A program made the position numbers and the translations under genes. Of a stretch of 64,000 bases of DNA, positions 1-64,000 are shown one piece after another. Below the pieces are notes generated by a model. The model ran no database searches. It was not told the DNA's origin and saw only the letters and a program-made list of their open reading frames with translations. This DNA is from Minisyncoccia bacterium (GTDB lineage Bacteria > Patescibacteriota > Minisyncoccia > Phycocordibacterales > UBA918). The stretch covers positions 66,526 through 130,525 of the forward strand of contig JBGSSW010000016.1 of NCBI GenBank assembly GCA_041736805.1. Direction: 5' to 3'. Numbering within the stretch: position 1 is the first letter of the stretch; each line of letters opens with the position of its first letter.

Positions 1-887
1 CAGGATAGTAGACCGTTACCGAACGCAAACTTCATTGCGCCTTTCTGTAAAATTGGATTGTTATTTTTCTTATCTAATTCACGTTGTACTTCTAGAAACA
101 AGCTCTTTTTAATTAGTGGCTCGTATCGATGAGGAAAGTTACCATATTGAGTTTGCATCACGCCGTGGTAAAAGGGATTACACAGTAAGTGGTGCAAAGC
201 ACTAGATTTAAATGGTAGACCCTTCTTTGTTTTTACTTTTTCCTTCGCCAACCAATCACATAGAGTATTGAGTGAGTAGTTGCCTGTCCTGTACCGTTCA
301 AAGATTTCTTTTACGTAATATGCCTCGTAGTGGTTAACTACCAAATCAGCTCTTGTTCTCTTTTCTTTATTACGAGGCACGTTATCGTATCCAAATAGTG
401 CAGTTCCTATCCAGCATCCATCCTTTCTTTTATGCTCGAAAGCACGCTTAACGTTGTCACTTAGTTGGAGAACATAACTTTTAGCAAATAAGACTCCCAT
501 ATCCCACCTGATGATTTCGGCACTATTAGAATCACGATGAATGACAAGACCCTCTCTGTAAAAGTGCAATTCAACCTTTCCAGTCTTTCGCATCTCATCA
601 AGCATTACAGACTCTTTGTAACTACGCTGTAGTCGGTCAATAGTATCGACAACCAAAGCACAGGTATTTTTTGACTTACTAATTTCAGCAATTATTTCCT
701 GAAACTTTTTTCTGTCGGCTTTGGTAGATGATTCTTTGATTTGATATTCAATGACTTCCTTAAAGCCAACTGATTGCGAGTAACGTCTAAGGCGATGTAT
801 TTGTGCTTCGTTTGATTCTTGTTCCTTATCGGAAACTCGTGCCACTACATAAGCAGTGACATCCTTTTTTGTTTTTATATGACTCAT
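1..887 (-). CDS. Large serine recombinase (site-specific integrase/resolvase family), 5' portion only; the 3' end lies beyond the window start
   Basis: My reverse-complement translation from the ATG at 887 gives MSHIKTKKDVTAYVVARVSDKEQESNEAQIHRL... The YxxARVSxxxQ motif is the catalytic serine motif of the resolvase/invertase N-terminal domain. The reading frame stays open for at least 295 aa to the window edge, consistent with a large serine recombinase. It is absent from the ORF track because its stop is off-window. Confidence 0.8.
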   Translation of the reverse strand, partial: MSHIKTKKDVTAYVVARVSDKEQESNEAQIHRLRRYSQSVGFKEVIEYQIKESSTKADRKKFQEIIAEISKSKNTCALVVDTIDRLQRSYKESVMLDEMRKTGKVELHFYREGLVIHRDSNSAEIIRWDMGVLFAKSYVLQLSDNVKRAFEHKRKDGCWIGTALFGYDNVPRNKEKRTRADLVVNHYEAYYVKEIFERYRTGNYSLNTLCDWLAKEKVKTKKGLPFKSSALHHLLCNPFYHGVMQTQYGNFPHRYEPLIKKSLFLEVQRELDKKNNNPILQKGAMKFAFGNGLLS

Positions 888-907
888 ACTAGGTACTATA
901 CGATTGA

Positions 908-1090
908 TTAATTTCCATTTACGATTTCCTTAATGTAGTCAGGTGCATTTGGGTCGGAATTCAATCTTTCTGCAATACCATAGAGAATCACAAACAAATC
1001 ACCCACGTGAGTGTTTGATTTGCTTTCAACTTCAGGAGTGTCGAAGCCAGTTTGTAGTTCTTGTTGGCGTTGTTTTTGTTTCCGACTCAT
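908..1090 (-). CDS. Small hypothetical protein (60 aa) immediately upstream of, and co-oriented with, the recombinase. A recombination directionality factor role is speculative.
   Basis: ORF track. Tight spacing with the recombinase gene. No recognisable motif. Confidence 0.3.
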   Translation of the reverse strand: MSRKQKQRQQELQTGFDTPEVESKSNTHVGDLFVILYGIAERLNSDPNAPDYIKEIVNGN

Positions 1091-1135
1091 ACTTATGATG
1101 AGCTTTTTGGGCTCATCTAAAGCATAAGTGGCAAC

Positions 1136-1954
1136 TTATAAAACGTCCTTTTTAAAGGATTCTATAGTCTCCAAAAGGAAACTATAGGACGGTTTAGGAC
1201 GAAACGATTTATTAACTTGGTTCGATTTAAGTCTTTCGTAACTTCTTTTAAGCATCTTCTCTGAGCAAAATAAGTTATCTATGTCGCTTTGTAAAACAGG
1301 GTTTTGGAAATGGACACTTTTTGCAGAAGCTATTGGAAAAAAGGCTTTACTAAGAGGTTTAATAAAACCATAGTTGTTTAGGGTCTTACGAACTGAAAAA
1401 GGTTCCCTCGTACCAGTTTTTTGCTTTATATAATTTAGGATATCAATTGTGGGGATGTCCTTGTTTGGATTTTTTAAAATATGTTGCCAAAAATGATAAG
1501 GCTGACTACCATCCTGTGGTTTAAGTAGTGTAAACTCATTATTAAAAACAATACCATCTTTAAAATTCATCGTTATTATGAACCGAGGAAACAACGAAAG
1601 GGGTACTACAATTTTAGTAAATTTTTGAAAGTTAATTGTAAAAGTTGCTATCGCACCGTAAATGATTTCATCATTATCATCTGGCATAGACACATCAAAA
1701 GTCTTCGTTCCAATTGCCAGCTTTGATACTGCCTGATGTGCTTCCAAAAACCGCAATACTGCATATTTTTCAGTGCCATCTTGTCCCTCGTTTCCACCAT
1801 CAACTTCACCCAAATACATTGAAAGCTCCGCTGACTTTGCGTCAACATTAACTGCTTTCTCTAATGCTAGAAAGACGTCACGTATGTGGCGAGAGAAGTT
1901 TTTTGGGTAAACTGTAATATCCTGCATATCATTAAGTATAATAGCAATTCTCAT
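1136..1954 (-). CDS. Hypothetical protein (272 aa), accessory/phage-like
   Basis: Long ORF co-oriented with the recombinase. Very low GC. No recognisable motif. Confidence 0.45.
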   Translation of the reverse strand: MRIAIILNDMQDITVYPKNFSRHIRDVFLALEKAVNVDAKSAELSMYLGEVDGGNEGQDGTEKYAVLRFLEAHQAVSKLAIGTKTFDVSMPDDNDEIIYGAIATFTINFQKFTKIVVPLSLFPRFIITMNFKDGIVFNNEFTLLKPQDGSQPYHFWQHILKNPNKDIPTIDILNYIKQKTGTREPFSVRKTLNNYGFIKPLSKAFFPIASAKSVHFQNPVLQSDIDNLFCSEKMLKRSYERLKSNQVNKSFRPKPSYSFLLETIESFKKDVL

Positions 1955-2279
1955 CGGACAAAGTTAGATGTTTAATGAACGTAATCCTGCTTATTACCCT
2001 GTGAATAACTATAATCGAAAAAAGTATTACTAGATTTAAGAATAATAGCCATATTTAATATAGCTATTTTAAGAATTTAATTACTAATTTTAAGAATGCA
2101 TTATAGAAGCAAATTCATAGTTTAAATAGTTATGCGAGTTACGTGAGTTTTTAGTTGAACTCTCCTCTTTGTATAGTGCGTTAAGGTGTTGGGTTGTGGC
2201 GACCAAATACAAAAATCTTATTGGATATGTCGCCACGCTAATAAGGTTTTTGTATTTACAACTAGCCCTCAACAACACT

Positions 2280-2738
2280 CAATCGTTTATCTGGGAATGA
2301 TAAACGTGCTCTTTTAATCCAGATGCTGGCACTGACTGCAACTTGTCACCCAGCGAAGCCTAGTGTGGAGGGGTGGATTTTACTACCTAGGCTTTCCCGT
2401 CATTGTCGGAAGTAAGCAAAGTCGATTATTAGTAACGCTTGCCAATGAGGGAACCAGAGACGAATTGTGACGATACTCAATCACCTCGGTAACGCAATAC
2501 CTGGACGAGGAAGTAGTCTCTTAATCCACCAAGCAGAATGGAACACTCACTTGTCTTGTCGCTGACCGTACTTACTTTGAATTAACAAGGTTGGAAGGAG
2601 AAATCCAAGGAGACGGAAGTACGAGAGAACACACCAAGTGCCGATAGTCATTCGAAAGGAGTTAAATTGTATCACTCATAATGCGACCGAATACCGCTCT
2701 TTAGCGTAAGGGAAAAAGCTTTACCACTTTTATCAACA
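2280..2738. ncRNA. Candidate structured noncoding RNA (~450 nt, ORF-free on both strands, GC about 48% within a ~30% GC neighbourhood). Family and strand unknown.
   Basis: No ORF of 60 aa or more on either strand between 2279 and 2738. There is an abrupt GC rise and many short complementary segments. I found no match to RNase P, tmRNA or tRNA consensus. Confidence 0.25.
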
Positions 2739-2937
2739 ATGTGGCGGAGCTTCGCTCCTAATTGCTATATATGTATGACAAAAAATAATGTAATAACAAT
2801 AATTAAAGTAAGTAATTTTTATTACCGTTTTTTGTTGTGTCTATCTATTTTATATAAACGTAGACAGCTATCCGATGCAATCAGTCGTTCACTAACGGTA
2901 TACACATTACAAATCAATTACGTAGAATCACGTATTT

Positions 2938-3534
2938 TTGCGTGTAAATTACAGTATGTTTAATTCACTTAACTTAAAAGAAATAACTGCAATCGAACTA
3001 AAATATTTAGGAAATACCAATGTTCAAATTGCTGAAAAAATTGACATCCCTGCACGCACTGTAGAGGGTTGGTTTATTAGTGGAGGTAAGCTTGAAGTCG
3101 AGTATCACGATTATTCAAAGCGTTTAAATAAATTACGTTTTGAAAACGTCTCTGAGCAAATTGCTTTAAACGACCAAGAAGTTTTGATTACCACTACAAA
3201 TGTAGTGCGTCACTTCGCTCGCAGACTACAACCAAGAGAAGTTACGCTAGTTCGTGAAGATGGTAATGCTGTGGTAGATGAAAACGGAAAAGCCAAAACT
3301 GTTTTGGTTGAACCAGACGCTCGTTTCACTATGAATGACTTTAAGACGGCTTGGCAGATACAACGCATTATGCAAGGCAAGCCAATTGACTACGTAAAGC
3401 AAGAAATTGAGACGACAAGCTTTGAACACGATGTGGTTATGAAAGAGCTTGGTTTGACAACAGAAGACTTCTCTGACGAAAGAATTGATGAAACAACCAA
3501 ACTGATCACGGACTATTTACTTAATTGTAAATAA
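2938..3534 (+). CDS. Hypothetical protein with a possible N-terminal HTH (phage-like); the true start may be the Met at 2956
   Basis: ORF track. The segment LNLKEITAIELKYLGNTNVQIAEKIDIPARTVEGW resembles a sigma-region-4/terminase-small-subunit type HTH. Confidence 0.45.
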   Translation: MRVNYSMFNSLNLKEITAIELKYLGNTNVQIAEKIDIPARTVEGWFISGGKLEVEYHDYSKRLNKLRFENVSEQIALNDQEVLITTTNVVRHFARRLQPREVTLVREDGNAVVDENGKAKTVLVEPDARFTMNDFKTAWQIQRIMQGKPIDYVKQEIETTSFEHDVVMKELGLTTEDFSDERIDETTKLITDYLLNCK

Positions 3535-3761
3535 TCTGCTTAGTTTGAGATTCTGCAATATCAATATATAATCTCTATACAACTGAATATAGACCTAACC
3601 CGTTAGTTTCGACTGACGGTATGGTTGAAAAACGCACGATACAAGAGACCCTGTCATATTAGGGCGTATCGTGCGTTGCCACTGGAAACGGTGGTAGGGG
3701 TTACCGAAAGGTGTCCTCCTAATGTGGCAGGTTTTGTTGTACCTGCTTCTAACTTTTAATT

Positions 3762-4274
3762 ATGACAAACATAAATGAAGCAAGGGCAGTCTGCCCAAAG
3801 TGTGCAGAAGATGTGAAGCCTGAAGCAAGTATTTGCAAACACTGCGGAAGTAAAATTACTCCAGTTTCCGCCGATAAAGTTAAGAAGCGAAGCGTCCCTG
3901 TTTTAAAGTGGTTTATTTTTATTTGTATAGCAGGAATTATAACGTCGTCAGTTATTTCAAGTACGAGCCAAATGAGTAGCCAATCTACGGCACCTGACCA
4001 CTGTTCTATGGCTTACGTAAAAAGCCAAAACTACGTCGAAGATGTTTTAAAGTCACCTAAGTCTGCAGACTTTCCAATGTTTGAATATACCGCTACCGAT
4101 ATTGGTGACGGTGGATGTGAAGTGAGTGGCTATGTTGATGCAGAAAATAGCTTTGGAGCTAACATTCGTAGCTACTGGACAACCACTGTTCGATTCAATG
4201 GTGGAAGTACAGGAGACTCACTGAACTGGACGCTCGAAAAAATGGTGGTAGATGGTGAAGTCGTATATCCATAG
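3762..4274 (+). CDS. Zinc-ribbon (CxxC-x15-CxxC) membrane-anchored protein with an extracytoplasmic domain
   Basis: CPKC...CKHCGSK near the N-terminus, one hydrophobic helix (VLKWFIFICIAGIITSSVI), then a Ser-rich linker. Confidence 0.5.
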   Translation: MTNINEARAVCPKCAEDVKPEASICKHCGSKITPVSADKVKKRSVPVLKWFIFICIAGIITSSVISSTSQMSSQSTAPDHCSMAYVKSQNYVEDVLKSPKSADFPMFEYTATDIGDGGCEVSGYVDAENSFGANIRSYWTTTVRFNGGSTGDSLNWTLEKMVVDGEVVYP

Positions 4275-4313
4275 CTCCTCACCAGTACAAACGGCCTACA
4301 AGGCAGATTTAGG

Positions 4314-4556
4314 CTAAATACGGCAGGCTACAACGGGTACTGACTGGTATTGTTTTGCTGTAAGTTCATTACTTTGGCCAGATAGGATATCTGCCAGTAT
4401 TTTACTCTCAAAAGGTAGAGTGGCTTCACCTGTAGTAGTTTTAATGTGGGTCACAAACGGAAAAGTGCTTCCGCTGATAGGAGTAGTACGAATTACCTCA
4501 ACTCCGTCAGTTAGGTATAAACATTGTTTTGTGGCTTTCTCAAATAGGCTTCGCAT
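4314..4556 (-). CDS. Hypothetical small protein (80 aa)
   Basis: ORF track only. Confidence 0.25.
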   Translation of the reverse strand: MRSLFEKATKQCLYLTDGVEVIRTTPISGSTFPFVTHIKTTTGEATLPFESKILADILSGQSNELTAKQYQSVPVVACRI

Positions 4557-4598
4557 ACTTAAATGCTAACACTTAATTTTGTTTATGTAGACTATAAG

Positions 4599-7283
4599 TT
4601 AACTCAAAATTGAGATGAGCCATTCGTAAGAAGCTTCACCTTGCTTTCTTTCAACATTATTCATTACACGCCCGTGCTTGACTGCATTTCTGTATTCCTT
4701 GAGTTGCAAGAAGTGCTTCTCGACTTCACCCCTAGAGCCAAAGACGCTCTCAAAAATATCCCAGTTTACAGATATAGTTTCTTGGTAATCCATTATATCG
4801 CAATAGTCAAAACGGTTTCTTGCACTAATAGGCTGACTTCTTTCTGCTGGGTGACGTTTAAATCTTTGCTCTAACTTTTGTTCAACACGTTGCTTTACAC
4901 CATTTGAAACTTTAGCGTCCCAATAATCAGCACCGAAAGCTTTACTCAAATGGGAATCAATAAAGTCTCTCAAATTTAATTCTAATTCATCAACTGCTGT
5001 TTCAGGTGCAGTTTCAAGAACTTCTTCGGTGTCAGGACTCAAGCCAATTTTGCTTCTAATTACCCTAATGATACTTTTTTCTCTTTCTTCGAGAAACCCA
5101 TCGAAGTTATCACTTTGAAGTAGAGCAAGTCCAACCGCACTAATTGTGTGCGACTCCAGTACTTCTGTAAGCGCCTGTTCATTGGATGAGTATTTGTCAG
5201 TTAAAAACTCATTTATGTAGACAGAAGGTACTTTATCCCTTTTTCTCATATTAGTTTCTTTTGACAACCAGGTCATATTAAGAACTGAATTAATATACGG
5301 ATGTTGCGAAAAACCAGCACTGTTAGACTTTGGGAAAATATGGTCTTTGTCATTACTTCTAGCCATCTCTAAAGCGTGTCCTGTTTCAAAATCTACAGCT
5401 CCAGCTAAAGCAATTAATGACATCACACCTTTGTATATTGCATTAGAATGGTTGTTTACCTCTTTTAAATCAAGATTTGAAAGGTCATTTCTGGCTTGTG
5501 TCACTACTTTAGGAATATTTTCTTCACCATTGAACCAATTCATAACCTCCTTATAGTCAGAAGTCATTTGAGTCTCTGCAGACGATGAGTAAGCGTTAGT
5601 AAAAATTGCTGACCAATACCACTGATCAATCTTTGACTGGCACAATAATCTGTCTGCTCTTGTGGCCGCTTCCATATTCAAAGCTGTGAGTACAGGAATC
5701 ATTGGAGAAAACGGCACCTCCTTATCATTTAATACACCGTAACCTGTACGTAAGTTTTCGAGCAAGTTAAAGGTTGATTCGAGATTTTCAACCACTTGAT
5801 TCCAGAGCGTGATAAATTCTTCAGCTGAAGATAGGGACAAGTTCTCGTATAAAGAAAGTAAATCTTTCTTCTTTGCTGAACTTGAGGGATGATGGATTAA
5901 TGAAAGGCACTGAAAAATGAACATCTTGGTTTTTTCAGACTTACAGTAGTTATTGATTCCTTCATAGTTCTCAAGTACCGATTCCCAGAGATTTCTCAAG
6001 TTGATGCCATTCCTAAGCAGTTTTGCGATTAGCAAATCAAATGTGCCAAGTGGTTTACCTTCAGTGTTAATTTTTTCAAAAATAACTGATACTTGTGCTA
6101 AGTCCATACTGCTAGGCAGAACAACAAACGGTATCTGAAAGCCTTGCCACATATGCCTGACTCTGGATTCAATCAATCTTTTTAGGTCTCTTAATTTCTC
6201 ATACGGTAAGTCAGCTTCAGTTGTATGTAAGTAGTCTTCAAGTCCGTCTAGCCATTCAAATGAATTTGAGAGCTTGTTAATTGGAAATAACAAACTTTCA
6301 TAGGTTTCAATGTTTGACAACTCTCTATCCTTCACAGTAATAATCCTCTCACTATTTTGTTCAAGAATAAAATTCTTAAAATCAATATAGTAATATGAAT
6401 TTTTAGAAGTACCCTTAAGAGGAAAATCGGGTGACTTAATCGCATAGTAAAGTGCGGTACAACGCTGTTGCCCATCCAGTATTATAAAATCAGTTCGACT
6501 CAATGAATTTGACGAACCTTGAATCGCAATCAACTCTAAAGGGGCTTGCTCATCTGATTCCCACAGTAAAAAGGCTCCGACATAGTAATCATTAAAGATT
6601 GATTCCAGAAGTGACCGCACGCTTTCTCTATTCCAATCAAAATATCTTTGGAAATTAGGAATCGCCCATCTGGTATCTAAATTTTCTATAATTCGTGCGA
6701 CATCAATTCTGTCCGGGCTACTTAAAGCGTGGGGAGAAAAACTGACAGTCGATAAATCTACTGATGTTACAAAATGCTTCAATCTTTCAGTTTCGAGTAC
6801 AGTGTCTACATCATAGTTTTCTGATGTAACAATTCTTTCAAAATCAGCAGAATTAATTTTCCTTATGCCACCCTGTAGATACGGCCCCCAAGAATAGGGA
6901 TTTTTGATAAATGACAAGTTGTTTAGTAGCGGTTTTATTGGCTTTGGTCTATCAAAAATTAATATGTCCGCTAAGTCCAGTCTGAACATATCCTCACTAC
7001 TAAAATAATTGTGAGAAGTATCACTTTCTCTATAAGCGGATGATGTGGCAGTAGCTGTACCAACAAAATGCTGATTTTCACCACCTAAGTAAAAAACAAT
7101 CTTGTCTCCAGGGACAATCTTAGCTCTTGCGGCTGTTCTAGGGTGTAAACCCCAAACACTCTTCGACATTAAATCAGTATAGATTTCAGATGCAGAAATC
7201 CTGTTGCCTGTACTGTCCTGATGCGACGTTATTATTGATATATAGTTACTCATAATGATGATTACTTTGAGTAAGCATATCAT
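4599..7283 (-). CDS. GmrSD-like type IV restriction endonuclease fusion: N-terminal EVE/PUA-like domain, DUF262 (DGQQR), DUF1524 (His-Me finger, DHIFP) and a C-terminal HEPN-like Rx4H motif. The probable true start is the Met at 7253.
   Basis: VWGLHPRTAARAKIVPGDKIVFYLGG...FVGTATATSSAY matches the EVE pattern (W.G....ARN....pGD...FY). IILDGQQRCTALYYAI is the DUF262 signature. DKDHIFPKS...N...L is DUF1524 HNH-like. The terminal LKEYRNAVKHGR is a HEPN Rx4-6H motif. Confidence 0.7.
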   Translation of the reverse strand: MICLLKVIIIMSNYISIITSHQDSTGNRISASEIYTDLMSKSVWGLHPRTAARAKIVPGDKIVFYLGGENQHFVGTATATSSAYRESDTSHNYFSSEDMFRLDLADILIFDRPKPIKPLLNNLSFIKNPYSWGPYLQGGIRKINSADFERIVTSENYDVDTVLETERLKHFVTSVDLSTVSFSPHALSSPDRIDVARIIENLDTRWAIPNFQRYFDWNRESVRSLLESIFNDYYVGAFLLWESDEQAPLELIAIQGSSNSLSRTDFIILDGQQRCTALYYAIKSPDFPLKGTSKNSYYYIDFKNFILEQNSERIITVKDRELSNIETYESLLFPINKLSNSFEWLDGLEDYLHTTEADLPYEKLRDLKRLIESRVRHMWQGFQIPFVVLPSSMDLAQVSVIFEKINTEGKPLGTFDLLIAKLLRNGINLRNLWESVLENYEGINNYCKSEKTKMFIFQCLSLIHHPSSSAKKKDLLSLYENLSLSSAEEFITLWNQVVENLESTFNLLENLRTGYGVLNDKEVPFSPMIPVLTALNMEAATRADRLLCQSKIDQWYWSAIFTNAYSSSAETQMTSDYKEVMNWFNGEENIPKVVTQARNDLSNLDLKEVNNHSNAIYKGVMSLIALAGAVDFETGHALEMARSNDKDHIFPKSNSAGFSQHPYINSVLNMTWLSKETNMRKRDKVPSVYINEFLTDKYSSNEQALTEVLESHTISAVGLALLQSDNFDGFLEEREKSIIRVIRSKIGLSPDTEEVLETAPETAVDELELNLRDFIDSHLSKAFGADYWDAKVSNGVKQRVEQKLEQRFKRHPAERSQPISARNRFDYCDIMDYQETISVNWDIFESVFGSRGEVEKHFLQLKEYRNAVKHGRVMNNVERKQGEASYEWLISILS

Positions 7284-7321
7284 TATAATTCATTATTTTC
7301 AGCTAAAATGATATAGTTTAA

Positions 7322-7939
7322 ATGACATTTATTTATATGGTTAAATACATAATTTTTCGATACCTAACTAACGCAGATTTTTTTAATATCTATAAACAAC
7401 CTGGTACGGAGTTAGGTGGTGGTGGTCAGGCTTATATTGATTTTCCTGCACAAGATGTATCTCTAGAGAAATGGGGTAAGTTTTTTGAAGACGCAAATAG
7501 TATTGTTTGTGACTCTGGAGAACAAGGCCCTATCTGGTATGTGCCACTAAATAGTATCGGTGTACAAGGTTCTCAAGAGGTAAAGATTTACCAGAGAAGA
7601 GCACAAAGTATATGCATTGCTTCACAACGAATTACTAGCACTAGAGAAAATCGAGTTAAGTCGTGGCATCCAGAAAATGGCTTTCCAGAACCTGCCGACC
7701 CATTAGAACGTAATCAACTTCCTCAGAATCTTCTTGTTTATCTACTTAGAACTAGCAACGATGAATTTTGGGCTGGATGGTCATTAAATCAAGTTCCTGC
7801 GAGAGACAATAATGCGATACAGCTAATTGCTGAAATGCACAATGAGGCTATGTCAGAAGGTCATTCTGGTTTTATTGAACCAACTGACACCCTACTGTTT
7901 GATTCAACTGATAAGGAAAAACCCTTCTTTACATCTTAA
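7322..7939 (+). CDS. Hypothetical protein (205 aa); candidate restriction endonuclease partner of the adjacent methyltransferases
   Basis: It lies between the type IV gene and the two methyltransferases, converging on them with an 11-bp overlap. It contains a possible D...EVK PD-(D/E)xK-like arrangement (CDSGEQG...SQEVKIY). The assignment rests mainly on genomic context. Confidence 0.4.
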   Translation: MTFIYMVKYIIFRYLTNADFFNIYKQPGTELGGGGQAYIDFPAQDVSLEKWGKFFEDANSIVCDSGEQGPIWYVPLNSIGVQGSQEVKIYQRRAQSICIASQRITSTRENRVKSWHPENGFPEPADPLERNQLPQNLLVYLLRTSNDEFWAGWSLNQVPARDNNAIQLIAEMHNEAMSEGHSGFIEPTDTLLFDSTDKEKPFFTS

Positions 7940-9005
7940 CCTCAATCAAATACTCAGTTAAGTTTTTACCAAGCTTGCTAGCGTTACTTTTAAATCGCTT
8001 ATGACTTATTTCCTCTAATGAAACTTCTCCGTATTTTTTTAATCCTACGAGTAACTCCTTTATCGGAATTAAACCATCTTCACTATAACTAATTAAAAAG
8101 CTATTGCATTTGACACCAGTCAAAATTTTATCAAAGGAGTCCCAAATTTTTGTTTTGGTGCAAAAATTTGAATATTGGTCTCGCCAAGGTCTTAGTCCAC
8201 TCACACCAATGGCTTGAGGGTCATCCTCCCGTGCCAACGTTTCTAGAATATGGTAGTTAGCCGCATATTGTCTTTTCATATATGGAGGGTCAATGTAACA
8301 AACACTGCACTGAATTGTATTTGCTAAATCTTCAGCATATCCCTTATAAACATTGTGCTTTGATAATTTTGAATCAGCAACAAAATTTGTTGCTATTGAC
8401 GGCTTTAAATACAGAACATCATTTGCTCGCCCAGTCAGCTTGGAAAGATAGTGACCGTAAGTTCCTGAAATATTTGCTACGTCATTTACCGCCAAGATTA
8501 AATCATTCAATAGTAGTGAATGCTCGATGTCATTAATTACTTTTTCTTGGTAAGCGTTTCTTATCCAATTTCTAATTGCATCAATTTTAGAAGCATTGTG
8601 TGGAGAAAAGTAGTTACGTGGCCCATCACCAGAGCTAGGCTTTCCTTCAATACAAAACTCTTTATAAAAATACTTTTTTTGTGGCTTAAGATTGTTTAGA
8701 TAAAGTAAAACATCTACATAGCCGTTTTCATTGTCATTTTTATTCAGCTTTTGATTAATAAATTTATTGGCTTTTTTAAAAGTAGGAGTCTTATCAATTA
8801 AAAGCACTACACGAGCGTGATGGTATGAATATGTCATAACATCTGTCGCAATTACAGAAAAACCCCGCTCTTTTAAAGCTTTAGAAACTGTAGCTGTACC
8901 ACACATCAAATCACAAACCACGTCTCCTTCCTTTGTAATTGATTCAATTTTGTCTACAATTTTGTCTACAATTTTACTTTTAGAACCAATATACCTATGT
9001 CCCAT
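7929..9005 (-). CDS. DNA methyltransferase (N6-adenine or N4-cytosine) with motif I FxGxG-like near the N-terminus and DPPY motif IV near the C-terminus (alpha-class order)
   Basis: VVCDLMCGTATVS (AdoMet-binding motif) ... CYIDPPYMKRQY (DPPY catalytic motif). Confidence 0.8.
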   Translation of the reverse strand: MGHRYIGSKSKIVDKIVDKIESITKEGDVVCDLMCGTATVSKALKERGFSVIATDVMTYSYHHARVVLLIDKTPTFKKANKFINQKLNKNDNENGYVDVLLYLNNLKPQKKYFYKEFCIEGKPSSGDGPRNYFSPHNASKIDAIRNWIRNAYQEKVINDIEHSLLLNDLILAVNDVANISGTYGHYLSKLTGRANDVLYLKPSIATNFVADSKLSKHNVYKGYAEDLANTIQCSVCYIDPPYMKRQYAANYHILETLAREDDPQAIGVSGLRPWRDQYSNFCTKTKIWDSFDKILTGVKCNSFLISYSEDGLIPIKELLVGLKKYGEVSLEEISHKRFKSNASKLGKNLTEYLIEVKM

Positions 9006-9006
9006 T

Positions 9007-10746
9007 TTAAAATATGTCGTTAACCGAAACGTTAGTCAGTGCTTTAATAGGAAGCAGGCTATCAACTTTATTAAAAGTTTCGTATATAACCCCGTAATCC
9101 TTTTTGGTTAGACCAAACAAAGTTGCCACTAGACGCTCTATTTTAGCATCAATGGACTTTGGTACAACCTTATTGTTTTCAAGGTATGGCTTTAAAGTTG
9201 AGACAATTGCCTTTGAAATCTTTCCAAAAGATGCAGATTTTATATCTGGGAATGGTAAGTTAAGAATTTGACCTTGTGTTAAATAAGGATGAGAGCGCCA
9301 TTCAGTTTCACCGTATTTTTTGAGTAAAAAATAATACATCGCTCTTGAGTTAATTACACTCAACACTAACTCAATTGGAGCCGTCTCACTTGCCGGACTT
9401 TCTTTAGGTCTAAACATATACACAACCTGATTTGTGAGCGATTGTGTGTAATCAATAGATGCTGTAATTCCAACGCCAGTTTTGCGGACAATAATTTTTG
9501 GTTCGTAGTAAACACTAATATCCTTGTAGTTTATTCCTTTATTATCGACAGAAATCCAGTACTCAGAAGATATTGAGTAGCGTCGAATACTCTCACCTAC
9601 TAGGAGGGGCTTTGATCCTTTAAATTTTTTCTTACTAACAATATTTTGAACTTCGACTTTAGATAAGTCTGAATTTTTGGCGCAATGGTTACACTTAGGG
9701 CGCAGACTGTTTGGGTATGGGTTCCACTGACTACAGTAGTCACACTTATATACCTTCCCTGATTTAGACAATTCTACCCCTCTTGATGAAGATACGAAGT
9801 CACCAATAACTTTCTTACTAGAAGACAGCTTTTGTATTACCTTTAATTCATTGTCCTTTGTGTCTATATCGAAAAGGTATAGACCAGTTTCAGAAAAACG
9901 CTTTTGAAAAACTTTGTGTGACAACTTAGAGTTTGCATCCTCGTATGATAATTCATTCTTGAGAATTAGCTTTCTAGTTTCAAGATTCAACCGCATACAC
10001 TCAACTTCATTCTCAGCTGAAGGTACAGTGTTTTTAAATATTATTATCGTACATCCTCTACTAACGTCTTTAAATATTTTTTCACCAAGTCGTGCTATAT
10101 ATTTAATTTCTGTATTTTCAGTAAGTAATTTCCTAAGAACCTTTTTTTCGTGACTAAAAATTGAATCTGGAATTATGAAGGCACAATATCCACCTTTACG
10201 AACAATTCTTAGTGATAGCTCAATAAATAAATCAGATGAGTCAAACTGCCCTTTATTTAAAGTGTAGTCGCTGTGATTTAATTCCTTAACATAATGACTC
10301 ATATCCGCTCCCCAGGGAGGGTTGGCAACCAAAACATCAAAACCATCTTGTGCATTAAAATGACTCTGAAGTGACTTGATATCAAATATACTCAGTCTAC
10401 TTTCATAAGGAAATAAGGCATTTATTTTCAGAGTGTTTTTAGCAGAAATTAACTTAGAAGTGGTTTCCACTGCGTATTTATCAATATCTGTACCATACAA
10501 ATCAAAATGATTTGAAAGTTGATTTCGAGACAAGTATCTATTTACCGAGTGAAGTAATTCACCCTCTCCACAAGCGGGGTCAATTATTTTGAGACTATCG
10601 ACTTGTCTGTAAGCGCCTCTAGAAATATCTTCAGATAAAAAGTGTAGTACTTTACTGACCAGAAAATCCGCAAGGGGTTTTGGTGTATATACAATACCTA
10701 AATCACTTTTATACTGTGTTTTTTTATTTTTAGTGACTAAAACCAT
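9007..10746 (-). CDS. N6-adenine DNA methyltransferase, gamma-class (Eco57I/TaqI-like, NPPW motif) with a C-terminal target-recognition region containing a Cys4 zinc ribbon
   Basis: IIDPACGEGELL (motif I) ... LVANPPWGADMSHY (motif IV NPPW) ... CDYCSQW...CNHCAKN. Confidence 0.8.
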   Translation of the reverse strand: MVLVTKNKKTQYKSDLGIVYTPKPLADFLVSKVLHFLSEDISRGAYRQVDSLKIIDPACGEGELLHSVNRYLSRNQLSNHFDLYGTDIDKYAVETTSKLISAKNTLKINALFPYESRLSIFDIKSLQSHFNAQDGFDVLVANPPWGADMSHYVKELNHSDYTLNKGQFDSSDLFIELSLRIVRKGGYCAFIIPDSIFSHEKKVLRKLLTENTEIKYIARLGEKIFKDVSRGCTIIIFKNTVPSAENEVECMRLNLETRKLILKNELSYEDANSKLSHKVFQKRFSETGLYLFDIDTKDNELKVIQKLSSSKKVIGDFVSSSRGVELSKSGKVYKCDYCSQWNPYPNSLRPKCNHCAKNSDLSKVEVQNIVSKKKFKGSKPLLVGESIRRYSISSEYWISVDNKGINYKDISVYYEPKIIVRKTGVGITASIDYTQSLTNQVVYMFRPKESPASETAPIELVLSVINSRAMYYFLLKKYGETEWRSHPYLTQGQILNLPFPDIKSASFGKISKAIVSTLKPYLENNKVVPKSIDAKIERLVATLFGLTKKDYGVIYETFNKVDSLLPIKALTNVSVNDIF

Positions 10747-11410
10747 TACTTAATTTTAGCACGTCACTCATTCATTTTTTGTAGTTATCCAAAATTTTAG
10801 TATTGTAAATTAAGGATATTATTAGTATAGGTATCTACATTTGCTTCATCTTAAACTTTGTAAGTGACCACTCATTCTTAGAACGTCCATTGCCTGGCTT
10901 CTTTCCAGTAAACGCTCCCATTCTACCCAGTTTACGTTTATAAAGGTGCTTAGATTGCGGAGCAAATCAAAAAACGCCTTAGGGTGTTTTTTGTTTGTGA
11001 CGCGGGAGAACGTGACTAAATGTCACGTTCGTTAGGATTCGAAGCCGGATTGAGCTAGATTTGAGCTTGCGAAAAATCTAGCCAATTTGGTTACTGGTCG
11101 TGTAACGACCGAAATTCCTACCGCGGAGCAAACTTGACACATCCTTTTGATAAGATAATGTTCTTATGGGTTCGGCATCGACCGGACATCTCTAGGAAGG
11201 TGTAATGAATCATATTCGTATAGTCACCCAGCACATGTTGTGCATCGGAGCACCTGTAGTCGGGGCTCTCGCTCTCACCCAAATCAGTCTTTGGCTAGGT
11301 AATGGTCCAGTGGTACTAAATCCATTTGTCTGTGCCCTAGCCCTGGTTGCCTCGCCGTTTCTATACATGATGGGAGTGCGAATGAAGGGCGGGGCCTGAA
11401 TGTTGTTACT

Positions 11411-11455
11411 ACCGCTTGTACAGACACCGCGTCTGTATGAGCGGTTTCTGTTTTT
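11411..11455 (+). terminator. Rho-independent terminator-like hairpin followed by a T-run
   Basis: accgcttgtacagacaccgcgtctgtatgagcggt forms an extended stem of about 13 bp and is followed by ttctgttttt. Confidence 0.45.
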
Positions 11456-11501
11456 ATACACAAGCGGTTCGAACATCCTTCACCCAGCGGAGCAAAATAG
11501 G
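11448..11501. repeat. Left copy of an ~55-bp imperfect direct repeat (putative att-like boundary)
   Basis: tttttatacacaagcggttcgaacatccttcacccagcggagcaaaa aligns with 16781-16836 (ttattttatacaaaaaacgcagcggttcgagcatcacacacctagcggagtaaa). Partial copies occur at 11117-11146 and 17117-17132. Confidence 0.5.
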
Positions 11502-11870
11502 ATAACCCTTCACTTCAGTCATGAGGTCGAAGGTTTTTGCCTAATGTGGTAACTTTCATCGGCATCAACTAAATTCTCTAGTTGAAGACTTAATGACTCG
11601 CTGTCTGTGTCTTAATTCTTTCTCTTTCTTGTCATATTCATCCTGAGCAATTCTCCACTTTGGTACGGAGTTTCTCTTTACATTCTAATTCTGAACTTAT
11701 CTATGAAAACAAATTCAGTTACCTTCTCTAACAGGGCGTTTTTCCATTAGACTTAAGGTTTTAATACCACTTGCCATTTAAATGATTCCAACTTTTATGA
11801 CTTACAAATCTTTAATTTGTTAATGTGGATAATAAACAATTTATACTTTAATAATTGATATTATAAAGTT

Positions 11871-11898
11871 TGATTAATTGTTCATTAACTTAATTAAC
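11871..11898. promoter_or_regulatory. AT-rich TTAATTAA-containing operator-like motif upstream of the ClpP-like gene, followed by RBS GAGGTG at 11899-11904
   Basis: tgattaattgttcattaacttaattaac. A related motif is repeated upstream of the 13262 gene. Confidence 0.3.
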
Positions 11899-11909
11899 GA
11901 GGTGTACAA

Positions 11910-12575
11910 ATGGTCTCTAAAATTAGACTTGGAAAACTGGATGAATTTGAACGTGCTACATTACTAATGGAAAGAGGTATTGACTTGGGTCGTCGAAAGA
12001 TGATTGTCGGTGTCCCATACATAAGTAACAACAGTGAAAGTGATGTAGGGTTCCCCCTTGTAGCAAACTTCTTTACCGGCCTCCATGCTCTGGAACACTT
12101 TTATGAGCCAAAAGCTGGAGAAACTCCAAGAGAGCATATCGATATTGAGTTTGTCAGCTACGGAGGAGACTTGCATGCATCGTTCGGAATATTCGATCGA
12201 ATCACCATGGTGTCTGTCCCCGTACATATCTATGTCTATGGGCCATGCATGAGTGCCGGTAGCTTGATTCTCCAAGCAGCGACCAAACGTTTTATGTCAC
12301 CAAAATCAAGCTTGATGCTTCATTATGGTTTTACTGCAGATGAGGGTACTTCGGACCCCAAACGTCTTGAAGAGGTACTTCGTTATCACAAGAAGCTCAT
12401 GGATACACTAGTCAGTATATATCTATCTAGTTGTAACAAAAATATTCTCACTGAAGAAATACTTCGAAACAAGATTCTTCCGATTGAGACATATCTAGAT
12501 GCAGAGTCTTGTCTAAAGTACGGACTTACCGATGAAATAATCGAGCCAGTAATTCCAGGATTAGCTAGTTGCTAG
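11910..12575 (+). CDS. ClpP-family (S14) serine peptidase, orphan and divergent, with an intact Ser-His-Asp triad
   Basis: IDIEFVSYGGDLHASFGIFDRITMVSVPVHIYVYGPCMSAGSLILQAATKRFMSPKSSLMLHYG aligns with the E. coli ClpP segment [66 protein letters not shown]. The C-terminal YGLTDEII aligns with YGLVDSIL. Confidence 0.75.
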   Translation: MVSKIRLGKLDEFERATLLMERGIDLGRRKMIVGVPYISNNSESDVGFPLVANFFTGLHALEHFYEPKAGETPREHIDIEFVSYGGDLHASFGIFDRITMVSVPVHIYVYGPCMSAGSLILQAATKRFMSPKSSLMLHYGFTADEGTSDPKRLEEVLRYHKKLMDTLVSIYLSSCNKNILTEEILRNKILPIETYLDAESCLKYGLTDEIIEPVIPGLASC

Positions 12576-12608
12576 CAACAAAAAGGGTGGCGTCTGTCAC
12601 CCTTTTAC

Positions 12609-13085
12609 TTATTTATTCTTTAATAGACTCTCATTTTTAATAACCTTCTTCAAAACAGAAACAAAATTTTCATACTCATCTGAATCAAGATTTTTTAGAA
12701 GGGGCTCAAAAAAGACTAAAAACTGTTGTTGTGAGAGAGATAGAATCTTTTTACCCTCTTTTGTTATACACATACTTTTTTTTCGTTTATCTCCACCATT
12801 TGCAATGATTGAAATAAGACCACGATTCTCCAATTTAGTTCCTATGACAGTTAAAAATGAATCCTGAATTCCTAACTCTTCAGCAACATCTGAAAAAGAC
12901 ACGAAGTCACCTTTATGATCGAGAAAACCAAGAAGAATCCAGTCTCCAGTATTGAGCTCAAATACTCTTAGAGCTCTTGTCATGTAGCTTTTTGTAATTC
13001 TATGAAATTTACTTTGTAACAAAGCGACTTTTGTTGCCTTTTGTATAAAAGGTATTTTCAAGGAAAACTTATTGATCATAAGCAA
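12609..13085 (-). CDS. MarR-family winged-helix transcriptional regulator, divergent from the 13262 operon
   Basis: Size is 158 aa. It has the central wHTH pattern (FSDVAEELGIQDSFLTVIGTKLENRGLISI...GDKRKK) and is divergently arranged with a shared intergenic region carrying repeated motifs. Confidence 0.6.
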   Translation of the reverse strand: MLMINKFSLKIPFIQKATKVALLQSKFHRITKSYMTRALRVFELNTGDWILLGFLDHKGDFVSFSDVAEELGIQDSFLTVIGTKLENRGLISIIANGGDKRKKSMCITKEGKKILSLSQQQFLVFFEPLLKNLDSDEYENFVSVLKKVIKNESLLKNK

Positions 13086-13170
13086 TATTGTATCTCAAAA
13101 TAATTACATAGCAAATTTTTTCCACATCTGAGATTTGTTAATAGATAGTTAAGTTAGTAAACTATAAAGT

Positions 13171-13223
13171 AGATTAATTAAGTTAATGAATAATTAAGTT
13201 AATTAATTGTTAGTTCCTTGACA
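13171..13223. promoter_or_regulatory. Divergent promoter/operator region: direct repeats of taattaagttaat plus a TTGACA -35-like hexamer (13218-13223)
   Basis: agattaattaagttaatgaataattaagttaattaattgttagttccttgaca lies between the divergent MarR gene and the 665-aa gene. Confidence 0.3.
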
Positions 13224-13261
13224 TTTATCTTCCCGCTTACCTTTACTAAAGGAATTTTATC

Positions 13262-15259
13262 ATGGCAAAGAATGTTAAAGTCCGGAAAGCTGTCTTGGTT
13301 GACAGGTCTAAAATCAATGATTTCATCAAAAGTAATCGCCAACTTTCAAGAAAGGAACTCGCTGAAAAATGTGGCATCAGTAAGAATGCCGTGAAGGAAC
13401 GTGAACATCTAATGAACCTGACTAGGGAATGGAAAATGGCAGAAAAAGCACAGCCCGAAGACAGGCTTTCTCAGCGACAGGAGTTTGCCAGCATCTGGAA
13501 CGATGCCCGAACATACCCGGCTAAGTATGACCTGGAGCGCGCTCTAGGTAGTAACTTTCGCGCTCTGCAGGCAAGGGCGCGTCGCTACACACAGTTTCGG
13601 GTCAACCAGCCAACCCTTGGTTTACCAGAACTGATTTGGCGACAACAAATTACCGGGGGTATGATTGCGGTACCAGAAGGCGTCATACGTCAATTGGATG
13701 AATTTCGAGTCACTCCGGAGTTACTTGACGCTCTTTCTAAAGGGAAAATTTCCAAGGTACTACTGACCGGCTACCAGTTCGGTGCCAGCTTGAACCAAAA
13801 CTTCTGGAAATCCCTGAAACATTACGAAACAGAACGTGGTACTCCCCTACTGGTCTTGCCAATCAAGTACGGCCCAATCAAAACTGTTGCCCATAAAGGT
13901 ACCGGTAATCGTATCTTGACCAGTACCTTCCCGGCCGAGCTTCATGGTCACATGATTTTCGAGAATCAAGTCATATTCAATGATGAACTTGAGATCAATG
14001 TGATGCGCATGCGCCCGACATTGGTTACCTTTCTCACCCCTAGTGTCTGTCAAAGGGGTGGTACGCGGTCGCAGATATTCGCAGCGCCCAAACTAGAGCT
14101 CAAGCACCAAATGCGGATTGGACGACATCAACCCAAGGCCCTTATGACAACTGGGGCAGTAAGTTACCCAAGCTACTCAGTCGATAACCTCGGTCAACAA
14201 GATCGAACAGGGGAAATTGCCGCTCAAGAGCATGAATTTGCAGCCGTGGTGATTGAGCTTGGCAAAAAAGGCTTTCACTTCCGCCAACTCCTAGCCAATA
14301 AACGTGGTGAGTTCTACGACATCAACATCAATAAGGGTGGGGCCGACCTCTTCACACCAAATGGGGTTGAGCACCGTCCAGACGACGTTGATGCGCTTTA
14401 TTGCGGTGATCTGCATATCGGGATTACCGATCCCCAGGTAGAGGAAGCCACGTTCGAGAAGAATGGTATTGTCTCCATCCTTAAGCCAAAAAATATCGTG
14501 TTTGGGGACGATATCGATGGTTGGAGTATCAACCATTATGACGAAGAGCATCAGGGCGCTAGGCGGTCTTGGAAAGCTCAACACGGTCTGGATAGTCTAG
14601 AACGTGAACTCGAGATGGCAGTGGCAAAGCATAAGTGGATACATGCCAAAGTTACTTCCTACGTACCAAAAATCAAGATACATCGCATTGCTGCCAATCA
14701 CCCCGAGTTTGTGTCGGAATACATCGAAAGTAGAAAATGGGCAATGCGAGGGCATGACGTCAACGCCGTAATCGGGGCTGAACTATTCTTGGCCATGCGA
14801 GAAAGCATCAGAAAGCCAAAGCTGAAGCTACTCAGGTCTGGTGGATTTGGAACAGAGTTTTTGACTCCCAAAGACTTGGACGTCAGCCCCATCGACCCAG
14901 TTGTTTGGTACTTCCGCAAGCATTGTCCAGAGATAATTTCCTACGAACGAAAAGATCAACTGTTCTTCCCTAAAGGAGTCAAGCATCCGATACTTTGTTC
15001 ACTTCACGGTGACAAAGGTAGCCGTGGTGGCAAAACGCGAAGCACAAAAGAATTTCAAAACGTGGGGAGACGGACACTGCTCGGCCATAACCATTCTGCC
15101 GAAATCAATGGCATAGCTTGGCGTGTTGGTACGTCGACCGGACGAACCCAACACTACGTGATGTTCCCAGGCACAAACTGGTCACAGTCACACGCTGCCA
15201 TCTTCAAGAATGGTCAGCGACAACTGTTAAACATCATCATGGGTGAGTGGCACGGGTAA
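13262..15259 (+). CDS. Large protein (665 aa) with an N-terminal HTH-like segment and a C-terminal region carrying calcineurin-like metallophosphoesterase-type motifs in canonical order; function unknown
   Basis: The N-terminus has RQLSRKELAEKCGISKNAVKERE (HTH-like). The C-terminal half has YCGDLHIG, VFGDDIDGW, IAANHPE, LHGDKGSRGG and LLGHNHS, resembling the PPP/MPP motifs GDxHG, GDxxDRG, GNHE, HGG-RG and GHxH. GC is higher (about 50%) than the surrounding DNA. Confidence 0.55.
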   Translation: MAKNVKVRKAVLVDRSKINDFIKSNRQLSRKELAEKCGISKNAVKEREHLMNLTREWKMAEKAQPEDRLSQRQEFASIWNDARTYPAKYDLERALGSNFRALQARARRYTQFRVNQPTLGLPELIWRQQITGGMIAVPEGVIRQLDEFRVTPELLDALSKGKISKVLLTGYQFGASLNQNFWKSLKHYETERGTPLLVLPIKYGPIKTVAHKGTGNRILTSTFPAELHGHMIFENQVIFNDELEINVMRMRPTLVTFLTPSVCQRGGTRSQIFAAPKLELKHQMRIGRHQPKALMTTGAVSYPSYSVDNLGQQDRTGEIAAQEHEFAAVVIELGKKGFHFRQLLANKRGEFYDININKGGADLFTPNGVEHRPDDVDALYCGDLHIGITDPQVEEATFEKNGIVSILKPKNIVFGDDIDGWSINHYDEEHQGARRSWKAQHGLDSLERELEMAVAKHKWIHAKVTSYVPKIKIHRIAANHPEFVSEYIESRKWAMRGHDVNAVIGAELFLAMRESIRKPKLKLLRSGGFGTEFLTPKDLDVSPIDPVVWYFRKHCPEIISYERKDQLFFPKGVKHPILCSLHGDKGSRGGKTRSTKEFQNVGRRTLLGHNHSAEINGIAWRVGTSTGRTQHYVMFPGTNWSQSHAAIFKNGQRQLLNIIMGEWHG

Positions 15260-15391
15260 AATCAATAGTAATGATTTTGCTGGTTTATGAGCACTTATTG
15301 TAAACCAGCATATTTTTCAGATTACGAATTAATTTTCGCAATTTGAAAGATATTAGTTCTTTGACATAACCTAACAGTAAAGGAGAAATTT

Positions 15392-15712
15392 GTGAATAAA
15401 TTCAATTTACGTCGTCTATTTGAAAATATGATTAGCTTTGTTGTGCTCGATACAAACATCATACTAAAGGAACTAATTGTCCCCGGGTACTACATTGCAA
15501 AATCAAAAACACTGCGAATTTCATCAACAAAAGATGGTGCTGATTTGGTGAAAATTACCTACGCCGCCTTGATTCATCATCTCCATCCTAAAACCTCCCT
15601 GGAGACTTGTCTGGAGTACGCGGGGGAAATGACCTTAAAAATAAACAAGTCAGAGATGCAGTGGGCAATAAAATATATTAGGGACCATACAATAAAACTT
15701 TCCATTGTTTGA
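15392..15712 (+). CDS. Hypothetical protein (106 aa); its stop overlaps the next gene's start by 4 nt, so it is in the operon
   Basis: ORF track. ATGA overlap with the start of the 15709 gene. Confidence 0.4.
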   Translation: MNKFNLRRLFENMISFVVLDTNIILKELIVPGYYIAKSKTLRISSTKDGADLVKITYAALIHHLHPKTSLETCLEYAGEMTLKINKSEMQWAIKYIRDHTIKLSIV

Positions 15713-16251
15713 AACGGAGAATCGAAATGAAACCTGTAGATATTGATACCGTTCGGAAAATTCCCCTTAAGTATAAAACAATCTATCTAGCTGGAGGACT
15801 TTTCAATGCTGGAGAGCAGGTTCATAACCTGCTATTACGCCTGTCTCTAAGTAAGTACGGGTTCAAGGTCATACTTCCACAAATTGAGGCTGAGAAATTC
15901 AAAAGAGATGACGGTACTTTGGATATGCAAAAAGTTGTCGAGGATTGCTACTCTCATGTGGAGGATCCGCTAACTCTTGTAGTTGCCAACATGGATGGAG
16001 TGGATGCCGAATCTGGGACCGTCGCTGAGGTAGCAACTGCTCATGCCGTCAATGGTTACGCCATCATGTACCGAACAGACTTTCGTACTTGCCCAGAACA
16101 TGAGGCTGGAGTAAATGCGATGTTTCGATATCTAAAGCCCTCCATCATTTACTGCCCTTTTCACCTGAGCTCTATTTATGAAGTAGAAGACAACTACGAC
16201 AAACTGGCGCTGAGGATTGTCGAGACAATCATAACGAAACTTCCTAAGTAA
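15709..16251 (+). CDS. Nucleoside 2-deoxyribosyltransferase-like (NDT/DNPH1/Rcl fold) protein
   Basis: IYLAGGLFNAGEQ (YLAGPFF-like N-terminal motif) and VVANMDGVDAESGTVAEVATAHAVNGYAI (D.DSGTxxExG catalytic-Glu motif of the PF05014 family). Confidence 0.7.
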   Translation: MKRRIEMKPVDIDTVRKIPLKYKTIYLAGGLFNAGEQVHNLLLRLSLSKYGFKVILPQIEAEKFKRDDGTLDMQKVVEDCYSHVEDPLTLVVANMDGVDAESGTVAEVATAHAVNGYAIMYRTDFRTCPEHEAGVNAMFRYLKPSIIYCPFHLSSIYEVEDNYDKLALRIVETIITKLPK

Positions 16252-16270
16252 CATGAGGCGGAGTCCGTTC

Positions 16271-16304
16271 ACCCCTGTACTAATTTAGTACAGGGTTTGT
16301 TTTT
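16271..16304 (+). terminator. Rho-independent terminator of the 13262-16251 operon
   Basis: cccctgtac-taattta-gtacaggg followed by tttgttttt. Confidence 0.65.
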
Positions 16305-16759
16305 GATTAATTATTTTTTAAAATAAAAACTGATTTTAATTACCTTTTATACTTACTTTCTTTTAAGTAGTAACCTCATCAAGAAAGCAGGCTGGAGATT
16401 TATTGTAGACTCTAACAGTTCTTTCCTGAAACCGGGTAATGTGCAAGCACATTACCCGCATATATTGACACTGGGTAAACATAAGTACGCTGTTCGTAAT
16501 TTCAAGCGAAAAAGGGTCTCGTATCTGGAGCCCAGACTTCGTAGAGGCAAACCAAGTAATCCAGGACGCTACCCAAATGCCGACGGTCGCGTGCGACATT
16601 GGTTCCGATGCCATTCATGTCCGCGGAGAAGACGCAAACGGTCGTTTCTTGGTCAAGACGTTCTACAACTCAAAAAAGTGATTCGCGGCCGAGATGACTA
16701 AATGCACAGGTAGAACAGACCGCCACTGCGGGCGGAAGAAAGGACAACTGTCCCGACTT

Positions 16760-16788
16760 CCCCACTTGGTGGGCGTTTATTTATTTTA
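16760..16788 (+). terminator. Terminator-like hairpin with a T-run inside the noncoding block, immediately before the right repeat copy
   Basis: ccccacttggtgggcg followed by tttatttatttt. Confidence 0.45.
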
Positions 16789-16836
16789 TACAAAAAACGC
16801 AGCGGTTCGAGCATCACACACCTAGCGGAGTAAATC
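16781..16836. repeat. Right copy of the ~55-bp imperfect direct repeat (see 11448-11501)
   Basis: ttattttatacaaaaaacgcagcggttcgagcatcacacacctagcggagtaaatc. It shares tttatacaMaa, gcggttcgaRcatc and ccNagcggagYaaa blocks with the left copy. Confidence 0.5.
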
Positions 16837-17454
16837 AAAAATGTGTATTGATTGTGTAATAATCAATATTACTGATCGCAAAGTACAGAAATGACCTGGT
16901 TGTAAAATAACTTAACTACTCACCCAAATTACTATATACTAGTGACCATGACACGAATAATTGCATCAAGCCCAAAAAAGAATACAAAAACACGTCCTTA
17001 TAAATCACCAAAGCGTTTAGCAGCAAAGAAGGAAATGCTTGCAAAAAAGTCGGGCAAAAAAGGAAGATAATAGAATATTTAAACGACTACTTCACAACTC
17101 ACTATTAAACTAAGGGGGTTCGAACGTCCTTCTTCCTACAGAAGCTGTCCACTTTGTCGCTATTTTTTCCTAGCGTCAAAATAGCTGGCAAAGCCTTGCG
17201 AAATGCTCCCAGCATTTCTCACCCAGTGGGGCAGAGAAAAATAACCATGATAAACATGGTTATTTTTTATTCAGAGTTAATACCCCGGGAGGACGCGTTC
17301 GAACTTTTGCTTGACTTTATGATTATTTTAATGTGTAATAAACTACGAAACGGGTTTACGCTTACCCACTCACAATTAAGCGAGTTCCCTCTAAATAGAG
17401 CTGCTGCTTTGAAACCCTATTAACCTGTAATATAATAATCTTAATAACTAAGAT

Positions 17455-18150
17455 ATGAGTGAGTTCTCAGAGCAGCAAAGTAGCGGTTTTCAAGCTGGTT
17501 GGCTTGACGGGAAATTGTATGACTCGATTTTTATTTTTGGTGTCGCTTTAACGGCTTTGGCTTCAGGCGCCATAGTGCTTTATAGACCTGATTTATTTTA
17601 TCCAGTTCTGTTGGCCGATATTTGGTTGCTTGGTTACCATCATGTGATAGCAACTTTTACTAAGTTAGGTGGAACAAAAGAGGACCGTGAAGAAAACGCA
17701 TTTTTAATTTATTACTTACCTATAATTGTCCTAGCGGCCGTTTTTGCCCTTTATTTTAGCTTAGGTATTTGGTCAATTGTGACGGTGTACTTTTTTTGGC
17801 AATGGTTTCATTACACTAGGCAAGCTTACGGGATTAGTGTTTTTTATCGAAGAAAAATTAAAAATGTCTTTACTGAAAATAAATGGTTAACTATACTTTC
17901 AGTTTGGTCCATTCCGGCTTGGGGTTTGCTTCATCGCGGTTCCCAAGGTTGGGATGAATTTCTATCGCTACCGGTTTTTATACCCCTTGTACCTAAATCT
18001 ATCGTTTTACTGGCTGCCGGAGTAGCTATATTCAGTATTGCTTGGTGGCTTTGGAATTGTTTTTTAAATTTTAAAAAAGGCACCTTGTCCCTCGCTTATA
18101 TGTATTTCATGTTTTCGCACATGATTATTTTTTTGTGGGATATGTCCTAA
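17455..18150 (+). CDS. Polytopic membrane protein (231 aa); possibly the N-terminal part of one gene split from 18135-18536 by a frameshift
   Basis: Multiple hydrophobic helices. Its end overlaps the next ORF by 16 nt in a different frame, next to a T7 homopolymer run at 18128-18134. Confidence 0.45.
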   Translation: MSEFSEQQSSGFQAGWLDGKLYDSIFIFGVALTALASGAIVLYRPDLFYPVLLADIWLLGYHHVIATFTKLGGTKEDREENAFLIYYLPIIVLAAVFALYFSLGIWSIVTVYFFWQWFHYTRQAYGISVFYRRKIKNVFTENKWLTILSVWSIPAWGLLHRGSQGWDEFLSLPVFIPLVPKSIVLLAAGVAIFSIAWWLWNCFLNFKKGTLSLAYMYFMFSHMIIFLWDMS

Positions 18151-18536
18151 TTAAAGACATTAACAGCGGTTGGCTGGTGGCCAATGTTTGGCACAATGCC
18201 CAGTACATTTTGTTTGTCTGGCTTTATAACACTAATCGTTTTAAGAACGATGCTGTTGATGGCACAGCAAAGGTTTCAGTTATGAGTTGGTTGTCACAGC
18301 GAAAACCAATTAGGGTTTTGTCATATTTTATCTTTACTCTTATTATGACAACCATCTTTTATCAATCTATAACAGAAGGTTTTAAGCTGATTGCAGGGAC
18401 CAACCTTATCTTACTCTCCTCTCTATATATTGTTGGTTATCAGACGGTCAATTTTCATCACTATATAGTTGATAGTTTGATTTGGAAAGCTAAAAATAAG
18501 AAGAATCAAAAGGCCCTCAATGTAGCGGTTGAATGA
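18135..18536 (+). CDS. Membrane protein (133 aa, GTG start); possible C-terminal continuation of the 17455 gene
   Basis: ORF track. Hydrophobic. The upstream frame stays open back to 18075, overlapping the previous ORF. Confidence 0.4.
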   Translation: MGYVLIKDINSGWLVANVWHNAQYILFVWLYNTNRFKNDAVDGTAKVSVMSWLSQRKPIRVLSYFIFTLIMTTIFYQSITEGFKLIAGTNLILLSSLYIVGYQTVNFHHYIVDSLIWKAKNKKNQKALNVAVE

Positions 18537-20248
18537 AATATATGAGTTTTGTTGCGGAGTCTAAGGAATTTATAAAACTCAATTGGCCTTATATATTTGT
18601 AGGGCTGACTTCGACCATTATGCTGGTAAGCTTTTTTGATGTGTATTTAATGTGGTTTGCTGATGAAGGTGTTTTTGGCCACCTGGCCGAAAGAGTTTTG
18701 CAAGGTGATATATATGGAGTAGACGTTTATGATTTTCATGGCGGATACCAAACTTTCCTCAACGCTTGGTTATTTCAAAATTTTGGTATTGATTTAGTTG
18801 TTCTGAGATATCCGATGGTGATTTTAGGAGTAATTCAAGCACTATTAGTCACTTATTTACTCAGAAATATTTCTCCCGGTATTGCGGCAGCTGGTGGTAT
18901 GTCAAGTGTAGTATTTGGTTTTTTACTATTTCCAAATCCATCGCCAAACTGGTATGCACTTTTTTTTGCCGTCCTAACAATCACAATTCTTAGCACAAAT
19001 AAGATTAACCGTTTACATATATTGACGACCGGTTTCATCATTGGATTATGTTTCATGTTTCGTCACCCCAGTGCTGTTTATTTGACGCTAGGCGTTTTAA
19101 CTTATTTATTATATAGACTTAGAACTAATGAAGTTTCCTTTTGTAATAAATACTTAACTCAAGGTTTTTTACTTATTTTAGGTATAGCGGTCATAACATA
19201 CAGCTATTTAGTTTTTGAACCCTTAGCTTTTGCCCTGTTTGCATTACCACCACTAGTAATTATAGTTCTAATTTTTAGATTACAATTCTTTAATTTTCAA
19301 GCCTGGCTAAAGCAAGTAACGCTGCTCTTTTTGGGATTTTCTACCGCTATTACCCCAATGGTCGTGTACCAAATTTTATATGGCAGTACCTTGTCTTGGT
19401 TTTATACTGCTTTTGTATCCGGTACCCAGATGATAAAAAAAGATTTTTTTAATGACTATACATATATACAACAGATAGTGGCTTATATAAGTTCAGCCTT
19501 AAACAACTACTCAATTAATATCTTTATCCTCGAAACCTTCTTTTGGTTGGTTGTTATGCTGACTCCAATTACAGCTCTGCTTCTAACATTTAAAAATTTT
19601 AATCAAAGTATAGATAAGCCCCTTCATCCGGTTTTGTTCATTGCTCCATTCTTTGGCCTTGTCTCATTTCACTTTCAGATAACTTTTTACTTTTTTATTA
19701 GCTTTATTATATTTTTAATTGCCATTCTGGTTCAGTTACCAAAACAAAGTAACCTGACAAAGATTGCCCTCTACACGCTTATCTTTATAAATATTTGGGG
19801 CTCGATAAGCCCGATGCATGGATTTGTCTTTGCGACTCGCCAGAACGAAAGGCTAATCGAGTCTTCTATCCCTAAAGCAAATTTACTAGTTAAAGAAAAC
19901 ATAGAATACCAGTCTCATAAGCAATTAATTGATTATATTAAAATTAATTCTGACCCTAAAGATAACATATATGTATTACCCATGAATCCTGAAATATATT
20001 TCCTATCATCGAGGAATAACCCCTTCCCTTTTATCATGAGTGGTTTTTCAATATATGACGATAAGACATACGATGGATTCCTAAGTAAAATATTTGAAAT
20101 AAAACCTAAATTTATTATCTTTAATCAAGAAGATAAATACGCCACCGAATATGATTTTAAGTTTTATGCCCTGATAAAGGAAAACCCTAACTATGAGTAC
20201 GTAAATAGTTTTGGTGACTTTCAAATTTTTCTACTGTCACCTGAATAA
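18533..20248 (+). CDS. GT-C fold glycosyltransferase of the PMT/ArnT-like (GT39/GT83) type, polytopic membrane protein
   Basis: Many TM helices and a first-loop acidic motif WFADEGVFGHLAERVLQG, of the DExxxxxxAxxxxxG type typical of ArnT/PMT-family enzymes. Confidence 0.6.
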   Translation: MKYMSFVAESKEFIKLNWPYIFVGLTSTIMLVSFFDVYLMWFADEGVFGHLAERVLQGDIYGVDVYDFHGGYQTFLNAWLFQNFGIDLVVLRYPMVILGVIQALLVTYLLRNISPGIAAAGGMSSVVFGFLLFPNPSPNWYALFFAVLTITILSTNKINRLHILTTGFIIGLCFMFRHPSAVYLTLGVLTYLLYRLRTNEVSFCNKYLTQGFLLILGIAVITYSYLVFEPLAFALFALPPLVIIVLIFRLQFFNFQAWLKQVTLLFLGFSTAITPMVVYQILYGSTLSWFYTAFVSGTQMIKKDFFNDYTYIQQIVAYISSALNNYSINIFILETFFWLVVMLTPITALLLTFKNFNQSIDKPLHPVLFIAPFFGLVSFHFQITFYFFISFIIFLIAILVQLPKQSNLTKIALYTLIFINIWGSISPMHGFVFATRQNERLIESSIPKANLLVKENIEYQSHKQLIDYIKINSDPKDNIYVLPMNPEIYFLSSRNNPFPFIMSGFSIYDDKTYDGFLSKIFEIKPKFIIFNQEDKYATEYDFKFYALIKENPNYEYVNSFGDFQIFLLSPE

Positions 20249-20352
20249 AAAGTAATAGTTAAGTTGTCTCTAATTAAAATAGCTATATTATGTTGCAAGA
20301 GTCAATTCTATAAGTGAACGGGTTAATATTTTAACTCTGCTATAATCAAGTC

Positions 20353-20748
20353 ATGGAAACATACAACTGGTATCAAACCCTGATCAAGCCGGGATGGGCT
20401 CCGCCGTCTTGGTTATTCGGCCCTGTTTGGAGCGTGTTATATCTCATCATCGCTGCCTCGTTTGGCTACGTCATTTATTTGTATTTTAAAGGTTTAATTC
20501 CCTTTCAAGTCTTGTTACCCTTTATTTTAAACCTAGTCTTCAACTTTGCTTTCACGCCATTACAATTTGGCTTGCAAAATAATCTACTAGCGGCTATTGA
20601 TATTATCCTGGTCTTGATTACTTTAATTTGGGCACTATATGCTATTTATAATTATGTTCCTTGGGTGACCTATATCAATATTCCCTACTTGCTCTGGGTT
20701 TCATTTGCAACCGTATTGCAAATAACAATTACTTACTTAAATTTTTAG
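20353..20748 (+). CDS. tspO: TspO/MBR family tryptophan-rich sensory protein
   Basis: YNWYQTLIKPGWAPPSWLFGPVWSVLYLIIAAS matches the TspO signature (kP.w.Pp.w.F.pvW..LY). Confidence 0.8.
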   Translation: METYNWYQTLIKPGWAPPSWLFGPVWSVLYLIIAASFGYVIYLYFKGLIPFQVLLPFILNLVFNFAFTPLQFGLQNNLLAAIDIILVLITLIWALYAIYNYVPWVTYINIPYLLWVSFATVLQITITYLNF

Positions 20749-20749
20749 T

Positions 20750-21157
20750 ATGACAATGATTCAATACATCTACCTATACCTCCTTACCATCCCCGTTTTT
20801 TTTATCATTGATATGACTTGGCTTGGTTTTGTTGCCAAAGATTTTTATCAAGAGAAGTTGGTTGATTTCCTCGGACCGGTCAATTGGCCGGCAGCAATAA
20901 TTTTCTATCTAGTCTTTATTGTCGGAGTTATCATCTTTGCGGTTGTTCCTGCCCTTGAATCACATTCCCTAACTAAAGCCATTGTCCTAGGAGCTCTTTT
21001 TGGTTTTTTTACCTACGCCACCTACGACCTCACCAACCTAGCTACCCTAAAAGACTGGCCGCTGATGGTCGTGTTTGTTGATATTCTCTGGGGAGCCGTC
21101 CTCTCTTGTAGTGTTGCTACTTTAAGCTATTTGATTGGTAAATCTTTGTTTATCTAG
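20750..21157 (+). CDS. Small polytopic membrane protein (DUF2177-like), start 2 nt after the tspO stop
   Basis: 135 aa with 4 predicted helices, tightly coupled to tspO. Confidence 0.5.
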   Translation: MTMIQYIYLYLLTIPVFFIIDMTWLGFVAKDFYQEKLVDFLGPVNWPAAIIFYLVFIVGVIIFAVVPALESHSLTKAIVLGALFGFFTYATYDLTNLATLKDWPLMVVFVDILWGAVLSCSVATLSYLIGKSLFI

Positions 21158-21211
21158 ACGCCTATTTTCAAATAGTACATTTCGTACTATAAACAATAGA
21201 TAACGAAATGT

Positions 21212-21817
21212 ATGGCCACAATAAAAAAGACGAGGGTTATCCCTCTTTCTGCGGTAAACAAACACATAGACGAAATAGTGAAAACTTTCAAACAAGGAGG
21301 GGTGGTTTTGTACCCAACAGATACTCAGTACGGCTTAGGAGTGATAGCCAGAAATAGACAGGCGGTTGAAAAGGTTAATGCTATTAAACACGCGAATGTA
21401 AATAAAGCCGTCTCAATTATAGTGTCAAGTATAAAAGAGGCTGAAAAGTATGTGCACGTAAATGAACGTGCGAAGAAAATAATGGAGAAACATCTACCCG
21501 GAGCACTGACAGTGATTTTGCCAGCCAAAGACATTGAGCTAGCTAAAAGCAGAGGTGATGAAAAAGAAATTGGAGTAAGAATTCCTGCTCAGGATGACGT
21601 ACTAAAAATTGTCCAGACTTTGGGAGAACCAATTACTGCCACCAGTGCCAACCTACACGGACAGATTCCTTACACCAACTGTCAGGATATTTTAGATTCC
21701 TTATCAGGAATTGATTTAGCCATTGACGGAGGAACCCTCGATGGAGAAGCTTCTACTATCATTAGATTTATCAGGGATGATTTTGAAATAATAAGAGTCG
21801 GAAGTATCAAGCCCTAA
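21212..21817 (+). CDS. tsaC: L-threonylcarbamoyladenylate synthase, YrdC/TsaC family (t6A biosynthesis)
   Basis: VVLYPTDTQYGLG (YPTDTVYGLG motif) and TATSANLHGQ (TSANxSG motif). Confidence 0.85.
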   Translation: MATIKKTRVIPLSAVNKHIDEIVKTFKQGGVVLYPTDTQYGLGVIARNRQAVEKVNAIKHANVNKAVSIIVSSIKEAEKYVHVNERAKKIMEKHLPGALTVILPAKDIELAKSRGDEKEIGVRIPAQDDVLKIVQTLGEPITATSANLHGQIPYTNCQDILDSLSGIDLAIDGGTLDGEASTIIRFIRDDFEIIRVGSIKP

Positions 21818-21914
21818 CTTCGATCTTTTAAAATTAGGTTGCTTTAAAAGTAACAAATTGACTTCTCTGTTTTTTAGCTGTTTAATAACTTACAGACTCA
21901 GTTAACCTTATGAC

Positions 21915-22409
21915 TTGAAGGGATTTGTCATGGGCCTTTCGAATTTTTTCGAAATTGACCAAGAGCGTCTTGGTCAAAAAATAAAAGTTGCTCTTATTTG
22001 TACAATTTGCGCATTGCTTCCTTACTATGCAGCAGTGTTCACAATAGATTACCCTCACACGAAGTGGGTACGCAACGATTATTACTATTACGAATGTATG
22101 TTTAGACTAGTATTAGGTGAAGAAGCGCTTTATCGGCTTCTGCCCTTAATGCTGGTTATTGAAATCTTTGGCGTACGATGGTGGGTTATTTTTATTACTA
22201 TCCTATCCACTAGCACATACTTCGCACTCATCCACAACGGGTATAGTAGTCTACTCGCCATTGGACCTGCAGCCGTTCTATTTTCAATCGCATTTCTGAG
22301 CTTCGGAGGGTTGAATAAGAAATATCTCCAAGCCTTCATCTGGTGCAGTCTAATTCACACGGCCATGAATTTAATCGTATTTGTCTTTGTTCCTATTGTG
22401 TTCTACTGA
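21915..22409 (+). CDS. CPBP-family (CAAX protease-like) intramembrane metalloprotease
   Basis: EEALYRLLPL (EExxxR), FALIHNGY (FxxxH) and HTAMNLIVF (HxxxN) on a polytopic scaffold. Confidence 0.6.
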   Translation: MKGFVMGLSNFFEIDQERLGQKIKVALICTICALLPYYAAVFTIDYPHTKWVRNDYYYYECMFRLVLGEEALYRLLPLMLVIEIFGVRWWVIFITILSTSTYFALIHNGYSSLLAIGPAAVLFSIAFLSFGGLNKKYLQAFIWCSLIHTAMNLIVFVFVPIVFY

Positions 22410-22452
22410 TTAAGCGCCTTGCTTATTCCGTGAGCAGAAATAAGTGTGGGCC

Positions 22453-22482
22453 GTAGCAATTGTGATTGCTACGGCCCCTTGT
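22453..22482. terminator. Bidirectional terminator-like perfect 13-bp hairpin between convergent genes
   Basis: gggccgtagcaat-tgtg-attgctacggccc. Confidence 0.45.
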
Positions 22483-22732
22483 CCCTTTGATGCTCACACC
22501 TTCTCAAACATGCTCGCGTCATAAACGCCTTCCTGCCCAACAAACTTCAATTGCCCTTCATGAGAATGGACAGTGAAAATAGGATTGTTCTGTTTTTTCC
22601 TTATTCCGGCATCTATGTAGCGTAAACGATCACCAGGTTTAAATCTGGTAGGGTGAGTGAAATTGAACCTATCTGAAAAAAGCCGATTGTGGTGCATCTT
22701 ACACCTCCCTTCTTACTCTACCTTAGCAGATT

Positions 22733-23296
22733 TTGCAGAAAAAGATACCCGACATAATTCAGTTTTATTTAAATAGATTGTATACTCATAATATGAAAAA
22801 AGTCGTAGTTAATGACAAAATGCAAAATGAGTATACCTATACCAGAACCGAGCCCATTGGTAAAAATTTTCATTCTGATTTTAAACCACACTTAACCCCT
22901 CCTGCAATGTTAAAATTAGGAATTTTTGGTGGCCTATACTTTGGTGACAAGCCTAAGGAATTTCCCCGAGAATGGTTCACTAAAGCCAAACTTTCACCTG
23001 ACGGAAAAAAGCATAAGGAACTTAACTATTACGAAGTAAATGCCAGTCAGCCATTGTCTATCTGGAAAGCTAAAGGTTGGATACACCAAGACGACCCTCG
23101 TGGTTGGTTTCAGTGGTATTGTCGTTATTACCTTGGTCGACGCCACAATGATGACGAAAGGCAAATCAAGCGCTGGAAAGCGATTGTTAGACACGCTTCA
23201 CAAATTGTCCATAATTGCCGTAGTGGAGACCAGAATTGTAGACGCCGCCAACGCCAAGCCATTTTGCATTGGGCCTACGACCCGAGGAAACTTTAG
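22733..23296 (+). CDS. Hypothetical protein (187 aa), Trp/Arg-rich C-terminal half
   Basis: ORF track. No confident motif. Confidence 0.4.
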   Translation: MQKKIPDIIQFYLNRLYTHNMKKVVVNDKMQNEYTYTRTEPIGKNFHSDFKPHLTPPAMLKLGIFGGLYFGDKPKEFPREWFTKAKLSPDGKKHKELNYYEVNASQPLSIWKAKGWIHQDDPRGWFQWYCRYYLGRRHNDDERQIKRWKAIVRHASQIVHNCRSGDQNCRRRQRQAILHWAYDPRKL

Positions 23297-23396
23297 TGGA
23301 ATAATCCTTTTAATCAAAAAATCCTAAGGTTATTAATTTGAGACAGATAATAACTGTGTTATAACAAAAAAGGCAAGAAAGAATTTAATTTGGAAA

Positions 23397-24017
23397 TTGT
23401 CTCATCCTATAACCTACCCAAAGGACTTACCGATGAAACTGCTCATTATTTTGATTTTCAATTCTGTTCTTTTCAGTGAGGTCGTTGCAGCTGGAAAACT
23501 TAAGGGTTCCCTAGAAGCTCAAAAACGTCAAAATCTTCAGGCTGATGTGGAAGGTCTAGAGCGTTTGTCAGAAACACAACTTGATGAGTACAAAAGATTA
23601 AAAAAACTTATTCCTCTAAGCGAAATCCCTGACATAGCCATTGACAGCCGTTTACCAGAAAAGTATCGCTGGTGTCTGCCTCAGACAAACATTTTCTTAG
23701 TTAACTTGGTAAGTGACTTTAAGAAAAAGTTTGGCCGGACCATCAAAGTCAATTCAGCTGTCAGGACATTCGAGTTCCAAACCGAGTCAACATCTGTAAA
23801 CAAGAATGCGGCTCCAGCTGAACTTGGCCCCAGGCAATCATCCCACCTAACGGGAGCCACGGTTGATATAGGCAAGTTTGGTCTGAGTGAAGATGAACTA
23901 CGGTGGTTGAGAAAGTACTTTATTGACCTTGAAGAAAAAGGTCTTATTGAAGCAACTGAAGAACATTTTCAGTCCGTCTTTCACATCATGGTCTTCAGAC
24001 AATATGCTGAAAACTAA
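23397..24017 (+). CDS. Secreted LAS/M15-family peptidase-like protein (VanY / D-Ala-D-Ala carboxypeptidase-like)
   Basis: N-terminal signal/TM segment (KLLIILIFNSVLFSEVVAA) and SSHLTGATVDI matching the SxHxxGxAxD zinc-binding motif. Confidence 0.55.
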   Translation: MSHPITYPKDLPMKLLIILIFNSVLFSEVVAAGKLKGSLEAQKRQNLQADVEGLERLSETQLDEYKRLKKLIPLSEIPDIAIDSRLPEKYRWCLPQTNIFLVNLVSDFKKKFGRTIKVNSAVRTFEFQTESTSVNKNAAPAELGPRQSSHLTGATVDIGKFGLSEDELRWLRKYFIDLEEKGLIEATEEHFQSVFHIMVFRQYAEN

Positions 24018-24131
24018 AAACTGCGATTTTCGCAAAACCCCAGCTTTGTGTGCTGGGGTTTTACATACCTTCATAGAGTGTTTTATACCAAGAAATGATT
24101 GCGCTACTGGCAATAGAATAATACACTTTAA

Positions 24132-24638
24132 GTGTACTTTTGTTCTTTGGAGGTTGCTATGCAAACTATTTTTGAAGAAGAGGGTTTTCCCTTAGACTTG
24201 AAAGCTACCTATCTAGCAATGATTCTCGGTAGTGTTGGCTCAAACCAGTATCGTAAACTTTTTGTCCAAACACCTTCGCGTACTTTGGATGTAATAGAGG
24301 ATGGTGATTTGGCTTGCGCCTACTTTGCCTCTTCGGTTTTGACACTGTGTGGAATGACAATCGGTGGAGTACACACCACAGTTAGTGCAACCATAGCTGA
24401 CTTAAAAACCTCAGGCTGGTCAACGGTTCGCCGGTTAAAAATCGGTGCGGTCATAATTTGGCGACCAAAATTATGTACGGATAACCTTTACCATAAACAC
24501 ATAGGTTTTTATATTGGGAAAGGCAAAGCCATAAGTACTAACCCGATTAAGAAAACCCCAGTCCTTCACAGCACCACCTACGATGGTACTCGTGAAATAG
24601 AAAGCGTCTATTTTCATGAAAAGCTCAAGGCCACTTAA
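24132..24638 (+). CDS. Hypothetical protein, possibly a papain-like (NlpC/P60 or CHAP) cell-wall hydrolase
   Basis: The candidate Cys (GDLACAYFASS) and His (KHIGFYIGKG) spacing resembles NlpC/P60. This is a weak call. Confidence 0.3.
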   Translation: MYFCSLEVAMQTIFEEEGFPLDLKATYLAMILGSVGSNQYRKLFVQTPSRTLDVIEDGDLACAYFASSVLTLCGMTIGGVHTTVSATIADLKTSGWSTVRRLKIGAVIIWRPKLCTDNLYHKHIGFYIGKGKAISTNPIKKTPVLHSTTYDGTREIESVYFHEKLKAT

Positions 24639-24766
24639 CCCCGCCACAGAAATTCCGTCTGGGCGGAGTTTCTGTCTAATTTTTATAACTGTTTAATTTT
24701 AGGAAAAATCGTGCTAGCCTAAAATCAGCTCCAAATTTATTTTGGTTTATCTGTTCTCTTAAATAA

Positions 24767-25051
24767 GTGAGGTCAATGATGGTCGCAAAATTCTTACTGG
24801 CTTTGCTGACAGCAATAACACTCGGTTGCGCAACGACAGACAGTACTGATACCAGAATGTTTCAAGCACTCAAGAATGAGTCACGTCTTCTCAGTAAAGG
24901 TACTTGTACGATAAGATATAAAGGGTACTTCTGTGAAAGAATTGCGATGAAGGACCAGCAATACCTCCTCGTTTACAAGGATAAAGAACCCTATCTAATT
25001 ATCCGTCGCGTCGACGGAACAGTGATCTGGGTGGCGGGTAAAAAAACCTGA
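24767..25051 (+). CDS. Small lipoprotein (signal peptide with LGC lipobox)
   Basis: MRSMMVAKFLLALLTAITLGCATTD. Confidence 0.4.
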   Translation: MRSMMVAKFLLALLTAITLGCATTDSTDTRMFQALKNESRLLSKGTCTIRYKGYFCERIAMKDQQYLLVYKDKEPYLIIRRVDGTVIWVAGKKT

Positions 25052-25195
25052 GTACTAGGCCAAACCAATACACAAATGGCTCCCTAAAATTTTTTGGGAG
25101 CCATTTTTCGCAATTTGGGGCATTAAACATAAATCATTTCCTAGTTTATTTATCTATGTTAGGCTAATGACCTTATAGTTCTTTAGGAGAAAATC

Positions 25196-25543
25196 ATGGT
25201 TGTAGAAGTCACCGGCACGAAAGACTATTTTTATGTCGAACCGCTTAGTAGACATACCGACGAACAAATCAGCCATTTTCTAAATGAACTTGGTGATGCT
25301 GCTTTCACAGTGGAGAAGAGGAATATCAAGGTCGGCGACAAGAAAGTTCTCGGCGTCTACGAAGTCCCACACGCTGTGCTGACCAAAATCTCACAGACTG
25401 AACACCGCTACAAAGTACGAATGTACGTTCAGAAAGGGGAAGGTGAAGTTCGTATATACGAACATTTCTCAAAGCGCCTGAGAAGAGTCGCTCGGTCAAA
25501 ATCCGTCAAGACAGCTGCTCGAGTCATCAAAAATATCGAGTGA
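25196..25543 (+). CDS. Hypothetical protein (115 aa)
   Basis: ORF track. It is followed by a hairpin. Confidence 0.4.
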   Translation: MVVEVTGTKDYFYVEPLSRHTDEQISHFLNELGDAAFTVEKRNIKVGDKKVLGVYEVPHAVLTKISQTEHRYKVRMYVQKGEGEVRIYEHFSKRLRRVARSKSVKTAARVIKNIE

Positions 25544-26242
25544 CTCTTTTCGAGCCTATCCTACCCAATTCCGGCCACCTCTCAAGGGTGGCCTTTGCTT
25601 TCTAGATATAAAACTCATTAAATTAAGGTCTTATGATTTCACCAATTTTATCTTCTAGATCATAAAAACCTTTTGCTCTTACCTTTCTTGGTCTGGCCAA
25701 CTTATTGATAATAATTTTTTAATCGTCGCTGGACGTGGTGTAACGATAGCTATTCTATCTGCTAATTCTATGGCTAATAAAATTCTTGGTATTTATTCTA
25801 AAACTAGACTAAGGGCTATACATACTAGAAAAACTACTAATTACCGAAGGAATAATCAGGGCGCCAGCCAAAAGTGGTAAGACAATCATTGCAATTGATG
25901 ACCACATTATTATCAATAAATATTTCCGAGTTTTTTCTACTGAAACGTATATTTCTTCTAACTTTGCTTCTTGAACGTCTAAACGCTCTTTAATTATTTC
26001 ATCCATATTCTTTATATTATACACCCAGAGCGAACTAAAAACCCAACTAAAGAAGGTTTTAGTTTTCTAATTATTTTATCAACCATAAGTCTAAATATTA
26101 TCCTTTAAAGCCCAGTTGCCAACTAATTATAATTTAGACTCAAATTTATTACCTATAATTTTTTTATTGTTGACAATTGTGATTGATGATGATTTCATCA
26201 AAGTAGAAATGGTTCTTAACTCAACCCCCTAAGGAAAGCAAA

Positions 26243-26602
26243 ATGTCCGAAAAAAGCGTTCCTGGTTCTTCAATTGATGAGCAGATGTTAAATCTACAAG
26301 CTGGTGACGTAATCACTAATTTATCTGGCCTATACGGCGCTACTACAGACTGGGTCAATGTCTTGGCGACAATAAACACTTGGCTGATTTTGTCTAAACG
26401 TAGTAAACAAGGTGAACTGAGCTACGACACAGACCTTACAGGCCCTTATCGTTGGGATTCCAAAGCTATGGCTTTAATAGATTGGAAAGGTTTAATTCAA
26501 CATCCACACATCGGACACCTTTCCTTGGTCCTAAAAGGAGTTAGTTTGCAAAACAAAGGAAAAAAACGAGTTGAAAAAATAAAGCTGTGCTGCGTGAAGT
26601 AA
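26243..26602 (+). CDS. Hypothetical protein (119 aa)
   Basis: ORF track. Confidence 0.35.
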   Translation: MSEKSVPGSSIDEQMLNLQAGDVITNLSGLYGATTDWVNVLATINTWLILSKRSKQGELSYDTDLTGPYRWDSKAMALIDWKGLIQHPHIGHLSLVLKGVSLQNKGKKRVEKIKLCCVK

Positions 26603-26685
26603 CAACAACTTTCTTTCCAAGCCACAAAACTCGTTGCCTGCGATGGTGCGAGTTTTCTTTTAGTTAAGCTATTAGGGTAACAGAT

Positions 26686-26973
26686 TTAGTCGTCTTCTAA
26701 ATAGTGAGCGAACTCCTCAAACGCTTCGGTTACTATTTCAGCTTCTTTTTTGTCAATCAAAGACTTTGATAATTTCAATAATACTTGGGCAATCTCTACC
26801 CCACTATAACCTTTTGCTTGTAACTTTTTGGCCACAATAAGAACTTCATTATCAAAATCATTATTGGTTTTGAGTGCTTTATCAAACATTTTTTCAAATG
26901 GGTGAGCCATAATTGTTTGCGAGTATAGCACAAATACCGACACACGAAGTGTGTCGGTATTTGTTCCACACAA
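26686..26973 (-). CDS. Hypothetical small helical protein (95 aa)
   Basis: ORF track. Co-oriented with, and 8 bp downstream of, the glycoside hydrolase gene. Confidence 0.35.
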   Translation of the reverse strand: MCGTNTDTLRVSVFVLYSQTIMAHPFEKMFDKALKTNNDFDNEVLIVAKKLQAKGYSGVEIAQVLLKLSKSLIDKKEAEIVTEAFEEFAHYLEDD

Positions 26974-26980
26974 TTGGTAT

Positions 26981-28201
26981 TTAATCCATGTCCAACAACA
27001 AACCTCCCCAAGTAAAATCTTCAGCCCCTAAACCATCACCAGTTTCTGGATGGTATTGTTCCCTAAAGCCTGATTTTTCAATTAATTTAGTAGTCTTAGC
27101 TTTTATCATTTCAGCTTCGCCCTTAAAACCATATCTTTTTAGACCTTTGTAGATAAACCAATGTGGAGCCAACCAAATAGGACCTCGCCAAAAACCCTCA
27201 TTTGGATCATAAGACTTTTCTTTTTTTGAGGTTGAAGTAATACCAAAATCAGTCATGAAATAGTCTGAGTTGAGCAAATAGTCTTTTACTAATTTATTGG
27301 CTTCTTCTTGCGTAAGTAGGTTGCCGTACAAAGGCATAAAAATATTCCAAGTAATAGTAGGAATATGCTTCTTCCTAAGATGGTCGTAAGATAGAAACAC
27401 TTCTCCATGGCGTAACTGTTTTTTAATTTCTTTTTGTATTTCTCTAGCTCTATTCAAAAATAAACTTTCATCAGCTTTAAAATCAAGTATCGAGGCTATT
27501 TCGGAAAAAGTTAAAAGTTCCTCAGCGTACAAAACATTAAAGGCTACGTCAGCGACACCAAAATGGTCTTTCATACAATCTTTAGCAGCAAAATTACAAA
27601 CGGCATTTTGTTGCATTAAATGAATTCTGCGATCAAGACTTTGGTCAGCCGTTTGTATATCGGGCAAACCAAGTGATTCATCAAACCGGGGTGAATTATC
27701 TTCTCCGGACTCATCAGGATTTATAATATAAGCTAAAACATCGTGATTAAAAGTACGGTCTCTTTCTAAATATGCAAAGTGATTTTTTAGAGCCTCATAT
27801 ACATCAGTCAAAAACTCCTTATCTTCATCAACTTGATAAACCTTGTAAATAGCTTGTGCAGCAACTGGCGGTTGAGTAAGTGAACTAGACCCAGCTGTCT
27901 GCCAAGAGGCGTTAATGGTATGCCCTCTTTTTTCACGCCCCCAATTGGGAAGGGTTTCATTTTCACCGTTCCAATAAATCATATGCGGCAACATGCCTGA
28001 GGGTAATGGTTTTGAAAGAACTGCCCGCATTTCTTTTTTAGCGCTCTCTATATCGTAGTGAGACAAGACAATGGCATGAAAGCAAGAGTCCCACAGCCAT
28101 TGAAATGGGTATACTCTGGCCGAGGGAACAGTGAACTGGTGACCATGTGCTTGTCTACGGTTTCTATCGAATAAATTCTTGATTTCTGAATCAACGTCCA
28201 T
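26981..28201 (-). CDS. (alpha/alpha)6-barrel glycoside hydrolase, GH63 / GH37-trehalase-like
   Basis: YPFQWLWDSCFHAI (WLWDS motif) and NPDESGEDNSPRFDE (acidic catalytic loop of the DxxGxDNSPR type). Confidence 0.65.
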   Translation of the reverse strand: MDVDSEIKNLFDRNRRQAHGHQFTVPSARVYPFQWLWDSCFHAIVLSHYDIESAKKEMRAVLSKPLPSGMLPHMIYWNGENETLPNWGREKRGHTINASWQTAGSSSLTQPPVAAQAIYKVYQVDEDKEFLTDVYEALKNHFAYLERDRTFNHDVLAYIINPDESGEDNSPRFDESLGLPDIQTADQSLDRRIHLMQQNAVCNFAAKDCMKDHFGVADVAFNVLYAEELLTFSEIASILDFKADESLFLNRAREIQKEIKKQLRHGEVFLSYDHLRKKHIPTITWNIFMPLYGNLLTQEEANKLVKDYLLNSDYFMTDFGITSTSKKEKSYDPNEGFWRGPIWLAPHWFIYKGLKRYGFKGEAEMIKAKTTKLIEKSGFREQYHPETGDGLGAEDFTWGGLLLDMD

Positions 28202-28267
28202 TAATGCAGTATAACTTAACGTTTGATCAATATTAGTCTTTTAGAAACAGTTTGATAGAATGAAAAT

Positions 28268-29131
28268 ATGCCAGAATTACCAGAAGTCGAGACAGTTAGA
28301 CTTCAATTACTAGATAAGATAATAAACAAGCCAATTTCTAAAGTTGAAGTTTTTAATGATAAAACCGTTGCAAACAATAATAAATTTTCCACCCAAGTGA
28401 AGGGTAGAAGTTTTAGTCACGTCAGTCGAATTGGTAAACTACTTATCTTTTCCTTCACTGAAAACAAAGATTTATTTCTCCTAGCTCACCTCAAAATGAC
28501 GGGGCAATTTTTCTTCCTCAATCAATCTGAAGTCACTGGAGGTGGACACACTATGCGGGAAGACAATTATGAGCAGTTACCCAACAAACACACTCGGGTG
28601 GCCTTTTACTTCAATGATGGTTCTTCACTGTATTTTAATGATATGAGAAAGTTTGGTTATATCCATCTCGCCAATGCTGAGGAAGTAAACCGAGCAAAAG
28701 CTCGTTTCGGACAAGAATTAATTGACCCAGCTTTTGATAACCTGGCTTTTTTTAATTCAATTAATAAAAAGAAAACTTCTATCAAGGCAGCTCTTTTAGA
28801 CCAAACTTTCGTGGCGGGGCTAGGTAATATCTACGTTGATGAAGCTCTATTTATTGCCAAAGTTCGTCCTGATCGCAAGGCAAACGAGGTAACCAAAAAT
28901 GAAGCCTTGAAAATAACCAAAGCCAGTGGTGAAATAATGAATGAATCTATTAAAATGGGCGGTACTACCTTTAAAAATTTTGCTGATACGGCCGGTCATA
29001 TTGGTAATTACAAAGATCATTTAAAAGTTTTTGGTAAACAAAATACTCCTTGTCAAAAATGTAAAACTCTAATCAAAAAAACTAAAGTGGCTGGAAGAGG
29101 GACCCACTTCTGCCCCACTTGTCAGAAATAG
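28268..29131 (+). CDS. mutM: Formamidopyrimidine-DNA glycosylase (Fpg/MutM)
   Basis: N-terminal MPELPEVETVR with catalytic Pro2/Glu3, H2TH region, and C-terminal zinc finger CQKC...CPTC. Confidence 0.9.
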   Translation: MPELPEVETVRLQLLDKIINKPISKVEVFNDKTVANNNKFSTQVKGRSFSHVSRIGKLLIFSFTENKDLFLLAHLKMTGQFFFLNQSEVTGGGHTMREDNYEQLPNKHTRVAFYFNDGSSLYFNDMRKFGYIHLANAEEVNRAKARFGQELIDPAFDNLAFFNSINKKKTSIKAALLDQTFVAGLGNIYVDEALFIAKVRPDRKANEVTKNEALKITKASGEIMNESIKMGGTTFKNFADTAGHIGNYKDHLKVFGKQNTPCQKCKTLIKKTKVAGRGTHFCPTCQK

Positions 29132-29135
29132 CAGT

Positions 29136-29798
29136 ATGGAAGTAAGTATTGAAAATAGTTGGAAAAAAGTTCTGTCTGCTGAATTTAATCAGGATTATTT
29201 TGTCGACCTCACTAGCCAGCTTAAAAAAGCTTATCTTGAAACCACTGTCTTCCCTCCAGCTGAGCTAATTTTCAGTGTTTTTTCCCTCTGCCCTTTTTCT
29301 GAAGTAAAAGTCGTAATTCTAGGACAAGACCCCTACCATGGCCCTGGACAAGCTCATGGCCTATCATTCTCCGTACCAGATGGTGTAAAGACACCCCCAT
29401 CACTACAAAACATCTATAAAGAACTTAAGTCTGATCTTGGCTTAGAATTGCCACCATCAGGTAATCTCGAACATTGGGCTAAGCAAGGTGTTTTATTATT
29501 AAACGCCACTCTTACTGTATTGCCTGGACAACCTGGTTCGCATCAGGGGTTGGGTTGGGAAACTTTCACTGACAGCGTAATAAATAAAATTTCGGAAGCA
29601 AAAGAACATAGTGTCTTCCTGCTCTGGGGCAAATTTGCTATCTCTAAAAAATATTTAATAGATGAATCAAAACATTTAGTTCTCATCGCTCCCCACCCTT
29701 CCCCTTTCTCTGCCTACACCGGCTTTTTCGGTTGCCGGCACTTTAGCCAAACTAATAAGTATCTAAAAGATAATGGAATAAAAGAAATTGAATGGTAA
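29136..29798 (+). CDS. ung: Uracil-DNA glycosylase, family 1
   Basis: VVILGQDPYHGPGQAHGLSFSV (GQDPYH motif) and APHPSPFSA (HPSPLS motif). Confidence 0.9.
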   Translation: MEVSIENSWKKVLSAEFNQDYFVDLTSQLKKAYLETTVFPPAELIFSVFSLCPFSEVKVVILGQDPYHGPGQAHGLSFSVPDGVKTPPSLQNIYKELKSDLGLELPPSGNLEHWAKQGVLLLNATLTVLPGQPGSHQGLGWETFTDSVINKISEAKEHSVFLLWGKFAISKKYLIDESKHLVLIAPHPSPFSAYTGFFGCRHFSQTNKYLKDNGIKEIEW

Positions 29799-29819
29799 AA
29801 ATTATTACATAGGCCTTTC

Positions 29820-30908
29820 CTATGTAATAGGTTTAGGGACTAACTTGAGTAAGGTCACTTGGTTCTTAGACCCTAGGCGCATGGGTGGACCCCAGGTGCC
29901 TGTTCCGGGCGTAACATGTAGGTACTTTCCTTCTTCCAAGTAAAGACCATTCACATAGCGAAAAAATATACGTACTAGTAAATTAAAAGGGTAGACTTGT
30001 CCGTTATGAGTATGTCCAGAGAGCATAATGTCTATTCCATGTTTTCGAGCCGACTCCCATTCAACTGGGGTGTGGTACATCAGAATACTAGGCAGGTTTG
30101 TATCAACAGCAAGATTACTTAAGATTGAATCTAGAGTAATGGCGCGAGGCAAGCTCTGTCTATCATTAACGCCAATCAACTGTATACCCTCATGGATAAC
30201 CATTTGATTTTCGAGCAACTGCAGTTTGAGATTTTTAACAGTTTCGCGTACATACGGCAGACCTTCATACTCTTCGTGGTTACCGTGCGAGAAGTAACTT
30301 GGAGCTGAAAGTGAGTCGAGTGGACTTAGTATTTGTTCATCTATTGGTACCGATCCATCAAACAAATCTCCAGAAATTAAAACTAAATCCGGTGAAAGTT
30401 TGTTGGTCAGCTCGACCACTCGTTCCAGAAACTTTTCTTGATGAACTGTCCCAACATGAATATCAGATAAATGTACAACGTGGAGTTTTTTGGTTAAGCC
30501 AGCAATGGGAGTAACGTATTCTCTTATTACTAAATTTCTACCTTGCCAGAGGGCATAAAGTGAAAATAAGCCTCCAAGTAAAAGTAGGGCTATTAAGACA
30601 AACTTTGATTCAAAACCAGTGAAGATATGCAGAAGTTCATAGGGTAATACAGCTGAAAACAAAAGCATAATTACTCCGAGCCAACTAGCCGCCAGAAAGT
30701 AAAACTGATCTGTCAGAGTACTGTTAATTTTCCTTACTAGTAAGCTAGCAAAAAAATATGAAATAGCCAAAAAAGCCAAAATGGGAATTGCGGCTGGTAT
30801 AGATAACGAAAATACTCTGGCAGCGGTTTCATACACAAAATAGTGCATGAAAAATAAAACAGTCCAGCCAATAGCAATAAAAATTATGAAACGCATTATG
30901 AGCAGCAT
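29820..30908 (-). CDS. Membrane-anchored calcineurin-like metallophosphoesterase
   Basis: N-terminal TM helices, then LHVVHLSDIHVG, ISGDLFDG, SHGNHEEYEG and LSGHTHNGQ. Confidence 0.7.
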   Translation of the reverse strand: MLLIMRFIIFIAIGWTVLFFMHYFVYETAARVFSLSIPAAIPILAFLAISYFFASLLVRKINSTLTDQFYFLAASWLGVIMLLFSAVLPYELLHIFTGFESKFVLIALLLLGGLFSLYALWQGRNLVIREYVTPIAGLTKKLHVVHLSDIHVGTVHQEKFLERVVELTNKLSPDLVLISGDLFDGSVPIDEQILSPLDSLSAPSYFSHGNHEEYEGLPYVRETVKNLKLQLLENQMVIHEGIQLIGVNDRQSLPRAITLDSILSNLAVDTNLPSILMYHTPVEWESARKHGIDIMLSGHTHNGQVYPFNLLVRIFFRYVNGLYLEEGKYLHVTPGTGTWGPPMRLGSKNQVTLLKLVPKPIT

Positions 30909-30950
30909 ATCACAGAAAAAGCTGCCTTATGAGTTTCATTTTTTAAAATA

Positions 30951-31202
30951 TTACAGCAAAATCGTGACTTGGTTTTGACTGACTTCAAGCGTGCCAGAAC
31001 TAACTGCGAAAGTTTCAGTGGTGCCATCTGCTTTGCGGATAATGATTGTCCCAGCTCGCAGAGCTGACATCAGTGGAGTATGGTCAGCTAGCAATGTCAT
31101 CTCACCTTCACTACCAGGCACCGTCACAGAAGTAACTGGACCAGAAAAAACTGGCGCGTCGACGCGGGCGATTGTGAGTTGTAAGATTTTTATAGGATTC
31201 AT
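30951..31202 (-). CDS. atpC: F-type ATP synthase epsilon subunit (short form, beta-sandwich domain only)
   Basis: Its position after atpD, and an 83-aa sequence with the PG.eGemtvLa.H.p pattern. Confidence 0.75.
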   Translation of the reverse strand: MNPIKILQLTIARVDAPVFSGPVTSVTVPGSEGEMTLLADHTPLMSALRAGTIIIRKADGTTETFAVSSGTLEVSQNQVTILL

Positions 31203-31415
31203 AAGTATAAATTAAATGTTAAAAATCTTTCTTTCTGCTTTCGCTCGAAAACACAAAAAAAACTTTTGTGTTTTGCTCACTCAATTGAAAGGAATGTTTT
31301 AATTCTGCCATATTTTTTAAATTACCACTCATTATTTCTTACCAACTTTATTTACTTTTAAGGAGACAGGAAATCACTAAGGCGAAGGTAAGTGACTGCA
31401 GATACGAGGCGTGAG

Positions 31416-31477
31416 GTGAAAAATATCGTGAGGTGTACTTAGATGTACATTGAGCGATATTTTTCACCTCACAACAA
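31416..31477. repeat. Perfect 18-bp inverted repeat (gtgaggtgaaaaatatcg / cgatatttttcacctcac) with a 26-nt spacer inside the 285-bp atpD-atpC spacer
   Basis: Read directly from the sequence. There is no adjacent U-run on either strand. Confidence 0.5.
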
Positions 31478-31488
31478 AGTAGCTGCTG

Positions 31489-32868
<1,380 letters not shown>

Positions 32869-33111
32869 TTAATAATTGGTGTTTGATAATGAACTCTGTG
32901 ATGGGTACCACCGAGTGATTAATAATCCTCACGAGAATCATTAATCACTCGTAACTACCTTTTAAAAAATTTCAGACGGTCTTGCTCACAAAACTTGTGA
33001 GACGACTTCAGAGGCGCGAAGTGGTGATTATTTTTGAGGAAGATGTACTAGTGGGTACTTCGACCGAAAAAATAATTACCACGACAAAGCATATGAGGTC
33101 GTATCGCAAAT

Positions 33112-34020
33112 TTATGTTTTCATTGCTTCCATACCGCCGGTTATTTCACTTACTTCTGCCGTAATGGCTGCTTGGCGTGCCTTATTGAACTTTAGAGTCA
33201 AAAACTTGGCCACTTCCTTACTCTTATCAGTAGCGTTTTTCATCGCTACCATGCGAGCCGAATGCTCACTCGCTTTACTCTCAAGGAAAGCGTGGAAAAG
33301 AATAATTTGCACCAATTGTGGAATCAGCGCATCAAAAACAGTTTGGGCATCTGGTTCAATGGTGTGATCAATTACCATGTCAGGAGTTACCATATCGTCA
33401 CTAAACTTACCTGTCCTCGGCTTAATACCACGCATAATGAAATGTACTTCTGCTGGATCAAGCGGGAGTACCTGACGCATCGTAGCAGCTTGTTCGAAAG
33501 TCGAAAGGAAGTTTTGATAAATAACTTCAACTTTAGCGTAAGTGACGTCTGAAGCAAAAGCTGTTACTGCTTTAGTAGCTATTTCATAGACATCTGCCAC
33601 AGTGACGTCATCACCAACATTGGTGTATTCACCGAGGAGTGTAATTTTTTCTCGCCCTGCAAATTCGACCGCCTTACGGCCAATCGCAATCATGTCGAAC
33701 TCCACTCCACTGACACGAAGTTTTTCGACGTTCTTGAGAACAGCACTGTTTACACTACCAGCCAGACCTTTGTCACTAGTAACTACTATCACAAGAGTTT
33801 TCCCGGTTGTACGTTTCAATGCAAGTGGGTGTGTAGAAAGTGCTTCTGACTGGGCCACGCGAGTCAAAATCCGCATAGCTGCGTGCACATACGGACGACT
33901 CTCGAAAGCCCGAGCCTGGCTCTTACGCATCTTTACTGCCGAAACAGACTCCATCGCCTTGGTCACTTTGCCAGTCTTTTTGGTAGAGATTATTTTGTTT
34001 TTGATTTGCTTAAGAGCCAC
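33112..34020 (-). CDS. atpG: F-type ATP synthase gamma subunit
   Basis: Operon position. N-terminal MALKQIKNKIISTKKTGKVTKAMESVSAVKMRK and a C-terminal ITxEL-type helix. Confidence 0.85.
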   Translation of the reverse strand: MALKQIKNKIISTKKTGKVTKAMESVSAVKMRKSQARAFESRPYVHAAMRILTRVAQSEALSTHPLALKRTTGKTLVIVVTSDKGLAGSVNSAVLKNVEKLRVSGVEFDMIAIGRKAVEFAGREKITLLGEYTNVGDDVTVADVYEIATKAVTAFASDVTYAKVEVIYQNFLSTFEQAATMRQVLPLDPAEVHFIMRGIKPRTGKFSDDMVTPDMVIDHTIEPDAQTVFDALIPQLVQIILFHAFLESKASEHSARMVAMKNATDKSKEVAKFLTLKFNKARQAAITAEVSEITGGMEAMKT

Positions 34021-34045
34021 GATAATTTTGTATTAACGAGTAAAC

Positions 34046-35617
34046 TTACTCAGCTTTAGTGTAGTAATTAGCATTAGCTTCCTTAAAGTCAGCAATAGAC
34101 TTATTCAATTTTTCTACCAATTCGTCAGTCAATTCACGACCAGTCTCAATCGCGTCCATTATTTCCTTTCGGTCTCTCATAATAAAGTCTAAGAAAGTTG
34201 TTTCAATCGCACTAACCTTTTCTGGAGTAGTGTTATCGAAAAGTCCGTTGTTGGCACCGTAGATAGAAATCACCTGTTTATAGAACGGCATTGGGTTATT
34301 TTGCTTTTGCTTCAGAAGTTCAACGTATTTCCGACCACTGTCAATTCTCTTCTTGGTATCTTCGTCTAAGTCGGAAGCAAATTGCATGAAGGCTTCAAGT
34401 TCACGGAACTGCGCCAGTTCAAGACGAATCTTACCCGCTACTTTTTTCATTGCCTTAGTTTGAGCTGAAGAACCTACTCGGGAGACAGAGATACCAACGT
34501 TTAAAGCAGGGCGAATTCCCTTGTTGAACAAATCACCCTCTAGGAAAATCTGACCGTCAGTAATAGAAATTACGTTGGTTGGAATGTAGGCTGAAACATC
34601 ACCTTCTTGAGTTTCAATAATTGGTAAGGCTGTAATAGAACCACCACCAAGTTCTTTGGAAAGCTTAGCTGAACGTTCTAGTAAACGTGAGTGAAGGTAG
34701 AAAATATCTCCCGGATACGCTTCTCGTCCTGGTGGACGGCGAAGTAGTAGTGACATCTGACGATACGCTACCGCGTGTTTACTAAGGTCATCAAGTACAA
34801 TCACCACATCTCTTCCTTGCTCCATAAAATATTCGCCAATCGCCATTCCTGCAAATGGTGCTAAGAAAAGCATTGGGGACGGCTCAGCAGCTGAGGTTGC
34901 AACGATAGTTGTGTATTCTAGCGCTCCAGCTTCCTCTAATTTTGCCATAATACTCGCTGTTTTAGAGCGCTTCTGGCCAATAGCAACATAAATACAAATT
35001 GGGCGTTTTTCTTTTGGTTCATACTTTTGGTTGATGATGGTGTCGATGGCAATAGTTGTTTTACCAGTCTGACGGTCACCAATGATAAGCTCACGCTGAC
35101 CTCGTCCAATCGGAATCATTGAGTCGATAGCTTTGATACCGGTGTGAATCGGCTCGTTTACAGAAGACCTATCCATCACACCGTAAGCCACCCGCTCAAT
35201 CGGCATATTTTTATCGGTCGCAATTACCCCTTTACCATCAATCGCTTCACCAAGAGTATTTACTACTCGACCAACAATACCTTCCCCAACAGGAACTGAA
35301 AGCAGTTTGCCAGTGCGACTCACTTGCATACCTTCCTTCACCAAATTACTTTCACCCAAAATTACCACTTTGACAGTGTCCTCTTCCAAGTTTAGTACCA
35401 AACCAAAGAGAGTTCCTTCTTGTTTCATTACTTCTTTTACGCTAGCTCCAGCGCCAGTATCGAAAGACACCATTTCCATCATCTGAGCCTTAGTCAGGCC
35501 TTCGATTTCGGCAATACCGTCTCCAACTGACACTACAACTCCCACCTCTTCAGGCTGGGTAGTGGTATCGAGGGATTCGATTTCCTTTTTGATTCTATCA
35601 ATGATTGTTGTACTCAT
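34046..35617 (-). CDS. atpA: F-type ATP synthase alpha subunit
   Basis: [18 protein letters not shown] (Walker A) and 523 aa. Confidence 0.95.
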
Positions 35618-35657
35618 AATAAGTTGTGACTAAATAATTTTGGTGATTAATAATTTC

Positions 35658-36038
35658 TTAAGTGATGATGCGTCGATACAAGTCCACTAAGGCTCTCTTA
35701 TAACTAGCGTCATAAAAAGTACCTTTGACTCTGGCCGTGAAACCACCAACCAAATTTTGGTCAATAGTTTTGGTGTAGCCAGCTTCAGTAGCACCTAATT
35801 TTTCTAGAGCTGCTTGTAGGGTAGCTTCACTAACCTCTCCTTCTTTGGCAATTACTACCTGAGGAACAAAACTCTTAAGCCTGGCTTGAAGTACGCGCAT
35901 ACTTGCCTTGAGTACTTGTGGCCAAAGCCTAAGGTGACCACGCTGTTCCATTTGTTTTTTGATAGACAGCAAAGTTTGCTCGGTATTTTTTCCGGCGAGG
36001 ATACTTTCAGTTAAAGCTTTTACGTAGGCGTTTTTCAT
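35658..36038 (-). CDS. atpH: F-type ATP synthase delta (OSCP) subunit, short form
   Basis: Operon position between b and alpha. The C-terminal pattern (VIAKEG...LVGGF...ASYKRALVDL) is typical of delta. Confidence 0.6.
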   Translation of the reverse strand: MKNAYVKALTESILAGKNTEQTLLSIKKQMEQRGHLRLWPQVLKASMRVLQARLKSFVPQVVIAKEGEVSEATLQAALEKLGATEAGYTKTIDQNLVGGFTARVKGTFYDASYKRALVDLYRRIIT

Positions 36039-36044
36039 AATTTA

Positions 36045-36491
36045 CTAAGCCTGTTCACGGAGAAGTTTTTCAGTCGCCAAAACAGCCAATTGAGCAACTT
36101 CTTTTTCACTAGCTTTAACAGCAACAATTTTTGCCTGTTCGGCTTTGACTTCAGCCTCCTTCAAAATTGAAGCTGCTTTAGCTTGAGCAGCAGAAACTAT
36201 TTCTGTTTCTTGAAGCTTAGCAGAACTTTTAGCTCTCTCACCTACAGCCTCTGCTTCTTTGTGGGCCAAACTCAAAACCGCCTGTTTCTCTGTATCTGCT
36301 TCAGCTTTGGCTAAGGCTGCGGACTCGGCATCCTTTAGTCCTTGAGCAATTTTCTCCTCACGTTCTTTAAGGAGTTTTAAAATTGGCCGATAAAGGAAAT
36401 ATCCCAAGACAGCCATCAAGATACCGAAGTTTACGATTTGGATGACGATTAGCCTTTGATCAATACCGAAGGCTTCAATGATTTCTTCCAT
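36045..36491 (-). CDS. atpF: F-type ATP synthase b subunit
   Basis: Single N-terminal TM helix, a long Ala/Glu/Lys-rich coiled coil, and operon position. Confidence 0.65.
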   Translation of the reverse strand: MEEIIEAFGIDQRLIVIQIVNFGILMAVLGYFLYRPILKLLKEREEKIAQGLKDAESAALAKAEADTEKQAVLSLAHKEAEAVGERAKSSAKLQETEIVSAAQAKAASILKEAEVKAEQAKIVAVKASEKEVAQLAVLATEKLLREQA

Positions 36492-36542
36492 AGGTTAATA
36501 AGTGAGAGTGAGTAATGGTTTGGATTAGCTTGTTCAAAATTC

Positions 36543-36812
<270 letters not shown>

Positions 36813-36939
36813 TTAGTTATTTTAATAATTAATTTCGTCACTTATCCTTTAGTTCTTTTTAGCGAACTAATTTTTGTTACTAGACAAGGTACGAGTCACG
36901 CCCAATTTGTTTTAAACGGGACTCGTGATTATCTACTAA

Positions 36940-37824
36940 CTAATGCGGCTCAGTCACGGCCAATTTAATGAAAAAGAGAGTCAAAATGGCAAAGATAAAG
37001 GCCTGAATAAAGCCGACAAACACTTCAAAAGCATAAAGCGGGACCGGTAATATATACGGTACAAAAAACATTACCACTACGATGAGTGTCTTACCGGCAA
37101 AGATATTACCGAAAAGACGAAAGGAAAATGATATCAGTCGAGCCAACTCTGAAATAAATTCAATAATACCAATAGCAAAATTAAGCGGTGAAGAAAAGTT
37201 TAAAAACTTACTCCCATATTTGAAAACACCAAGAGCTAGAACTCCAGCAATTTCAATGGTGAAAAAAGCAATTAATGAAAAAGCGATGGTGATATTCAAA
37301 TCAGTCGCAGCTGGATAAAGTAACGGAGTAAAATGTCCGTCATGGTATAGACCAATAGCCGCAACACCCGGCAAGAGGCCAATCCAATTAAGAGCCAAGA
37401 CAAAAACAAAAATTGTCATTACAATGGGAAAATATTTCTCAGCCATCTTTCGGCTTTCAAGCACATCACTAACGTAATCAAATGCCCCGCCTACTACCAT
37501 TTCCGCCATATTTTGAACCTTGCCTGGCACAGCGGTTAATCGTGTTTTTAAGGCAACCACTAAAACGATAACCACTGCCATCGCAAACCAAGTTGTAATC
37601 AAAGTGGCCGTTAGTGGAATGCCAAAAAATTCTCCCACTACGTAAGGTTTGAGAGCTACATGAATACCGCCTTCAGTGGCTGCATGCGCTGTATTTATAA
37701 GGGAAAACATAAAAAATACCAAAGTCACCCGAAAGCACTTTTGCGCCGGTATATTAGCATATTTGCAGCAAAAACGAAACTCTGACTGTGGGCCCAGTAA
37801 GCATATTTTAAGTCTATAAAGCAA
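36940..37824 (-). CDS. atpB: F-type ATP synthase a subunit (the annotated start may be too far upstream; a true start near MFSLINTAHA is plausible)
   Basis: Polytopic, with the conserved RLxxNxxAG segment (FRLFGNIFAGKTL) containing the essential Arg. Operon position. Confidence 0.8.
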   Translation of the reverse strand: MLYRLKICLLGPQSEFRFCCKYANIPAQKCFRVTLVFFMFSLINTAHAATEGGIHVALKPYVVGEFFGIPLTATLITTWFAMAVVIVLVVALKTRLTAVPGKVQNMAEMVVGGAFDYVSDVLESRKMAEKYFPIVMTIFVFVLALNWIGLLPGVAAIGLYHDGHFTPLLYPAATDLNITIAFSLIAFFTIEIAGVLALGVFKYGSKFLNFSSPLNFAIGIIEFISELARLISFSFRLFGNIFAGKTLIVVVMFFVPYILPVPLYAFEVFVGFIQAFIFAILTLFFIKLAVTEPH

Positions 37825-38452
37825 TTACTTGGGGGTTAATTTTGTTTTCTACTTCCATTTGTTCAGCCTTCAGGTATTATTTAAGTAGACAAGTTACCTA
37901 CAAAGGAAAAAACGGATGCACAATCTTTATCGCATTAGACACCAATTTCACTGGTTCACTGTGAGTGAACTTACCCTTAAACATTTCAATTTAAGACCTG
38001 ACCAAGAAGTTGATTTAAGGCTGGCTCACGAAATAGTTTGTTTTTGCGAGACTGAAAAGCTGATGCTTGACTTCATATACAGCGTTAGGCAATTTGTTGC
38101 TCAGATTCCTCGTCAACACCTCAAAATGTATCTGCTTGGTCTTAAGATGATACAGATGGGTCATTTGAGGCCACAAGTCTTGCTACTTCCCTACAAACCG
38201 AAACGCTGACCTTGGTCAGCGTTTTTCCTTTGAATTAACCAGGACAGACGAGATGATTTATTTATTAGTCTAAGTTTTCATCATCGTTAATTTGACTATT
38301 TTGTAGTTTAGTGTTATTCTCTATTTACCTTGAGATTCTCGTGTAGGGCTCTTAAGCCACAATCTTTGTATCTGTTTAGATAGTCACGATTGAATTTATC
38401 TACTGCACAGCCCCGGAATTTTCATAAATTCCCCAATAAAATAATAATATAA

Positions 38453-39832
38453 ATGCCAAATTCATCTGGTCGACCAAGTCGACCATCATCGAGTTCATCT
38501 CGACGCCCTTTTAATAGTAATAGCCGAAGTGGTGGAGACAGTACACGTCGTCCTTCTCAACACTCTTCTGCCCCGAGAACTGGTGGGCACTCAAGATCTA
38601 GTTCTCCATACTCATCATCTTCACCACGAAGAAGTTTTTCTGGTGGACGTTCATCTGGTGGGCGTAGTTCATTTGGTGGTGGCCGAGGAGGCCATTCTCG
38701 TGGTGGGCGTGGTGCTAGAGTAATGAGTACTTTCGATGTCTCAAAATTCATCAACCTTAACCCAGCTCAACTAACTAAAGAAGCTCCGTATGTAGCCAAA
38801 CATACTTTTAATAACTTTGGCCTAGATAAAGCTCTATCTGACACGATAGCCGGAATGGGTATTGTTACTCCAAGTGCTATTCAGGACCAAGTTATTCCGT
38901 ATATTTTGCAAGGACATGATGTGGTTGGACTAGCACAGACTGGTACAGGTAAAACAGCCGCTTTTCTTGTGCCCGTTATTCAGAAGACATTACATGAACG
39001 AGGAAGACAAACCTTAATTCTGACCCCTACTCGTGAGTTAGCCATTCAAGTTGAACAAGAACTTCGACTATTAACTCCAAGAATGAATATCTACTCAACA
39101 GTCTGTGTTGGTGGTATGAATATCCGCCCACAAATTAGTGGTCTACGTCGCAAAAACCATTTTATCATTGGTACCCCAGGACGTGTCCAAGACTTAATTG
39201 ACCGTGGCCACATCAAGCCTGGAGCTATCACAACGGTTATCTTTGATGAAGCTGACCGAATGCTTGATATGGGATTTATTCATGACATGAAGAAAATTCT
39301 TAAAGATATTCCGGACGAACGTGAAACTCTCTTTTTCTCAGCTACTATGTCTAAAAGTGTTGAGGGTCTGGTGAAAGACTTCCTACGTGACCCAATTACT
39401 GTTTCAGTTCGAAAGACTGATATCACCAATAGCATCACACAAGACGTAGTCCGATATGAGCATCACAACAAATTTGATACTCTCACAAACCTCTTAAAGA
39501 CTGAAGCGTTTACTCGTGTAATTGTTTTCGGAGCTATGAAGCATAGTGTTGAAAAACTTAGTCAGGAACTGATTCACGCTGGTATAAAGGCCGATGCAAT
39601 TCACGGTAATAAGTCACATATTCAAAGACAGCGTGCTTTAAAGAATTTTAAGGACGGACGAGTGCAAGTTCTGGTTGCGACTGATGTAGCTGCTCGCGGT
39701 ATTCACGTTGATGATGTGTCACATGTAATAAACTACGACCTGCCTGGAACTTACGAAGATTACGTTCATCGTATTGGCCGAACTGGTCGTAGTGATAAAC
39801 AGGGTAAAGCTCTAACTTTTGTTCCAGCTTAA
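38453..39832 (+). CDS. DEAD-box ATP-dependent RNA helicase with a ~90-aa N-terminal Ser/Arg/Gly-rich low-complexity extension
   Basis: LAQTGTGKTAAF (motif I), PTRELA, FDEADRM (DEAD), SAT and HRIGRTGR (motif VI). Confidence 0.9.
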   Translation: MPNSSGRPSRPSSSSSRRPFNSNSRSGGDSTRRPSQHSSAPRTGGHSRSSSPYSSSSPRRSFSGGRSSGGRSSFGGGRGGHSRGGRGARVMSTFDVSKFINLNPAQLTKEAPYVAKHTFNNFGLDKALSDTIAGMGIVTPSAIQDQVIPYILQGHDVVGLAQTGTGKTAAFLVPVIQKTLHERGRQTLILTPTRELAIQVEQELRLLTPRMNIYSTVCVGGMNIRPQISGLRRKNHFIIGTPGRVQDLIDRGHIKPGAITTVIFDEADRMLDMGFIHDMKKILKDIPDERETLFFSATMSKSVEGLVKDFLRDPITVSVRKTDITNSITQDVVRYEHHNKFDTLTNLLKTEAFTRVIVFGAMKHSVEKLSQELIHAGIKADAIHGNKSHIQRQRALKNFKDGRVQVLVATDVAARGIHVDDVSHVINYDLPGTYEDYVHRIGRTGRSDKQGKALTFVPA

Positions 39833-39945
39833 ATTTAATTTGCTATAATATTTCGTATTATGAAATACGTAGTAATGGCAATTGGTTTATTTATTCTTTT
39901 AATGATTGTAAACGCTTACTTAGGCGGTAACTCCTAAAGACCACC

Positions 39946-40935
39946 GTGGAATACTTACTTTCGCTTCTCTTACTGGCAGGTTCAGCCATGTTTTCTGGAT
40001 TAACTCTGGGTTACTTTTCCCTTAACCTAAATACCCTCGAACGCCGTGCAAAGCATGGCAACAAAGAAGCGAGGGCTGTTTACCCCATCCGCAAACGAGG
40101 CAACCTACTTCTTACCACGTTACTTTTAGGTAATGTAGCAGTAAATACTGCCCTTTCGGTCTATATCGGCTCACTTCTAAGTGGCGTAGTAGCTGGAGCT
40201 ATTGCAACTACAATGATTTTTCTTTTTGGAGAAATTATTCCGCAAGCAGCCTTTTCTAGACACGCACTCTCAGTAGGAAGCAAGTTTGCTCCATTAGTAA
40301 AAGTATTGATGTTTATCATGCTTCCAATTACTTTTCCGATTGCTTACGCTTTAGACAAAATACTTGGTGAAGAAATGCCAAACCTTTATTCAAAACGTGA
40401 CTTAATGCAAATTGTTAGTGACTTGGAAGAATCCGAACACAGCGATATAGATGCTGATGAAGAGAGAATCGTGCATGGGGCTTTACAGTTTTCTCACACC
40501 TTGGTTAGGGAAATTATGACTCCAGCAGAAAAGGTCACTGTCTTTGAAAGAAATCAGCGACTTAACCAAGAATTTATCAATAAAGTGGTAGAGACCGATT
40601 ATTCTCGTTACCCAGTCTATAGTGGTAATTCTGACAATATTGTTGGTATTCTTTATGCTAAAGAATTAATTTCAGAAGAGCAAAATACTGCCCTTTTTGA
40701 AACCGAAGATGCTTTTGATGAAAATTTCCTCAAAGTTAATCCGGATGAAAAATTGGATGTAGTGTTAGGAAGAATACTTAAACAAAAAAAACATATGGGG
40801 GTTGTACTATCTAGAAATAAACAATTTCTAGGAGTAGTAACACTGGAGGATATTATTGAAGAAATTATTCAATTCGAAATCGAAGACGAAGGAGATGATG
40901 ATAATGAAAGAGAAAATTTTGAAGAAAGTAAGTAA
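39946..40935 (+). CDS. CNNM/CorC-family transporter (DUF21 transmembrane domain plus CBS pair)
   Basis: N-terminal 4-TM DUF21 pattern followed by CBS-type repeats and an acidic C-terminus. Confidence 0.75.
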   Translation: MEYLLSLLLLAGSAMFSGLTLGYFSLNLNTLERRAKHGNKEARAVYPIRKRGNLLLTTLLLGNVAVNTALSVYIGSLLSGVVAGAIATTMIFLFGEIIPQAAFSRHALSVGSKFAPLVKVLMFIMLPITFPIAYALDKILGEEMPNLYSKRDLMQIVSDLEESEHSDIDADEERIVHGALQFSHTLVREIMTPAEKVTVFERNQRLNQEFINKVVETDYSRYPVYSGNSDNIVGILYAKELISEEQNTALFETEDAFDENFLKVNPDEKLDVVLGRILKQKKHMGVVLSRNKQFLGVVTLEDIIEEIIQFEIEDEGDDDNERENFEESK

Positions 40936-40940
40936 AAAAT

Positions 40941-41762
40941 TTGTTTTTAATCATGCCACTTGAACCCTACACTCTTATTGAAAAAAAAGTTGGCGAAACC
41001 CCTCTTGAGGCCTTGGAAAAATTACGTGCAAGCAGACCCGAACTAGCTGGTACACCTTTGGCTTATGCGGGAAGGCTTGACCCCATGGCCTCAGGTAGGC
41101 TTTTGGTATTGATTGGCGAAGAGTGTAAAAACCAAACAGACTATCATAATTTAGATAAAGAATACCAAGTTGAAATTTTATTTGGAGTTAAATCAGACTC
41201 AGGTGATGTACTTGGATTAGTGACCGAAGGAATAAGGTCAACTATTACTACAGATAAAATAAAATCAACTTTTGTAAATCTGACCGGACCAATTGAACTT
41301 CCCTACCCAATTTTTTCATCACGTACGGTACAAGGTAAACCCCTTCATACTTGGGCCATGGAAAACAGATTGTCTGAAATAACTATTCCAACTAAAAAAT
41401 CAGAAATTTATGCTTTGAATTTAAGCGACCTGACTACTATTAGTCGAGATGAATTAGTAGTAAAATCCTTAGCTAAAATAGAATCTATACCTCCAGTTAC
41501 AGACCCTAGAAAAGCGCTTGGGAATGACTTTAGGCGACCTTTAGTAAGAAAAGCCTGGCAAGAGTTTTTAGATAATGGAGGAAAAGATGATATTTTTTAT
41601 TTAGCAGAAATCACCTGTATTTGTTCAAGCGGCACTTACATGAGGACCTTAGCAGAAATAATTTCTGAACGACTTGATTCTTTAGGATTAGCCTTTAGTA
41701 TTCACCGAACCAAAATTGGTCAATACAATAAAAGTATTGCTGATTGGGATAAAACTTTCTGA
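40941..41762 (+). CDS. truB: tRNA pseudouridine(55) synthase TruB-family
   Basis: AYAGRLDPMASGRLLVLIGEE (catalytic Asp motif GTLDPxAxGxL) and LDKEYQVEILFGVKSDSGDVLG (the dK.Y...lG..TdT.D box). Confidence 0.7.
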   Translation: MFLIMPLEPYTLIEKKVGETPLEALEKLRASRPELAGTPLAYAGRLDPMASGRLLVLIGEECKNQTDYHNLDKEYQVEILFGVKSDSGDVLGLVTEGIRSTITTDKIKSTFVNLTGPIELPYPIFSSRTVQGKPLHTWAMENRLSEITIPTKKSEIYALNLSDLTTISRDELVVKSLAKIESIPPVTDPRKALGNDFRRPLVRKAWQEFLDNGGKDDIFYLAEITCICSSGTYMRTLAEIISERLDSLGLAFSIHRTKIGQYNKSIADWDKTF

Positions 41763-43733
41763 TTACTTAGAAAGTTCTTTCACCTTATTTAGATAAGCAT
41801 CAACTGCAAGTACATACTCTGCATGACTCCAAATTAAAGGGGCGGTAGACAAATGAACTCTAGTATTAGGATGCATTTGCTCTGCCAAAACACCCCCAGT
41901 CGTCGCATGTGAACAGGTCCACTCTAAAAGTCCCAGAGGTTCCTTGAGCTCAGTTAACTTGGTTGCTTTTTTGATTAAGTACTGTGCCATCCAAAGTGTA
42001 GTAATTACCCAGGGATTAGGGCTATCAGCATCACTCATGCGGTAATAACCATCGTTTTCATAACGAACATAACCTTTACTATTGGCATGTACCTGCAGCC
42101 TATCTTTAACAGTTTTTGCGGCTTTAGTTATTTTTGGATCATCAATATCAAAAACATCAAAAGTAATCAGTCCGTAGAAGCTACTAGTGTCTAAAGTTCT
42201 ATCATAAGTTAACTCCCCATCTTCATTATGTAAGACATGCTTTACAAACATACCCATAGACTCATCAAATAATATGCTGCCGATAGCAGCCTGCATTCGT
42301 TGAGCAATCGCTTGATATGTTCTCGAATCATCATCTTTACCTAAAATCATGGCAAAACGTGAAGCCGCAATTAATGCCGCATATACAGAAGAGGCAGTAT
42401 AAGTAGAAGTACCATACTTTTCTTCCCATAAATCGTATGAGGCCTGAGGTAAGCCAGTAGTTGGTTCAATGTAGTCACAAAGAAATTTGGCAGCTGGCTC
42501 AATAAAAGGATTGTAAAGAGACTCAATGAATTCTAAATCGTGTTCTCTTTCATAGTGTCGCCACAAGGCAACAACAGTTGCGGCTGTCTCATCTTCTTGA
42601 ATTGGTAAATGCGGCTTTCCCTGTTGCATCCAAGGATGCCAGGAACTCCCCAGCACCCCGTCTGTTCTATACTTGTGCATAAAATAACCTCCAGGTTCAA
42701 TGCATTCAGTTATAAAACTAAAAAACCTTTTGGCCGCATCATGATATCCAGAAATATCCAAAGCGGTAGCGATAACAGCCGCGTCTCTAGGCCAAACATA
42801 GCTGTAAGTATCACGCCCATGATGTAGCATGTCCGTATCACTAGAAGCAATAATTCCGCCATCATTATCTGTATGAACTCTCATGATAATTAATGATCTG
42901 TTATAAAGAGTTCGAAGTGGCGATGGCAAGATAGACAAATCTCTAGTCTCCTTTTCTAACCAAGCTCGCCAGTAAAATTCAGTAGATGAAATTAGGCGTT
43001 CGGGAGTCTCTTCAATCACATATTCATCAAGCGAATGTACTTCCGGAATATTATCACCACAGACCACCCAATAAAAAGCTTCCGCTGAAGCTTCTGGTTC
43101 TAAGTTTGCAGTGAGACCAATAACTGAATCTACTGAACCGTGCTCGATTGGATTTTTTTCTAACTTCCCATCTAATGCGTCCATGTATGTTCCCTCTTTA
43201 CCTTCAATACCAAAAAGACCAATATTATATTCTGTAAACTGAGTGCCATTGATGTAGGCATTAATTAAAAAAGCTGCTTTACCTTTGTAGTGAACAATCG
43301 CTTTTACACGAGGGTCGTAAAAAGCGGTATCTCCTCGCCTTGATTCGTAAATACGAAACTGTTGCGACAAAAATAATTTAATTTCACAGGAGACAGAACT
43401 TTTGTTAGTTATAGTAAAATTTCTTAAAAAAACATTTTGCTCATTATGTACTGCGTCTTTACTTGAAAGTATAATGCCTAGTTTTTCATTTACCGCTTGC
43501 ATTGAACCCACAGAAGTCTCATGGTGAGAACCAATATCAATCTGCCAATCTTCACTATCGAGCCAGGATAAGTTTCCATCCACAAAGACGCCAATTCTAT
43601 GAACAAAGTTACCACTAGCACCACTAACGTGATTAGCTTCACCAACATGCGGATAATACAAGTCACGTAGTTGACCACGGTAATCTAAACCGACCAACAT
43701 GCTTCCATTACCAATTGTGACAGCTCTAGCCAT
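41763..43733 (-). CDS. GH15-family glucoamylase/glucodextranase-like glycoside hydrolase with an N-terminal beta-sandwich domain
   Basis: SYDLWEEKYG (the GH15 DLWEE catalytic motif), (alpha/alpha)6 domain length, 656 aa. Confidence 0.8.
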   Translation of the reverse strand: MARAVTIGNGSMLVGLDYRGQLRDLYYPHVGEANHVSGASGNFVHRIGVFVDGNLSWLDSEDWQIDIGSHHETSVGSMQAVNEKLGIILSSKDAVHNEQNVFLRNFTITNKSSVSCEIKLFLSQQFRIYESRRGDTAFYDPRVKAIVHYKGKAAFLINAYINGTQFTEYNIGLFGIEGKEGTYMDALDGKLEKNPIEHGSVDSVIGLTANLEPEASAEAFYWVVCGDNIPEVHSLDEYVIEETPERLISSTEFYWRAWLEKETRDLSILPSPLRTLYNRSLIIMRVHTDNDGGIIASSDTDMLHHGRDTYSYVWPRDAAVIATALDISGYHDAAKRFFSFITECIEPGGYFMHKYRTDGVLGSSWHPWMQQGKPHLPIQEDETAATVVALWRHYEREHDLEFIESLYNPFIEPAAKFLCDYIEPTTGLPQASYDLWEEKYGTSTYTASSVYAALIAASRFAMILGKDDDSRTYQAIAQRMQAAIGSILFDESMGMFVKHVLHNEDGELTYDRTLDTSSFYGLITFDVFDIDDPKITKAAKTVKDRLQVHANSKGYVRYENDGYYRMSDADSPNPWVITTLWMAQYLIKKATKLTELKEPLGLLEWTCSHATTGGVLAEQMHPNTRVHLSTAPLIWSHAEYVLAVDAYLNKVKELSK

Positions 43734-43736
43734 AAA

Positions 43737-44108
43737 TTAAACTTTGTATGTCTGTAGATGTTTAGCTATCACTGTTTTAACCGTATTTTGTGTCTTAGCT
43801 TTCCTTAATTCAGCTGCACACTCTGCATCACACAGCACACTGTCTACCCAATCAGCAAAATCGTGTTTATCTTTTCCTACATGGTGAGCGAAAGTAGACT
43901 TTTCCATTGCAGACACCGCTTCACTTAAGGCAAGCAAGCTGTTTAAAATTTGTCCGTCACTAACCCAAAATGAATGTTCATTGTCTGAATAAGTAAGAAC
44001 TTTTTTTGAGCTCTTCTTTTTAGGGGTGGCTACTTTTTTAACGATTTTTTTTGCTGCGGGTTTTTTGACAGCAACCTTTTTAATTGCTGAAGCTGCTTTT
44101 TTTTGCAT
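43737..44108 (-). CDS. Small protein with a lysine-rich histone H1-like N-terminal repeat region (KKVAVKKPAAKK) and a C-terminal globular segment
   Basis: ORF track. It lies between the GH15 and GH57 genes in the same orientation. Confidence 0.4.
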   Translation of the reverse strand: MQKKAASAIKKVAVKKPAAKKIVKKVATPKKKSSKKVLTYSDNEHSFWVSDGQILNSLLALSEAVSAMEKSTFAHHVGKDKHDFADWVDSVLCDAECAAELRKAKTQNTVKTVIAKHLQTYKV

Positions 44109-44121
44109 AAAATAAATGAAC

Positions 44122-45504
44122 TTATTTCTCTTTTACGAGAACTACTAAAGAACTAAAACGTTTCCATAATCCAAACAACCCTTGCTTAGTTTTTTGCCAA
44201 ATGGTTTGCTCTAAGGAAACTTTTTCCGGTGTTGAAACCATAGATTTTTCTTCCGTCAAAGTCTGTTTCTTTAAAGCTTTCTTTTTGGCCCGCTCTTCTT
44301 CAACTACTAAGGCATGGCTTACCCTTAATTGTAAATCACTTAGGGCATTCATGAAAGCGATATACGCATCATATGGGGATTTGTACGGACTGAAGTAAGC
44401 GTGAACATCACCATCCTCAGACCACTTAGTACACATATAATAAAAGTGATCTGAAGTTTGCAGTTTGCGCCAAATTTCAATTAAATCCTTGTCTTTTGTC
44501 TTCATTATCTTTTCTTCCATTTCATAGATAGCCTTAAGTGCATCTTTCTGGATATCATTTCCAGTCCAAGCAGTTAGGTCTCGATCGGTGTCAGCCCAAG
44601 TCAGTACGTCAGGTACATCAATTTCGCCGACTGAATTATAGCTGGCGACTGTTTCTGAAGGAGTTTTAAAAGTTGTGTCATTTCGACTAGTGAGCATGTG
44701 CGGTAAGGCTTTTAAAAAATTAAAAATACCAGTATCTTCCCACTGATGCTCACCAAAAGTCTCGTAATCCATAAAGAGATTTATAGTTTCGGCTCCTCCA
44801 TGATGCGAGTGAATCCAACTTGTGTATGTCTCAGCACTCAGTGGCCAACTTTCCCAAGCCTGATTTCCAAAACGAAAAGCCACGTCGTCAGACAATTTAT
44901 AGTTTTTTAGTAAAACTTTAATTTTTTTACATCCAGGCGGTTGATAAAGAAAATTAGGACTTCTCCATCCCAGATATTTATCCCAGCCTTCAGCCATTAT
45001 TCCAATGTAGCCATTATCTTCACACCACTTAGCTAAATCGTTACGGTAGGACAATTCAGTATTTCTAAAAACTTTTGGCGTCACACCAAATAGTTGTTTT
45101 ACTCTTTTACGATGCTTTAGGACTTGTCTTTCAAATTCTGGCACAGAATAAAAGAAAGCCAAAGAATGGTGATAAGTGTCGGCTAAAATCTCGACTCGAC
45201 CACTGGCCACTAATTTTTGAAAAGACTCTAGTACATCCGGTGCATAAGCTTCAAATTGATCAAGGACGGTTCCAGAAAAAGAAAGTGCAAAACGAAATTC
45301 TGGATGTGTATCTAATAATTCCTGAAGAATTTTATTAGTTGGTCGATATGATTTATTTGCTACTTTCTCTACTATTCTCCGATTATTTAAATCCGTTTCA
45401 CTGCCATCATTAAAGTATTCATTATCGTTACCAATATCAAAAACACGATATTTTTTAATACGATATGGTTGATGAACGTGAAAATAAGGGCAAACACTAA
45501 GCAT
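44122..45504 (-). CDS. GH57-family alpha-glucan-active enzyme (alpha-amylase/branching-enzyme type)
   Basis: N-terminal CPYFHVHQPYR (GH57 HxHQP motif), 460 aa. Confidence 0.8.
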   Translation of the reverse strand: MLSVCPYFHVHQPYRIKKYRVFDIGNDNEYFNDGSETDLNNRRIVEKVANKSYRPTNKILQELLDTHPEFRFALSFSGTVLDQFEAYAPDVLESFQKLVASGRVEILADTYHHSLAFFYSVPEFERQVLKHRKRVKQLFGVTPKVFRNTELSYRNDLAKWCEDNGYIGIMAEGWDKYLGWRSPNFLYQPPGCKKIKVLLKNYKLSDDVAFRFGNQAWESWPLSAETYTSWIHSHHGGAETINLFMDYETFGEHQWEDTGIFNFLKALPHMLTSRNDTTFKTPSETVASYNSVGEIDVPDVLTWADTDRDLTAWTGNDIQKDALKAIYEMEEKIMKTKDKDLIEIWRKLQTSDHFYYMCTKWSEDGDVHAYFSPYKSPYDAYIAFMNALSDLQLRVSHALVVEEERAKKKALKKQTLTEEKSMVSTPEKVSLEQTIWQKTKQGLFGLWKRFSSLVVLVKEK

Positions 45505-45506
45505 AG

Positions 45507-46874
45507 TTATGTTGTGAGGTATTGTAGCAAATTTTTATATAATCTGACTATTTTTTGTGCGGCTTCGCCCCAAGACATTTTTTGCATTTCGCGTTTACCT
45601 TCAGAAACTATTTGATTCCTCATTACTGGGTAACGAAGCGCTGATAGGATTTTATTAGCCATTTCTTCAACATCCCAAAAATCAACCTTCAAAACATTAC
45701 TCAATACTTCACTAATACCAGATTGGTGAGTAATTAAAGATGGTGTGCCATGCAGCAGAGCTTCAAGTGGCACCAACCCAAATGGTTCCGAAACTGAAGG
45801 CATTACCATTAAATCTGCGCTTTGGTACATCCTATCCCTTTCTTCTTCCCATAAGGCTCCAGCAAAAATTACATTCTGCGACAAACCCATCGCCCCAACT
45901 TGTCTCACTATTTGAGTGGTCATATCGCCCCAACCCGAAATGACAAATATAACATTGGGGTCAACGTCAACTACTCTTCTAGCTGCATTAATAAAGTGGT
46001 CCACTCCTTTTTGAATAGTGATTCGTCCATGATAGAGAACGATTTTTTTACCTTGTGCTTTTAGCCCAGCTAAAGTAGGAGTCAATCTAGCAGGTTCACT
46101 TGTATCACATCCATTATGGACAACCTCAACTTTGTTAGGATTAACGCCATGATTATTTACAATAATATTTTTTGTAAATTGACTAACGGTGATTATTTTA
46201 TCAGCCTGAGCAAAAGCTTCGCATTCAATTTTAAAAATAGAAGGGTCAACATTTGTACCAGCGGCTTGATCATAAGAGGTTGCGTGAACATGCAAAACAA
46301 GTGGCTTACCGCTAGCTAGTTTAGCTGCCACACCAGCCAAGTATGATGTCCAATCATGAGCGTGGATAATATCAAAATCTTCTTCTAAGGCTATTAAAGA
46401 AGCTTGGTGAGCAAAGCGGTGGGCTTCTTCGACAATGGTGCGTGACTTAATTATGGGCCTTCCTTCTGTGTCATATGACTCAATATAATGAACGCGACTT
46501 TCAGCGGCATGATAGGGTTGTAAAAATGAATTCACTTCACGTACCTTTACTTTTCTAGCTGAGTCAGCAAAGACAAAGCGAACATCGCCGACAACATCTT
46601 GCCTTCTAGGTAAGACAAAAATAACTTCCACTCCATTACGAATTAGCTCACGAGTCATACCAAAACAGGCAACACCAAGACCGCCATTTCGTGATGGTGG
46701 AAAGTCCCAACCAAAAGTGAGTACTTTCATGAAAAAATGGCTATTTTCTTTATCAAGTTTGATAAATACATAGCTCCAAAACATAATATCACACAAGACT
46801 TTTCTATCGCTGCTATTATTAACTTTTTTTGCTTTTAACCCCTCGAAAAATGAAGACTTAGTCTGATTTATCAT
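45507..46874 (-). CDS. GT-B glycosyltransferase, glycogen/alpha-glucan synthase-like (GT4/GT5)
   Basis: PSRNGGLGVAC (KTGGL-like motif) and EPFGLVPLEALLHGTP (the EX7E motif of retaining GT-B enzymes). Confidence 0.65.
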   Translation of the reverse strand: MINQTKSSFFEGLKAKKVNNSSDRKVLCDIMFWSYVFIKLDKENSHFFMKVLTFGWDFPPSRNGGLGVACFGMTRELIRNGVEVIFVLPRRQDVVGDVRFVFADSARKVKVREVNSFLQPYHAAESRVHYIESYDTEGRPIIKSRTIVEEAHRFAHQASLIALEEDFDIIHAHDWTSYLAGVAAKLASGKPLVLHVHATSYDQAAGTNVDPSIFKIECEAFAQADKIITVSQFTKNIIVNNHGVNPNKVEVVHNGCDTSEPARLTPTLAGLKAQGKKIVLYHGRITIQKGVDHFINAARRVVDVDPNVIFVISGWGDMTTQIVRQVGAMGLSQNVIFAGALWEEERDRMYQSADLMVMPSVSEPFGLVPLEALLHGTPSLITHQSGISEVLSNVLKVDFWDVEEMANKILSALRYPVMRNQIVSEGKREMQKMSWGEAAQKIVRLYKNLLQYLTT

Positions 46875-46989
46875 AAAAGACAGTACTATTTGGACTAAGT
46901 CAAGTTCTGATAATTCTCGAAGTGAATATTAAAGTTTTTAAGGCTACCAATTGACTAAAAGTGACTTATTTGCTAGAATCGAGACCACT

Positions 46990-47169
46990 ATGTCACAAGA
47001 TTTACTAATAAAGCTAGTCTCGGTTGGAGATAAAAACGGTGTTGGTAAGGGCCATACCTACTACACTCGTTTCAATAATAAGGTTAAAAAAGACCCTAGT
47101 AAGAAATACGAAACCAAAAAGTTTAATCCAGTTTCTCAGACACACACAGTCTATAAGCAAAAGAAATAA
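46990..47169 (+). CDS. rpmG: 50S ribosomal protein L33 (an alternative TTG start at 46951 would add a 13-aa extension)
   Basis: IKLVSVGDKNGVGKGHTYYTRFNNKVKKDPSKKYETKKFNPVSQTHTVYKQKK aligns with E. coli L33 [45 protein letters not shown]. Confidence 0.8.
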   Translation: MSQDLLIKLVSVGDKNGVGKGHTYYTRFNNKVKKDPSKKYETKKFNPVSQTHTVYKQKK

Positions 47170-47172
47170 AAA

Positions 47173-47199
47173 GACCTCCTACAAAGGAGGTTTTTTTAT
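47173..47199. terminator. Bidirectional rho-independent terminator between rpmG (+) and fba (-)
   Basis: gacctcct-acaa-aggaggt followed by ttttttt, with an A-run on the other side. Confidence 0.6.
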
Positions 47200-47217
47200 T
47201 TCTTTTGCATTTATTAT

Positions 47218-48237
47218 CTATTTATCGTCTGCGGGATTATACTTGCCTTGTGCAGCTAAACTATTCATTTTACATGAGTGCAAAAGAGCACTTTGGGCAG
47301 CACCGATATTTTCTGGTTTACCCTGCCAAGCCATCAAAACAGGTTCTTCAATCGCTCTTGAGAACGAATAGGTAATTGGCCAAGGTTGTGCTCCTAAGCG
47401 GGCAATAGCGTTTAAATTTTCTGTAGATCGTTTAGGTGTTTGCCCACCAGAAAGGAAAGCTATTCCGCCCACTTCATGAGGGACTGACAAATGGAAAGTT
47501 CGCAGCGTAGCATTAGCTACCTGCTCGGGAGTTGATTGTTCAGAACACATGTCTCCAGCCAAAACCATTGAAGACTTTAATATCAAACCCTCTAAGTCAA
47601 CTTTGTAAGTTTGAAGGGTGTGAAAAAGTATTTGTAAAGTGCGAGTAGTGACCATTTCTGCTTTAGTTAAATCATGATCCCCGGCATAGATAACTTCTGG
47701 CTCTACCATTGGTACAATTCCTGCGGCTTGGGCAATTTGTGCATAACGAGTCAGCATGACACAATTTGCAGTTATAGCTTCGTCGGTTGGCAGATCATCT
47801 TCATCAATATTAATTACAGCGCGCCACTTTGCAAAACGAGCTCCAAGGTCATAATACTCCTTAAATCTTTCCTCTAAATTGTCTAACCCTTGAGAAACTA
47901 CTTCCCCTTTGAAGCCTTGTAGATCAACAGTCCCTAAGTCAACTTTAATACCGGGCACAATCCCTTTGGCTGTGAGTAAATCCGGAAACGGTGTTCCATC
48001 ATCAGTAAAGTTCTTAATGGAAGAATCATACATAATTACACCTGACAAAAATTCCTCAATTCCTGGGGCCCCAAAAAGTATCTCACGGAAATCCTGTCGG
48101 TTTTCTGGTTTGTTTGGTAGATTAACCATCGCCAGTCTTTTTCCTGCTGTAGCATCACTTTCATCAGCTGCTAAGATTCCTTTACCCGGAGCCATCATGG
48201 CTGCCACAGTCTCATACAATTTAGTGTTCTTTTTCAT
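47218..48237 (-). CDS. fba: Fructose-bisphosphate aldolase, class I
   Basis: PGKGILAADESDATAGKRL matches the class I aldolase N-terminal signature. 339 aa. Confidence 0.85.
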   Translation of the reverse strand: MKKNTKLYETVAAMMAPGKGILAADESDATAGKRLAMVNLPNKPENRQDFREILFGAPGIEEFLSGVIMYDSSIKNFTDDGTPFPDLLTAKGIVPGIKVDLGTVDLQGFKGEVVSQGLDNLEERFKEYYDLGARFAKWRAVINIDEDDLPTDEAITANCVMLTRYAQIAQAAGIVPMVEPEVIYAGDHDLTKAEMVTTRTLQILFHTLQTYKVDLEGLILKSSMVLAGDMCSEQSTPEQVANATLRTFHLSVPHEVGGIAFLSGGQTPKRSTENLNAIARLGAQPWPITYSFSRAIEEPVLMAWQGKPENIGAAQSALLHSCKMNSLAAQGKYNPADDK

Positions 48238-48371
48238 ACTAACTATAAGTGTAGCAAAATTATAAAAACAAAAAGTACCTGCCTGTTGGCAACTTATTAA
48301 AAAAACGACCAGGTAAATTGTCTAGGCATAACAACTTACATGGTCATTAGGTTCAGATGCAATAAAAAGTT

Positions 48372-48710
48372 CTAGCTATTCTTTATTCCATGTGTATACG
48401 CAACACAAATTAATAAGATATGAAATCTTTGTTCCCTAGAACATGAACACTCTTGGGGGTTACTGAAATTAAATCCGCATAAGGAACTGATGGCAAAAAG
48501 ATCTTCGTAGTTCAACTGTCCCTTGAACTCTTCAATGACTTGAAAGAAAACCTCATTCTTGAAAATTGATCTATGAACAGTAATCCTTCCCGACTGGGCA
48601 AACTGAGCTAGCAAAAATTCCGACAAACCAAATACAACCTTTGTGTTTGTGTTCATTAGTCTTCCCCTACGGCCGTTGACAAATACGATTCTACCCTTAT
48701 AATGCAACAT
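48372..48710 (-). CDS. Hypothetical protein (112 aa)
   Basis: ORF track only. Confidence 0.3.
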   Translation of the reverse strand: MLHYKGRIVFVNGRRGRLMNTNTKVVFGLSEFLLAQFAQSGRITVHRSIFKNEVFFQVIEEFKGQLNYEDLFAISSLCGFNFSNPQECSCSREQRFHILLICVAYTHGIKNS

Positions 48711-48715
48711 TATTT

Positions 48716-49471
48716 ATGCTTAGTCAAGAAATAGCTTGGTTGTTGAAGGAGAAGTATCAAGGTGAAAAAACCAAAGGTTTTTTTACAGACTGCACTAGAC
48801 TTGAATCTGGTGAACCACTAGCTTACATAATAGGCTCAATTCCCTTTCTTGGAACAACAATTTACCTTAACTCAAAACCCCTAATACCTAGAGTAGAAAC
48901 TGAGTTTTGGATTGAGAAATTAATTTTGTATATTAAGAAAAGAGTTTCAGAGGGACAAAGAAATATTACTTTACTTGATTTGTGTGCTGGTAGTGGCTGT
49001 ATTGGCGTGGCCGTAGCTAACGCCATACCTGAAGTGACAGTGCACTTTGTTGAACTAGAAGAAGAGCACTTAGATACAATTAAAATAAATTGCCTATCCA
49101 ATTCTATTGATGAGAAAAGATTTAAATTGTTTCAAGGTGACCTTTTTTTAGTCGAAAACAAGGCTTTAAAAAAATACGACTACATAGTCTCTAACCCCCC
49201 ATACATCGACCCTAAGTTGAATCGAACTGAAAATTCAGTCCGTAAATTCGAGCCGAGAAATGCCTTGTATGGAGGAATCAACGGCATGGAGCTAATTAGT
49301 AAAATTATACGGCAATCTGCGTCCTACTTGTTAAAAAATGGTGAATTGTGGTTAGAACATGAGCCAGAACAAGCTGTGCTAATTAAAACAGTAGCCTCTA
49401 ATAAATTTTCTACTACCACCAATTTTGATCAATATAACGTGGTTCGTTACTCCCAATTAGTGTTAAAATAA
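48716..49471 (+). CDS. prmC: Release factor glutamine N5-methyltransferase (HemK/PrmC family)
   Basis: LDLCAGSGCIGVA (motif I) and YIVSNPPYI (NPPY). Confidence 0.85.
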   Translation: MLSQEIAWLLKEKYQGEKTKGFFTDCTRLESGEPLAYIIGSIPFLGTTIYLNSKPLIPRVETEFWIEKLILYIKKRVSEGQRNITLLDLCAGSGCIGVAVANAIPEVTVHFVELEEEHLDTIKINCLSNSIDEKRFKLFQGDLFLVENKALKKYDYIVSNPPYIDPKLNRTENSVRKFEPRNALYGGINGMELISKIIRQSASYLLKNGELWLEHEPEQAVLIKTVASNKFSTTTNFDQYNVVRYSQLVLK

Positions 49472-49476
49472 AGTAT

Positions 49477-49707
49477 ATGGACTCAATTTCTAATATTTCG
49501 GCGATGATTAATATTCCCTTTCATGCAATGTCTACTTTAATCTTTTATATCACCACTATCGTTTATATTATATTTTCTATAATTGTTCATTATCACTGGA
49601 ACGAATATAGTGTTGATGAAAAAATTACTAGATTAACGCTAATACTGTATTACTCTACTACTCTGCCTTTGATGATCTTGATGGGAATAATGGTTTTAAT
49701 TATTTAA
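49477..49707 (+). CDS. Small membrane protein (76 aa, 2 TM)
   Basis: ORF track. Hydrophobic. Confidence 0.35.
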   Translation: MDSISNISAMINIPFHAMSTLIFYITTIVYIIFSIIVHYHWNEYSVDEKITRLTLILYYSTTLPLMILMGIMVLII

Positions 49708-49711
49708 TACT

Positions 49712-50278
49712 ATGTTATTCGAAAAAATTGAACTTGAAAATGAAGAACACATAATATCGACTATACGTAAACATTGGTTTATTATTTTTTCAGACTTGTT
49801 TGGCACTTTTACAATGGTCTTGGCACCCATATTTGTCATTTTTTTGTTAGCTGTCTTTCCCCAAATAATCCCAGAATCTTTACACCTACAATCACATCTA
49901 CCTCTAATAGCTTTCGTTATATCAATTTGGCTATTATTTAGTTTGCTGGCTGGTTTTATGGTCTGGACGCATTATTATCTGGACCTTTGGATAGTAACAG
50001 ATCATCGCATTATCGTGATTGATCAAGTTCGTTTTTTTAATCGTAAAGTCAGTAGTTTTAGACTTGAAAGACTGCAAGACACTAAGGTAGTGGTTGACGG
50101 TGTAATTCCAACTTTTCTTAATTTCGGAACCTTGCACGCACACACCGCTGGTACAGGTGAAGAAAATTTCACTATTAATGGCTTGCCAGACCCAAGGGGT
50201 ATTCAGGCGACTATCCAGAAAGCAACCGACGCTAGGCTTAGAAGCTTAAGTAATCCTGCCCAGAATTATAGTAATTAA
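49712..50278 (+). CDS. Membrane protein with a bacterial PH-like (bPH_2/YdbT-like) domain
   Basis: Two TM helices followed by HYYLDLWIVTDHRIIVIDQ...RLERLQD, typical of bPH_2. Confidence 0.5.
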   Translation: MLFEKIELENEEHIISTIRKHWFIIFSDLFGTFTMVLAPIFVIFLLAVFPQIIPESLHLQSHLPLIAFVISIWLLFSLLAGFMVWTHYYLDLWIVTDHRIIVIDQVRFFNRKVSSFRLERLQDTKVVVDGVIPTFLNFGTLHAHTAGTGEENFTINGLPDPRGIQATIQKATDARLRSLSNPAQNYSN

Positions 50279-50318
50279 GCTTGCACTTCAGACACCTCTC
50301 ACCTACAATCATGTAAAT

Positions 50319-51590
50319 ATGGATAAAAAACTCTCAACTGAAGCGTATAAAGGAGTTCGTGATTTTTACCCTGAAGACATGGCAATTCAAAGTTATATTT
50401 TTAACAGTTGGCAAAAAACCGCTGAGCTATTTGGATTTGAACGTTATGAAGCTTCAATTTTAGAACCGGCGGATTTATACAAAAGTAAAGGCACAGCCAA
50501 TGAAGAGATTGTCACTGAACAGACTTATAGCTTTATTGACAGAGGTGAACGTGAAGTGACTTTAAGGCCCGAGATGACGCCAACAGTTGCACGTATGGTG
50601 GCAGGAAGACAAAGAACACTTCGTTTTCCATTACGTTGGTACTCAATTCCCAACTTGTTTAGATATGAAAGACCTCAACGTGGACGCCTACGCGAGCATT
50701 GGCAGTTAAATTGTGACATATTTGGAGCAGATGACTATATAGCTGATGTAGAAATTATTTCTTTAGCTTGTCAAATCTTAATAGATTTTGGTGCCACTCC
50801 CGACATGTTTGAAGTAAAAATTAATAATCGAAGTGATATGTCTACCTACTATGATTCAATTGGTATAAAAGATGTTTCTAAACAAACTAAAATCACTAGA
50901 TTAAACGATAGATTTAGAAAAATATCTTCAGAAGAATATCTTTCGGAACTAGAAAATATTTTGGGAGATAGACAGATAGCAGAAGTAGTCCAGTCTAAAG
51001 TCAGTACTTCAGTAAATCCCGTTGATAACGAAGTCATCAGCGGATTAAAGGCTCTTGGTATTACAAACGTGAAAATTGACTACTCTCTAGCTCGCGGTTT
51101 TGATTACTATACTGATACAATTTTTGAAATTTTTGATATCTCTGGAGAGAATAATCGTTCCCTTCTTGGCGGCGGACGTTATAGTAACTTAACTAGTATG
51201 TTTACAGATAAAAAAATTTCTGGCACCGGTTTCGGTATGGGAGACGTGACTATGAAAGATTTTCTCTTTACTCATAAACTAATTCCCAGTTCAATCCAGA
51301 ATACCACTGCAAAAGTAGTAATTATTCCTACCGATGAAAAATTAAATCTTGAAGCAACTATGGTAGCTCAAGCTATACGTAAACGAGGCATTTCTGTAAG
51401 TACCGATATCGGTACTAAAAAAATAGGTAAAAAAATAGCGGAAGCGGTTGATAGAGGTATCACATACTCGATAGTAGTTGGGACAGATGAGATAAATTCT
51501 AGTAAATTTACCTTGAAAAATCTAGTCCTTTCAACAGAAATTAAAGGTAACATACACGACATACTTACTTACTTAATCGCCAACCAATAA
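50319..51590 (+). CDS. hisS: Histidine--tRNA ligase
   Basis: TLRPEMTPTVARM and FRYERPQRGRLREHWQ (class II motif 2 as in HisRS), and a C-terminal anticodon-binding domain. Confidence 0.9.
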   Translation: MDKKLSTEAYKGVRDFYPEDMAIQSYIFNSWQKTAELFGFERYEASILEPADLYKSKGTANEEIVTEQTYSFIDRGEREVTLRPEMTPTVARMVAGRQRTLRFPLRWYSIPNLFRYERPQRGRLREHWQLNCDIFGADDYIADVEIISLACQILIDFGATPDMFEVKINNRSDMSTYYDSIGIKDVSKQTKITRLNDRFRKISSEEYLSELENILGDRQIAEVVQSKVSTSVNPVDNEVISGLKALGITNVKIDYSLARGFDYYTDTIFEIFDISGENNRSLLGGGRYSNLTSMFTDKKISGTGFGMGDVTMKDFLFTHKLIPSSIQNTTAKVVIIPTDEKLNLEATMVAQAIRKRGISVSTDIGTKKIGKKIAEAVDRGITYSIVVGTDEINSSKFTLKNLVLSTEIKGNIHDILTYLIANQ

Positions 51591-51591
51591 G

Positions 51592-52167
51592 ATGCGCTAT
51601 ATTGTTTTTGACTTAGAAACCCAGAATATTTTCCAAGATGTGGGTAGTACAGACCCCACAGCCTTAGACATTTCTGTCGGTACTTTTTATGACAGCGAAA
51701 CGGAGATTTATACTACTGTTTCGGTTGATGAATTACAGAAAGTTTGGCCCATGCTTGAACAGACAGATGCTTTAGTTGGTTATAATAGTAATCACTTTGA
51801 TATTCCGTTATTGAATAAATACTATCCAGGTGATTTAACAACCATAAAAAGTATCGACTTGCTTGAAGAAATTAGAAAATCACTTGGCCGGAGACTGCGC
51901 CTAGATAGCGTAGCCGAAGCTACTGTTGGTGCCAAAAAATCTGCTAATGGACTTCAAGCAGTTCGTTGGTGGAGGGAAGGAAAAATTGCTGAGATAAAAA
52001 AATACTGTGAGCAGGACGTTAGGGTCACAAAAAAAATCTTTGACTACGCCTTAAAGAATGGACACATAAAATTTAAAGATGGTTCAAGAAAAAGAGAGGT
52101 TCCACTTGATACTAGTACTTGGCTAATAAAAGAAGACGGGGCAATGACTCACTCTTTACTCTTCTAA
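51592..52167 (+). CDS. DEDD-family 3'-5' exonuclease (RNase H-like fold)
   Basis: IVFDLETQN (Exo I), YNSNHFDIPLL (Exo II-like) and KYCEQDVRVT (Exo III YxxxD). Confidence 0.5.
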   Translation: MRYIVFDLETQNIFQDVGSTDPTALDISVGTFYDSETEIYTTVSVDELQKVWPMLEQTDALVGYNSNHFDIPLLNKYYPGDLTTIKSIDLLEEIRKSLGRRLRLDSVAEATVGAKKSANGLQAVRWWREGKIAEIKKYCEQDVRVTKKIFDYALKNGHIKFKDGSRKREVPLDTSTWLIKEDGAMTHSLLF

Positions 52168-52177
52168 TCTTTATAAT

Positions 52178-52987
52178 TTAGACGTAAACAGCCACATACC
52201 CAACTACCATAGATAAAATAATGCTGTACCAAATAAAAGGCCAAAGTGTATATCTTCGGATAAATTCAATGAAGAAATGCAACACTATCAAAGCTGTTAC
52301 AAAGCTAGTGCAAGCACCGATAGTTACCGGTAACCAGGCTACGCTGCCACCGTCAACAATTAGTTTTAAAAGCATTTTTATACCGACAGCTAAAGTAATT
52401 GGTATAGCCAACAAAAATGAAAACTTGGCTGACTCAAGCCTGGTCATTCCTAATAACATTCCTCCCGCTAGAGTTGAACCGGAACGAGAAAAACCCGGTA
52501 ATAAGGCTAAGGCCTGAAAGCAGCCTACCAAAAAACCTTTTCTAATAGTCAATGCTCCTTGTGGGGGGTTTTTATAATATCTCCACTCTGCATACATAAA
52601 GAAAATTGCCGCAAGGAACAACATTGTTCCGACTATTTTTATGGACTGGAAATGTTCATTCATTATCGATTCAAACAACAGGCCAATTATTACAGCTGGA
52701 ACTGTTCCAATTAACAATGCGTAGAGGAGGGTTTGGTCTTTGGTATTAATTGGCAGGCGTCCCAATTTTCTAATCGCAGTTTGAATTAGTACCAAAATAT
52801 CACTCCAAAAGTAAATTATAACAGCTAGCGTGGTAGCCAGGTGGAGAACGCCATCAAAAGCGAGGGTATTAACCTCATCAATTTTGATAAATTCCTGAAC
52901 TAAGACCAAATGACCACTTGATGAAATTGGTAAGAATTCTGTTATACCTTGAACAATACCAAGAATTAGAGCGTCAAAAATATCCAT
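52178..52987 (-). CDS. uppP: Undecaprenyl-diphosphatase (UppP/BacA)
   Basis: GITEFLPISSSGHLVL and LPGFSRSGSTLAGGMLLG (SRSGxT motif), 8 TM. Confidence 0.85.
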   Translation of the reverse strand: MDIFDALILGIVQGITEFLPISSSGHLVLVQEFIKIDEVNTLAFDGVLHLATTLAVIIYFWSDILVLIQTAIRKLGRLPINTKDQTLLYALLIGTVPAVIIGLLFESIMNEHFQSIKIVGTMLFLAAIFFMYAEWRYYKNPPQGALTIRKGFLVGCFQALALLPGFSRSGSTLAGGMLLGMTRLESAKFSFLLAIPITLAVGIKMLLKLIVDGGSVAWLPVTIGACTSFVTALIVLHFFIEFIRRYTLWPFIWYSIILSMVVGYVAVYV

Positions 52988-53056
52988 ATGGTGAATATTA
53001 TATCACTACACAATATTGAACATGCTATAATTTATACATATTAATCAAATTACAAT

Positions 53057-53809
53057 ATGGAACCATCAACAAATAACTCTTCTTCGATTGCCATTCCTGC
53101 CGCAATCATTTTTGGCTTCGCTCTTATTGCTGTTGCAATATATTATACCGGTACTGGTAGTAGTCTCTCTCCAACAAATGAATCAGTGACTACTATCTCT
53201 AAAGAAGCAAACACCATTCGCCCAGTTGATGAAACTGATTACATCCGAGGTAATCCAAACGCTCCAATTTTAATTGTGGAGTACTCAGATTATGACTGCC
53301 CTTTCTGTAAAACTTTTCACACAACAATGAATCAAATTATGAACGAATACGCTGTGGACGGTAAAATTGCTTGGGTTTACCGTCAATATCCAATTCCTGA
53401 GTTACACCCTAATGCCCCGCGTATCTCTGAGTCGGCACTTTGTGTTGGTGATTTAGGTGGAAATGACGCTTTTTGGAAATTTACTGACCAGGTCTTTGAA
53501 GAACGCAGACTCGAAGAAGGAACTAATATTAGTAAAATACCTGACTATGCTAAAGAAGCTGGCGTAGATGAGGCTGCTTTCAAGAATTGTTTGGAGACAG
53601 GCAAAATGAGGGACGTTCTAGCGGCTAGTCTTAAAGATGGTGCACAAGCAAAAATAGAAGGCACGCCCAATTCTTTCGTTATAATCGGTAATCAGAGAGC
53701 TCCAATTGAAGGTGCTCAACCTTATGATGTGATTAAACAAATAGTTGAAAATCTTCTTGGTCAACTAGAAGGATCTGGTCCAACTGCTTCCACTACACCC
53801 CAGGTTTAA
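53057..53809 (+). CDS. Membrane-anchored thioredoxin-fold thiol:disulfide oxidoreductase (DsbA-like)
   Basis: N-terminal TM helix and YSDYDCPFCKTFH (CxxC active site). Confidence 0.7.
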   Translation: MEPSTNNSSSIAIPAAIIFGFALIAVAIYYTGTGSSLSPTNESVTTISKEANTIRPVDETDYIRGNPNAPILIVEYSDYDCPFCKTFHTTMNQIMNEYAVDGKIAWVYRQYPIPELHPNAPRISESALCVGDLGGNDAFWKFTDQVFEERRLEEGTNISKIPDYAKEAGVDEAAFKNCLETGKMRDVLAASLKDGAQAKIEGTPNSFVIIGNQRAPIEGAQPYDVIKQIVENLLGQLEGSGPTASTTPQV

Positions 53810-53859
53810 TTTGTACCACCAAAATAAAATACTTAGCTATTTTTACTCGGCTAAGTATT

Positions 53860-56859
53860 TTATTTATTTAAAAGTTCAACTAAATGGCAGAAACTGCAAT
53901 TTTCGCTGTCACAAACTGTTTGTAAACAATCTCCTGAAACTATTTGCTGAGTAGCTTCAATTATTTCAGATTTCAGATTGGAAATTTCTTCCTTGGTTAT
54001 ATTAAATACTTCTTCATGTATATTGCCCTTACTATCAGGCTCAACAAATGAAAGGACTCCGTTTGTACACCGAAACTTTTCATCTGGTTGAAGCGAAAGG
54101 AGTAGAGCATAAAAAACTAACTGTCTTTTATAATTACCTTGACTATTTTTTGTAGTTCCTTCAATCTCTCCACGCGTCTTTGTTTTACCTGTCTTGTAGT
54201 CAACAACTTTTACAACCCTTCCCTGTTCGTCATAGTCAAGTCGATCAAAATTACCAGTCAAAAGTACTTCCGGAAAATCCTCAATCCCGGTTTTCAACAA
54301 TGCTTTAATTGAATACTCTGTCCTCATTGTAGTTGTCAGTGATTTTTGCAAAACTGGTAAATAAGCCAGTACTGCCTTTAACCCCCTTTCATGTTGTCTA
54401 GTAAATTCTTCAAGTGTAACTGAATTTACACTCAAAATATTTTTTAACCAATCGTTAATTGCTGTCTCTTTTGGCATTTTACCCTCTTCATTAAAGTGAC
54501 GAATGATTTTTTCTAAAACCGCATGAACAGAACTACCAAACTGTAATTCGGGAGTCTTAATAGTTGGAATTCTAAGAGCATTCTTGTAAATATACTCCCA
54601 AGGGCTTTTACTGTAATTGTTGAAAGAAGTTGCTGACCAACCCCGTTTTGACAAAGACAACCGCAGAAAATCCGTATCCAAAGATGGAGCGCAGACTTTT
54701 TTTATACTATCTAAAGGCCTAAAATTATCTTCAAAATTAGTAGTTGATTCTTCGGTAATCTTATTTCCCTCAAGAGCAACTAAGAAGCGGGATAAGACCA
54801 ATTCTCTACCGTCGTTATTTTGGTTTGAAAATGAAAATTGTAAAACTCTTTTTGCCCTAGTCATTGAAACGTAAAAAAGTCTTCTTTCATCATCTTCGAT
54901 TAAAGACTTACTATCGGCAGTGTGTTTTACTACCGGTAATTTAAATAAGTTTGGTCTTTGGTTTGCTCCCCAAACGTTATCGGTTAAGTGCGGAATTATG
55001 ACTACCTCAAATTCTAAACCCTTTGACTTGTGAGCCGTCATGACATTTACAGCTTTAGCAGTTGTACCCACATAGGGAGCCAGTAAAGGTATTTTGTATT
55101 TTTGGCAGGTGTCTAGGTACTTTAAAAATGAGGTTAGATTTTTTATTTCACCTTTTATAAACATTGATTCCAATTCATCATACAGTCTTCTAATTATCCT
55201 AATTGACTCAAATGTATCCTGCTTTATTACATAATCTATAAAGCCACTTTCCCGTAAAAGATATTCTGTTACTTCGGCCGGATTTTTAGTTATTTGATAT
55301 TGACGTGCCATCTTTAACAAGTTGATAAACTTATTAAAGGCAAACACTTCCTTGATTCCAATTTCAGATAATCTTGCTTCACTTTCTATTAGGTCAAAAA
55401 GTCTAGTGCCGATATTGCGAGCAGATAAAAAGGTTACTAAATCTGGCGTAGGGATACCTAAATAAGGGGCGTGGAGAAGCTCAGCTAAAGCTTGTTCGTT
55501 TTTCGGTTCAATAACTACCTTTATTAAATTAATAATCTGTAAAGTTATCGGGTGTTCCAAAACATCTCCATCAGCCGAAGGAAGGGTTGGGATGTTTTCT
55601 TTGCGTAACAACTTACTAAATTTCTCTACCTCGCGGTTTGTCCGCACAATAATAGCCATTTCATCATATGGAACTCCAGATTTTTGGTGATTCACTATTT
55701 GTTGAACTACCCACGAATCTTCGATTGCACTGTGGGAGAAATTTTGTTGGGAAACAATAACAGATAATTTTTGTTCCGCCTGTAGTGGAACTCGTAAATC
55801 TTTCAAGAGTGGGTCATCGGTAGCAATACTATTGTGAGCAACATCTAGGATTTTTTGATCGGAACGATAATTGCTAGTTAGTGTGATTATCTTTGCTCCT
55901 TTATAGATATCACTAAAATAGAGAAAGTTATCTAACGAAGCGCCTTGAAAACGGTAAATAGCCTGTTTTTCGTCTCCGACTACAAAGATATTGGGTTTAT
56001 CGTGGTAAGAGGCTATAAGCTCCATCAAACGATTCTGACTCTGATTTACATCTTGATGTTCATCAGCCAGAATATATAAATACTGCTCTTGCACATCAAA
56101 CAACATTTCTTGGTTATTTTCTAAGGCCTCAATTGTGTCAAGGATCATATCTTCAAAATCAAACAGTCGGCCTTGATGTAGCTGATTAATGTAAAGTTGA
56201 TAAATATTCAATAATTCCTTATTACGCTCGAGGAATTTCTCTGCTTCCAAATATTCCCCTCTGACCTTTCCTTTGTGAGCGCCTTTTTCGTGAATCTTTT
56301 CTATTTGTTCCAAATCTCTTTCCTGTTGATTTATAAAAGTTGCAAATTTATCTGGAGAAATATTCTCCTTTTTCATGGTAGCAATAGCGTCAAGAATCGG
56401 TTTTACATAGTAGGAATGATCACCGTGTGGTCTTAGACGTCTATAGCTGCCTGCTTCCAACAACTCTTCAATTAAAGTAATTTTCTCTAAATCAGAAGCT
56501 GGCCTACCACCAACTATGTTTTTATAAGAATCAGGATACTTTCTAATCAGTTCCCCAGCAAAACTATGGAAGGTATGTATAGGGACACGGTAGGCTTCAA
56601 CGCCAATAAAAGCAGCCAACCTACTCCGCATTGCCTTTACACCAGATTCAGTAAAAGTTAAGGCGAGGACTTGTTCCGGACGAGTATCTGTTCTTTTTAA
56701 GATATTAGCTATCCGCAAAGTTAAAATTTGTGTTTTACCGGTTCCGGGACCAGCAATAACCATTACCGGGCCTTCAATATTATCCACTGCTTCAAGCTGA
56801 GCTGGGTTTAGCTTAGATAAAGCCTGGTCAAAAACACTAATTTCTTTAACCTTTTTCAT
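53860..56859 (-). CDS. UvrD/PcrA-type SF1 helicase fused to a C-terminal PD-(D/E)xK nuclease domain with a Cys cluster (AddA/RecB-like helicase-nuclease)
   Basis: IAGPGTGKTQIL (Walker A) and helicase motifs. The C-terminus has a RecB-like nuclease segment (VDYKTGK) and SGDCLQTVCDSENCSFCH. Confidence 0.8.
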   Translation of the reverse strand: MKKVKEISVFDQALSKLNPAQLEAVDNIEGPVMVIAGPGTGKTQILTLRIANILKRTDTRPEQVLALTFTESGVKAMRSRLAAFIGVEAYRVPIHTFHSFAGELIRKYPDSYKNIVGGRPASDLEKITLIEELLEAGSYRRLRPHGDHSYYVKPILDAIATMKKENISPDKFATFINQQERDLEQIEKIHEKGAHKGKVRGEYLEAEKFLERNKELLNIYQLYINQLHQGRLFDFEDMILDTIEALENNQEMLFDVQEQYLYILADEHQDVNQSQNRLMELIASYHDKPNIFVVGDEKQAIYRFQGASLDNFLYFSDIYKGAKIITLTSNYRSDQKILDVAHNSIATDDPLLKDLRVPLQAEQKLSVIVSQQNFSHSAIEDSWVVQQIVNHQKSGVPYDEMAIIVRTNREVEKFSKLLRKENIPTLPSADGDVLEHPITLQIINLIKVVIEPKNEQALAELLHAPYLGIPTPDLVTFLSARNIGTRLFDLIESEARLSEIGIKEVFAFNKFINLLKMARQYQITKNPAEVTEYLLRESGFIDYVIKQDTFESIRIIRRLYDELESMFIKGEIKNLTSFLKYLDTCQKYKIPLLAPYVGTTAKAVNVMTAHKSKGLEFEVVIIPHLTDNVWGANQRPNLFKLPVVKHTADSKSLIEDDERRLFYVSMTRAKRVLQFSFSNQNNDGRELVLSRFLVALEGNKITEESTTNFEDNFRPLDSIKKVCAPSLDTDFLRLSLSKRGWSATSFNNYSKSPWEYIYKNALRIPTIKTPELQFGSSVHAVLEKIIRHFNEEGKMPKETAINDWLKNILSVNSVTLEEFTRQHERGLKAVLAYLPVLQKSLTTTMRTEYSIKALLKTGIEDFPEVLLTGNFDRLDYDEQGRVVKVVDYKTGKTKTRGEIEGTTKNSQGNYKRQLVFYALLLSLQPDEKFRCTNGVLSFVEPDSKGNIHEEVFNITKEEISNLKSEIIEATQQIVSGDCLQTVCDSENCSFCHLVELLNK

Positions 56860-56947
56860 TAATTTTCAGTATACATGTTATACACTTGCTAGTCAGCCTA
56901 AGTGAGAGTATAGTAGCAAACTAACACTTTAAAAAGGTTGTCTACTT

Positions 56948-59029
56948 ATGCTTACTGCAAACGCTACTCTAGCCATTTTTACCATGCTTGGCATCTCAAG
57001 TTTGGCCGTTTTTTGGGCTAGACGTGTAAAACTACCCCATACTGTTTTTCTGGTTATTATTGGTCTAATTTTGGGCTTATTGGCTCAAATTCCCGCTTTC
57101 CATTTCTTTAGCGAATTCACCCTTACACCACAACTATTGTTTTACCTGCTTTTACCAACTCTTATATTTGAATCCGCCTACAATATAAATGCCCGCAGAA
57201 TCGTTGAGGATGCACCGATAGTCTTAGTTCTTTCTATCCTAGGCTTAGTTTTGTCCACTCTTGTCATCGGTGGAGCCATGTATTTCCTCTTAACTTTTCT
57301 TGGCTTTAATGTACCTTTTATTCTGACCTTGTTATTTGGTGCCCTAATATCTGCCACTGACCCAGTGGCAGTTTTAGCTTTATTCAAGGAATATGGTGCT
57401 CCTCGACGTCTTTCATTAATTTTTGAGGGCGAAAGTCTATTCAATGACGCCACAGCTGTGGCACTTTTTATTGTCTTACTCGAAATCGCTAGATTTGGTT
57501 TCCATGGTTATGAGACAGTTATTGAAGGTCTAATTAGTTTCACCTCAATGCTAGTCGGAGGAGTTATTTTCGGAGTAGTGATAGGCGCTATCTTCGCTAA
57601 GTTAGTTGGTATCTGTCGAGAGAACGAAGTAGCCAGCATAACTCTAACCATAGTATTGGCTCATGTAACCTTTATTTTGTCTGAAATAATTTCAGGACTT
57701 TCTTTTTTTGACGAACATAACTTACATCTATCCCCGATTATTGCTACTACAATTTCAGCCTTGCTGATGGGTAACTACGGAAGAAGTAAAATTCATCCTC
57801 GAGCTGAGGAATTCGTTAAAAAACTTTGGGCTCAACTTGCCTTCATGTCCAACTCTCTAATATTCATCTTAATTGGTATTTTGTTTGTAAATGTTCCGAA
57901 ATTAAATGCCTTAATGATAGGCGTAGTAGTTGCTACAATATTGATTGTTGCTATTGCCAGAGCTATATCTATCTACCCTTTAGTTGGACTATTTAACTTA
58001 TTCTCAAGTGATTCGAAAAAAATTCCGACTGCTTGGCAACACTTATTGTCTTGGGGATCACTTCGTGGTGCCTTAGCGGTAACAATGGTGTTGCTTATTC
58101 CTGATGATTTAACTTTTGCGGGTTGGAATATCACTACTTCCCCAAAAGAATTCCTGCTAGCAATAACTGTAGGCTGCATCTTTGCCACCTTATTTATTAA
58201 AGCCACTACTATCCAAGGCTTTATGAAGCGTTTAAAATTAGACGCTTTGACTGAAATAGAAAAGGTGGAAGCTCAAGAAGCTCGAGCTTTCATTCATCAC
58301 GAGGTAAAAGACAGAATGAAGCGCTATGAAAAAAGAGGTTATATTGATAGTAGCATTGCTGATAAATTAGCAATTATTCACAACAAAAAATATGAAGATG
58401 CTTGCCAATCACTTGCAAACTTAGATACTAAAGACCTCTCACTTAGAGTTCTGCGTATTTTTGCCATCGGTATTGAAAAAAGACATTTAAAAGAACTTTA
58501 CCACCATCAAGAAGTTAACGAGACTGTTTATAGAAAACTTATAGGTAAACTGCAACTTCAACTAGAAGCAATAGAAATTGGAAACCTTGAATCGAACATG
58601 TCTATCCATAGTGATGGAAAGGATGTGTTTGAATTGTTGGCGAATAAATTTAAACTGATATTCCGGGACCTTACTGAAACGGAAAAGACTGAAAATTTAT
58701 ATATGTACTACCGTGCCCAAACAATTATCTCACGTAAGGTGTTGAAAGAACTTGCCGCCATTGATAAATCTAGCGCTGAACATATCTTTACTAGCGAGGC
58801 CTTGAATCACGTATTAACACTTTATACCAGCTTTAAGGACCAGTCGCAAAAGAAAATGAATGACTTAGCTGAACTTCACCCTGAATTATTAAATGATTTA
58901 TCATTCAAACTTGCTACTTGCGCAGTACATAAAATTGAAGAAGTCGTGCTTGATGAACTTTTTGAACGCCAACTAATTACACCAAAACTATATATTGCCC
59001 TGAAAGAAGAGGATGCTCAGTCAATTTAG
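56948..59029 (+). CDS. Monovalent cation:proton antiporter (CPA1/NhaP-type) with a long C-terminal cytoplasmic domain
   Basis: About 12 TM helices including the ATDPVAV motif (the conserved TDP of CPA1), followed by a ~270-aa soluble tail. Confidence 0.75.
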   Translation: MLTANATLAIFTMLGISSLAVFWARRVKLPHTVFLVIIGLILGLLAQIPAFHFFSEFTLTPQLLFYLLLPTLIFESAYNINARRIVEDAPIVLVLSILGLVLSTLVIGGAMYFLLTFLGFNVPFILTLLFGALISATDPVAVLALFKEYGAPRRLSLIFEGESLFNDATAVALFIVLLEIARFGFHGYETVIEGLISFTSMLVGGVIFGVVIGAIFAKLVGICRENEVASITLTIVLAHVTFILSEIISGLSFFDEHNLHLSPIIATTISALLMGNYGRSKIHPRAEEFVKKLWAQLAFMSNSLIFILIGILFVNVPKLNALMIGVVVATILIVAIARAISIYPLVGLFNLFSSDSKKIPTAWQHLLSWGSLRGALAVTMVLLIPDDLTFAGWNITTSPKEFLLAITVGCIFATLFIKATTIQGFMKRLKLDALTEIEKVEAQEARAFIHHEVKDRMKRYEKRGYIDSSIADKLAIIHNKKYEDACQSLANLDTKDLSLRVLRIFAIGIEKRHLKELYHHQEVNETVYRKLIGKLQLQLEAIEIGNLESNMSIHSDGKDVFELLANKFKLIFRDLTETEKTENLYMYYRAQTIISRKVLKELAAIDKSSAEHIFTSEALNHVLTLYTSFKDQSQKKMNDLAELHPELLNDLSFKLATCAVHKIEEVVLDELFERQLITPKLYIALKEEDAQSI

Positions 59030-59114
59030 CTGAATTTTGACCTGCAGACTTATTTATTTCATTATGCAATAAATAGTCTATACAAATAAAAATTGAGGAG
59101 TATTATAAATATTA

Positions 59115-59573
59115 ATGGAAGTTATAGACATTACAAAACCAGCCATTACTATCCACGAAAATACTACTTTCGAAGATACAATTAAAACTATGGTTGAAAA
59201 GCAGACAAATTCACTTTTAGTGGTTAATGACCAAGGTTTGTTGGTTGGTGAAATTGGTATGTCTGATGTGTTAGATGCTATTGTTCCAGAATACATGGAC
59301 GGCGATAGTATTGCTGCCCACTTTGCTAGCACAGATATGTTCACCGATGCTGTAGCAGACGCCAGACTGACTTTAGTAAAAGATTTCATGTCACTAAATA
59401 TAAGTCCCATTGAGACTACAGATAGTCTTATGGCCGTAGCGGCCTTAGCCATAGCCAACAACCGCACCCATATTCCGGTTGTAGATAACGAAGGCAAGCC
59501 AGTTGGTGTTATATCAAGGAGAGGAGTAAAACACATTATTGCCCACGCTCTAAATATCGCTGACAGCGAATAA
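59115..59573 (+). CDS. CBS-domain pair protein
   Basis: Two CBS repeats (TMVEKQTNSLLVVNDQGLLVGEI... and IANNRTHIPVVDNEGKPVGVISRRGV). Confidence 0.7.
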   Translation: MEVIDITKPAITIHENTTFEDTIKTMVEKQTNSLLVVNDQGLLVGEIGMSDVLDAIVPEYMDGDSIAAHFASTDMFTDAVADARLTLVKDFMSLNISPIETTDSLMAVAALAIANNRTHIPVVDNEGKPVGVISRRGVKHIIAHALNIADSE

Positions 59574-59640
59574 ATTGATCCTTAAAAAAGTACAATCAAA
59601 TGTACTTTTTTTAGTTTTTAACATTTTATAAATACCTATT

Positions 59641-61008
59641 ATGGAAACCGTCGGAATCATTTCATTAGTAATCTTTGTTATTACTTTCATTTTTATCTTA
59701 ACTGAGAGAATTCACCGTACAGTTATCGGTCTGCTGGGAGCTCTAACTATGTTACTAGCTGGAATGTACTTTGATTTTTACCACCCTAACAACGCTCTTG
59801 AAGCAATTGATTTTAATACCCTTGGACTTCTGTTCGGTATGATGATTCTGGTAAGTATGTTAGAAAAAACCGGTGTTTTTCAATACTTAGGCATTTGGAC
59901 TGCTAAAAAAACCAAAGGCGATCCCTGGAAGTTAATGGTTGCCCTTTCCGCTATCACAGCAGTATTATCGATGATTTTAGATAATGTGACCACAATCATC
60001 ATGATTGTTCCTATCACCATCATTATCGCTGATATGCTCAAGATTAATCCGATTCCAATTTTGATGGCCGAAGCCTTACTTTCTAATGTTGGTGGTACGG
60101 CCACCCTGATTGGTGATCCGCCAAATATCATGATTGGTACCGCAGCTGGTTTTACTTTCAATGACTTTTTAGCACACGCTCTACCAGTAGTATTGGTTAC
60201 TTGGCTAGTTACTCTTATCTTGTTCCGTTTTATTTTTCGTCGCGACCTCAAAAAAGAACCAAAAAATGTAGAGAAGTTACTTCAAATGAACGAAAGAGAA
60301 GCTATCACTGACGTCGTGATGCTAAAAAAACTACTTGGCGTTTTTGGACTTGTGGTAATCATGTTCTTTACACACTCATTACTCCATCTTGAGGCGTCAA
60401 TGGTCGCTCTAATTGGAGCGGCCTTAGCTTTAGTTATTATTGCTCCTCATACCGACCCACAACACATTATAGAGAAATGCGAACTATCTGTTCTACTTTT
60501 CTTTGGTTCACTTTTTGTAATTGTCGGTGGCCTTGAATTTTCTGGTGTTCTTGAATCCGGAGCCAACCTACTTACCTCAGGTGCTCAAGACAATCTTCTC
60601 CTAACTGCTATTGTCCTACTTTGGGCCAGCGCTTTTCTTTCAGCCATTATCGATAATATTCCTTTTACAGTAGCCATGATTCCTATTATCGCTTACCTAG
60701 GAACTCAGGGTATCCCAGTTGATCTTTTATGGTGGGCTCTAGTCTTCGGGGTTGGGTTTGGTGGTAATGGTTCTCCTATTGGTTCAACGGCTGGGGTAAT
60801 TGTAATTGCCAAATCAGAAAAGACTGATACTCCAATCAAGTTTATTGACTGGATGAGACAAGGAGTTCCAACCATGATTTCAGGATTAATTGTTGCCACT
60901 ATTGCTCTAACCGCTCTTAGTCCTTGGTTTGGTAATAGCAGCTCAACTGAACCAGATAACTTAGAAATTGAAATTAATGAGCTGGAGATGCAAAAAGAGG
61001 CTAAATAG
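59641..61008 (+). CDS. Anion/ion permease of the ArsB/NhaD (IT superfamily) type
   Basis: 455 aa, about 12 TM helices with internal duplication and LDNVTTIIMIVPIT / IDNIPFTVAMIPII repeat motifs. Confidence 0.65.
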   Translation: METVGIISLVIFVITFIFILTERIHRTVIGLLGALTMLLAGMYFDFYHPNNALEAIDFNTLGLLFGMMILVSMLEKTGVFQYLGIWTAKKTKGDPWKLMVALSAITAVLSMILDNVTTIIMIVPITIIIADMLKINPIPILMAEALLSNVGGTATLIGDPPNIMIGTAAGFTFNDFLAHALPVVLVTWLVTLILFRFIFRRDLKKEPKNVEKLLQMNEREAITDVVMLKKLLGVFGLVVIMFFTHSLLHLEASMVALIGAALALVIIAPHTDPQHIIEKCELSVLLFFGSLFVIVGGLEFSGVLESGANLLTSGAQDNLLLTAIVLLWASAFLSAIIDNIPFTVAMIPIIAYLGTQGIPVDLLWWALVFGVGFGGNGSPIGSTAGVIVIAKSEKTDTPIKFIDWMRQGVPTMISGLIVATIALTALSPWFGNSSSTEPDNLEIEINELEMQKEAK

Positions 61009-61105
61009 TCTTTTTTAAACAAGCATTTTCATTGAAATAAAACCCCCCACAATTACTTGTGCGGGGTTTAATATAAAGTCGCACATTTAGTAAGACTTGA
61101 GACGT

Positions 61106-61237
61106 CTTGCCCTATAAATAAGGAGTAGCGGTAGCTACGACTATATTTATAGTGTGCTTGTAGACATTGGATTCGACCTCCGGGAGAGAATCCAATGTAG
61201 AAAGTCATATGATTAATATGACTTTAGTCTACGAGCC
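61106..61237. repeat. Copy A of a tandemly duplicated ~130-nt hairpin-rich element (candidate structured RNA)
   Basis: The first 85 nt or so are identical to copy B. Internal hairpins are ctataaata...tatttatag, acattggattc...gaatccaatgt and gtcatatgattaatatgac. Confidence 0.6.
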
Positions 61238-61345
61238 CAATAAACAAGGAATGACATAGTCATGACTATGTTTATGGAGTGCAAGACACTAGAGAAAAAG
61301 CCCCTCACAGGGCTTTTTCTCTAACTCAAGTCTTATTTTAGACGC

Positions 61346-61475
61346 CTTGCCCTATAAATAAGGAGTAGCGGTAGCTACGACTATATTTATAGTGTGCTTG
61401 TAGACATTGGATTCGACCCCAGAGGGAGAATCTATTGTAGAAAATCTTACTTAGTAAGATTTTAGTCTACGAGCC
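61346..61475. repeat. Copy B of the tandem element; its last ~25 nt overlap the 3' end of rpoD
   Basis: Same 5' ~85 nt as copy A. The divergent 3' hairpin atcttacttagtaagat replaces gtcatatgattaatatgac with full base pairing preserved. Confidence 0.6.
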
Positions 61476-62818
61476 TTCTCATGCTGTCGTATCTTCTCGA
61501 GTGCCTTCGCTTCAATTTGCCGAATACGTTCACGGGTTACACCGAATTCTTTACCGACTTCTTCAAGAGTATGATAAGTACCATCGAGTAGGCCGTGTCG
61601 CATTTCCAAAATTTTACGTTCCTTTTCAGATAGAGTGTCGAGAATTTCAGTAATTTGATCAGTTAAAATACTATGCGCAACCTCTTGATCTGGGGAGACA
61701 ATTTTATCATCAGCAATAAAGTCTGACAGTCGTGACCGATCGTCATCATCTCCAACTGGAAGTTCGAGCGAAATAGTATCCTGACTAATTTTTTCAATTT
61801 GATAAACTTTTTCTACCTCAACCCCCATTTCAGTAGCAATTTCCTCAGGCATAGGATCTCTTCCCAGGTCTTGAGAAAGACGACGAGAAACTTGTTTATA
61901 TTTAGCCATAGTTTCAACCATGTGAACAGGAATACGGATAGTCCGTGACTGATCAGCTAAAGCTCGAGTGATAGCTTGTCTAATCCACCAAGTTGCATAG
62001 GTAGAAAATTTAAAACCTTTAGTGAAGTCAAACTTATCAACAGCCTTAAAAAGTCCTAAATTCCCCTCTTGAATCAAGTCAAGTAAAGTAAGGTCTGGAG
62101 AACGACCTACATACTTCTTGGCAATTGATACCACTAGACGTAAGTTAGCTCTAGCTAATAAGTTTCTAGCCTCCTCATCACCATCGACAATTCTTTTGGC
62201 CAAGACCCTTTCTTCTTGTGCATTCAAAAGTGGATACTGGCCGATTTCACGAAGGTACATTTGAATTGAATCAAAACCACTATCACTTCGCTTAAAAGCA
62301 TTTTTCTGGGCAATAATATCAATGCTAGCGTCGTCACCTAACATCCCCCCACTTTGGAGTACGTCTATTCCTGCAATTGAAAACCGCTCATAGAGAACAT
62401 CAAGAAACTCAATGTCTTTTTCTATTTCTGGAAATGAGCGTAGCATTTCATCATATGTAACATAGCCTCGTTCTCGTCCCAGCTTCATCAACTCAGCGGC
62501 TTTTAATTCTAGAATTTTTTCACTCTTAGTTAAGGCTACTTTTTTTACCTTAGCAACTTTTTTTACTGATTTTTTTACTTCCTTCTTAACTACTACTTTA
62601 GGTTTAGCCTTCGCCTTTTTAGCGACGGTTTTGACAACTTTCTTAGTATTCTTCTTAACTACTTTCTTAGCCACCTTCTTGCTAGGCTTTTTTACGACTT
62701 TTTTTACTACTGTTTTAGATTTAACCTTCGCTTTTTTAGCGATTGGTTTTTTAGCTTTTTTAGTGACGGTTTTGACCGCTTTTTTTACGACTTTTTTTGT
62801 GGCCTTTTTGGTAGCCAT
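61451..62818 (-). CDS. rpoD: RNA polymerase primary sigma factor (sigma-70 family) with a ~95-aa lysine-rich repetitive N-terminal extension
   Basis: Region 2-4 hallmarks: [55 protein letters not shown] and the C-terminal [27 protein letters not shown]. The dnaG-rpoD gene order supports the call. Confidence 0.9.
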
Positions 62819-62869
62819 AGTTTTACAACTATACAGAAAATTTCAAAAAAGTCCAGCTATACTGTTATT

Positions 62870-64000
62870 TTACTTAAGTAAATCAACGTTGTATGGTTCG
62901 ACTTGTCTAAGCTTAGATAACTCACCAATTCTTAAAGAAAGCGCCGAGCCCTCATCTTCATCACCATTTAATTCCAACTCCTTTTGCAGTCCCTTAAGAA
63001 CCTTAAGCTGGTCCTTTACAAGTGTGTTTCTATATTCATTCAATTTATATATAAATTCTTCATCAAACACTTTTCGCGGATTCTTATCAAGAAATGTCTC
63101 AACTCTGAAAAGTACCTCCGCTTTAGCGGCGGGGGTTAGATTTTCATCTAATTCACTAAAAGTTTTTCCAGCCACATTCTCTATTATGTCCTTAACTTTT
63201 TGTTCTGCTTCGCTACTTAACAACGGCAAAGCCCCAATAAGATAAGTAAGTAAAGTGGAATTTAGTTGTTTAGGTGAACTGGTTATTATTTTATCTTTTG
63301 ATTTTAAAGCCGCTACATCTCCAAACTTCTCATTTGACTGACTTTTATTTTCATTTAGTCTTTCCACTTCATAATGAATAGCCTCTTTGGTAGTTTTTAA
63401 AACTTCAGCTAGTTTACCTTCAAAATGATCTTGGTCAATATGATTTGGTAAAAGTATAATATAAGGAATAATTTCTTCTCTAGCTCGTAGCTTAAAAGTC
63501 CTTTCGTCCAAATTTTGTGACTGAAGAACTTTAAGTAAAAATTCAATCACGTGAACTGATTTACCGATGACTTGTTTATAATCTTTTACATTCTTTAAAA
63601 CCATATCGGCCGGGTCACTACCAGCTGGTAGCATAGCGACTTTGACATCCAAGCCCCGCCGCAACATCAAATCGGCCGCTCTCCTGACCGCTGCCACCCC
63701 AGCTTTATCGGCATCTAGCGCTAATACTACTTTATTAGACATTCTCTCTAGTAGTTGAACATGTAGAGTCGAAAGAGCGGTCCCGGAAACAGCCACCGTA
63801 TTGGTATAGCCAGCTTGGTGGCTCATTACTACATCAAACTGGCCTTCCACAATCAATGAAAAGTCCAAGTGTCTAATTCCCTGCTTGGCGAAATTGTACC
63901 CGTAAAGTAACTCCGACTTTTTATATAAATCTGTTTCTGGAGAATTGACATATTTTGGTATTCCTTCTCCCGTCTCCATGGTTCGACCAGAAAATCCCAC
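62870..64000 (-). CDS. dnaG: DNA primase DnaG, C-terminal two-thirds; the N-terminal zinc-binding region lies beyond the window end
   Basis: EGIPKYVNSPETDLYKKSELLYGYN (RNA polymerase domain motif), Toprim LIVEGQFDV...LALDADKAG. It sits immediately upstream of rpoD. Confidence 0.85.
   Translation of the reverse strand: MGFSGRTMETGEGIPKYVNSPETDLYKKSELLYGYNFAKQGIRHLDFSLIVEGQFDVVMSHQAGYTNTVAVSGTALSTLHVQLLERMSNKVVLALDADKAGVAAVRRAADLMLRRGLDVKVAMLPAGSDPADMVLKNVKDYKQVIGKSVHVIEFLLKVLQSQNLDERTFKLRAREEIIPYIILLPNHIDQDHFEGKLAEVLKTTKEAIHYEVERLNENKSQSNEKFGDVAALKSKDKIITSSPKQLNSTLLTYLIGALPLLSSEAEQKVKDIIENVAGKTFSELDENLTPAAKAEVLFRVETFLDKNPRKVFDEEFIYKLNEYRNTLVKDQLKVLKGLQKELELNGDEDEGSALSLRIGELSKLRQVEPYNVDLLK

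Follow-up and report, generated by a model that had tools for sequence, protein, structure and literature searches.

The closest described relative of the locus analysed here is the EGFOA RNA family (RF02955), which was described by Weinberg et al. 2017 (PMC5737381), is classed by Rfam as a stand-alone sRNA and, according to the family description, occurs in unusually long gene-free regions (bioRxiv 10.64898/2026.07.01.735769; PMC5737381). The Rfam model of the family is 108 nt long. No reported function was found in the literature on the family, and EGFOA is an orphan structured RNA, although a 2026 preprint now describes its three-dimensional assemblies (bioRxiv 10.64898/2026.07.01.735769). 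According to that preprint EGFOA members form trimers, hexamers and dimers in vitro, and two members were determined by cryo-EM, from constructs of less than 200 nt, as a trimer or a strand-exchanged dimer; transcripts of two members adopt defined tertiary structures with ribose contacts, and the reported assemblies are open trimers and dimers, not cages (bioRxiv 10.64898/2026.07.01.735769).

The stretch of DNA analysed here, 64,000 nucleotides long and referred to as the window, carries at positions 2280-2738 a block that an earlier note had singled out as a candidate large structured RNA. Analysis of the nucleotide composition indicated that the GC content of this block is 0.444, while those of the adjacent flanks are 0.308 (1955-2279) and 0.302 (2739-2937). 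The jump in GC described in the earlier note is a real step, but a smaller one than stated, since it rises from 0.30-0.31 to 0.44 and not to about 0.48, and the mobile region, taken there to be of low GC at about 30%, has an overall GC of 0.38. The mean GC of the 64-kb window is 0.385 (sd 0.039 in 459-nt segments) and the block lies 1.5 sd over this mean. Because 7% of the 459-nt segments match or exceed its GC, the contrast is one with the AT-rich intergenic flanks and not with the genome; the block is a GC-normal centre with AT-rich control regions on both sides, all within a gap of about 1 kb. This gene-free gap extends from 1955 to 2937/2955 (983 nt to 2937), exceeds the GC block about twofold in length and is bordered by a 272-aa gene on the - strand (start 1954) and a 192-aa gene on the + strand (start 2956). 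No ORF longer than 43 aa was found in 2280-2738 on either strand, stops being present in all six frames and the longest ORF measuring 42-43 aa. The claim that the block lacks ORFs was thus upheld, while the claim that it covers exactly the ORF-free span was not, the GC block being the middle half of the gap. The vicinity of a recombinase was also as had been described, a 500-509-aa large serine recombinase being encoded just left of the window start, beside tRNA-Asn, and the right-hand neighbour of the block being small-terminase-like.

The 64-kb window was scanned with Rfam at gathering thresholds, and the region 1900-3000 was scanned permissively on both strands with E up to 10. The permissive scan revealed a match to EGFOA at 2381-2523 of the + strand (33.1 bits, E 5.6e-4 in 1.1 kb), one spurious match and nothing else. 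The window allele remains under the EGFOA gathering score of 37.7 and is absent from the 64-kb gathering scan, while the sister allele of locus L032, which is 97% identical, reaches 37.9 bits and exceeds that score. A covariance model, R1, constructed from 35 other EGFOA RNAs with the window's alleles left out, gave 2375-2530 as its sole real match in 64 kb (31.2 bits, E ~1.5e-7). The models of ROOL, GOLLD, HEARO/OMEGA, OLE and raiA gave no match either in the gathering scan of the window or in the scan of 1900-3000 at E up to 10, and the RNA is accordingly not of the ROOL, GOLLD, HEARO or OMEGA type that had been considered for it. The earlier observation that no tRNA, tmRNA, RNase P or SRP consensus could be recognised was confirmed, as ARAGORN detected no tRNA or tmRNA in the window and neither Rfam scan gave RNase P or SRP.

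A search pattern was derived from the invariant bases of the family, namely CCGUC and the 17-nt loop GGUAA.GC...ACCUGG in fixed order and spacing. It matched the window once, at 2397-2504, and was not found in any of 100 shuffles; the invariant EGFOA columns of the window RNA are common to 37 other sequences. With the same pattern 25 loci were obtained from genomes, 4 from viruses and 36 from metagenomes, and Rfam confirmed 21 of the first 29 pattern loci. In the comparisons that follow, 42 true EGFOA matches are set against 17 chance pattern matches, which served as controls. The viral locus L076, which carries the pattern with a longer P1, was rejected after failing the pseudoknot test (18.7 bits). 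A second, degenerate EGFOA copy in the window, prompted by the direct repeats D3 and D7-D9, was likewise discarded, there being no second model match with E up to 10. Phage and plasmid collections contained no BLASTN match to 2150-2800, and no relatives were present in viral contigs scanned with the recombinase of the island.

The nested helices of the Rfam consensus are present in the window with 6 bp in P2, 4 bp in P3 and 5 bp in P4 (Rfam alignment). Two pseudoknots, which the Rfam model does not contain, were inferred here by reading the family sequences. In pseudoknot 1 the NNNG that follows CCGUC pairs with CNNN in the 17-nt loop. The two strands are perfectly Watson-Crick complementary in 42 of the 42 true EGFOA matches and in none of the 17 chance matches, and the helix is 100% paired in alignment A3. 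Six types were distinguished (GUAG/CUAC, CUAG/CUAG, CUGG/CCAG, AUGG/CCAU, CUCG/CGAG and AUUG/CAAU), the last of which is that of the window, a sixth covarying type absent from the other 39 loci. Pseudoknot 2 is formed between YCCAG(AU), located upstream, and the CUGGR with which the loop terminates. Its outer pair is U-A instead of C-G, with UCCAG, in six of six lineages with a loop-final A, the window included, and lineages with a loop-final G carry CCCAG, with two exceptions. In the window UCCAG and the CCGUC downstream of it are 79 nt apart, a distance that is 10-30 nt in most relatives, and the probability of this 5-mer occurring by chance within 130 nt is about 12%. The Rfam alignment had placed CCUAG (2386-2390) as the CCcAG element of the family; this placement was replaced by UCCAG (2318-2322), since of the two it is UCCAG alone that agrees with the covariation of the family and can form five Watson-Crick pairs with CUGGA. 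Read in this manner, the sequence indicates that compensatory changes have preserved both pseudoknots of the family in the window RNA (AUUG/CAAU and UCCAG/CUGGA).

Alignment of the 35 other members revealed that 86% of the cells in the four nested helices and pseudoknot 1 are paired, as against 30-45% with slid partners, and that the covariation score is 0.62, as against 0.21 in shuffles. At paired positions of the family G-U occurs 63 times and A-C 13 times, and therefore one strand is the folded strand; judged from this asymmetry it is the + strand. The folding energy of the window sequence is not clearly below that of shuffles, the z scores of -1.9 and -2.1 being similar on both strands. 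Long-range pairings between the core and the 3'-tail, proposed by RNAalifold in an extended Firmicutes alignment, were rejected as they contained invariant positions or one-sided changes only, and targets complementary to the conserved loop occurred at chance level in the window.

On the strength of the pseudoknots, the paired and covarying helices, the strand asymmetry and the R1 match, membership in EGFOA was accepted, the curated score being one that the window allele does not reach. The block is thus very probably a divergent EGFOA member on the + strand and not a new RNA class. The segment tied to the family by sequence, helices and the two covarying pseudoknots amounts to about 200-240 nt (2284/2318-2521/2542). 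The earlier note had correctly flagged a structured-RNA locus from composition, and its proposal of a conserved structured RNA on a mobile element was borne out by the core match, the covariation and the island setting described below; homologues and covariation, whose joint absence it had named as evidence to the contrary, both exist for the core.

The flanking 272-aa and 192-aa proteins are very rare, as indicated by exact look-up and homologue searches. Searches with these proteins led to an identical contig (L030), to the related islands L031, L032 and L033, and otherwise to a few short metagenome contigs that lack the RNA. The RNA block of L031 and L032 shows 97-98% identity to that of the window, against 94-95% for the flanking genes, and its conservation, calculated in 100-nt bins, is uniform through 2800. 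Island L033 retains the recombinase, a homologue of the 272-aa gene and the LOOT RNA; the RNA block and the 192-aa gene are missing, and BLAST indicated that about 450 nt of unrelated sequence replace positions 1949-3539 of the window. The RNA block and the 192-aa gene, lost together in L033, thus appear from the sequences to be one exchangeable module of about 1.6 kb.

The features of the locus are compiled in Table 1. Sequence comparison places the EGFOA domain over at least 2318-2521, with two inserted hairpins and a long P1.

Table 1. Features of the EGFOA locus and its right-hand neighbours (window coordinates)
Feature	Position	Strand	Remarks
Divergent control region, AT-rich	1955..2160	.	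Between 272-aa gene (-) and RNA (+); GC 0.26-0.28
Direct repeats containing TTAAGAAT, three to four	~2026-2097		Families D2, D5, D10; operator- or iteron-like
Interleaved inverted repeat	GUGGCGAC 2196-2203 with GUCGCCAC 2229-2236	+	Within 2196..2257
18-nt inverted-repeat arms (I1)	2205-2222 with 2240-2257	+	94% complementary
8-bp hairpin and U-run into UCCAGAU	2284-2291 with 2299-2306; to 2316	+	Terminator-like match
Pseudoknot 2, 5' strand UCCAG (within UCCAGAU, about 2317-2323)	2318..2322	+	Pairs with CUGGA 2501-2505
Inserted hairpin 1	GCUGG 2325-2329 with CCAGC 2350-2354	+	MFE fold
Inserted hairpin 2	AAGCCUAG 2356-2363 with CUAGGCUU 2387-2394	+	MFE fold
EGFOA core	2397..2521	+	Rfam 33.1 bits; R1 31.2 bits
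CCGUC	2397-2401	+	Invariant family element
Pseudoknot 1	AUUG 2402-2405 with CAAU 2495-2498	+	
P1, long, 12-position stem	2406-2417 with 2437-2448	+	Five pair-preserving substitutions
P2	AGAGAC 2456-2461 with GUCUCU 2516-2521	+	
P3	2464-2467 with 2478-2481	+	
P4	CCUCG 2484-2488 with CGAGG 2506-2510	+	Encloses conserved 17-nt loop 2489-2505
Weak counterpart of family 3' hairpin and YUGU	UCCA 2525-2528 with UGGA 2539-2542; CUUGUCUUGUC 2549-2559	+	
Lineage-specific GC-rich 3' extension, predicted hairpins	2545..2738	+	94-99% conserved, three alleles
Candidate 3' end, hairpin GGAGC-UUCG-GCUCC	2746-2758	+	Read from sequence
Candidate 3' end, AT-rich hairpin and U6	GUAAUAA 2790-2796 with UUAUUAC 2819-2825; to 2833	+	Inverted repeat I2
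192-aa protein, N-terminal helix-turn-helix	2956..3534	+	Small-terminase-like
LOOT RNA (RF03000)	3592..3716	+	73.3 bits; gathering score 46.4

Comparison of the alleles revealed how substitutions are distributed over these elements. The only substitution in the repeats at 2196..2257, U to C at 2239, converts U-G to C-G, and these repeats may bind a protein or form the 5' leader of the RNA. All three allele substitutions in the hairpin at 2284-2306 fall in its 7-nt loop and none in its stem. Since a similar hairpin with a U-run recurs upstream of the core in three other subfamilies (L013, L017 and L054), this hairpin was provisionally taken as part of the RNA unit and not as an upstream terminator. 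One hairpin is found at the place equivalent to that of the two inserted ones, between UCCAGAU and CCGUC, in Brevibacillus-type and L024-type RNAs, and in this region of the window the substitution of G by A at 2367 changes G-U to A-U. The three alleles differ by five substitutions in P1, each of which leaves the pairing intact or strengthens it. The counterpart of the family 3' hairpin was assigned tentatively, by visual comparison with the 3' tails found at 20 other EGFOA loci, and a substitution of A by G at 2528 keeps its pair as G-U. Two possible compensatory doubles were noted in the 3' extension, at 2653/2658 (C-G to U-A, closing a GAAA loop) and at 2625/2630, while substitutions elsewhere in the block are mostly in loops or unpaired positions or are wobble-compatible on the + strand. 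No distant homologues of the 3' extension (2545-2738) were recovered in the phage, plasmid, genome, viral and metagenome searches; the same holds for the 5' 40 nt and the 3' 220 nt of the block, the homologues of these flanks being alleles with 96-100% identity. An 11-nt inverted repeat that brackets the block (I14, 2298-2308/2725-2735) was set aside, as 16 such pairs in 1.1 kb place it at chance level and it competes with a supported local hairpin.

Concerning the length of the RNA, conservation extends beyond the 108-nt model in every comparable EGFOA subfamily, the conserved blocks measuring 240-460 nt: the Firmicutes group is conserved from -88 to +245, the Lysinibacillus group over about 240 nt and the hypersaline-lake viruses, whose extra flanking hairpins carry compensatory changes, over up to 460 nt. 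In most subfamilies the core is closely followed on its 3' side by a C-rich/G-rich hairpin and then by YUGU. These alignments suggest that the RNA is probably longer than the Rfam family model, and because other subfamilies have conserved blocks of such size, a single structured RNA of about 450 nt would be plausible. A promoter/terminator scan of the locus gave no convincing sigma-70 promoter or canonical terminator for the RNA, and neither of the hairpins in 2746..2833 passes a filter for G+C-rich terminators; the chances of a single long transcript are judged to be even. Possible, though doubtful, is a short EGFOA RNA only (about 2284-2560, roughly 240-280 nt), with 2560-2738 forming a separate small RNA, a protein-binding region or a remnant. 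Several subfamilies do have a hairpin and a U-rich tail 110-170 nt past CCGUC, which in L060 is a clear terminator, the cryo-EM constructs were of the short length given above and nothing links 2560-2738 to EGFOA. However, no terminator-like site is found at 2522-2745 in the window, conservation passes this segment without a change, and the conserved blocks of other subfamilies attain the lengths listed.

The island that carries the RNA is integrated at tRNA-Asn, with which the recombinase gene overlaps at its 3' end, and gives way to host genes near 20 kb; no copy of the tRNA-Asn 3' end was found that would mark its other boundary. The backbone is arranged in the order large serine recombinase, 60-aa gene, 272-aa gene, RNA block, 192-aa gene and LOOT, beyond which lie a 170-aa zinc-ribbon membrane protein, an 80-aa gene and then the cargo. 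The cargo differs among the alleles, consisting of a GmrSD-EVE-HEPN protein and methyltransferases in the window, of a NACHT ATPase in L032 and of other genes in L031. LOOT, also present in L031, L032 and L033, is the sole match of the window at Rfam gathering thresholds. The best promoter-like site of the scan lies ahead of LOOT at 3545-3572, and a terminator-like hairpin (3726-3747) follows it.

The 192-aa protein has homologues of 37% identity directly upstream of phrog_2 large terminase. Its predicted structure (pLDDT 75) gave a weak fold match to 2ao9 (E 0.097, TM 0.31/0.48), a phage protein nonamer that is a putative small terminase. No Pfam or PHROG terminase match was obtained for the 192-aa protein, and Sigma70_r4_2 matches three of the seven members of its family. 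Homologues elsewhere have no RNA nearby. Neither a capsid nor a large terminase was identified in the window island; a small terminase without a large terminase is typical of phage satellites.

We asked how far this arrangement is repeated at other EGFOA loci. The gene-free gaps measure 586-2743 nt at 22 other loci, against 983 nt in the window. A large serine recombinase is encoded upstream at 18 of the 42 EGFOA loci and at none of the 17 controls, and it is divergent from EGFOA in all of these but L006, whose truncated recombinase ORF shares the strand of the RNA. The EGFOA-linked recombinases are 20-31% identical between lineages. The Firmicutes loci have the layout host rRNA-methyltransferase gene, recombinase (leftward), EGFOA (rightward) and defence cargo, examples of the latter being AAA_21 with HNH, a TIR protein and a FRG protein. 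Other neighbours of EGFOA are tyrosine integrases, ParA, a cytosine methylase, IS elements and a cell-wall hydrolase. In a hypersaline-lake virus EGFOA lies about 300 nt upstream of large terminase and portal genes, with no recognisable small terminase, and the phrog_2 terminase is common to this context and to that of the homologues of the 192-aa protein. The link with the recombinase is non-obligatory, as L033 has the recombinase without the RNA and Paenibacillus loci have the RNA beside a decayed or missing recombinase gene. Taken over the loci compared, the sequences place EGFOA in mobile elements of other phyla as well, where it occupies gene-free gaps of about 1 kb and usually diverges from the gene of a serine recombinase.

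The best-supported explanation of the locus is that it encodes a non-coding RNA, stand-alone and pseudoknotted, which forms part of the backbone conserved in an integrative island that a large serine recombinase drives; we hold this explanation to be likely as a whole, with the identity of the RNA carrying most weight. Transcription would start within or after the AT-rich control region that it shares with the recombinase operon, and the transcript would include the 2284-2306 hairpin, continue through the 3' extension and end at the hairpins of 2746-2833, which corresponds to roughly 450-550 nt. By analogy with the two members analysed by cryo-EM, the core would probably fold into a compact tertiary structure that self-associates. 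As the RNA travels with the recombinase and not with any cargo gene, it would most likely serve the element itself, for example in the control of maintenance, excision or helper-dependent transfer, as a scaffold or regulator that binds a protein of the element or of a helper, and less likely by acting on one neighbouring gene. Such an element-serving role, read from position only, is put forward tentatively and stays well short of an even chance.

An improbable alternative is that the block is a cis-acting leader for read-through into the terminase-like gene, LOOT and the cargo, either as an attenuator or by put/EAR-like antitermination. The RNA is oriented towards the genes downstream, is separated from the 192-aa gene by hairpins and is conserved regardless of the downstream gene; about 10 of 15 lineages have genes on the same strand within 0.3-1.3 kb after it. 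This co-orientation is, however, no different from chance, and the downstream genes are convergent in five lineages (Paenibacillus, Lysinibacillus, the L024 type, L003 and L065). Also against it are the promoter-like site that the 192-aa gene has of its own at 2899-2928 and the Rfam class of the family.

Less probable again is a packaging module, in which the block would be a phi29 pRNA-like oligomeric RNA, or a pac/cos mark used with the terminase-like protein upon mobilisation by a helper phage. The joint exchange of the RNA block and the small-terminase-like gene as a single module would agree with this, as would the position of EGFOA near the large terminase of the hypersaline-lake virus, the presence of phrog_2 in both contexts and the trimers, hexamers and dimers formed in vitro. 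Yet packaging genes are absent near most EGFOA loci, the RNA is missing where homologues of the 192-aa protein occur elsewhere, the window island contains no identified capsid or large terminase, and the likeness to pRNA is putative.

It is very unlikely that single-stranded DNA is the form in which the fold works, for instance if the excised element used it as a single-strand origin or as a site akin to a transfer origin. Comparative analysis does not separate an RNA from one DNA strand, and the loci are on mobile elements, one of them beside ParA, with iteron-like repeats nearby; but the RNA transcripts of two members fold with ribose contacts (bioRxiv 10.64898/2026.07.01.735769), two pseudoknots and an invariant 17-nt loop are typical of RNA tertiary folds, and no relaxase or rolling-circle Rep gene was present in the contexts examined. 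A decayed protein-coding gene, which the earlier note had named as a possible explanation, or a chance fluctuation in composition is extremely unlikely, since the modest excess of GC and the unremarkable folding z-scores in its favour are set against a specific family match with helices and two covarying pseudoknots in the core, stops in six frames, a conservation of the block above that of the neighbouring genes and, in the longest ORF (- strand, 2547-2675), six substitutions spread over codon positions 1, 3, 1, 1, 2 and 3 with no third-position bias (manual count).

Returning to the stand-alone RNA of the island backbone, this divergent member of a known family has its main value in its context and in the two pseudoknots that it helped to expose. 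The locus indicates that the EGFOA family extends past the detection of the Rfam model, supports the existence of two covarying pseudoknots and of longer transcripts, and puts EGFOA in a repeatable setting, by the recombinase and in the backbone of mobile islands with anti-phage genes, which makes its function testable. It is a speculative reading, and an unlikely one as it stands, that EGFOA is a conserved partner of serine-recombinase-mobilised defence islands or phage satellites, where it would act as an oligomeric scaffold for excision control or for a pRNA-like packaging hijack; if true, it would explain why recombinase and EGFOA are the sole parts common to islands across phyla.

When set beside known systems, the RNA resembles the pRNA of phi29 in mode and not in family. 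As is known for phi29 pRNA, EGFOA oligomerises and has a short covarying 4-bp loop pairing, which in EGFOA could be intra- or intermolecular, and terminase genes adjoin EGFOA in two lineages; there is no similarity in sequence or model, and most EGFOA loci are without packaging genes. With ROOL, GOLLD, OLE and raiA the RNA has in common that it is borne on a mobile element, ORF-free and highly structured, and EGFOA members self-assemble in vitro, as against the lack of a covariance-model match to these families and the much smaller core of EGFOA.

The Firmicutes islands at a rumA/rlmD-like gene (loci L007, L019, L022, L009 and L072 from Brevibacillus, Paenibacillaceae and Vallitaleaceae) share with the window island the attachment junction, an outward large serine recombinase, a divergent EGFOA and variable defence genes. 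Their recombinases, however, are about 21% identical to that of the window and the target is an rRNA-methyltransferase gene and not tRNA-Asn; they have no genes between recombinase and RNA, no terminase-like gene and no LOOT, and their RNA block of about 330 nt has a GC-rich hairpin at its end. From the EGFOA family as described, the window RNA differs in a P1 of 43 nt against about 14, in the two hairpins between UCCAGAU and CCGUC and in about 220 nt of extra sequence 3' of the core, while it agrees with the family in CCGUC, in the loop GGUAA.GC...ACCUGG, in P1-P4, in the long gene-free gap, in a + strand orientation that fits a stand-alone RNA and in having kept both of the pseudoknots inferred here.

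Analysis of the EGFOA family alignment (A3; loci L002 to L075) revealed two covarying pseudoknots, together with a conserved 3' hairpin and a YUGU motif, that are absent from the Rfam EGFOA model. A filter based on the pseudoknots told true hits apart from chance pattern hits perfectly, 42 versus 17. Homology between lineages ends about 88 nt upstream and 245 nt downstream of the start of the Rfam match, and the EGFOA block of about 330 nt behaves as a discrete unit.

In four Paenibacillus loci (L002, L004, L011 and L020) the EGFOA RNA occupies a conserved site in the chromosome and is intact (66-71 bits), while the neighbouring serine recombinase gene is missing or truncated; here the RNA seems to outlast the recombinase. 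The Aeribacillus locus L006 contains a truncated serine recombinase ORF (4862-6070, + strand) that lies on the same strand as the RNA (6051-6177) and extends directly into the first part of its conserved block. The metagenome contig L065 carries two EGFOA copies (2940-3069 and 7120-7249, both - strand) in direct orientation and 4.2 kb apart. The stretch between them carries an IS110 transposase along with a fragment of a serine recombinase, and the arrangement looks like two islands accreted in tandem. EGFOA was also located in a hypersaline-lake virus (661-791 in L026 and 12149-12273 in L028), where genes coding for a large terminase and a portal protein lie about 300 nt downstream; the 1.4-kb gap holding EGFOA has no recognisable small terminase.

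Two sets of repeats were identified in the island. The direct repeats are located in the AT-rich stretch that separates the 272-aa gene from the RNA, and they look like operators or iterons. The inverted repeats comprise two pairs, one GC-rich and 8 bp long, the other AT-rich and 18 bp long, whose simple hairpins are mutually exclusive, and they are retained in the related islands L031 and L032.

Features of the island carrying the EGFOA RNA (positions in the window)
Feature	Position	Strand	Remarks
Direct repeats with TTAAGAAT	2026-2097		3-4 copies, spacing 21-54 nt
Interleaved inverted repeats	2196-2257		order A-B-A'-B'
192-aa protein	2956-3534	+	small-terminase-like
LOOT RNA (RF03000)	3592-3716	+	clear match, 73 bits
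Defence cargo	4599-10746		
Second ORF-poor gap	10750-11897		~1.1 kb, centre GC-richer

LOOT was present in every island variant, including L033, which is without EGFOA. Of the promoter-like sites in the region, the best (3545-3572) lies directly 5' of LOOT, and a terminator-like hairpin (3726-3747) lies 3' of it. The defence cargo comprises an 894-aa protein with matches to EVE, GmrSD_N and HEPN, followed by D12-class and Eco57I/TaqI-type adenine methyltransferases. Alleles L031 and L032 carry other cargo at the same position. The second gap gave no Rfam matches at E up to 1; it contains three copies of the motif GCGGAGCAAA (at about 10957, 11123 and 11487) as well as a small hydrophobic ORF (about 11207-11400).

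Since the island encodes a small-terminase-like protein and no large terminase, its gene content suggests a phage satellite that uses the packaging machinery of a helper.

Follow-up and report, generated by a model that had tools for sequence, protein, structure and literature searches.

What kind of enzyme is specified by a gene in which EVE, DUF262, helical linker, DUF1524 and HEPN domains follow one another in a single reading frame, and how does it relate to the methyltransferase genes beside it? The gene occupies positions 4599 to 7283, on the minus strand, of the window (the whole stretch of DNA analysed, 64,000 nucleotides), and its 894 codons run to the stop without interruption; the opposite, plus strand is rich in stops. 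The strand had gone unstated in the original prediction. Two features make the ATG at 7253 (M11) the probable true start: homologues align with the 894-aa protein from residue 11 only, and the ORF's first ATG is overlapped by a TATAAT box. As read from its sequence, the gene appears to be a defence gene in whose 894-residue product a DNA-cutting core of BrxU/GmrSD type is flanked by a reader of modified bases and by a tail that is probably an RNA-cutting HEPN domain. The order in which the domains had been predicted, EVE-DUF262-DUF1524-HEPN, proved correct by Pfam, the PADLOC profile HEC-05, PDB profile matching, AF2 modelling and Foldseek. There are 36 full-length homologues, ~885–900 aa long and evenly conserved across the domains, and the catalytic motifs are invariant in 38 homologues with identity down to 35%. 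Taken domain by domain the identities are also even (for HEPN 41–68%, as elsewhere in the protein), and purifying selection is comparable over the five regions.

The amino-terminal EVE (PUA-like) domain, residues ~12–155 (6819–7250, minus strand), scores 27.0 bits with Pfam EVE, above the cutoff of 23, and is matched by NCBIfam PRK00809 (E 2.4e-13). A profile of the family matches the solved EVE proteins 2p5d (E 1.2e-13) and 1wmm (E 8.7e-11), to which the region is also close in Foldseek comparison (TM 0.75–0.76); YTH domains, which are m6A readers, are weaker Foldseek neighbours (E ~1e-2). The domain is predicted to read a modified base. Between versions of the protein linked to m6A and to m5C methyltransferases, EVE is slightly more diverged than DUF262 (39–47% versus 51–55% identity), a margin too small, and too much confounded by phylogeny, for faster divergence of EVE between the two to be concluded.

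The core consists of three parts. The DUF262 / GmrSD_N domain, a ParB-like NTPase at residues ~190–425 (6009–6716, minus strand), is recognised by Pfam with 101.8 bits against a cutoff of 33.2 over residues 199–422 and by a profile match to BrxU (7p9k), and its LDGQQR, of which DGQQR is encoded at 6462–6476, is invariant across the 38 homologues. The linker at residues ~426–625 (5409–6008, minus strand), as in BrxU and GmrSD, is entirely helical in the AF2 model at residues ~429–626 (pLDDT ~90) and lies within the HEC-05 match. The DUF1524 / GmrSD_C His-Me finger nuclease, residues ~626–745 (5049–5408, minus strand), carries DHIFP at 5331–5345, where the corresponding BrxU motif is DHIYP. Its Pfam GmrSD_C score is weak (13.7 bits, below the cutoff of 23), and its identification comes from HEC-05, the Foldseek alignment with BrxU and invariant residues, D647, H648, N669 and N678 of the nuclease motif being unchanged in all 38 homologues. 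HEC-05, a BrxU-type profile, matches residues 188–746 end to end (profile positions 21–593 of 600, E 3e-23). An alignment with BrxU had been put forward as a check on the original prediction, and both HEC-05 and Foldseek provide it, covering the core from DUF262 to DUF1524; with 7p9k Foldseek aligns 641 columns (E 4.6e-14) at ~17% identity. The DGQQR and DH motifs of BrxU have been probed by mutagenesis, and this is counted as support for a GmrSD/BrxU reading. NTP-dependent cutting of DNA with modified cytosine is a trait of the family and is predicted here.

The tail, residues ~755–894 (4602–5021, minus strand), is, on its sequence motifs and model, a Swt1-type HEPN domain with an intact RNxxxH and a conserved E/R pair, E768 and R772, in its first helix. 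The RNAVKH (Rx4H) motif, residues 865–870 encoded at 4674–4691, is invariant in 38 family members. A wider set of HEPN tails, 147 representatives with less than 50% mutual identity, came from an exhaustive HMMER search (a word-indexed search with the tail profile gave mostly fragments of the same family, so that the exhaustive search was required). In it the R of the motif is present in 144 of 145 homologues, the N in 137 of 145 and the H in 145 of 145, and the strict conservation of these residues bears out what had been claimed for the motif. The Pfam HEPN_Swt1 (PF18731) cutoff of 27.5 bits is not reached by the tail itself (22.2 bits, E 1.8e-4) but is exceeded by the homologue P0072 (27.8 bits). 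At E <= 0.01 HEPN_Swt1 matches 16 of the 38 family members, a single one of which clears the Pfam cutoff, and at E <= 1e-3 it matches 45 of 109 wider homologues. The only other Pfam family found on the tail is the related HEPN_SAV2148, which disposes of a generic GmrSD helical domain as its identity. In RefSeq the tail homologues detectable by BLAST are labelled ‘Swt1 family HEPN domain-containing protein’. The AF2 model of the tail (pLDDT 92.5, pTM 0.85) has helices at 760–783, 794–810, 851–869 and 876–893, with short helical inserts at 812–848, upstream of the motif. RNAVKH spans the point where the penultimate long helix, helix 3, ends and the loop leading to the last one begins, and this arrangement agrees with the published HEPN description, the comparison being one of topology without superposition. 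No significant fold match of the tail to solved HEPN RNases was found, and the HMMER tail profile gave chance matches only against PDB sequences.

The original prediction had taken the fusion of HEPN to a GmrSD-family enzyme to be undescribed. In this it was mistaken, for the fusion has been on record since 2013: in Table 1 of Anantharaman et al. (PMC3710099) Swt1-like HEPN is entered as joined to ‘ParB (DUF262) with HNH (VNG7073), active’. A Halobacterium pNRC100 protein is homologous over DUF1524 and HEPN (residues 495–894, E 3e-44), and DUF262 is present in 31 of 109 diverse tail homologues. Bell et al. 2020 (PMC7641849) had remarked on rare fusions of EVE with GmrSD. The modules in the C-terminal slot are interchangeable across the wider family, 69 relatives having an ‘IHDRWIL’ tail there and 7 having SLFN_AlbA_2.

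A fresher lead than the HEPN fusion is that the gene is strictly linked to a pair of methylases and to what remains of a restriction enzyme after loss of its nuclease. Divergent from it on the plus strand is ORF205 (7337–7939, ~200 aa), and on the minus strand there follow a D12-class (Dam-like) N6-adenine DNA methyltransferase (7929–9005; Pfam 109.6 bits, PADLOC MTase_II) and an Eco57I/TaqI_C-type N6-adenine DNA methyltransferase (9007–10746; Pfam N6_Mtase, Eco57I and TaqI_C, PADLOC MTase_II). A Paracoccus plasmid has the orthologous three-gene RM system, its methyltransferases 46% and 34% identical, respectively, to those here; it is without a GmrSD gene, and its 377-aa restriction endonuclease has a C-terminal HNH domain. 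ORF205, which is without a match in Pfam, NCBIfam, PADLOC or PDB, aligns only with residues 8–158 of that endonuclease. As it is the counterpart of the non-catalytic N-terminal part of such an HNH enzyme, with the HNH itself missing, the neighbouring ‘RM system’ is without a recognisable nuclease of its own. HNH sequence is absent from the window and from every GmrSD-linked locus; a close relative, P0155 (54% identity), keeps it. Identification of ORF205 as a PD-(D/E)xK nuclease was rejected, the candidate D...ExK residues not being conserved in the alignment. The GmrSD core was matched by component C of a PADLOC candidate, PDC-M55, but assignment of the cassette to it was also rejected, the genes alongside matching generic MTase_II models only and ORF205 nothing. 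An adjoining RM system had been invoked in favour of a defence role, and of this the two N6-adenine methyltransferases and the compatible defence context stand, but the third gene lacks HNH and any recognisable nuclease.

The four genes (the GmrSD-like gene, ORF205 and the two m6A methylases) form a cassette that is intact, syntenic and similarly diverged (50–60% identity) in eight loci: the window, L002, L003, L024, L026, L027 (its contig shared with L031) and L033. The EVE-GmrSD-HEPN gene and its three partners, the genes for the two m6A methyltransferases and for the recognition-domain protein that lacks HNH, travel together. L032 is a decayed, clearly pseudogenised copy. In a second cassette type the same enzyme family occurs together with two C5 methyltransferases; there ORF205 has no homologue, and a small ORF of 147–149 aa is present to which Pfam, NCBIfam, PADLOC and plasmid tblastn gave no identity. 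The gene sits in a serine-recombinase island, and in different genomes the cassette occupies different chromosomal sites, a context consistent with a role in defence. The remainder of the window holds housekeeping genes, e.g. those for ATP synthase, HisRS and aldolase; a phage origin of the window was rejected, these genes being present, tRNAs absent and megablast giving no match to phages. The protein family is concentrated in CPR genomes (Saccharibacteria, Nomurabacteria).

To judge from its domains and their motifs, the protein probably acts as a single-chain GmrSD/BrxU-family restriction enzyme, Type IV-like and dependent on nucleotide, with an EVE reader and a HEPN RNase as second effector, in a CPR (Saccharibacteria-like) bacterium. 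In incoming DNA, EVE would bind a modified base that is flipped out; the NTPase, like its BrxU counterpart, would govern oligomerisation or activity, and cleavage would fall to the His-Me finger. HEPN domains from two subunits may pair to form a metal-independent RNase, which as second effector could lead to dormancy or abortive infection. It might be released once DNA restriction is triggered or blocked, in keeping with the PrrC-like RNase role that Anantharaman et al. 2013 (PMC3710099) proposed for HEPN domains fused to R-M nucleases. Against this reading are the protein's own Pfam scores for HEPN_Swt1 and GmrSD_C, which lie under the curated cutoffs, and the strict methyltransferase linkage, which is atypical for a free-standing Type IV enzyme.

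That linkage is the starting point for another reading, unlikely though deserving of some weight, in which the protein is no independent Type IV enzyme and does the cutting for the methylation cassette next to it. ORF205 would give sequence recognition, the GmrSD-like His-Me nuclease would have replaced the lost HNH, and EVE would sense methylation state in the way that SspE and DndI sense host phosphorothioate. The synteny and similar divergence of the four genes in the eight intact loci argue for it, as does the distribution of HNH, which is retained by P0155 and by the Paracoccus system that has no GmrSD gene and is missing from every locus linked to one. So too do the structural neighbours DndI and SspE, which are modification-sensing GmrSD-like proteins, and the joining of the same enzyme family to two C5 methyltransferases in the second cassette type. 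However, those C5 cassettes are without an ORF205 homologue, EVE fusions elsewhere are modification-dependent enzymes (PMC7641849), ORF205 could be a regulator or a decaying remnant, and the linkage may be mere co-mobility in a defence cassette. A more elaborate proposal, speculative and rather improbable, is that the four genes constitute a new composite restriction-modification system. An ancestral two-methylase HNH enzyme would have lost its HNH and the surviving ORF205 recognition domain would partner EVE-GmrSD-HEPN, with the GmrSD-like part responsible for NTP-dependent DNA cleavage, EVE for reading methylation state and the HEPN RNase acting as a built-in fail-safe.

Doubtful, for its part, is the view that the HEPN-like tail is not an RNase effector and serves the DNA nuclease as a regulatory module, whether structural, for dimerisation or for the binding of nucleotide or nucleic acid. 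It would fit with the lack of a significant fold match to solved HEPN RNases, with the non-RNase character of the modules (‘IHDRWIL’ and SLFN_AlbA_2) in the C-terminal slot of relatives, and with the eukaryotic Swt1 HEPN domains, which are thought to be catalytically inactive binders (PMC3710099). But R, N and H of the motif and the E/R pair are near-absolutely conserved in ~150 very diverse homologues, which a purely structural role would hardly account for, and the versions fused to DUF262 and HNH were scored ‘active’ by Anantharaman et al. (PMC3710099). Very improbable is a reading in which the gene, decaying or inactive, is carried along by the mobile island and has no present function. 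The serine recombinase and the pseudogenised related locus, L032, are what such a fate might leave; the intact 894-codon ORF, all of its catalytic motifs and the evenly conserved full-length homologues tell against it.

GmrSD/BrxU enzymes have been studied as pure DNA nucleases. If the HEPN RNase of the Type IV-like enzyme favoured here is active in cis, DNA restriction and RNA-level abortive infection would be combined in one polypeptide throughout a widespread subfamily, an idea proposed on computational grounds in 2013. The pairing with methylases and a restriction enzyme remnant raises the prospect that some GmrSD-like proteins are integrated with a host methylation module and are not free-standing Type IV enzymes, which would parallel the integration of SspE and DndI with phosphorothioation. 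The defence systems of CPR genomes, where the family is concentrated, are poorly characterised.

Of known systems BrxU (7p9k; HEC-05) comes first in both structure and profile comparison, matching residues ~188–746, and shares the DUF262 NTPase with DGQQR, the helical linker and the DUF1524 His-Me nuclease with DHI(F/Y)P; at ~580 aa, however, it has neither the N-terminal EVE reader nor the C-terminal HEPN. The VNG7073-type fusion has the same domain order of nuclease and then Swt1-type HEPN with an active Rx4H, but the archaeal example, which comes from computational cataloguing, has no EVE and in its RefSeq version is 465 aa long without the DUF262 part. An N-terminal EVE/PUA-like reader on a nuclease is common to the EVE-fused modification-dependent enzymes (EVE-HNH, EVE-PD-(D/E)xK, EVE-McrB and VcaM4I, 6yex), while the EVE-GmrSD fusions of Bell et al. 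(PMC7641849) were reported without detail and without reference to a HEPN tail or methyltransferase cassette. SspE and DndI are alike in their GmrSD-like fold (Foldseek E 5.6e-4 and 8.8e-6, respectively) and in genetic coupling to a host DNA-modification module, any functional coupling being putative here; they differ in sensing phosphorothioate and in having no EVE or HEPN, and the modification genes linked here are for m6A or m5C methyltransferases. The PrrC and RloC anticodon nucleases provide the counterpart for the tail, as HEPN RNases that are physically tied to a restriction system and believed to become active once restriction has been disabled. PrrC, though, is a separate protein on a Type I enzyme, whereas here HEPN is covalently fused to a Type IV-like one.

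The EVE-GmrSD-HEPN gene is a single unbroken ORF of 894 codons in the translated window (4599-7283, minus strand); the plus strand across the same interval has stops throughout. An identical protein, encoded on a 194.6-kb NCBI contig, is already in the databases. Since every full-length homologue aligns from query residue 11, and the first ATG shares bases with a TATAAT box, translation probably begins at M11, the ATG at 7253.

The protein begins with an EVE domain (residues 43-152; 27.0 bits in Pfam, where the cutoff is 23; NCBIfam PRK00809, E 2.4e-13), and the profile of the protein family matches the solved EVE proteins MJECL36 (2p5d) and PH1033 (1wmm). GmrSD_N/DUF262 follows (residues 199-422; Pfam 101.8 bits), where the family profile matches BrxU (7p9k). 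GmrSD_C/DUF1524 scores 13.7 bits, under its Pfam cutoff of 23; the PADLOC HEC-05 profile, which its authors equate with BrxU, covers residues 188-746 end to end (E 3e-23). The full-length AF2 model, with 38 homologues as input, is confident (pLDDT 86.4). Its top Foldseek matches in the PDB are BrxU (E 4.6e-14, 641 columns), DndI and SspE, and the N-terminal part retrieves the two EVE structures (TM 0.75) and then YTH domains. There are three catalytic signatures, DGQQR (residues 270-274), DHIFP (647-651) and RNAVKH (865-870). In 38 homologues, with identity down to 35%, DGQQR, D647/H648 and R865/H870 are invariant; F650, P651 and N866 are nearly so.

That the tail is a Swt1-type HEPN domain is well supported by sequence and predicted topology. 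Pfam HEPN_Swt1 matches residues 765-877 at E 1.8e-4 (22.2 bits, below the cutoff of 27.5), and PADLOC PDC-M34B matches with E 1.3e-13. In the immediate family HEPN_Swt1 is matched in 16 of 38 members, and the homologue P0072, at 27.8 bits, is above the cutoff. The 36 full-length homologues all carry the motif YRNxxKHxR, as do two more remote ones. When the tail profile was searched exhaustively with HMMER, representatives of 2,369 clusters scored E <= 1e-3; among the top 147 of these, mutually <50% identical, the HEPN motif is kept (R 144/145, N 137/145, H 145/145), as is the first-helix pair (E768 132/133, R772 135/135). Pfam finds HEPN_Swt1 in 45 of 109 tail homologues, the related HEPN_SAV2148 in 2 and no competing family for the region. 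Plasmid proteins found by tblastn with the tail are named 'Swt1 family HEPN domain-containing protein' in RefSeq. The AF2 model of the isolated tail is very confident (pLDDT 92.5, pTM 0.85). A pair of long helices comes first, then short inserted helices and another long helix with RNAVKH at its end; a loop leads from there to the last helix. Foldseek of this model against the PDB gave no significant match (best E 1.2); 2q00 (prob 0.33) and the Csm6 structure 6tug are the weak ones. The original prediction of EVE, DUF262 and DUF1524 in one protein was correct, and its C-terminal HEPN domain with an Rx4H motif is supported by the motif's retention and the HEPN_Swt1 matches.

The core, residues ~170-750, is common to >80 relatives at 40-46% identity, the ends of which vary: Mrr_N, MrcB_N or PF28527/PF28530 at the N-terminus, and at the C-terminus an 'IHDRWIL'-motif tail (in 69) or SLFN_AlbA_2 (in 7). 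EVE with HEPN is thus one combination in a modular scheme, in which the core is joined to a reader and an accessory module. (The 'IHDRWIL' module, ~150 aa, occupies the position of the HEPN tail in the C-termini of P0039-P0120, such as the final ~160 aa of P0039; the tail of the 69 has no Pfam match.) Divergence rates within the EVE-HEPN subfamily are similar in all regions, an argument for selection on the architecture as a whole.

The window is cellular chromosome (ATP synthase, HisRS, aldolase and similar genes), and the full-length homologues are encoded in MAGs of Saccharibacteria and Nomurabacteria. Linkage of the gene to a methylase cassette is strict; together they form a block of four genes: an Eco57I/TaqI_C m6A MTase (9007-10746, minus strand), a D12 m6A MTase (7929-9005, minus), ORF205 (~200 aa, 7337-7939, plus) and the EVE-GmrSD-HEPN gene. 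Synteny of the block holds across eight intact loci (named as the window, L002, L003, L024, L026, L027, on the same contig as L031, and L033), with all four proteins 50-60% identical. In L026 it lies between sigma70 and UvrD; the window has its sigma70/UvrD backbone at 50-64 kb, ~45 kb from the block, which indicates that the block moves as a unit. In the window, 693-aa and 455-aa ORFs (56948-61008) stand in the cassette's place between UvrD (53860-56859) and sigma70 (61451-62818), so this interval may be an insertion hot-spot.

In a second cassette type (L004 595-3280; L005 5267-7993; L025 4253-6916), the same enzyme family is joined to two C5-cytosine MTases and a conserved ORF of 147-149 aa, which stand where the first type has its two m6A MTases and ORF205. 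A decayed cassette is seen in L032 (1633-5840), with both MTases fragmented, the EVE-GmrSD gene cut down to a 213-aa EVE fragment and the ~200-aa ORF intact. L026 has a stand-alone 167-aa EVE protein (9667-10170, minus strand; Pfam E 1.5e-49), encoded directly downstream of, and convergent with, the EVE-GmrSD-HEPN homologue. A 70-74-aa XRE/HTH_3 gene, resembling an RM controller (C) protein, adjoins the cassette in L024 (3000-3224), L027 (3042-3254) and L033 (2909-3133), upstream of the large MTase in the first two; no equivalent was seen in the window.

The first ~16 kb of the window (1-16300) looks like a mobile island, with a ClpP-like protease (11910-12575), a MarR regulator (12609-13085), a 665-aa PHROG 'DNA transfer protein' (13262-15259) and a nucleoside 2-deoxyribosyltransferase (15709-16251). 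A large serine recombinase lies just past the window's left edge (L001 16397-17899), and the ATP synthase operon begins after the island, at ~17.4 kb. It is probable that the cassette sits in an integrated mobile element. Flanking genes in L024, an AbiJ_NTD3 plus Abi_C (HEPN-type) abortive-infection gene (14429-15691, minus strand), a second serine recombinase and conjugation-type genes (Replic_Relax, TrwB-like), are consistent with a mobile defence island.

ORF205 has no match in Pfam, NCBIfam, PADLOC or the PDB. JGI labels several of its homologues McrA-like, and longer relatives have a C-terminal HNH motif. Paracoccus aerodenitrificans plasmid p2 carries an orthologous three-gene system, with MTases matching those of the window (E 1.6e-105 and 6.5e-118) and a 377-aa 'HNH endonuclease signature motif containing protein' (L028 3989-5122). 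Residues 8-158 of the latter align with ORF205 (44% identity, E 1.2e-39), and it has its HNH motif at the C-terminus. The ~8.5-kb region examined around the p2 system contains no GmrSD gene. ORF205 thus corresponds to the N-terminal domain of such an HNH restriction enzyme, with the HNH itself missing. Neither the window nor any GmrSD-linked locus has an HNH sequence, and the predicted RM system beside the gene, real as to its two MTases, therefore has no recognisable nuclease.

This may be a degenerate RM system beside a separate Type IV enzyme. Alternatively, cleavage has been taken over by the GmrSD-like protein. The strict linkage to the methylases and the lack of HNH at every GmrSD-linked locus are compatible with such a takeover, which we nevertheless consider improbable.

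A HEPN tail on a GmrSD enzyme had been taken as undescribed. That novelty estimate was too high, because the fusion is already published and widespread: Table 1 of Anantharaman et al. 2013 (PMC3710099) lists Swt1-like HEPN with 'ParB (DUF262) with HNH (VNG7073), active', and DUF262 is present in 31 of 109 diverse tail homologues, so that the HEPN-DUF262 fusion is common. A 465-aa Halobacterium pNRC100 protein aligns to query residues 495-894 (E 3e-44), taking in KHHIFP and FRNALAHHR, which makes the DUF1524-to-HEPN junction an old, homologous fusion. For EVE, Bell et al. 2020 (PMC7641849) note 'Rare fusions to homologs of ... GmrSD'. A HEPN tail goes unmentioned in the experimental papers on GmrSD, BrxU and HEC, and no description of the complete four-part protein, or experimental test of any member, was found. 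The remaining interest is in an experimentally untried subfamily and its unusual cassette context.

All four parts of the protein, from the reader through NTPase and nuclease to HEPN, are conserved and intact. The EVE domain would recognise a modified base in foreign DNA, and DNA cleavage would be NTP-controlled, as in BrxU. The HEPN domains may dimerise to form an RNase, a second effector that would be dormancy-inducing or abortive. PrrC-like action has been argued for HEPN domains on R-M nucleases by Anantharaman et al. (PMC3710099), in whose model R-M subunits restrain the RNase, which is freed when the system is neutralised.

Follow-up and report, generated by a model that had tools for sequence, protein, structure and literature searches.

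Co-oriented 28-nt repeats as probable attachment junctions of a tRNA-Asn-anchored integration hot spot in Patescibacteria

The window (the whole 64-kb stretch of DNA analysed here) opens on the minus strand with the 5′ three-fifths of an intact large serine recombinase (LSR) gene (positions 1–887, from its translation). The protein comprises 500 residues, the first 295 of which are encoded at 887–3, whereas the remainder of the gene lies 0–630 bp to the left of the window, together with the 3′ end of a tRNA-Asn gene that overlaps the last LSR codons. The full gene, found on a Logan contig, encodes the Resolvase (PF00239), Recombinase (PF07508) and Zn_ribbon_recom (PF13408) domains, and this contig terminates with ...GCTCCGCGGGTAGGATTCGAACCTACGA, which is the tRNA-Asn T-arm and acceptor strand in reverse complement. 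The overlap between the LSR gene and the tRNA-Asn 3′ end is also present in all four homologues fetched, which share 48–55% identity.

The LSR gene is followed by cargo assigned from Pfam and PADLOC matches (888–10877, the right boundary being approximate and deduced), which we attribute to a newer island. It includes genes for a 60-aa and a 272-aa protein, a Zn-ribbon protein, a GmrSD/HEPN nuclease and Dam-type and Eco57I-type methyltransferases, along with a LOOT RNA (3592–3716); in homologous LSR islands, LOOT and Eco57I-type methylases occupy the same relative positions. Beyond it lie a structured RNA gene that we call X (10999–11130) and a small cassette with a 64-aa hydrophobic ORF (11205–11399, plus strand, from the ORF list), which has no family match. 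A second block of cargo, delineated by Pfam and PHROG matches and by composition (11910–16251), encodes a ClpP-like protease, a MarR regulator on the minus strand, a 665-aa phage T5 A1-like protein, a 106-aa protein and a nucleoside 2-deoxyribosyltransferase (NDT)-like protein. Its G+C content is 41–49%, compared with 33–38% in the flanks. Another small cassette, with a 40-aa lysine/arginine-rich ORF (16948–17070, plus strand), follows and recurs in other arrays, as detected by tblastn in L057 (87% identity), L078 (76%), L077 and L037.

The second block of cargo is bracketed by two plus-strand copies of one 28-mer, GGTTCGAAC(A/G)TCCTCCACCCAGCGGAGC. Site A (11466–11493, GGTTCGAACATCCTTCACCCAGCGGAGC) matches the family consensus at 27 of 28 positions, and the decayed site B (16804–16831, GGTTCGAGCATCACACACCTAGCGGAGT) at 22 of 28. 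Directly 5′ of the two cores are TTTTTATACACAAGC (11451–11465) and TTATTTTATACAAAAAACGCAGC, respectively, and the sites have in common 28 of 34 core bases and the upstream TTTTATACA, with a 6-nt indel. The original prediction, which was made from the sequence of the window, described two long repeat copies, each preceded by a hairpin and a T-run; both copies exist, and terminator-like hairpins with T-runs precede A (11411–11445) and B (16761–16773). These hairpins end the preceding cassette and are not part of a target gene. The palindrome GTTCGAAC, said to lie in or next to every copy, is present in A, in the fragment at 17117 and at 17297–17304, whereas B carries GTTCGAGC in its place. Taken alone, GGTTCGAAC is not enriched in the window.

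Whole-window self-BLAST gives the A/B pair a borderline E-value of 0.08, one unrelated pair scores equally high and the shared stretch includes a terminator T-run, as would be anticipated if A and B were unrelated T-rich post-terminator regions that resemble each other by chance. This reading has next to no probability, however, since a hidden Markov model trained solely on copies from other genomes detects A (E=4e-14) and B (E=6.4e-6) in the 64-kb window. The same model retrieves a fragment at 17117–17131 (E=2.8e-3) and no further significant match. A and B are therefore members of the 28-mer family. No convincing reading frame is common to A and B, which led us to reject a coding repeat, and a DnaA-box cluster or origin was likewise discarded, as TTATNCACA is only mildly enriched and a skew switch is absent.

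A minus-strand remnant of an LSR C-terminus, now a pseudogene, abuts and overlaps site A (11487–11654). In tblastn searches, KTFDLMTEVKGYPILLR aligns with residues 476–492 of the L083 LSR (76% identity, E=3.6e-4), and further colinear matches correspond to residues 412–431 and 396–427 of the same protein; GGAGCAAAATAGGATAACCCTTCAC at the remnant reproduces exactly the sequence of the L083 tRNA-Asn–LSR junction. We had taken the hairpin downstream of A for the 5′ half of X, and withdraw this assignment as it is the LSR C-terminal remnant. The presence of this remnant directly after A indicates that the A–B segment is an older, decayed LSR island, displaced inward by a newer one. Successive insertion, one of the options raised in the original prediction, is thus supported by a configuration identical to that of the intact tRNA-Asn–LSR junction, and the suggested link between the recombinase at the left edge and the repeats is borne out by the overlap of the LSR gene with the tRNA-Asn 3′ end and by the remnant at A.

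As expected for an LSR island, the intact gene sits at one end of the element and adjoins the attachment junction. In related loci, LSR genes or their remnants abut 28-mers convergently (L041, L061, L076/L044) or abut tRNA-Asn (L066, L072), and among the Pfam families of 115 large neighbouring ORFs none recurs more often than the LSR domains. In each of two batches (227 neighbouring ORFs in total), the 25 commonest families listed include no tyrosine recombinase, and the Phage_integrase family has no match in the window region. The insertions are presumably catalysed by the LSRs.

The small gene postulated at the insertion point is tRNA-Asn, located ~0.6 kb left of the window, and ARAGORN detects no tRNA or tmRNA gene within the window that could lie at the repeats. 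The 28-mer resembles the tRNA-Asn gene from the T-loop GGTTCGAA through the acceptor end ...GGAGC. Comparison of the tRNA (GGTTCGAATCCTACCCGCGGAGC) with the site A sequence reveals that the repeat exceeds it by 5 nt, and the 28-mer model gives no match to genuine tRNA-Asn genes; a simple origin as a displaced tRNA fragment therefore fails. The repeat is a conserved pseudo-tRNA end rather than a true copy of the 3′ part of the tRNA. In this respect the locus departs from tRNA-gene-targeted islands, whose repeats copy that part, while it conforms to them in having the tRNA at the proximal end and co-oriented repeats downstream. In 13 loci, tRNA-Asn(GTT) lies upstream of 28-mers on the same strand, which anchors the arrays to this gene. 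One and the same tRNA-Asn, preceded by an identical 20 nt, continues into X in L035/L078, into an LSR island in L066 and into other DNA in L021.

A strict pattern scan, in which motif positions 1–9 were fixed beforehand, matched eight Patescibacteria genomes and 61 metagenome contigs, and none of the viral contigs. The family census comprises 122 copies from 71 sequences. Thirty loci hold more than one copy, and in each of them all copies are co-oriented on one strand; the median distance between copies is 842 bp, and the richest locus has 11. Dispersal over many intergenic regions, which had been named as the outcome that would overturn the original prediction, is not seen, the motif being confined to 10.9–17.3 kb here and to tRNA-Asn-anchored arrays elsewhere. 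We accordingly rejected a dispersed REP or MITE repeat, whose copies would be scattered in both orientations rather than clustered and co-oriented behind tRNA-Asn. The cassettes of the arrays are mostly shorter than 1 kb and devoid of any recombinase, an observation that fits poorly with insertion by LSR islands. Nothing relevant to the motif, or to attC in Patescibacteria, came up in literature searches.

In nine groups of contigs that are 88–99.9% identical, homology extends across the 28-mer and breaks off at its 3′ edge, and the motif varies at positions 10, 14 and 16 in step with the downstream partner. This loss of homology identifies the 28-mer as a recombination junction in the relatives, and supports the earlier reading of the repeats as attL/attR-like sites or as a recombinase target duplicated by successive insertions. 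The crossover may lie in GGTTCGAAC; since positions 1–9 were set by the search pattern, this placement is consistent with the data rather than proven by them. A palindromic CG crossover permitting both orientations was considered and rejected, as strict co-orientation argues against it. Upstream of the 28-mer we find the weak consensus TTTTATACAACACA. The 28-mer sites may still be active.

Two more junctions flank the A–B segment on the plus strand. E0 (10878–10992) contains a decayed 28-mer copy (10878–10968) that reads TTAGAACGTCC..., internal insertions, ...GCGGAGCAAATC and is closed by a terminator hairpin (10969–10992); its GCGGAGCAAATCAAAAA recurs after site B (family D10). It is alignable with the split copy at 17117–17236 in the composite junction CD (17117–17304), which was delineated by the 28-mer model, by folding and by its close similarity to L056 site 705. 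In CD, the 5′ part of a 28-mer (17117–17132) is separated from the 3′ part TCACCCAGTGGGGCAGAG (17219–17236) by an insert of ~85 nt that resembles an inverted X body, in agreement with a minus-strand match of the X model at 17197–17117 (E=2.9e-4). A terminator hairpin (17237–17268) and an inverse tRNA-like module ATACCCCGGGAGGACGCGTTCGAAC (17280–17304) complete CD, and in the minimum free energy fold 17117–17129 pairs with 17292–17304. Of the two partial copies initially proposed, the one at 17117–17132 is thus real, as the 5′ part of a split copy, whereas 11117–11132 (CCTACCGCGGAGCAAA) is related to the 28-mer without being a copy of it: it forms the 3′ acceptor strand of X, and the 'acacatcctt' tail noted beside it looks coincidental.

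X is a plus-strand gene for a tRNA-like structured RNA (nhmmer E=9e-29). It folds as an acceptor-like closing stem, one hairpin and a T-stem (AGGA/TCCT), which encloses TTCGAA and two more hairpins, and its 3′ end TCCTACCGCGGAGCA nearly equals that of this genome's tRNA-Asn. Across 30 homologues, 84.5% of cells are paired versus 65% in shuffles, and the covariation score of 0.484 versus 0.176 was reached by 0 of 500 shuffles. Rfam 15 covariance models match neither X nor the 28-mer sites, in the window or in the related loci, so that X represents a new tRNA-like structured RNA.

The strong covariation of X, with G–U pairs on the plus strand, would agree with a view of the repeats as expressed RNA or punctuation modules (small RNAs, or a terminator combined with a promoter-proximal element) whose breakpoints arise from ordinary homologous recombination. 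Conservation indeed starts sharply at GG, 6–11 nt downstream of a weak TATACA box; an A-tract/hairpin/U-tract terminator follows most copies; and TTGACA occurs 5 nt past GGAGC in some. The final T that is conserved in −10 elements is nevertheless missing from the box, no −35 signal accompanies it, RecA-dependent exchange would be poorly served by 28 nt, and the anchoring on tRNA-Asn, the strict co-orientation, the overlap of the LSR gene with the tRNA and the LSR remnant at A all go unexplained. We consider this view very improbable.

The combination of MarR, A1-like and NDT-like genes is found again elsewhere in Patescibacteria, in different contexts, and the repeats are absent from six loci homologous to the ClpP/MarR/A1-like cargo. 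Relatives with the cassette but no repeats, which had been named as an outcome that would overturn the original prediction, do occur for this cargo; the repeats are not an intrinsic part of it and belong to the integration platform. Their absence beside distant relatives of the A1-like cargo weighs against the att-junction interpretation. We rejected a phage origin, given the absence of the motif from viral contigs and of a close viral relative of the A1-like protein. An empty site for this genome was not found, the flanking proteins occurring only on contigs of the same population or in unrelated contexts; nor did a directionality factor or an excision circle come to light, and these negative results count against the att-junction interpretation.

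The att-site interpretation of the original prediction is essentially right, and we conclude that the repeats are probably att-type junctions at an integration hot spot whose anchor is the tRNA-Asn just left of the window. LSR islands would insert beside the 3′ part of tRNA-Asn or beside its 28-nt imitation, each new insertion shoving older material farther from the tRNA. The window would record at least two such events. A recent island, spanning −615 to ~10.9 kb relative to the window, would have brought the intact LSR with restriction and defence cargo, and an older one would lie between A and B as its attL-like and attR-like junctions, its LSR decayed to the 170-bp remnant at A and its cargo surviving. 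The small integrase-less cassettes with the 64-aa and 40-aa ORFs, together with X, would occupy the intervals between the further junctions E0 and CD. The order of these events is a proposed one.

With as many as 11 sites in one orientation, a median of 842 bp apart, and a variety of small ORFs, the arrays evoke an integron-like platform, in which the 28-mer, the terminator hairpin and the inverse module or X would compose an attC-like site, cassettes would be shuffled in trans and LSR islands would be mere passengers. The sites are imperfect palindromes of ~100 nt in which the inverse ends GGTTCGAAC...GTTCGAACC are conserved and the centre varies, one cassette occurs in different arrays (p42; L040 versus L056) and the arrays begin at a single primary site, tRNA-Asn. 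attC sites carry the R″ (RYYYAAC) and R′ (GTTRRRY) boxes; the ends GGTTCGAAC/GTTCGAACC misfit this consensus, with only AAC/GTT in agreement. Moreover, an IntI-type tyrosine recombinase is not among the families listed for the 227 neighbouring ORFs, cassettes apparently carry their own promoters and terminators, and the A–B unit is demonstrably a decayed LSR island. We rejected an identity with integrons, as neither a tyrosine recombinase, among the families listed, nor the attC consensus was found, and regard the passenger model as unlikely. Somewhat more probable, though still less likely than not, is a further reading: the arrays might constitute a Patescibacteria-wide, integron-like gene-capture platform built on tRNA mimicry, in which LSRs insert islands and, in trans, sub-kilobase cassettes while the real tRNA stays intact. 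The 28-nt pseudo-tRNA-Asn 3′ end and the covarying X RNA or scaffold would then serve as reusable attachment sites, yielding co-oriented arrays behind tRNA-Asn. The likeness to attC arrays lies in co-oriented imperfect-palindrome sites between small diverse cassettes and in growth from one primary site, and the differences in the lack of a listed IntI and of the R″/R′ consensus, in cassettes that apparently have terminators and promoters of their own, and in sites that imitate a tRNA.

Classical LSR elements such as phiC31, Bxb1, SPbeta and SCCmec ccr target protein-coding or intergenic sites, and serine integrase attL and attR normally share only the central dinucleotide, a 2-bp core. The present locus resembles these elements in its resolvase, recombinase and zinc-ribbon domains, in the position of the gene at the attachment junction and in carrying cargo, and differs in targeting a tRNA T-arm or its mimic. 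Rather than a short crossover core, A and B share the 28-nt motif and TTTTATACA, which is unusual for serine integrases; this 28-bp direct repeat with its weak upstream consensus sits uneasily with the att-junction interpretation.

Asn tDNA hot spots of Klebsiella are reportedly tRNA-anchored islands that stem from successive integrations. In the tycheposons of Prochlorococcus, 910 of 937 elements carry a tyrosine recombinase and the rest (27/937) an LSR (bioRxiv 10.1101/2020.12.28.424599). As in tycheposons and other tRNA-anchored islands, the elements described here neighbour a tRNA gene, older elements are driven further into the island by newcomers, fragments of integrases and partial tRNA-like repeats occur at scattered points along the locus, and the cargo has defence or niche functions; an LSR, as used by a minority of tycheposons, is also present at this locus. 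Unlike in those systems, the repeat takes the form of a 28-nt pseudo-tRNA end whose conservation spans Patescibacteria classes, many of the units fall below 1 kb and have no integrase, a covarying X RNA lies beside the sites and, among the families listed, the LSR is the sole recurrent recombinase.

Patescibacteria genomes are tiny and, to our knowledge, little has been reported on gene acquisition in these bacteria. The present locus and its 70 relatives point to a single conserved hot spot behind tRNA-Asn, where defence islands and very small cassettes accumulate and exchange. If the sites are active, the 28-mer would offer a simple sequence handle for the flexible gene pool of uncultivated Patescibacteria, the LSRs would form a family of tRNA-T-arm-specific serine integrases to study, and X would be added as a tRNA-like structured RNA outside Rfam.

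Two long, imperfect direct repeats, as called in the original prediction, mark the ends of a proposed older island and lie on the same strand, with 28-nt cores at 11466-11493 (site A) and 16804-16831 (site B). The two sites agree at 28/34 positions and share an upstream TTTTATACA set off by a 6-nt indel, and, also as predicted, a terminator-like hairpin with a T-run precedes each of them (11411-11445 ahead of A and 16761-16773 ahead of B). The A-B match is weak inside the window (self-BLAST E=0.08, a score equaled by one unrelated pair), so that the significance of the two sites had to be established using other genomes.

A scan with the pattern GGTTCGANCNTCNNNCACCNAGCGGAG retrieved nine species-representative genomes, eight of which are Patescibacteria from several classes, and a slightly looser pattern matched 61 metagenome contigs; a motif pattern scan of viral contigs returned no match. 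The family consensus reads GGTTCGAAC(A/G)TCCTCCACCCAGCGGAGC, with conservation setting in abruptly at GG and nothing more upstream than a weak T-rich/TATACA/ACA signal. An HMM of the 28-mer trained on foreign copies alone, with none from the window, recovered site A at E=4e-14, site B at E=6.4e-6 and, at E=2.8e-3, the additional fragment at 17117 that had been noticed initially, with no other significant match in the whole 64 kb. In all, the HMM detected 122 copies, spread over 71 sources. Between 2 and 11 copies occur in each of 30 loci, none of them (0/30) with mixed strands, and the median distance between copies is 842 bp. Many of the array cassettes are sub-kilobase and lack an integrase.

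We used an all-against-all BLAST of the loci as a junction test. Nine contig groups share 88-99.9% identity upstream of and through the 28-mer and diverge completely after it, which identifies the 28-mer as a recombination junction. One converse case is provided by L040 and L056-1508, which differ upstream, are identical from GGTTCGAAC to GTTCGAACCTGGTGTTGCA and then diverge again. The variable positions 10, 14 and 16 of the 28-mer track the downstream partner in four or five groups, pointing to exchange in or just before GGTTCGAAC; this location agrees with the data but is unproven, since motif positions 1-9 were fixed by the search pattern. The serine-integrase junctions seen here have an unusually long common repeat.

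The likeness of the 28-mer to tRNA-Asn runs from the T-loop to the 3' end (tRNA sequence GGTTCGAATCCTGCCGNCGGAGC), which the 28-mer exceeds by 5 nt. Real tRNA-Asn genes obtained no score with the 28-mer HMM, and it is this pseudo-tRNA end of 28 nt, instead of the true tRNA end, that is kept across Patescibacteria classes. In 13 loci, ARAGORN identified a same-strand tRNA-Asn(GTT) upstream of the 28-mers; in one of these, L065, the tRNA-Asn is followed by an array of 11 copies. One tRNA-Asn with the same 20 upstream nucleotides precedes three different sequences (L021, L035/L078 and L066). Group I introns occupy the anticodon loop of tRNA-Asn genes that are targets of the large serine recombinase (LSR), in L082 (5528-5773), L084 (5537-5772), L010 (540-867) and L013 (3666-3902), which is why ARAGORN misses these tRNAs. 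Of the four LSR homologues fetched, two adjoin such an intron-bearing tRNA-Asn.

The gene at the left edge of the window encodes a 500-aa LSR. The public contig reaches 630 bp further left and ends with the reverse complement of the tRNA-Asn T-arm and acceptor strand, overlapping the LSR stop codon, an arrangement also found in 4/4 homologues fetched (48-55% identity, unrelated samples). More distant LSRs or remnants adjoin 28-mers in L041, L061 and L076/L044, and tRNA-Asn in L066 and L072. In a survey of 227 de-duplicated neighboring ORFs, compared with Pfam in two batches, the most recurrent families in the first batch (the 115 largest ORFs) were Recombinase, Zn_ribbon_recom and Resolvase, and neither batch's list of families included a tyrosine recombinase.

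The 170 bp after A (11487-11654, minus strand) contain fragments of an LSR C-terminus in colinear order: KTFDLMTEVKGYPILLR aligns to KPFDTMLDVKGYPILLR with 76% identity (E=3.6e-4), two more segments match the LSR colinearly, and the nucleotides GGAGCAAAATAGGATAACCCTTCAC are the exact tRNA-Asn/LSR junction sequence of L083. This remnant makes A the attL-like junction of an LSR island that is older and has a decayed integrase, and B is the distal junction of that island. The G+C content of the A-B cargo is 41-49% vs 33-38% in the flanks. Searches recovered no excision product, directionality factor or empty site for this genome. The repeats are real, and the junction behavior, the tRNA-Asn anchoring and the LSR remnant after A support the proposal that they are att-like sites or a recombinase target duplicated by successive insertions.

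The LSR island that adjoins the tRNA, whose recombinase gene is intact, probably arrived later than the A-B island. We infer that it spans window position -615 to about 10.9 kb, its right end lying at a decayed junction, E0 (10878-10968). Its cargo comprises a GmrSD/HEPN nuclease, two methyltransferases and a LOOT RNA (RF03000; 3592-3716, plus strand, 73 bits). Of the four homologous LSR islands, two have LOOT at a similar place (L082 1868-1980 and L083 1659-1788), so that LOOT, an orphan RNA known from metagenomes, may belong to these tRNA-Asn-targeting elements.

Within the older island, a 665-aa protein (13262-15259, plus strand) matches PHROG 1745 (E=1e-61), the phage T5 A1-like 'DNA transfer protein'; in relatives, an ORF of its own, 104-107 aa long, encodes the HTH N-terminus. 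The A1-like, MarR and deoxyribosyltransferase-like genes are kept together in many Patescibacteria chromosomes and may form an uncharacterised defence or DNA-degradation module; PADLOC returned no match for the A1-like protein. An inverted repeat of 24 nt with 96% complementarity, TTAATTGTTCATTAACTTAATTAA, occurs just upstream of a ClpP-like gene (11874-11897) and in the divergent MarR/A1-like intergenic region (13174-13197), which holds further TTAATTAAGTTAAT copies; these repeats are probably MarR operators joining both operons. At the distal end, about 400 bp (16363-16760) with several G+C-rich hairpins, roughly 50% G+C vs 37% for the genome, no convincing ORF and no Rfam match may represent either an unknown RNA or a pseudogene.

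A 132-nt tRNA-like RNA, X (10999-11130), lies between E0 and a 64-aa ORF. The loci contain 66 relatives of X, some in tandem, with arrays of up to five in 1.4 kb (L031 970-2336, L067, L024 and L064) in which each RNA is set apart by a terminator hairpin. The structure drawn from 30 distinct copies is closed by an acceptor-like stem; going 5' to 3', a 7-bp hairpin comes next, and then a T-stem-like helix (AGGA/TCCT) enclosing TTCGAA, within which lie two more hairpins, one long and one with a UGUAA loop. Paired cells amount to 84.5% vs 65% in shuffles, and the covariation score is 0.484 vs 0.176 in shuffles (0/500 as high) and at most 0.141 with partners slid. The acceptor strands agree with the neighboring tRNA, Asn in most loci and Gln in L024. 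X matches no Rfam family and is a candidate functional RNA, attachment-site scaffold or both. In many junctions, the 28-mer and a terminator hairpin are joined by X or, in its place, by a shortened inverse module with GTTCGAACC at its end; the window has this module at 17280-17304. The insert splitting the last 28-mer (17133-17200) resembles central X inverted (nhmmer E=2.9e-4, minus strand), which hints at inversions between TTCGAA-containing sites. If the LSR acts on these tRNA-like sequences, recombination would be predicted at GGTTCGAA.

The locus is of a known type, the tRNA-anchored islands built by successive integration, of which tycheposons are an example (bioRxiv 10.1101/2020.12.28.424599), and is an unusual variant of it on account of its serine integrase, conserved tRNA mimic and integron-like arrays. 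A new structured RNA, X, also accompanies the sites.

The best homologues and the motif-carrying genomes point to a Patescibacteria host, and outside the island region the window carries ordinary chromosomal genes, among them those for F-type ATP synthase, HisRS and a PcrA-type helicase. Right after the last junction (17455-18536), ORFs of 231 and 133 aa overlapping by 16 nt correspond to one membrane protein of ~355 aa in about 200 homologues, many of them outside Patescibacteria, and apparently represent a frameshifted gene. The top self-matches in the 64 kb lie towards its right end, at 61-63 kb, and are direct repeats unrelated to A and B: 61097-61237/61337-61475 (141 nt, 89% identity) and 62571-62647/62688-62764 (77 nt, 77% identity).

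Follow-up and report, generated by a model that had tools for sequence, protein, structure and literature searches.

A chromosomal CPR locus pairing a remote T5 A1 homologue with an NDT-family enzyme: a candidate repressor-gated module for degrading DNA and processing deoxynucleotides

Within a 64,000-nt stretch of the genome of a Minisyncoccia bacterium (GCA_041736805.1, contig JBGSSW010000016.1, positions 66,526-130,525 of the forward strand; hereafter the window), we identified a 665-aa protein that, judged from its sequence, is a distant homologue of the phage T5 protein A1 and belongs, within the A1 / 'DNA transfer protein' family, to a branch specific to CPR. Its gene belongs to a cassette of five (window positions 11910-16304), all of which were located where a preliminary description of this DNA had placed them (Table 1). 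Our leading reading, plausible although somewhat short of probable, is that the locus, composed in part of genes of phage ancestry, may constitute a repressor-gated chromosomal module that degrades DNA and processes deoxynucleotides, and that it may serve to scavenge and rebalance the latter.

Table 1. Features of the cassette and its flanks, in window coordinates.
Feature	Position	Strand	Remarks
Non-coding block A	10940..11500	+	47% GC; predicted highly structured RNA; core 10996-11132
Left direct repeat	11447..11496	+	TTTTATACA...AGCGGTTCGAACATC...CACCCAGCGGAGCAAA; imperfect
Third operator-like copy	11874..11897	.	ATTAACTTAAT; motif 11884-11894; 16 nt upstream of ClpP-like start codon
ClpP-family (S14) peptidase gene	11910..12575	+	221 aa; PF00574 match
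Hairpin	12581..12606	.	between convergent ClpP-like and MarR genes
MarR-family repressor gene	12609..13085	-	divergent from A1-like gene; MarR_2 match
Two overlapping operator-like palindromes	13177..13203	.	ATTAAGTTAAT; 13177-13187 and 13193-13203; exact motif; just upstream of A1-like -35 box
Promoter-like element	13210..13224	+	TTAGTTCCTTGACAT; TTGACA -35 box within; 38 nt before A1-like start
A1-like metallophosphoesterase gene	13262..15259	+	665 aa
Terminator-like hairpin with T-run	15278..15310	+	after A1-like gene
Promoter-like element, second copy	15353..15367	+	TTAGTTCTTTGACAT; 25 nt before 106-aa gene
106-aa protein gene	15392..15712	+	soluble; very rare family
NDT-family gene (nucleoside 2-deoxyribosyltransferase / DNPH1 superfamily)	15727..16251	+	PF05014 match
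Terminator hairpin	16273..16295	+	closes 106-aa/NDT unit
Non-coding block B	16360..16840	.	47% GC; right repeat at its end
Right direct repeat	16783..16834	+	imperfect

The 665-aa protein had previously been given the generic label of an HTH/phosphoesterase, by which its membership of the T5 A1 family was missed. Residues 160-663 matched positions 83-540 of the 542 in profile phrog_1745 (E 9.5e-62), tblastn aligned the protein to A1 proteins of T5-like phages at about 23-24% identity (E 1e-14 to 1e-16), and 553 phage records annotated as A1 or 'DNA transfer protein' were among its matches. The homology to the A1 core extends over about 460-500 residues and includes every catalytic motif of the metallophosphoesterases (D383-x-H385, D416, N479-H480, H582 and H609-x-H611), all invariant, and the phosphoesterase domain noticed earlier is thereby substantiated, with a complete calcineurin-type motif set and the corresponding predicted fold. 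The HTH is weak by comparison (aa 22-47; Pfam HTH_24, E 0.0027, below threshold) and lies in a helical N-terminal region (aa 1-160) that is distinct from T5 A1 and CPR-specific, followed by a beta-rich middle part and the C-terminal metallophosphoesterase domain. No signal peptide or transmembrane segment was detected in the protein, a member of the T5 A1 family that is predicted to be cytoplasmic and catalytically intact.

T5 A1 was an enigmatic host-killing protein for decades, and its sufficiency for destruction of the chromosome was shown only recently. The phage metallophosphoesterase is both necessary and sufficient for degradation of the host chromosome and is paired with the dNMP phosphatase Dmp, while its direct in vitro DNase activity is still unproven (bioRxiv 10.64898/2026.04.02.716235). 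The gene order A2-A1-two small ORFs-Dmp was seen in a T5-like phage, and the cassette resembles it in that the A1-like gene is followed by a small gene and then by that of a putative enzyme degrading deoxynucleotide products. However, this partner is of the NDT family instead of a HAD-type phosphatase, identity to T5 A1 itself is only about 23%, and the gene is under candidate MarR control and chromosomal rather than situated in a first-step-transfer region. Since the context is chromosomal, with housekeeping genes, no phage structural genes and no A2 or Dmp homologue in the window, we consider the protein an A1 family member by homology and not the product of a phage pre-early gene.

The predicted fold of the 665-aa protein is of the nuclease type, nearest to LpxH and to the nuclease-type members DP1, SbcD and Mre11. 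An enzyme of DNA repair or end processing, similar to Mre11/SbcD or the PolD DP1 exonuclease and with merely incidental NDT, ClpP-like and 106-aa neighbours, is very unlikely in our estimation. The conserved catalytic residues and housekeeping contexts would suit it, as would the UvrD-type helicase genes found 2-4 kb from the A1-like gene in six loci of one CPR clade, but these are never directly adjacent and vary in orientation, and neither a Rad50/SbcC-like nor a polymerase partner adjoins the A1-like gene. Sequence similarity to Mre11/SbcD and DP1 is undetectable and their accessory domains are unlike those of the 665-aa protein; in sequence, it is closest to host-takeover proteins of phages, and the recurrent linkage with NDT and MarR genes would be left unexplained.

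About 78 A1-like relatives, all unannotated, make up a clade specific to CPR, and their chromosomal contexts are ordinary ones. Members of the family are rare (12 loci among about 185,000 species genomes; 78 proteins overall), and the CPR loci show clade-level synteny in housekeeping regions, among genes for GluRS, GlpX, TopA, RelA, ParB, MetK and UvrD. The cassette had been described as a markedly GC-richer block, which applies to the 665-aa gene (GC 48.5%, GC3 50.3%, z 2.8, the top value of the 54 genes in the window) and not to the cassette overall, as the NDT, ClpP-like and 106-aa genes have 43.8%, 41.7% and 37.4% GC, respectively, and the MarR gene, with 31.0%, the lowest in the window. 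Horizontal transfer of the A1-like gene is suggested, because no other gene deviates as strongly in GC and because its closest relative, which it resembles, derives from a genome of 55% GC.

The repressor matches MarR_2 with 29.9 bits (cutoff 27; Pfam E 6e-7), and gene callers favour a 150-aa version starting at 13061. Besides this winged-helix profile match, its own divergent promoter region contains the palindrome ATTAAGTTAAT twice, a predicted operator. The motif ATTAA-S-TTAAT is present in exactly three copies in the 64 kb, against 0.23 expected, and none lies outside the promoters of the ClpP-like gene and the MarR/A1-like pair; these statistics support the MarR operator that had been proposed upstream of both, and a 24-nt inverted repeat of 96% complementarity joins 11874-11897 and 13174-13197. 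MarR homologues (38-51% identity) adjoin A1-like genes in loci L001/L002, L017, L026 and L065, and another lies 3.8 kb from the A1-like gene in L004-6; related palindromic motifs were seen between the MarR and A1-like genes of L001, L017 and L065. The A1-like gene is repeatedly accompanied by a divergent MarR gene with a TTAA-rich palindromic operator that is conserved, as far as such sites can be predicted. The hairpins earlier interpreted as terminators were found after the ClpP-like, A1-like and NDT genes. The stretch 13262-16251, on the other hand, had been considered a single operon and probably comprises two transcription units, the A1-like gene and then the 106-aa/NDT pair, since downstream of the former lies a hairpin with a T-run, and the exact promoter-like 15-mer TTAGTTCYTTGACAT, which has no other zero-mismatch match in the window, precedes both the A1-like and the 106-aa gene.

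The NDT-family protein scored 40.4 bits against PF05014 (gathering cutoff 28.8; E 3.8e-10). Its ORF is open from TTG 15709, and the likely start is ATG 15727, preceded by a GGAG ribosome-binding site. The catalytic Glu, correctly noted before as intact, is conserved in DG-x-D-x-SGT-x-x-E, as is the N-terminal motif YLAG-x-LF; in comparison with the A1-linked proteins of L007 and L010, the Glu in SGTVAE, Y26-L27-A28 and L31-F32 are invariant (numbered from TTG 15709). The best PDB matches, to which the protein was aligned, are true NDTs (E about 1e-3). We found 134 homologues at 40-54% identity, the named ones being from CPR, where the family is common as a salvage-type gene. The enzyme may carry out base exchange, dNMP hydrolysis or another reaction. 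Its position downstream of an A1-type nuclease gene, shared with three other lineages, distinguishes it from the characterised NDTs, for which such a placement is undescribed.

The earlier view that these genes are not randomly juxtaposed was borne out by the operator common to the ClpP-like gene and the MarR/A1-like unit and by homologues that co-localise elsewhere in several combinations. A divergent MarR gene lies beside the A1-like gene in 5 of about 23 lineages, and the order A1-like, small gene, NDT-like occurs in 4 of about 20 lineages whose downstream sequence was available, the window included; the middle gene varies, encoding a small three-transmembrane protein at the other loci (L007/24, L010 and L022/23/25) and the soluble 106-aa protein in the window. 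The 106-aa family is found together with MarR in L065 and with a ClpP-like gene in L062, and in the phage-like contig L049 a ClpP-like gene directly follows the A1-like gene. The NDT of the window shares 52-54% identity with unlinked CPR NDTs but 31-37% with A1-linked ones, and therefore the A1/NDT linkage was formed or reshuffled more than once.

We regard it as highly improbable that the five are unrelated neighbours without a functional unit, their recurrences being due to common descent among a few related genomes. Most A1-like lineages do have neither MarR nor NDT nearby, ClpP-like relatives never occur near A1-like, MarR or NDT genes, and a single ancestor may have given rise to the three-gene loci that encode the membrane protein. 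Nonetheless, the associations recur in varied arrangements with divergent partners (the window versus L065, L062 and L049), the NDT of the window stems from a lineage other than that of the remaining A1-linked NDTs, and the exact palindrome shared by the ClpP-like and A1-like/MarR promoters occurs nowhere else in the 64 kb.

In the module that we favour, MarR would bind ATTAA-S-TTAAT and repress the A1-like promoter; in this genome it would also repress the ClpP-like gene. Upon de-repression, the A1-like enzyme would degrade DNA in the manner of T5 A1, and the deoxynucleosides or deoxynucleotides thus freed would then be acted on by the NDT-family enzyme, which would exchange bases or cleave N-glycosidic bonds. 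This two-step logic matches that of T5, with A1 as the first enzyme and the dNMP phosphatase Dmp as the second. An accessory or regulatory part may fall to the 106-aa protein and the ClpP-type peptidase, one possibility being control of the repressor or nuclease by proteolysis. The enzymology indicates processing of DNA or deoxynucleotides, in line with the nucleotide or deoxynucleotide processing suggested in the preliminary description, which also offered nucleoside salvage as an alternative; the latter holds part of the answer. The NDT is nearest to stand-alone CPR NDTs in nucleotide-metabolism contexts. Nucleotide auxotrophy of CPR is well established. As a physiological role we favour the scavenging and rebalancing of deoxynucleotides where the organism cannot make them, because of this auxotrophy, because NDT homologues are common in CPR (one lies between genes for an HD-domain protein and NDK), and because A1-like loci have housekeeping contexts with clade-level synteny. 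The rarity of the A1-like family is odd for a central salvage route. Counted against the module were also the many lineages without MarR and NDT, the restriction/type IV setting and the variable middle gene.

To our knowledge, A1 has been thought essentially confined to T5-like phages, and the conserved, intact and unannotated chromosomal clade in CPR points to a cellular use of this chemistry, at the same time providing soluble, diverse homologues for biochemical and structural work on A1. If the module feeds DNA into salvage, it bears on the supply of DNA precursors in organisms without nucleotide biosynthesis; if it is defensive, it represents a new nuclease-plus-nucleotide-depletion system in a lineage of poorly known immunity. 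Four small proteins and one operator put either outcome within reach of a direct test.

The same biochemical logic would suit nucleotide-depleting defence equally well, and a cytoplasmic A1-type nuclease, as this protein is predicted to be, should be toxic, a property no less compatible with a role in defence or as a toxin. In an anti-phage abortive-infection system, the MarR protein, perhaps with the 106-aa and ClpP-type proteins, would sense infection, whereupon DNA would be destroyed by the toxic A1-like nuclease, and the pool of deoxynucleotides or NAD by the NDT-like enzyme, blocking phage replication. This we consider rather unlikely. The restriction genes reported next to the cassette were confirmed: it adjoins an EVE-GmrSD_N-HEPN protein and two N6-adenine methyltransferases. 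The patchy, rare distribution of the A1-like gene, its deviating GC content and 55%-GC relative, and the toxicity of T5 A1, sufficient for chromosome degradation, point in the same direction. NDT-like effectors are known in retron defence; in the cassette, we found no reverse transcriptase ORF, no retron RNA (Rfam) and no match to a PADLOC retron effector. The search of defence models that had been proposed gave no PADLOC-DB v2 model for any of the five proteins, the MarR protein alone matching the generic winged-helix part of CARF models. Furthermore, the defence-island setting proved peculiar to this window, as relatives elsewhere lie among the above housekeeping genes and not in defence islands, the NDT is a member of the broad family of CPR NDTs, and MarR-type control is commoner for metabolic and stress genes.

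A more specific version, which we judge unlikely, is a repressor- and protease-gated abortive-infection system drawn from a phage host-takeover toolkit: MarR would be inactivated on infection, possibly through a zincin-like 106-aa protein and the ClpP-type peptidase, the A1-type nuclease would erase DNA, and an NDT-type glycosidase would destroy the freed deoxynucleotides, starving phage replication in the ultra-small CPR cell. If true, this would be a new kind of gated system domesticated from phages. The predicted fold of the 106-aa protein, a point in favour of the broader defence reading too, weakly resembles minimal zincin / ImmA-IrrE / CapP peptidases, CapP and IrrE being regulators of defence and damage responses. 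L065, with a repressor and a gene of CapP/IrrE-like fold divergent from that of a toxic effector, recalls ImmR/ImmA, DdrO/IrrE and the CapH/CapP pair of CBASS, and in phage OC an ImmA/IrrE gene lies directly upstream of the A1-like gene. In contrast to these systems, the cassette repressor is of MarR rather than XRE type and the 106-aa family is devoid of an HExxH motif. Assignment of the 106-aa protein as a metallopeptidase of the ImmA/IrrE/CapP type was rejected, as it has neither HExxH nor profile-level homology, and a profile comparison of its family with the ImmA/IrrE protein of phage OC was negative.

The ClpP-like protein matched PF00574 (61.8 bits, E 1e-16) and, best of all profiles, phrog_94, a phage head-maturation protease (2.7e-26). 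It was accepted neither as a true ClpP (NCBIfam ClpP models 37-52 bits versus cutoffs of 228-361, with only the broad Pfam family matched) nor as a head-maturation protease (NCBIfam model 64 versus a cutoff of 120). Of the triad formerly described as intact, Ser and His are invariant, as in ClpP and the S14 prohead proteases, whereas the position of Asp171 is Glu in 28 of 28 CPR members; an additional N-terminal 70 residues and the absence of ClpX/ClpA or capsid genes near the cassette are further differences. With its 27 relatives (41-68% identity) it constitutes a small family of CPR chromosomes whose members lie in housekeeping synteny close to ftsA and ftsZ, and it is no regular partner of the A1-like gene; within the family, a MarR-type operator upstream was seen in this window only. 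It is 33% identical to the ClpP-like protein of L049.

Phage or satellite ancestry, the other alternative raised earlier, is likewise part of the answer, the best profiles of the A1-like and ClpP-like proteins being phage families. Still, a decaying prophage or satellite remnant without present host function, whose flanking direct repeats are former attachment sites, is hardly credible and the least probable of the explanations considered. L049 with its A1-like and ClpP-like genes would agree with it, as would the true phage L020, which carries a CPR-type A1-like gene, nested in the CPR clade, between portal and head proteins, the direct repeats on either side of the cassette and the deviating GC content of the A1-like gene. 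On the other side, the window contains no integrase, capsid, portal or terminase gene, every reading frame is intact with invariant catalytic residues, CPR homologues keep clade-level synteny in housekeeping regions, and three operator-like copies with twin promoter elements indicate dedicated regulation. The imperfect direct repeats are real (about 50 bp, about 80% identical, 5.34 kb apart; their 14-mer core occurs three times in the window versus 0.29 expected), but their interpretation as ends of a mobile element gained no support, with no integrase and no copies of the motif in viral contigs or any other locus searched. No tRNA was detected in the window and no relative with an empty site was found, the sole other contig on record having the same arrangement.

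Both flanks contain non-coding blocks of elevated GC. In block B, predicted structure was not significant (z -1.3 and -1.1) and no coding similarity was detected. Block A, at most putatively linked to the cassette, had no Rfam match at E <= 10 and is predicted to fold far more stably than expected (MFE -212 versus -164 +/- 6 kcal/mol, z -8.0), as is its 137-nt core element (z -7.4).

The window proved to be a segment of a bacterial chromosome (38.5% GC) encoding, among others, F-type ATP synthase subunits, Fpg, HisRS, RpoD, an AddA-type helicase-nuclease and glycogen-related enzymes; no integrase, phage structural or tRNA genes were found in its 64 kb. All five open reading frames named in the preliminary description of the cassette were present (Table). 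Wherever homologues of the cassette proteins bore organism names, these were Patescibacteria/CPR. The same contig with the same arrangement was recovered from the Logan run SRR28170465 (32.7 kb), and identical cassette proteins were also encoded on a 194.6-kb NCBI contig.

Table. Positions of the cassette genes and of other features in the window and in fetched loci (L-numbers) with relatives of cassette genes.
Feature	Sequence	Position	Strand	Type
ClpP-like protein, 221 aa	window	11910-12575	+	ORF
MarR regulator	window	12609-13085	-	ORF
A1-like protein, 665 aa	window	13262-15259	+	ORF
106-aa protein	window	15392-15712	+	ORF
NDT-like protein	window	15709/15727-16251	+	ORF
EVE + GmrSD_N (DUF262) + C-terminal Swt1-like HEPN protein, 894 aa	window	4599-7283	-	
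205-aa ORF	window	7322-7939	+	ORF
LOOT RNA (Rfam RF03000)	window	3592-3716	+	RNA
Basic-peptide ORF, 40 codons	window	16949-17071	+	ORF
Second calcineurin-like metallophosphoesterase (PF00149), 362 aa	window	29820-30908	-	
Block A, 560 nt	window	10940-11500		non-coding
GC-rich 137-nt element of block A	window	10996-11132	+	predicted RNA
Block B	window	16360-16840		non-coding
Direct repeat, two copies	window	11447-11496; 16783-16834		repeat
LOG/SLOG gene (PF03641)	L007	13248-14006	-	
LOG/SLOG gene (PF03641)	L064	82-630	-	
LOG/SLOG gene (PF03641)	L068	5631-6335	-	
A1-like gene of a genuine phage	L020	9926-11674		
Partial second A1-like copy	L036	2675-3145		
A1-like gene of phage OC	L058	198-2519		
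A1-like and stand-alone ClpP-like genes	L049	5467-7904		

Searches of Pfam and NCBIfam with the 665-aa protein returned nothing besides a weak HTH, and PHROGs identified residues 160-663 as phrog_1745, ‘DNA transfer protein’ (E 9.5e-62). By tblastn, 553 phage records were matched, mostly T5-like ‘A1 protein’ at approx. 23% identity, the best being a ‘metallophosphatase’ of Ochrobactrum phage OC (28.6%). The metallophosphoesterase motif set was complete and invariant across the 39 family members aligned. The AlphaFold2 model was confident (pLDDT 90, pTM 0.80) and gave weak Foldseek matches to metallophosphoesterase-fold proteins; no solved structure of an A1 relative was detectable by sequence. 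Short proteins that had co-clustered with the 665-aa protein were unrelated sequences and were discarded as a clustering artefact. Sequence comparison thus places the protein within the T5 A1 family, in a branch specific to CPR and with apparently intact catalytic motifs; the preliminary description had lacked this precise and informative identification.

According to a 2026 preprint (10.64898/2026.04.02.716235), A1 of phage T5, a predicted metallophosphatase, is essential; host-chromosome degradation depends on it and can be brought about by A1 alone, after which the dNMP phosphatase Dmp turns the freed dNMPs into nucleosides. The T5 gene order is A1, small open reading frames, then Dmp, and the scheme we infer for the cassette mirrors it: upon de-repression the A1-like enzyme would degrade DNA, and the NDT enzyme would next process deoxynucleoside-level products. 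The A1 family itself is known; what is new is a nuclease of this family (by homology) in a cellular, putatively MarR-gated setting with an NDT partner.

A1-like homologues numbered 78, at 24-77% identity, nearly all of them metagenome proteins. A search of approximately 185,000 species-representative genomes yielded twelve loci, each in a CPR-type MAG, and a further 37 came from metagenomes. A rough neighbour-joining tree grouped the CPR proteins in one clade on a long branch, the nearest outgroup being phage OC together with L049, a phage-like contig. A genuine phage, L020 (IMGVR_UViG_3300028392_000059), nests within this clade, and the family therefore moves between CPR chromosomes and phages. 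Genes in L020 are ordered terminase, portal, A1-like, minor-head/RNA-polymerase fusion, scaffold and major head. Its CPR-type A1-like gene (37% identity) lies inside the head module, before the 1550-aa fusion, a hint at possible virion packaging of some A1-like proteins. Among cultured phages the best relative is that of Ochrobactrum phage vB_OspM_OC, in which a gene annotated as an ImmA/IrrE family metallopeptidase stands ahead of the A1-like gene, and the partial second copy in the fetched locus L036 lies approx. 2.8 kb upstream of a full-length one. Both independent assemblies of the closest relative (L001 and L002, 77% identity) end 67-85 nt past the A1-like stop codon, which suggests that in that population the gene is followed directly by a repeat or strain-variable region.

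The shared operator claimed previously is well supported by motif counts: the palindrome ATTAA-S-TTAAT has three exact copies in the 64 kb against 0.23 expected, all within the cassette. Of these, one sits 16 nt ahead of the ClpP-like ATG and the other two directly upstream of the A1-like -35 box, and a 24-nt inverted repeat (96% complementary) joins both operator regions. Related TTAA-rich motifs were also seen between the MarR and A1-like genes at L001, L017 and L065, loci of three A1-like relatives. The stretch 13262-16251 had been described as a single operon; however, the exact 15-mer TTAGTTCYTTGACAT stands ahead of both the A1-like and the 106-aa gene, and between these two genes lies a hairpin with a T-run. 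It is therefore probably split into two units with matching promoters.

Co-localisation was assessed by tblastn and clustering of open reading frames, restricted to lineages with enough flanking sequence. A divergent MarR gene (38-51% identity) was located within 1.5 kb upstream of the A1-like gene in 5 of approx. 23 lineages (the window, L001/2, L026, L065 and L017), with one more lineage having MarR 3.8 kb away. Gene order and motifs thus show a putative regulatory unit of MarR type at A1-like genes, in which the type of operator is conserved. On the downstream side, an NDT-family gene was located no more than 2 kb away in 4 of approx. 20 lineages (the window, L007/24, L010 and L022/23/25), so that the link between A1-like genes and an NDT-family enzyme is recurrent but confined to a minority. 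In three of these lineages the middle gene encodes a small protein of about three transmembrane segments, and in the window the soluble 106-aa protein; the window is the sole locus with both MarR and NDT. Unlinked CPR NDTs (one located after a histidine kinase gene, another between genes for an HD-domain protein and NDK) share 52-54% identity with the window NDT, the A1-linked ones only 31-37%; the linkage therefore arose, or was rebuilt, more than once. No phage match to the window NDT was obtained by tblastn, and the ‘N-deoxyribosyltransferase’ near A1 in Nostoc phage NMeng1 was downgraded as support, being below the Pfam threshold and unlike the window NDT. LOG/SLOG nucleotide N-glycosidase-like genes occur within a few kb of the A1-NDT operon of L007, a ClpP-like gene in L064 and a stand-alone NDT in L068, a proximity that may reflect the mere commonness of LOG genes in CPR.

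The 106-aa family is extremely rare, with five relatives among 1.84 billion representatives. One lies directly after MarR, opposite the A1-like gene, in L065, and another immediately follows a ClpP-like gene in L062. Homology to the small membrane protein of L007 and L010 was rejected (20-24% identity in a forced alignment; soluble versus three-transmembrane), as was an ImmA/IrrE peptidase (negative profile comparison, no HExxH).

The ClpP-like protein belongs to a small CPR family with the housekeeping order Pth, LepB, ClpP-like, YbeY, FtsA, FtsZ. Neither A1-like, MarR or NDT neighbours nor the operator were detected at the family's other loci, and four neighbourhoods ruled it out as a conserved A1-like partner in CPR. 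On L049 the A1-like gene is directly followed by a 189-aa ClpP-like gene, 33% identical to that of the window; this contig carries a phage DNA polymerase, and no capsid genes were seen in the 13-kb stretch examined. Of the catalytic triad, reported earlier as intact, Ser and His are kept, but Glu replaces Asp in all 28 family members, and the protein scores below every NCBIfam cutoff for ClpP or head maturation. The cassette as a unit is partly borne out. MarR and NDT links recur in a minority of lineages, and the 106-aa and ClpP-like families are tied in by a loose network.

The higher GC content attributed to the whole cassette holds for the 665-aa gene (48.5% GC, GC3 50.3%, z = 2.8, top of 54 window genes), but not for the block: the NDT gene is mildly elevated (43.8%), the ClpP-like gene average and the MarR gene the window minimum (31.0%). 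A1-like genes of 20 relatives exceed their flanks by 2.7 points on average; the excess in the window, 10.3 points, was the largest in this comparison, and in the closest relative (77% identity) the gene has 51% GC on a 55%-GC contig. This fits a fairly recent acquisition or allele replacement of the 665-aa gene alone, and does not fit a uniformly foreign cassette. The flanking repeat is real (approx. 50 bp, about 80% identical; core found three times versus 0.29 expected). No further copies were found in the 69 fetched loci or IMG/VR, which, with the lack of integrase and tRNA genes in the window, speaks against phage att sites; no recombinase accompanies the repeat.

Both flanking blocks have 47% GC, and their homology is limited to the repeat. 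Block A is predicted to fold far better than shuffled sequence (z = -8.0), the signal being concentrated in a multi-branched element (z = -7.4; -61.8 versus -34.2 ± 3.7 kcal/mol) with a predicted CGCGG/CCGCG closing stem; structure in block B was not significant against shuffled sequence. The element had no homologue in any fetched locus, and a recurring motif, GCGGAGCAAA, comes after it. Known RNAs were rejected (Rfam empty at gathering, E <= 1 and E <= 10), as were decayed genes (no tblastx match in the fetched loci or the window). A retron-like system, suggested by an NDT effector beside a structured RNA, was dismissed, with neither a reverse transcriptase nor an Rfam retron RNA present.

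No cassette protein matched any PADLOC model, and the cassette was rejected as a known defence system. The earlier defence-island argument did not generalise to the relatives, whose A1-like genes lie among housekeeping genes (TopA, RelA/SpoT, ParB, MetK, Mur ligases, GluRS, GlpX, MsrB); in one clade synteny with a UvrD helicase gene is kept. Such ordinary chromosomal contexts favour a module serving salvage, as do the salvage type of the NDT and CPR nucleotide auxotrophy. In favour of a module serving defence are the toxicity to be expected from an A1-type nuclease, the rarity and patchy distribution of the family, the compositional signature of transfer and the RM and type IV neighbours in the window. 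A role of the A1-like protein in DNA repair and a non-functional phage remnant are both considered less likely. As a whole, the initial observation was largely correct.

Upstream of the cassette lie the EVE, GmrSD_N and HEPN protein, the 205-aa open reading frame and two N6-adenine methyltransferases. The first has an unusual, predicted type IV-like architecture, a Swt1-like HEPN standing where a DUF1524 nuclease is usual and EVE being a modified-base reader; it matches the PADLOC candidates HEC-05 and PDC-M55C. The 205-aa open reading frame, between this gene and the methyltransferases, overlaps the end of the D12 methyltransferase gene, is without a family match and could be the missing restriction endonuclease. 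The LOOT RNA match (73 bits versus a gathering score of 46) sits between a 198-aa open reading frame and a zinc-ribbon protein gene. The second metallophosphoesterase of the window is unrelated to the 665-aa protein. Within the gene-free 1.2 kb that follow the NDT gene, a short open reading frame encodes a very basic peptide, MTRIIASSPKKNTKTRPYKSPKRLAAKKEMLAKKSGKKGR.
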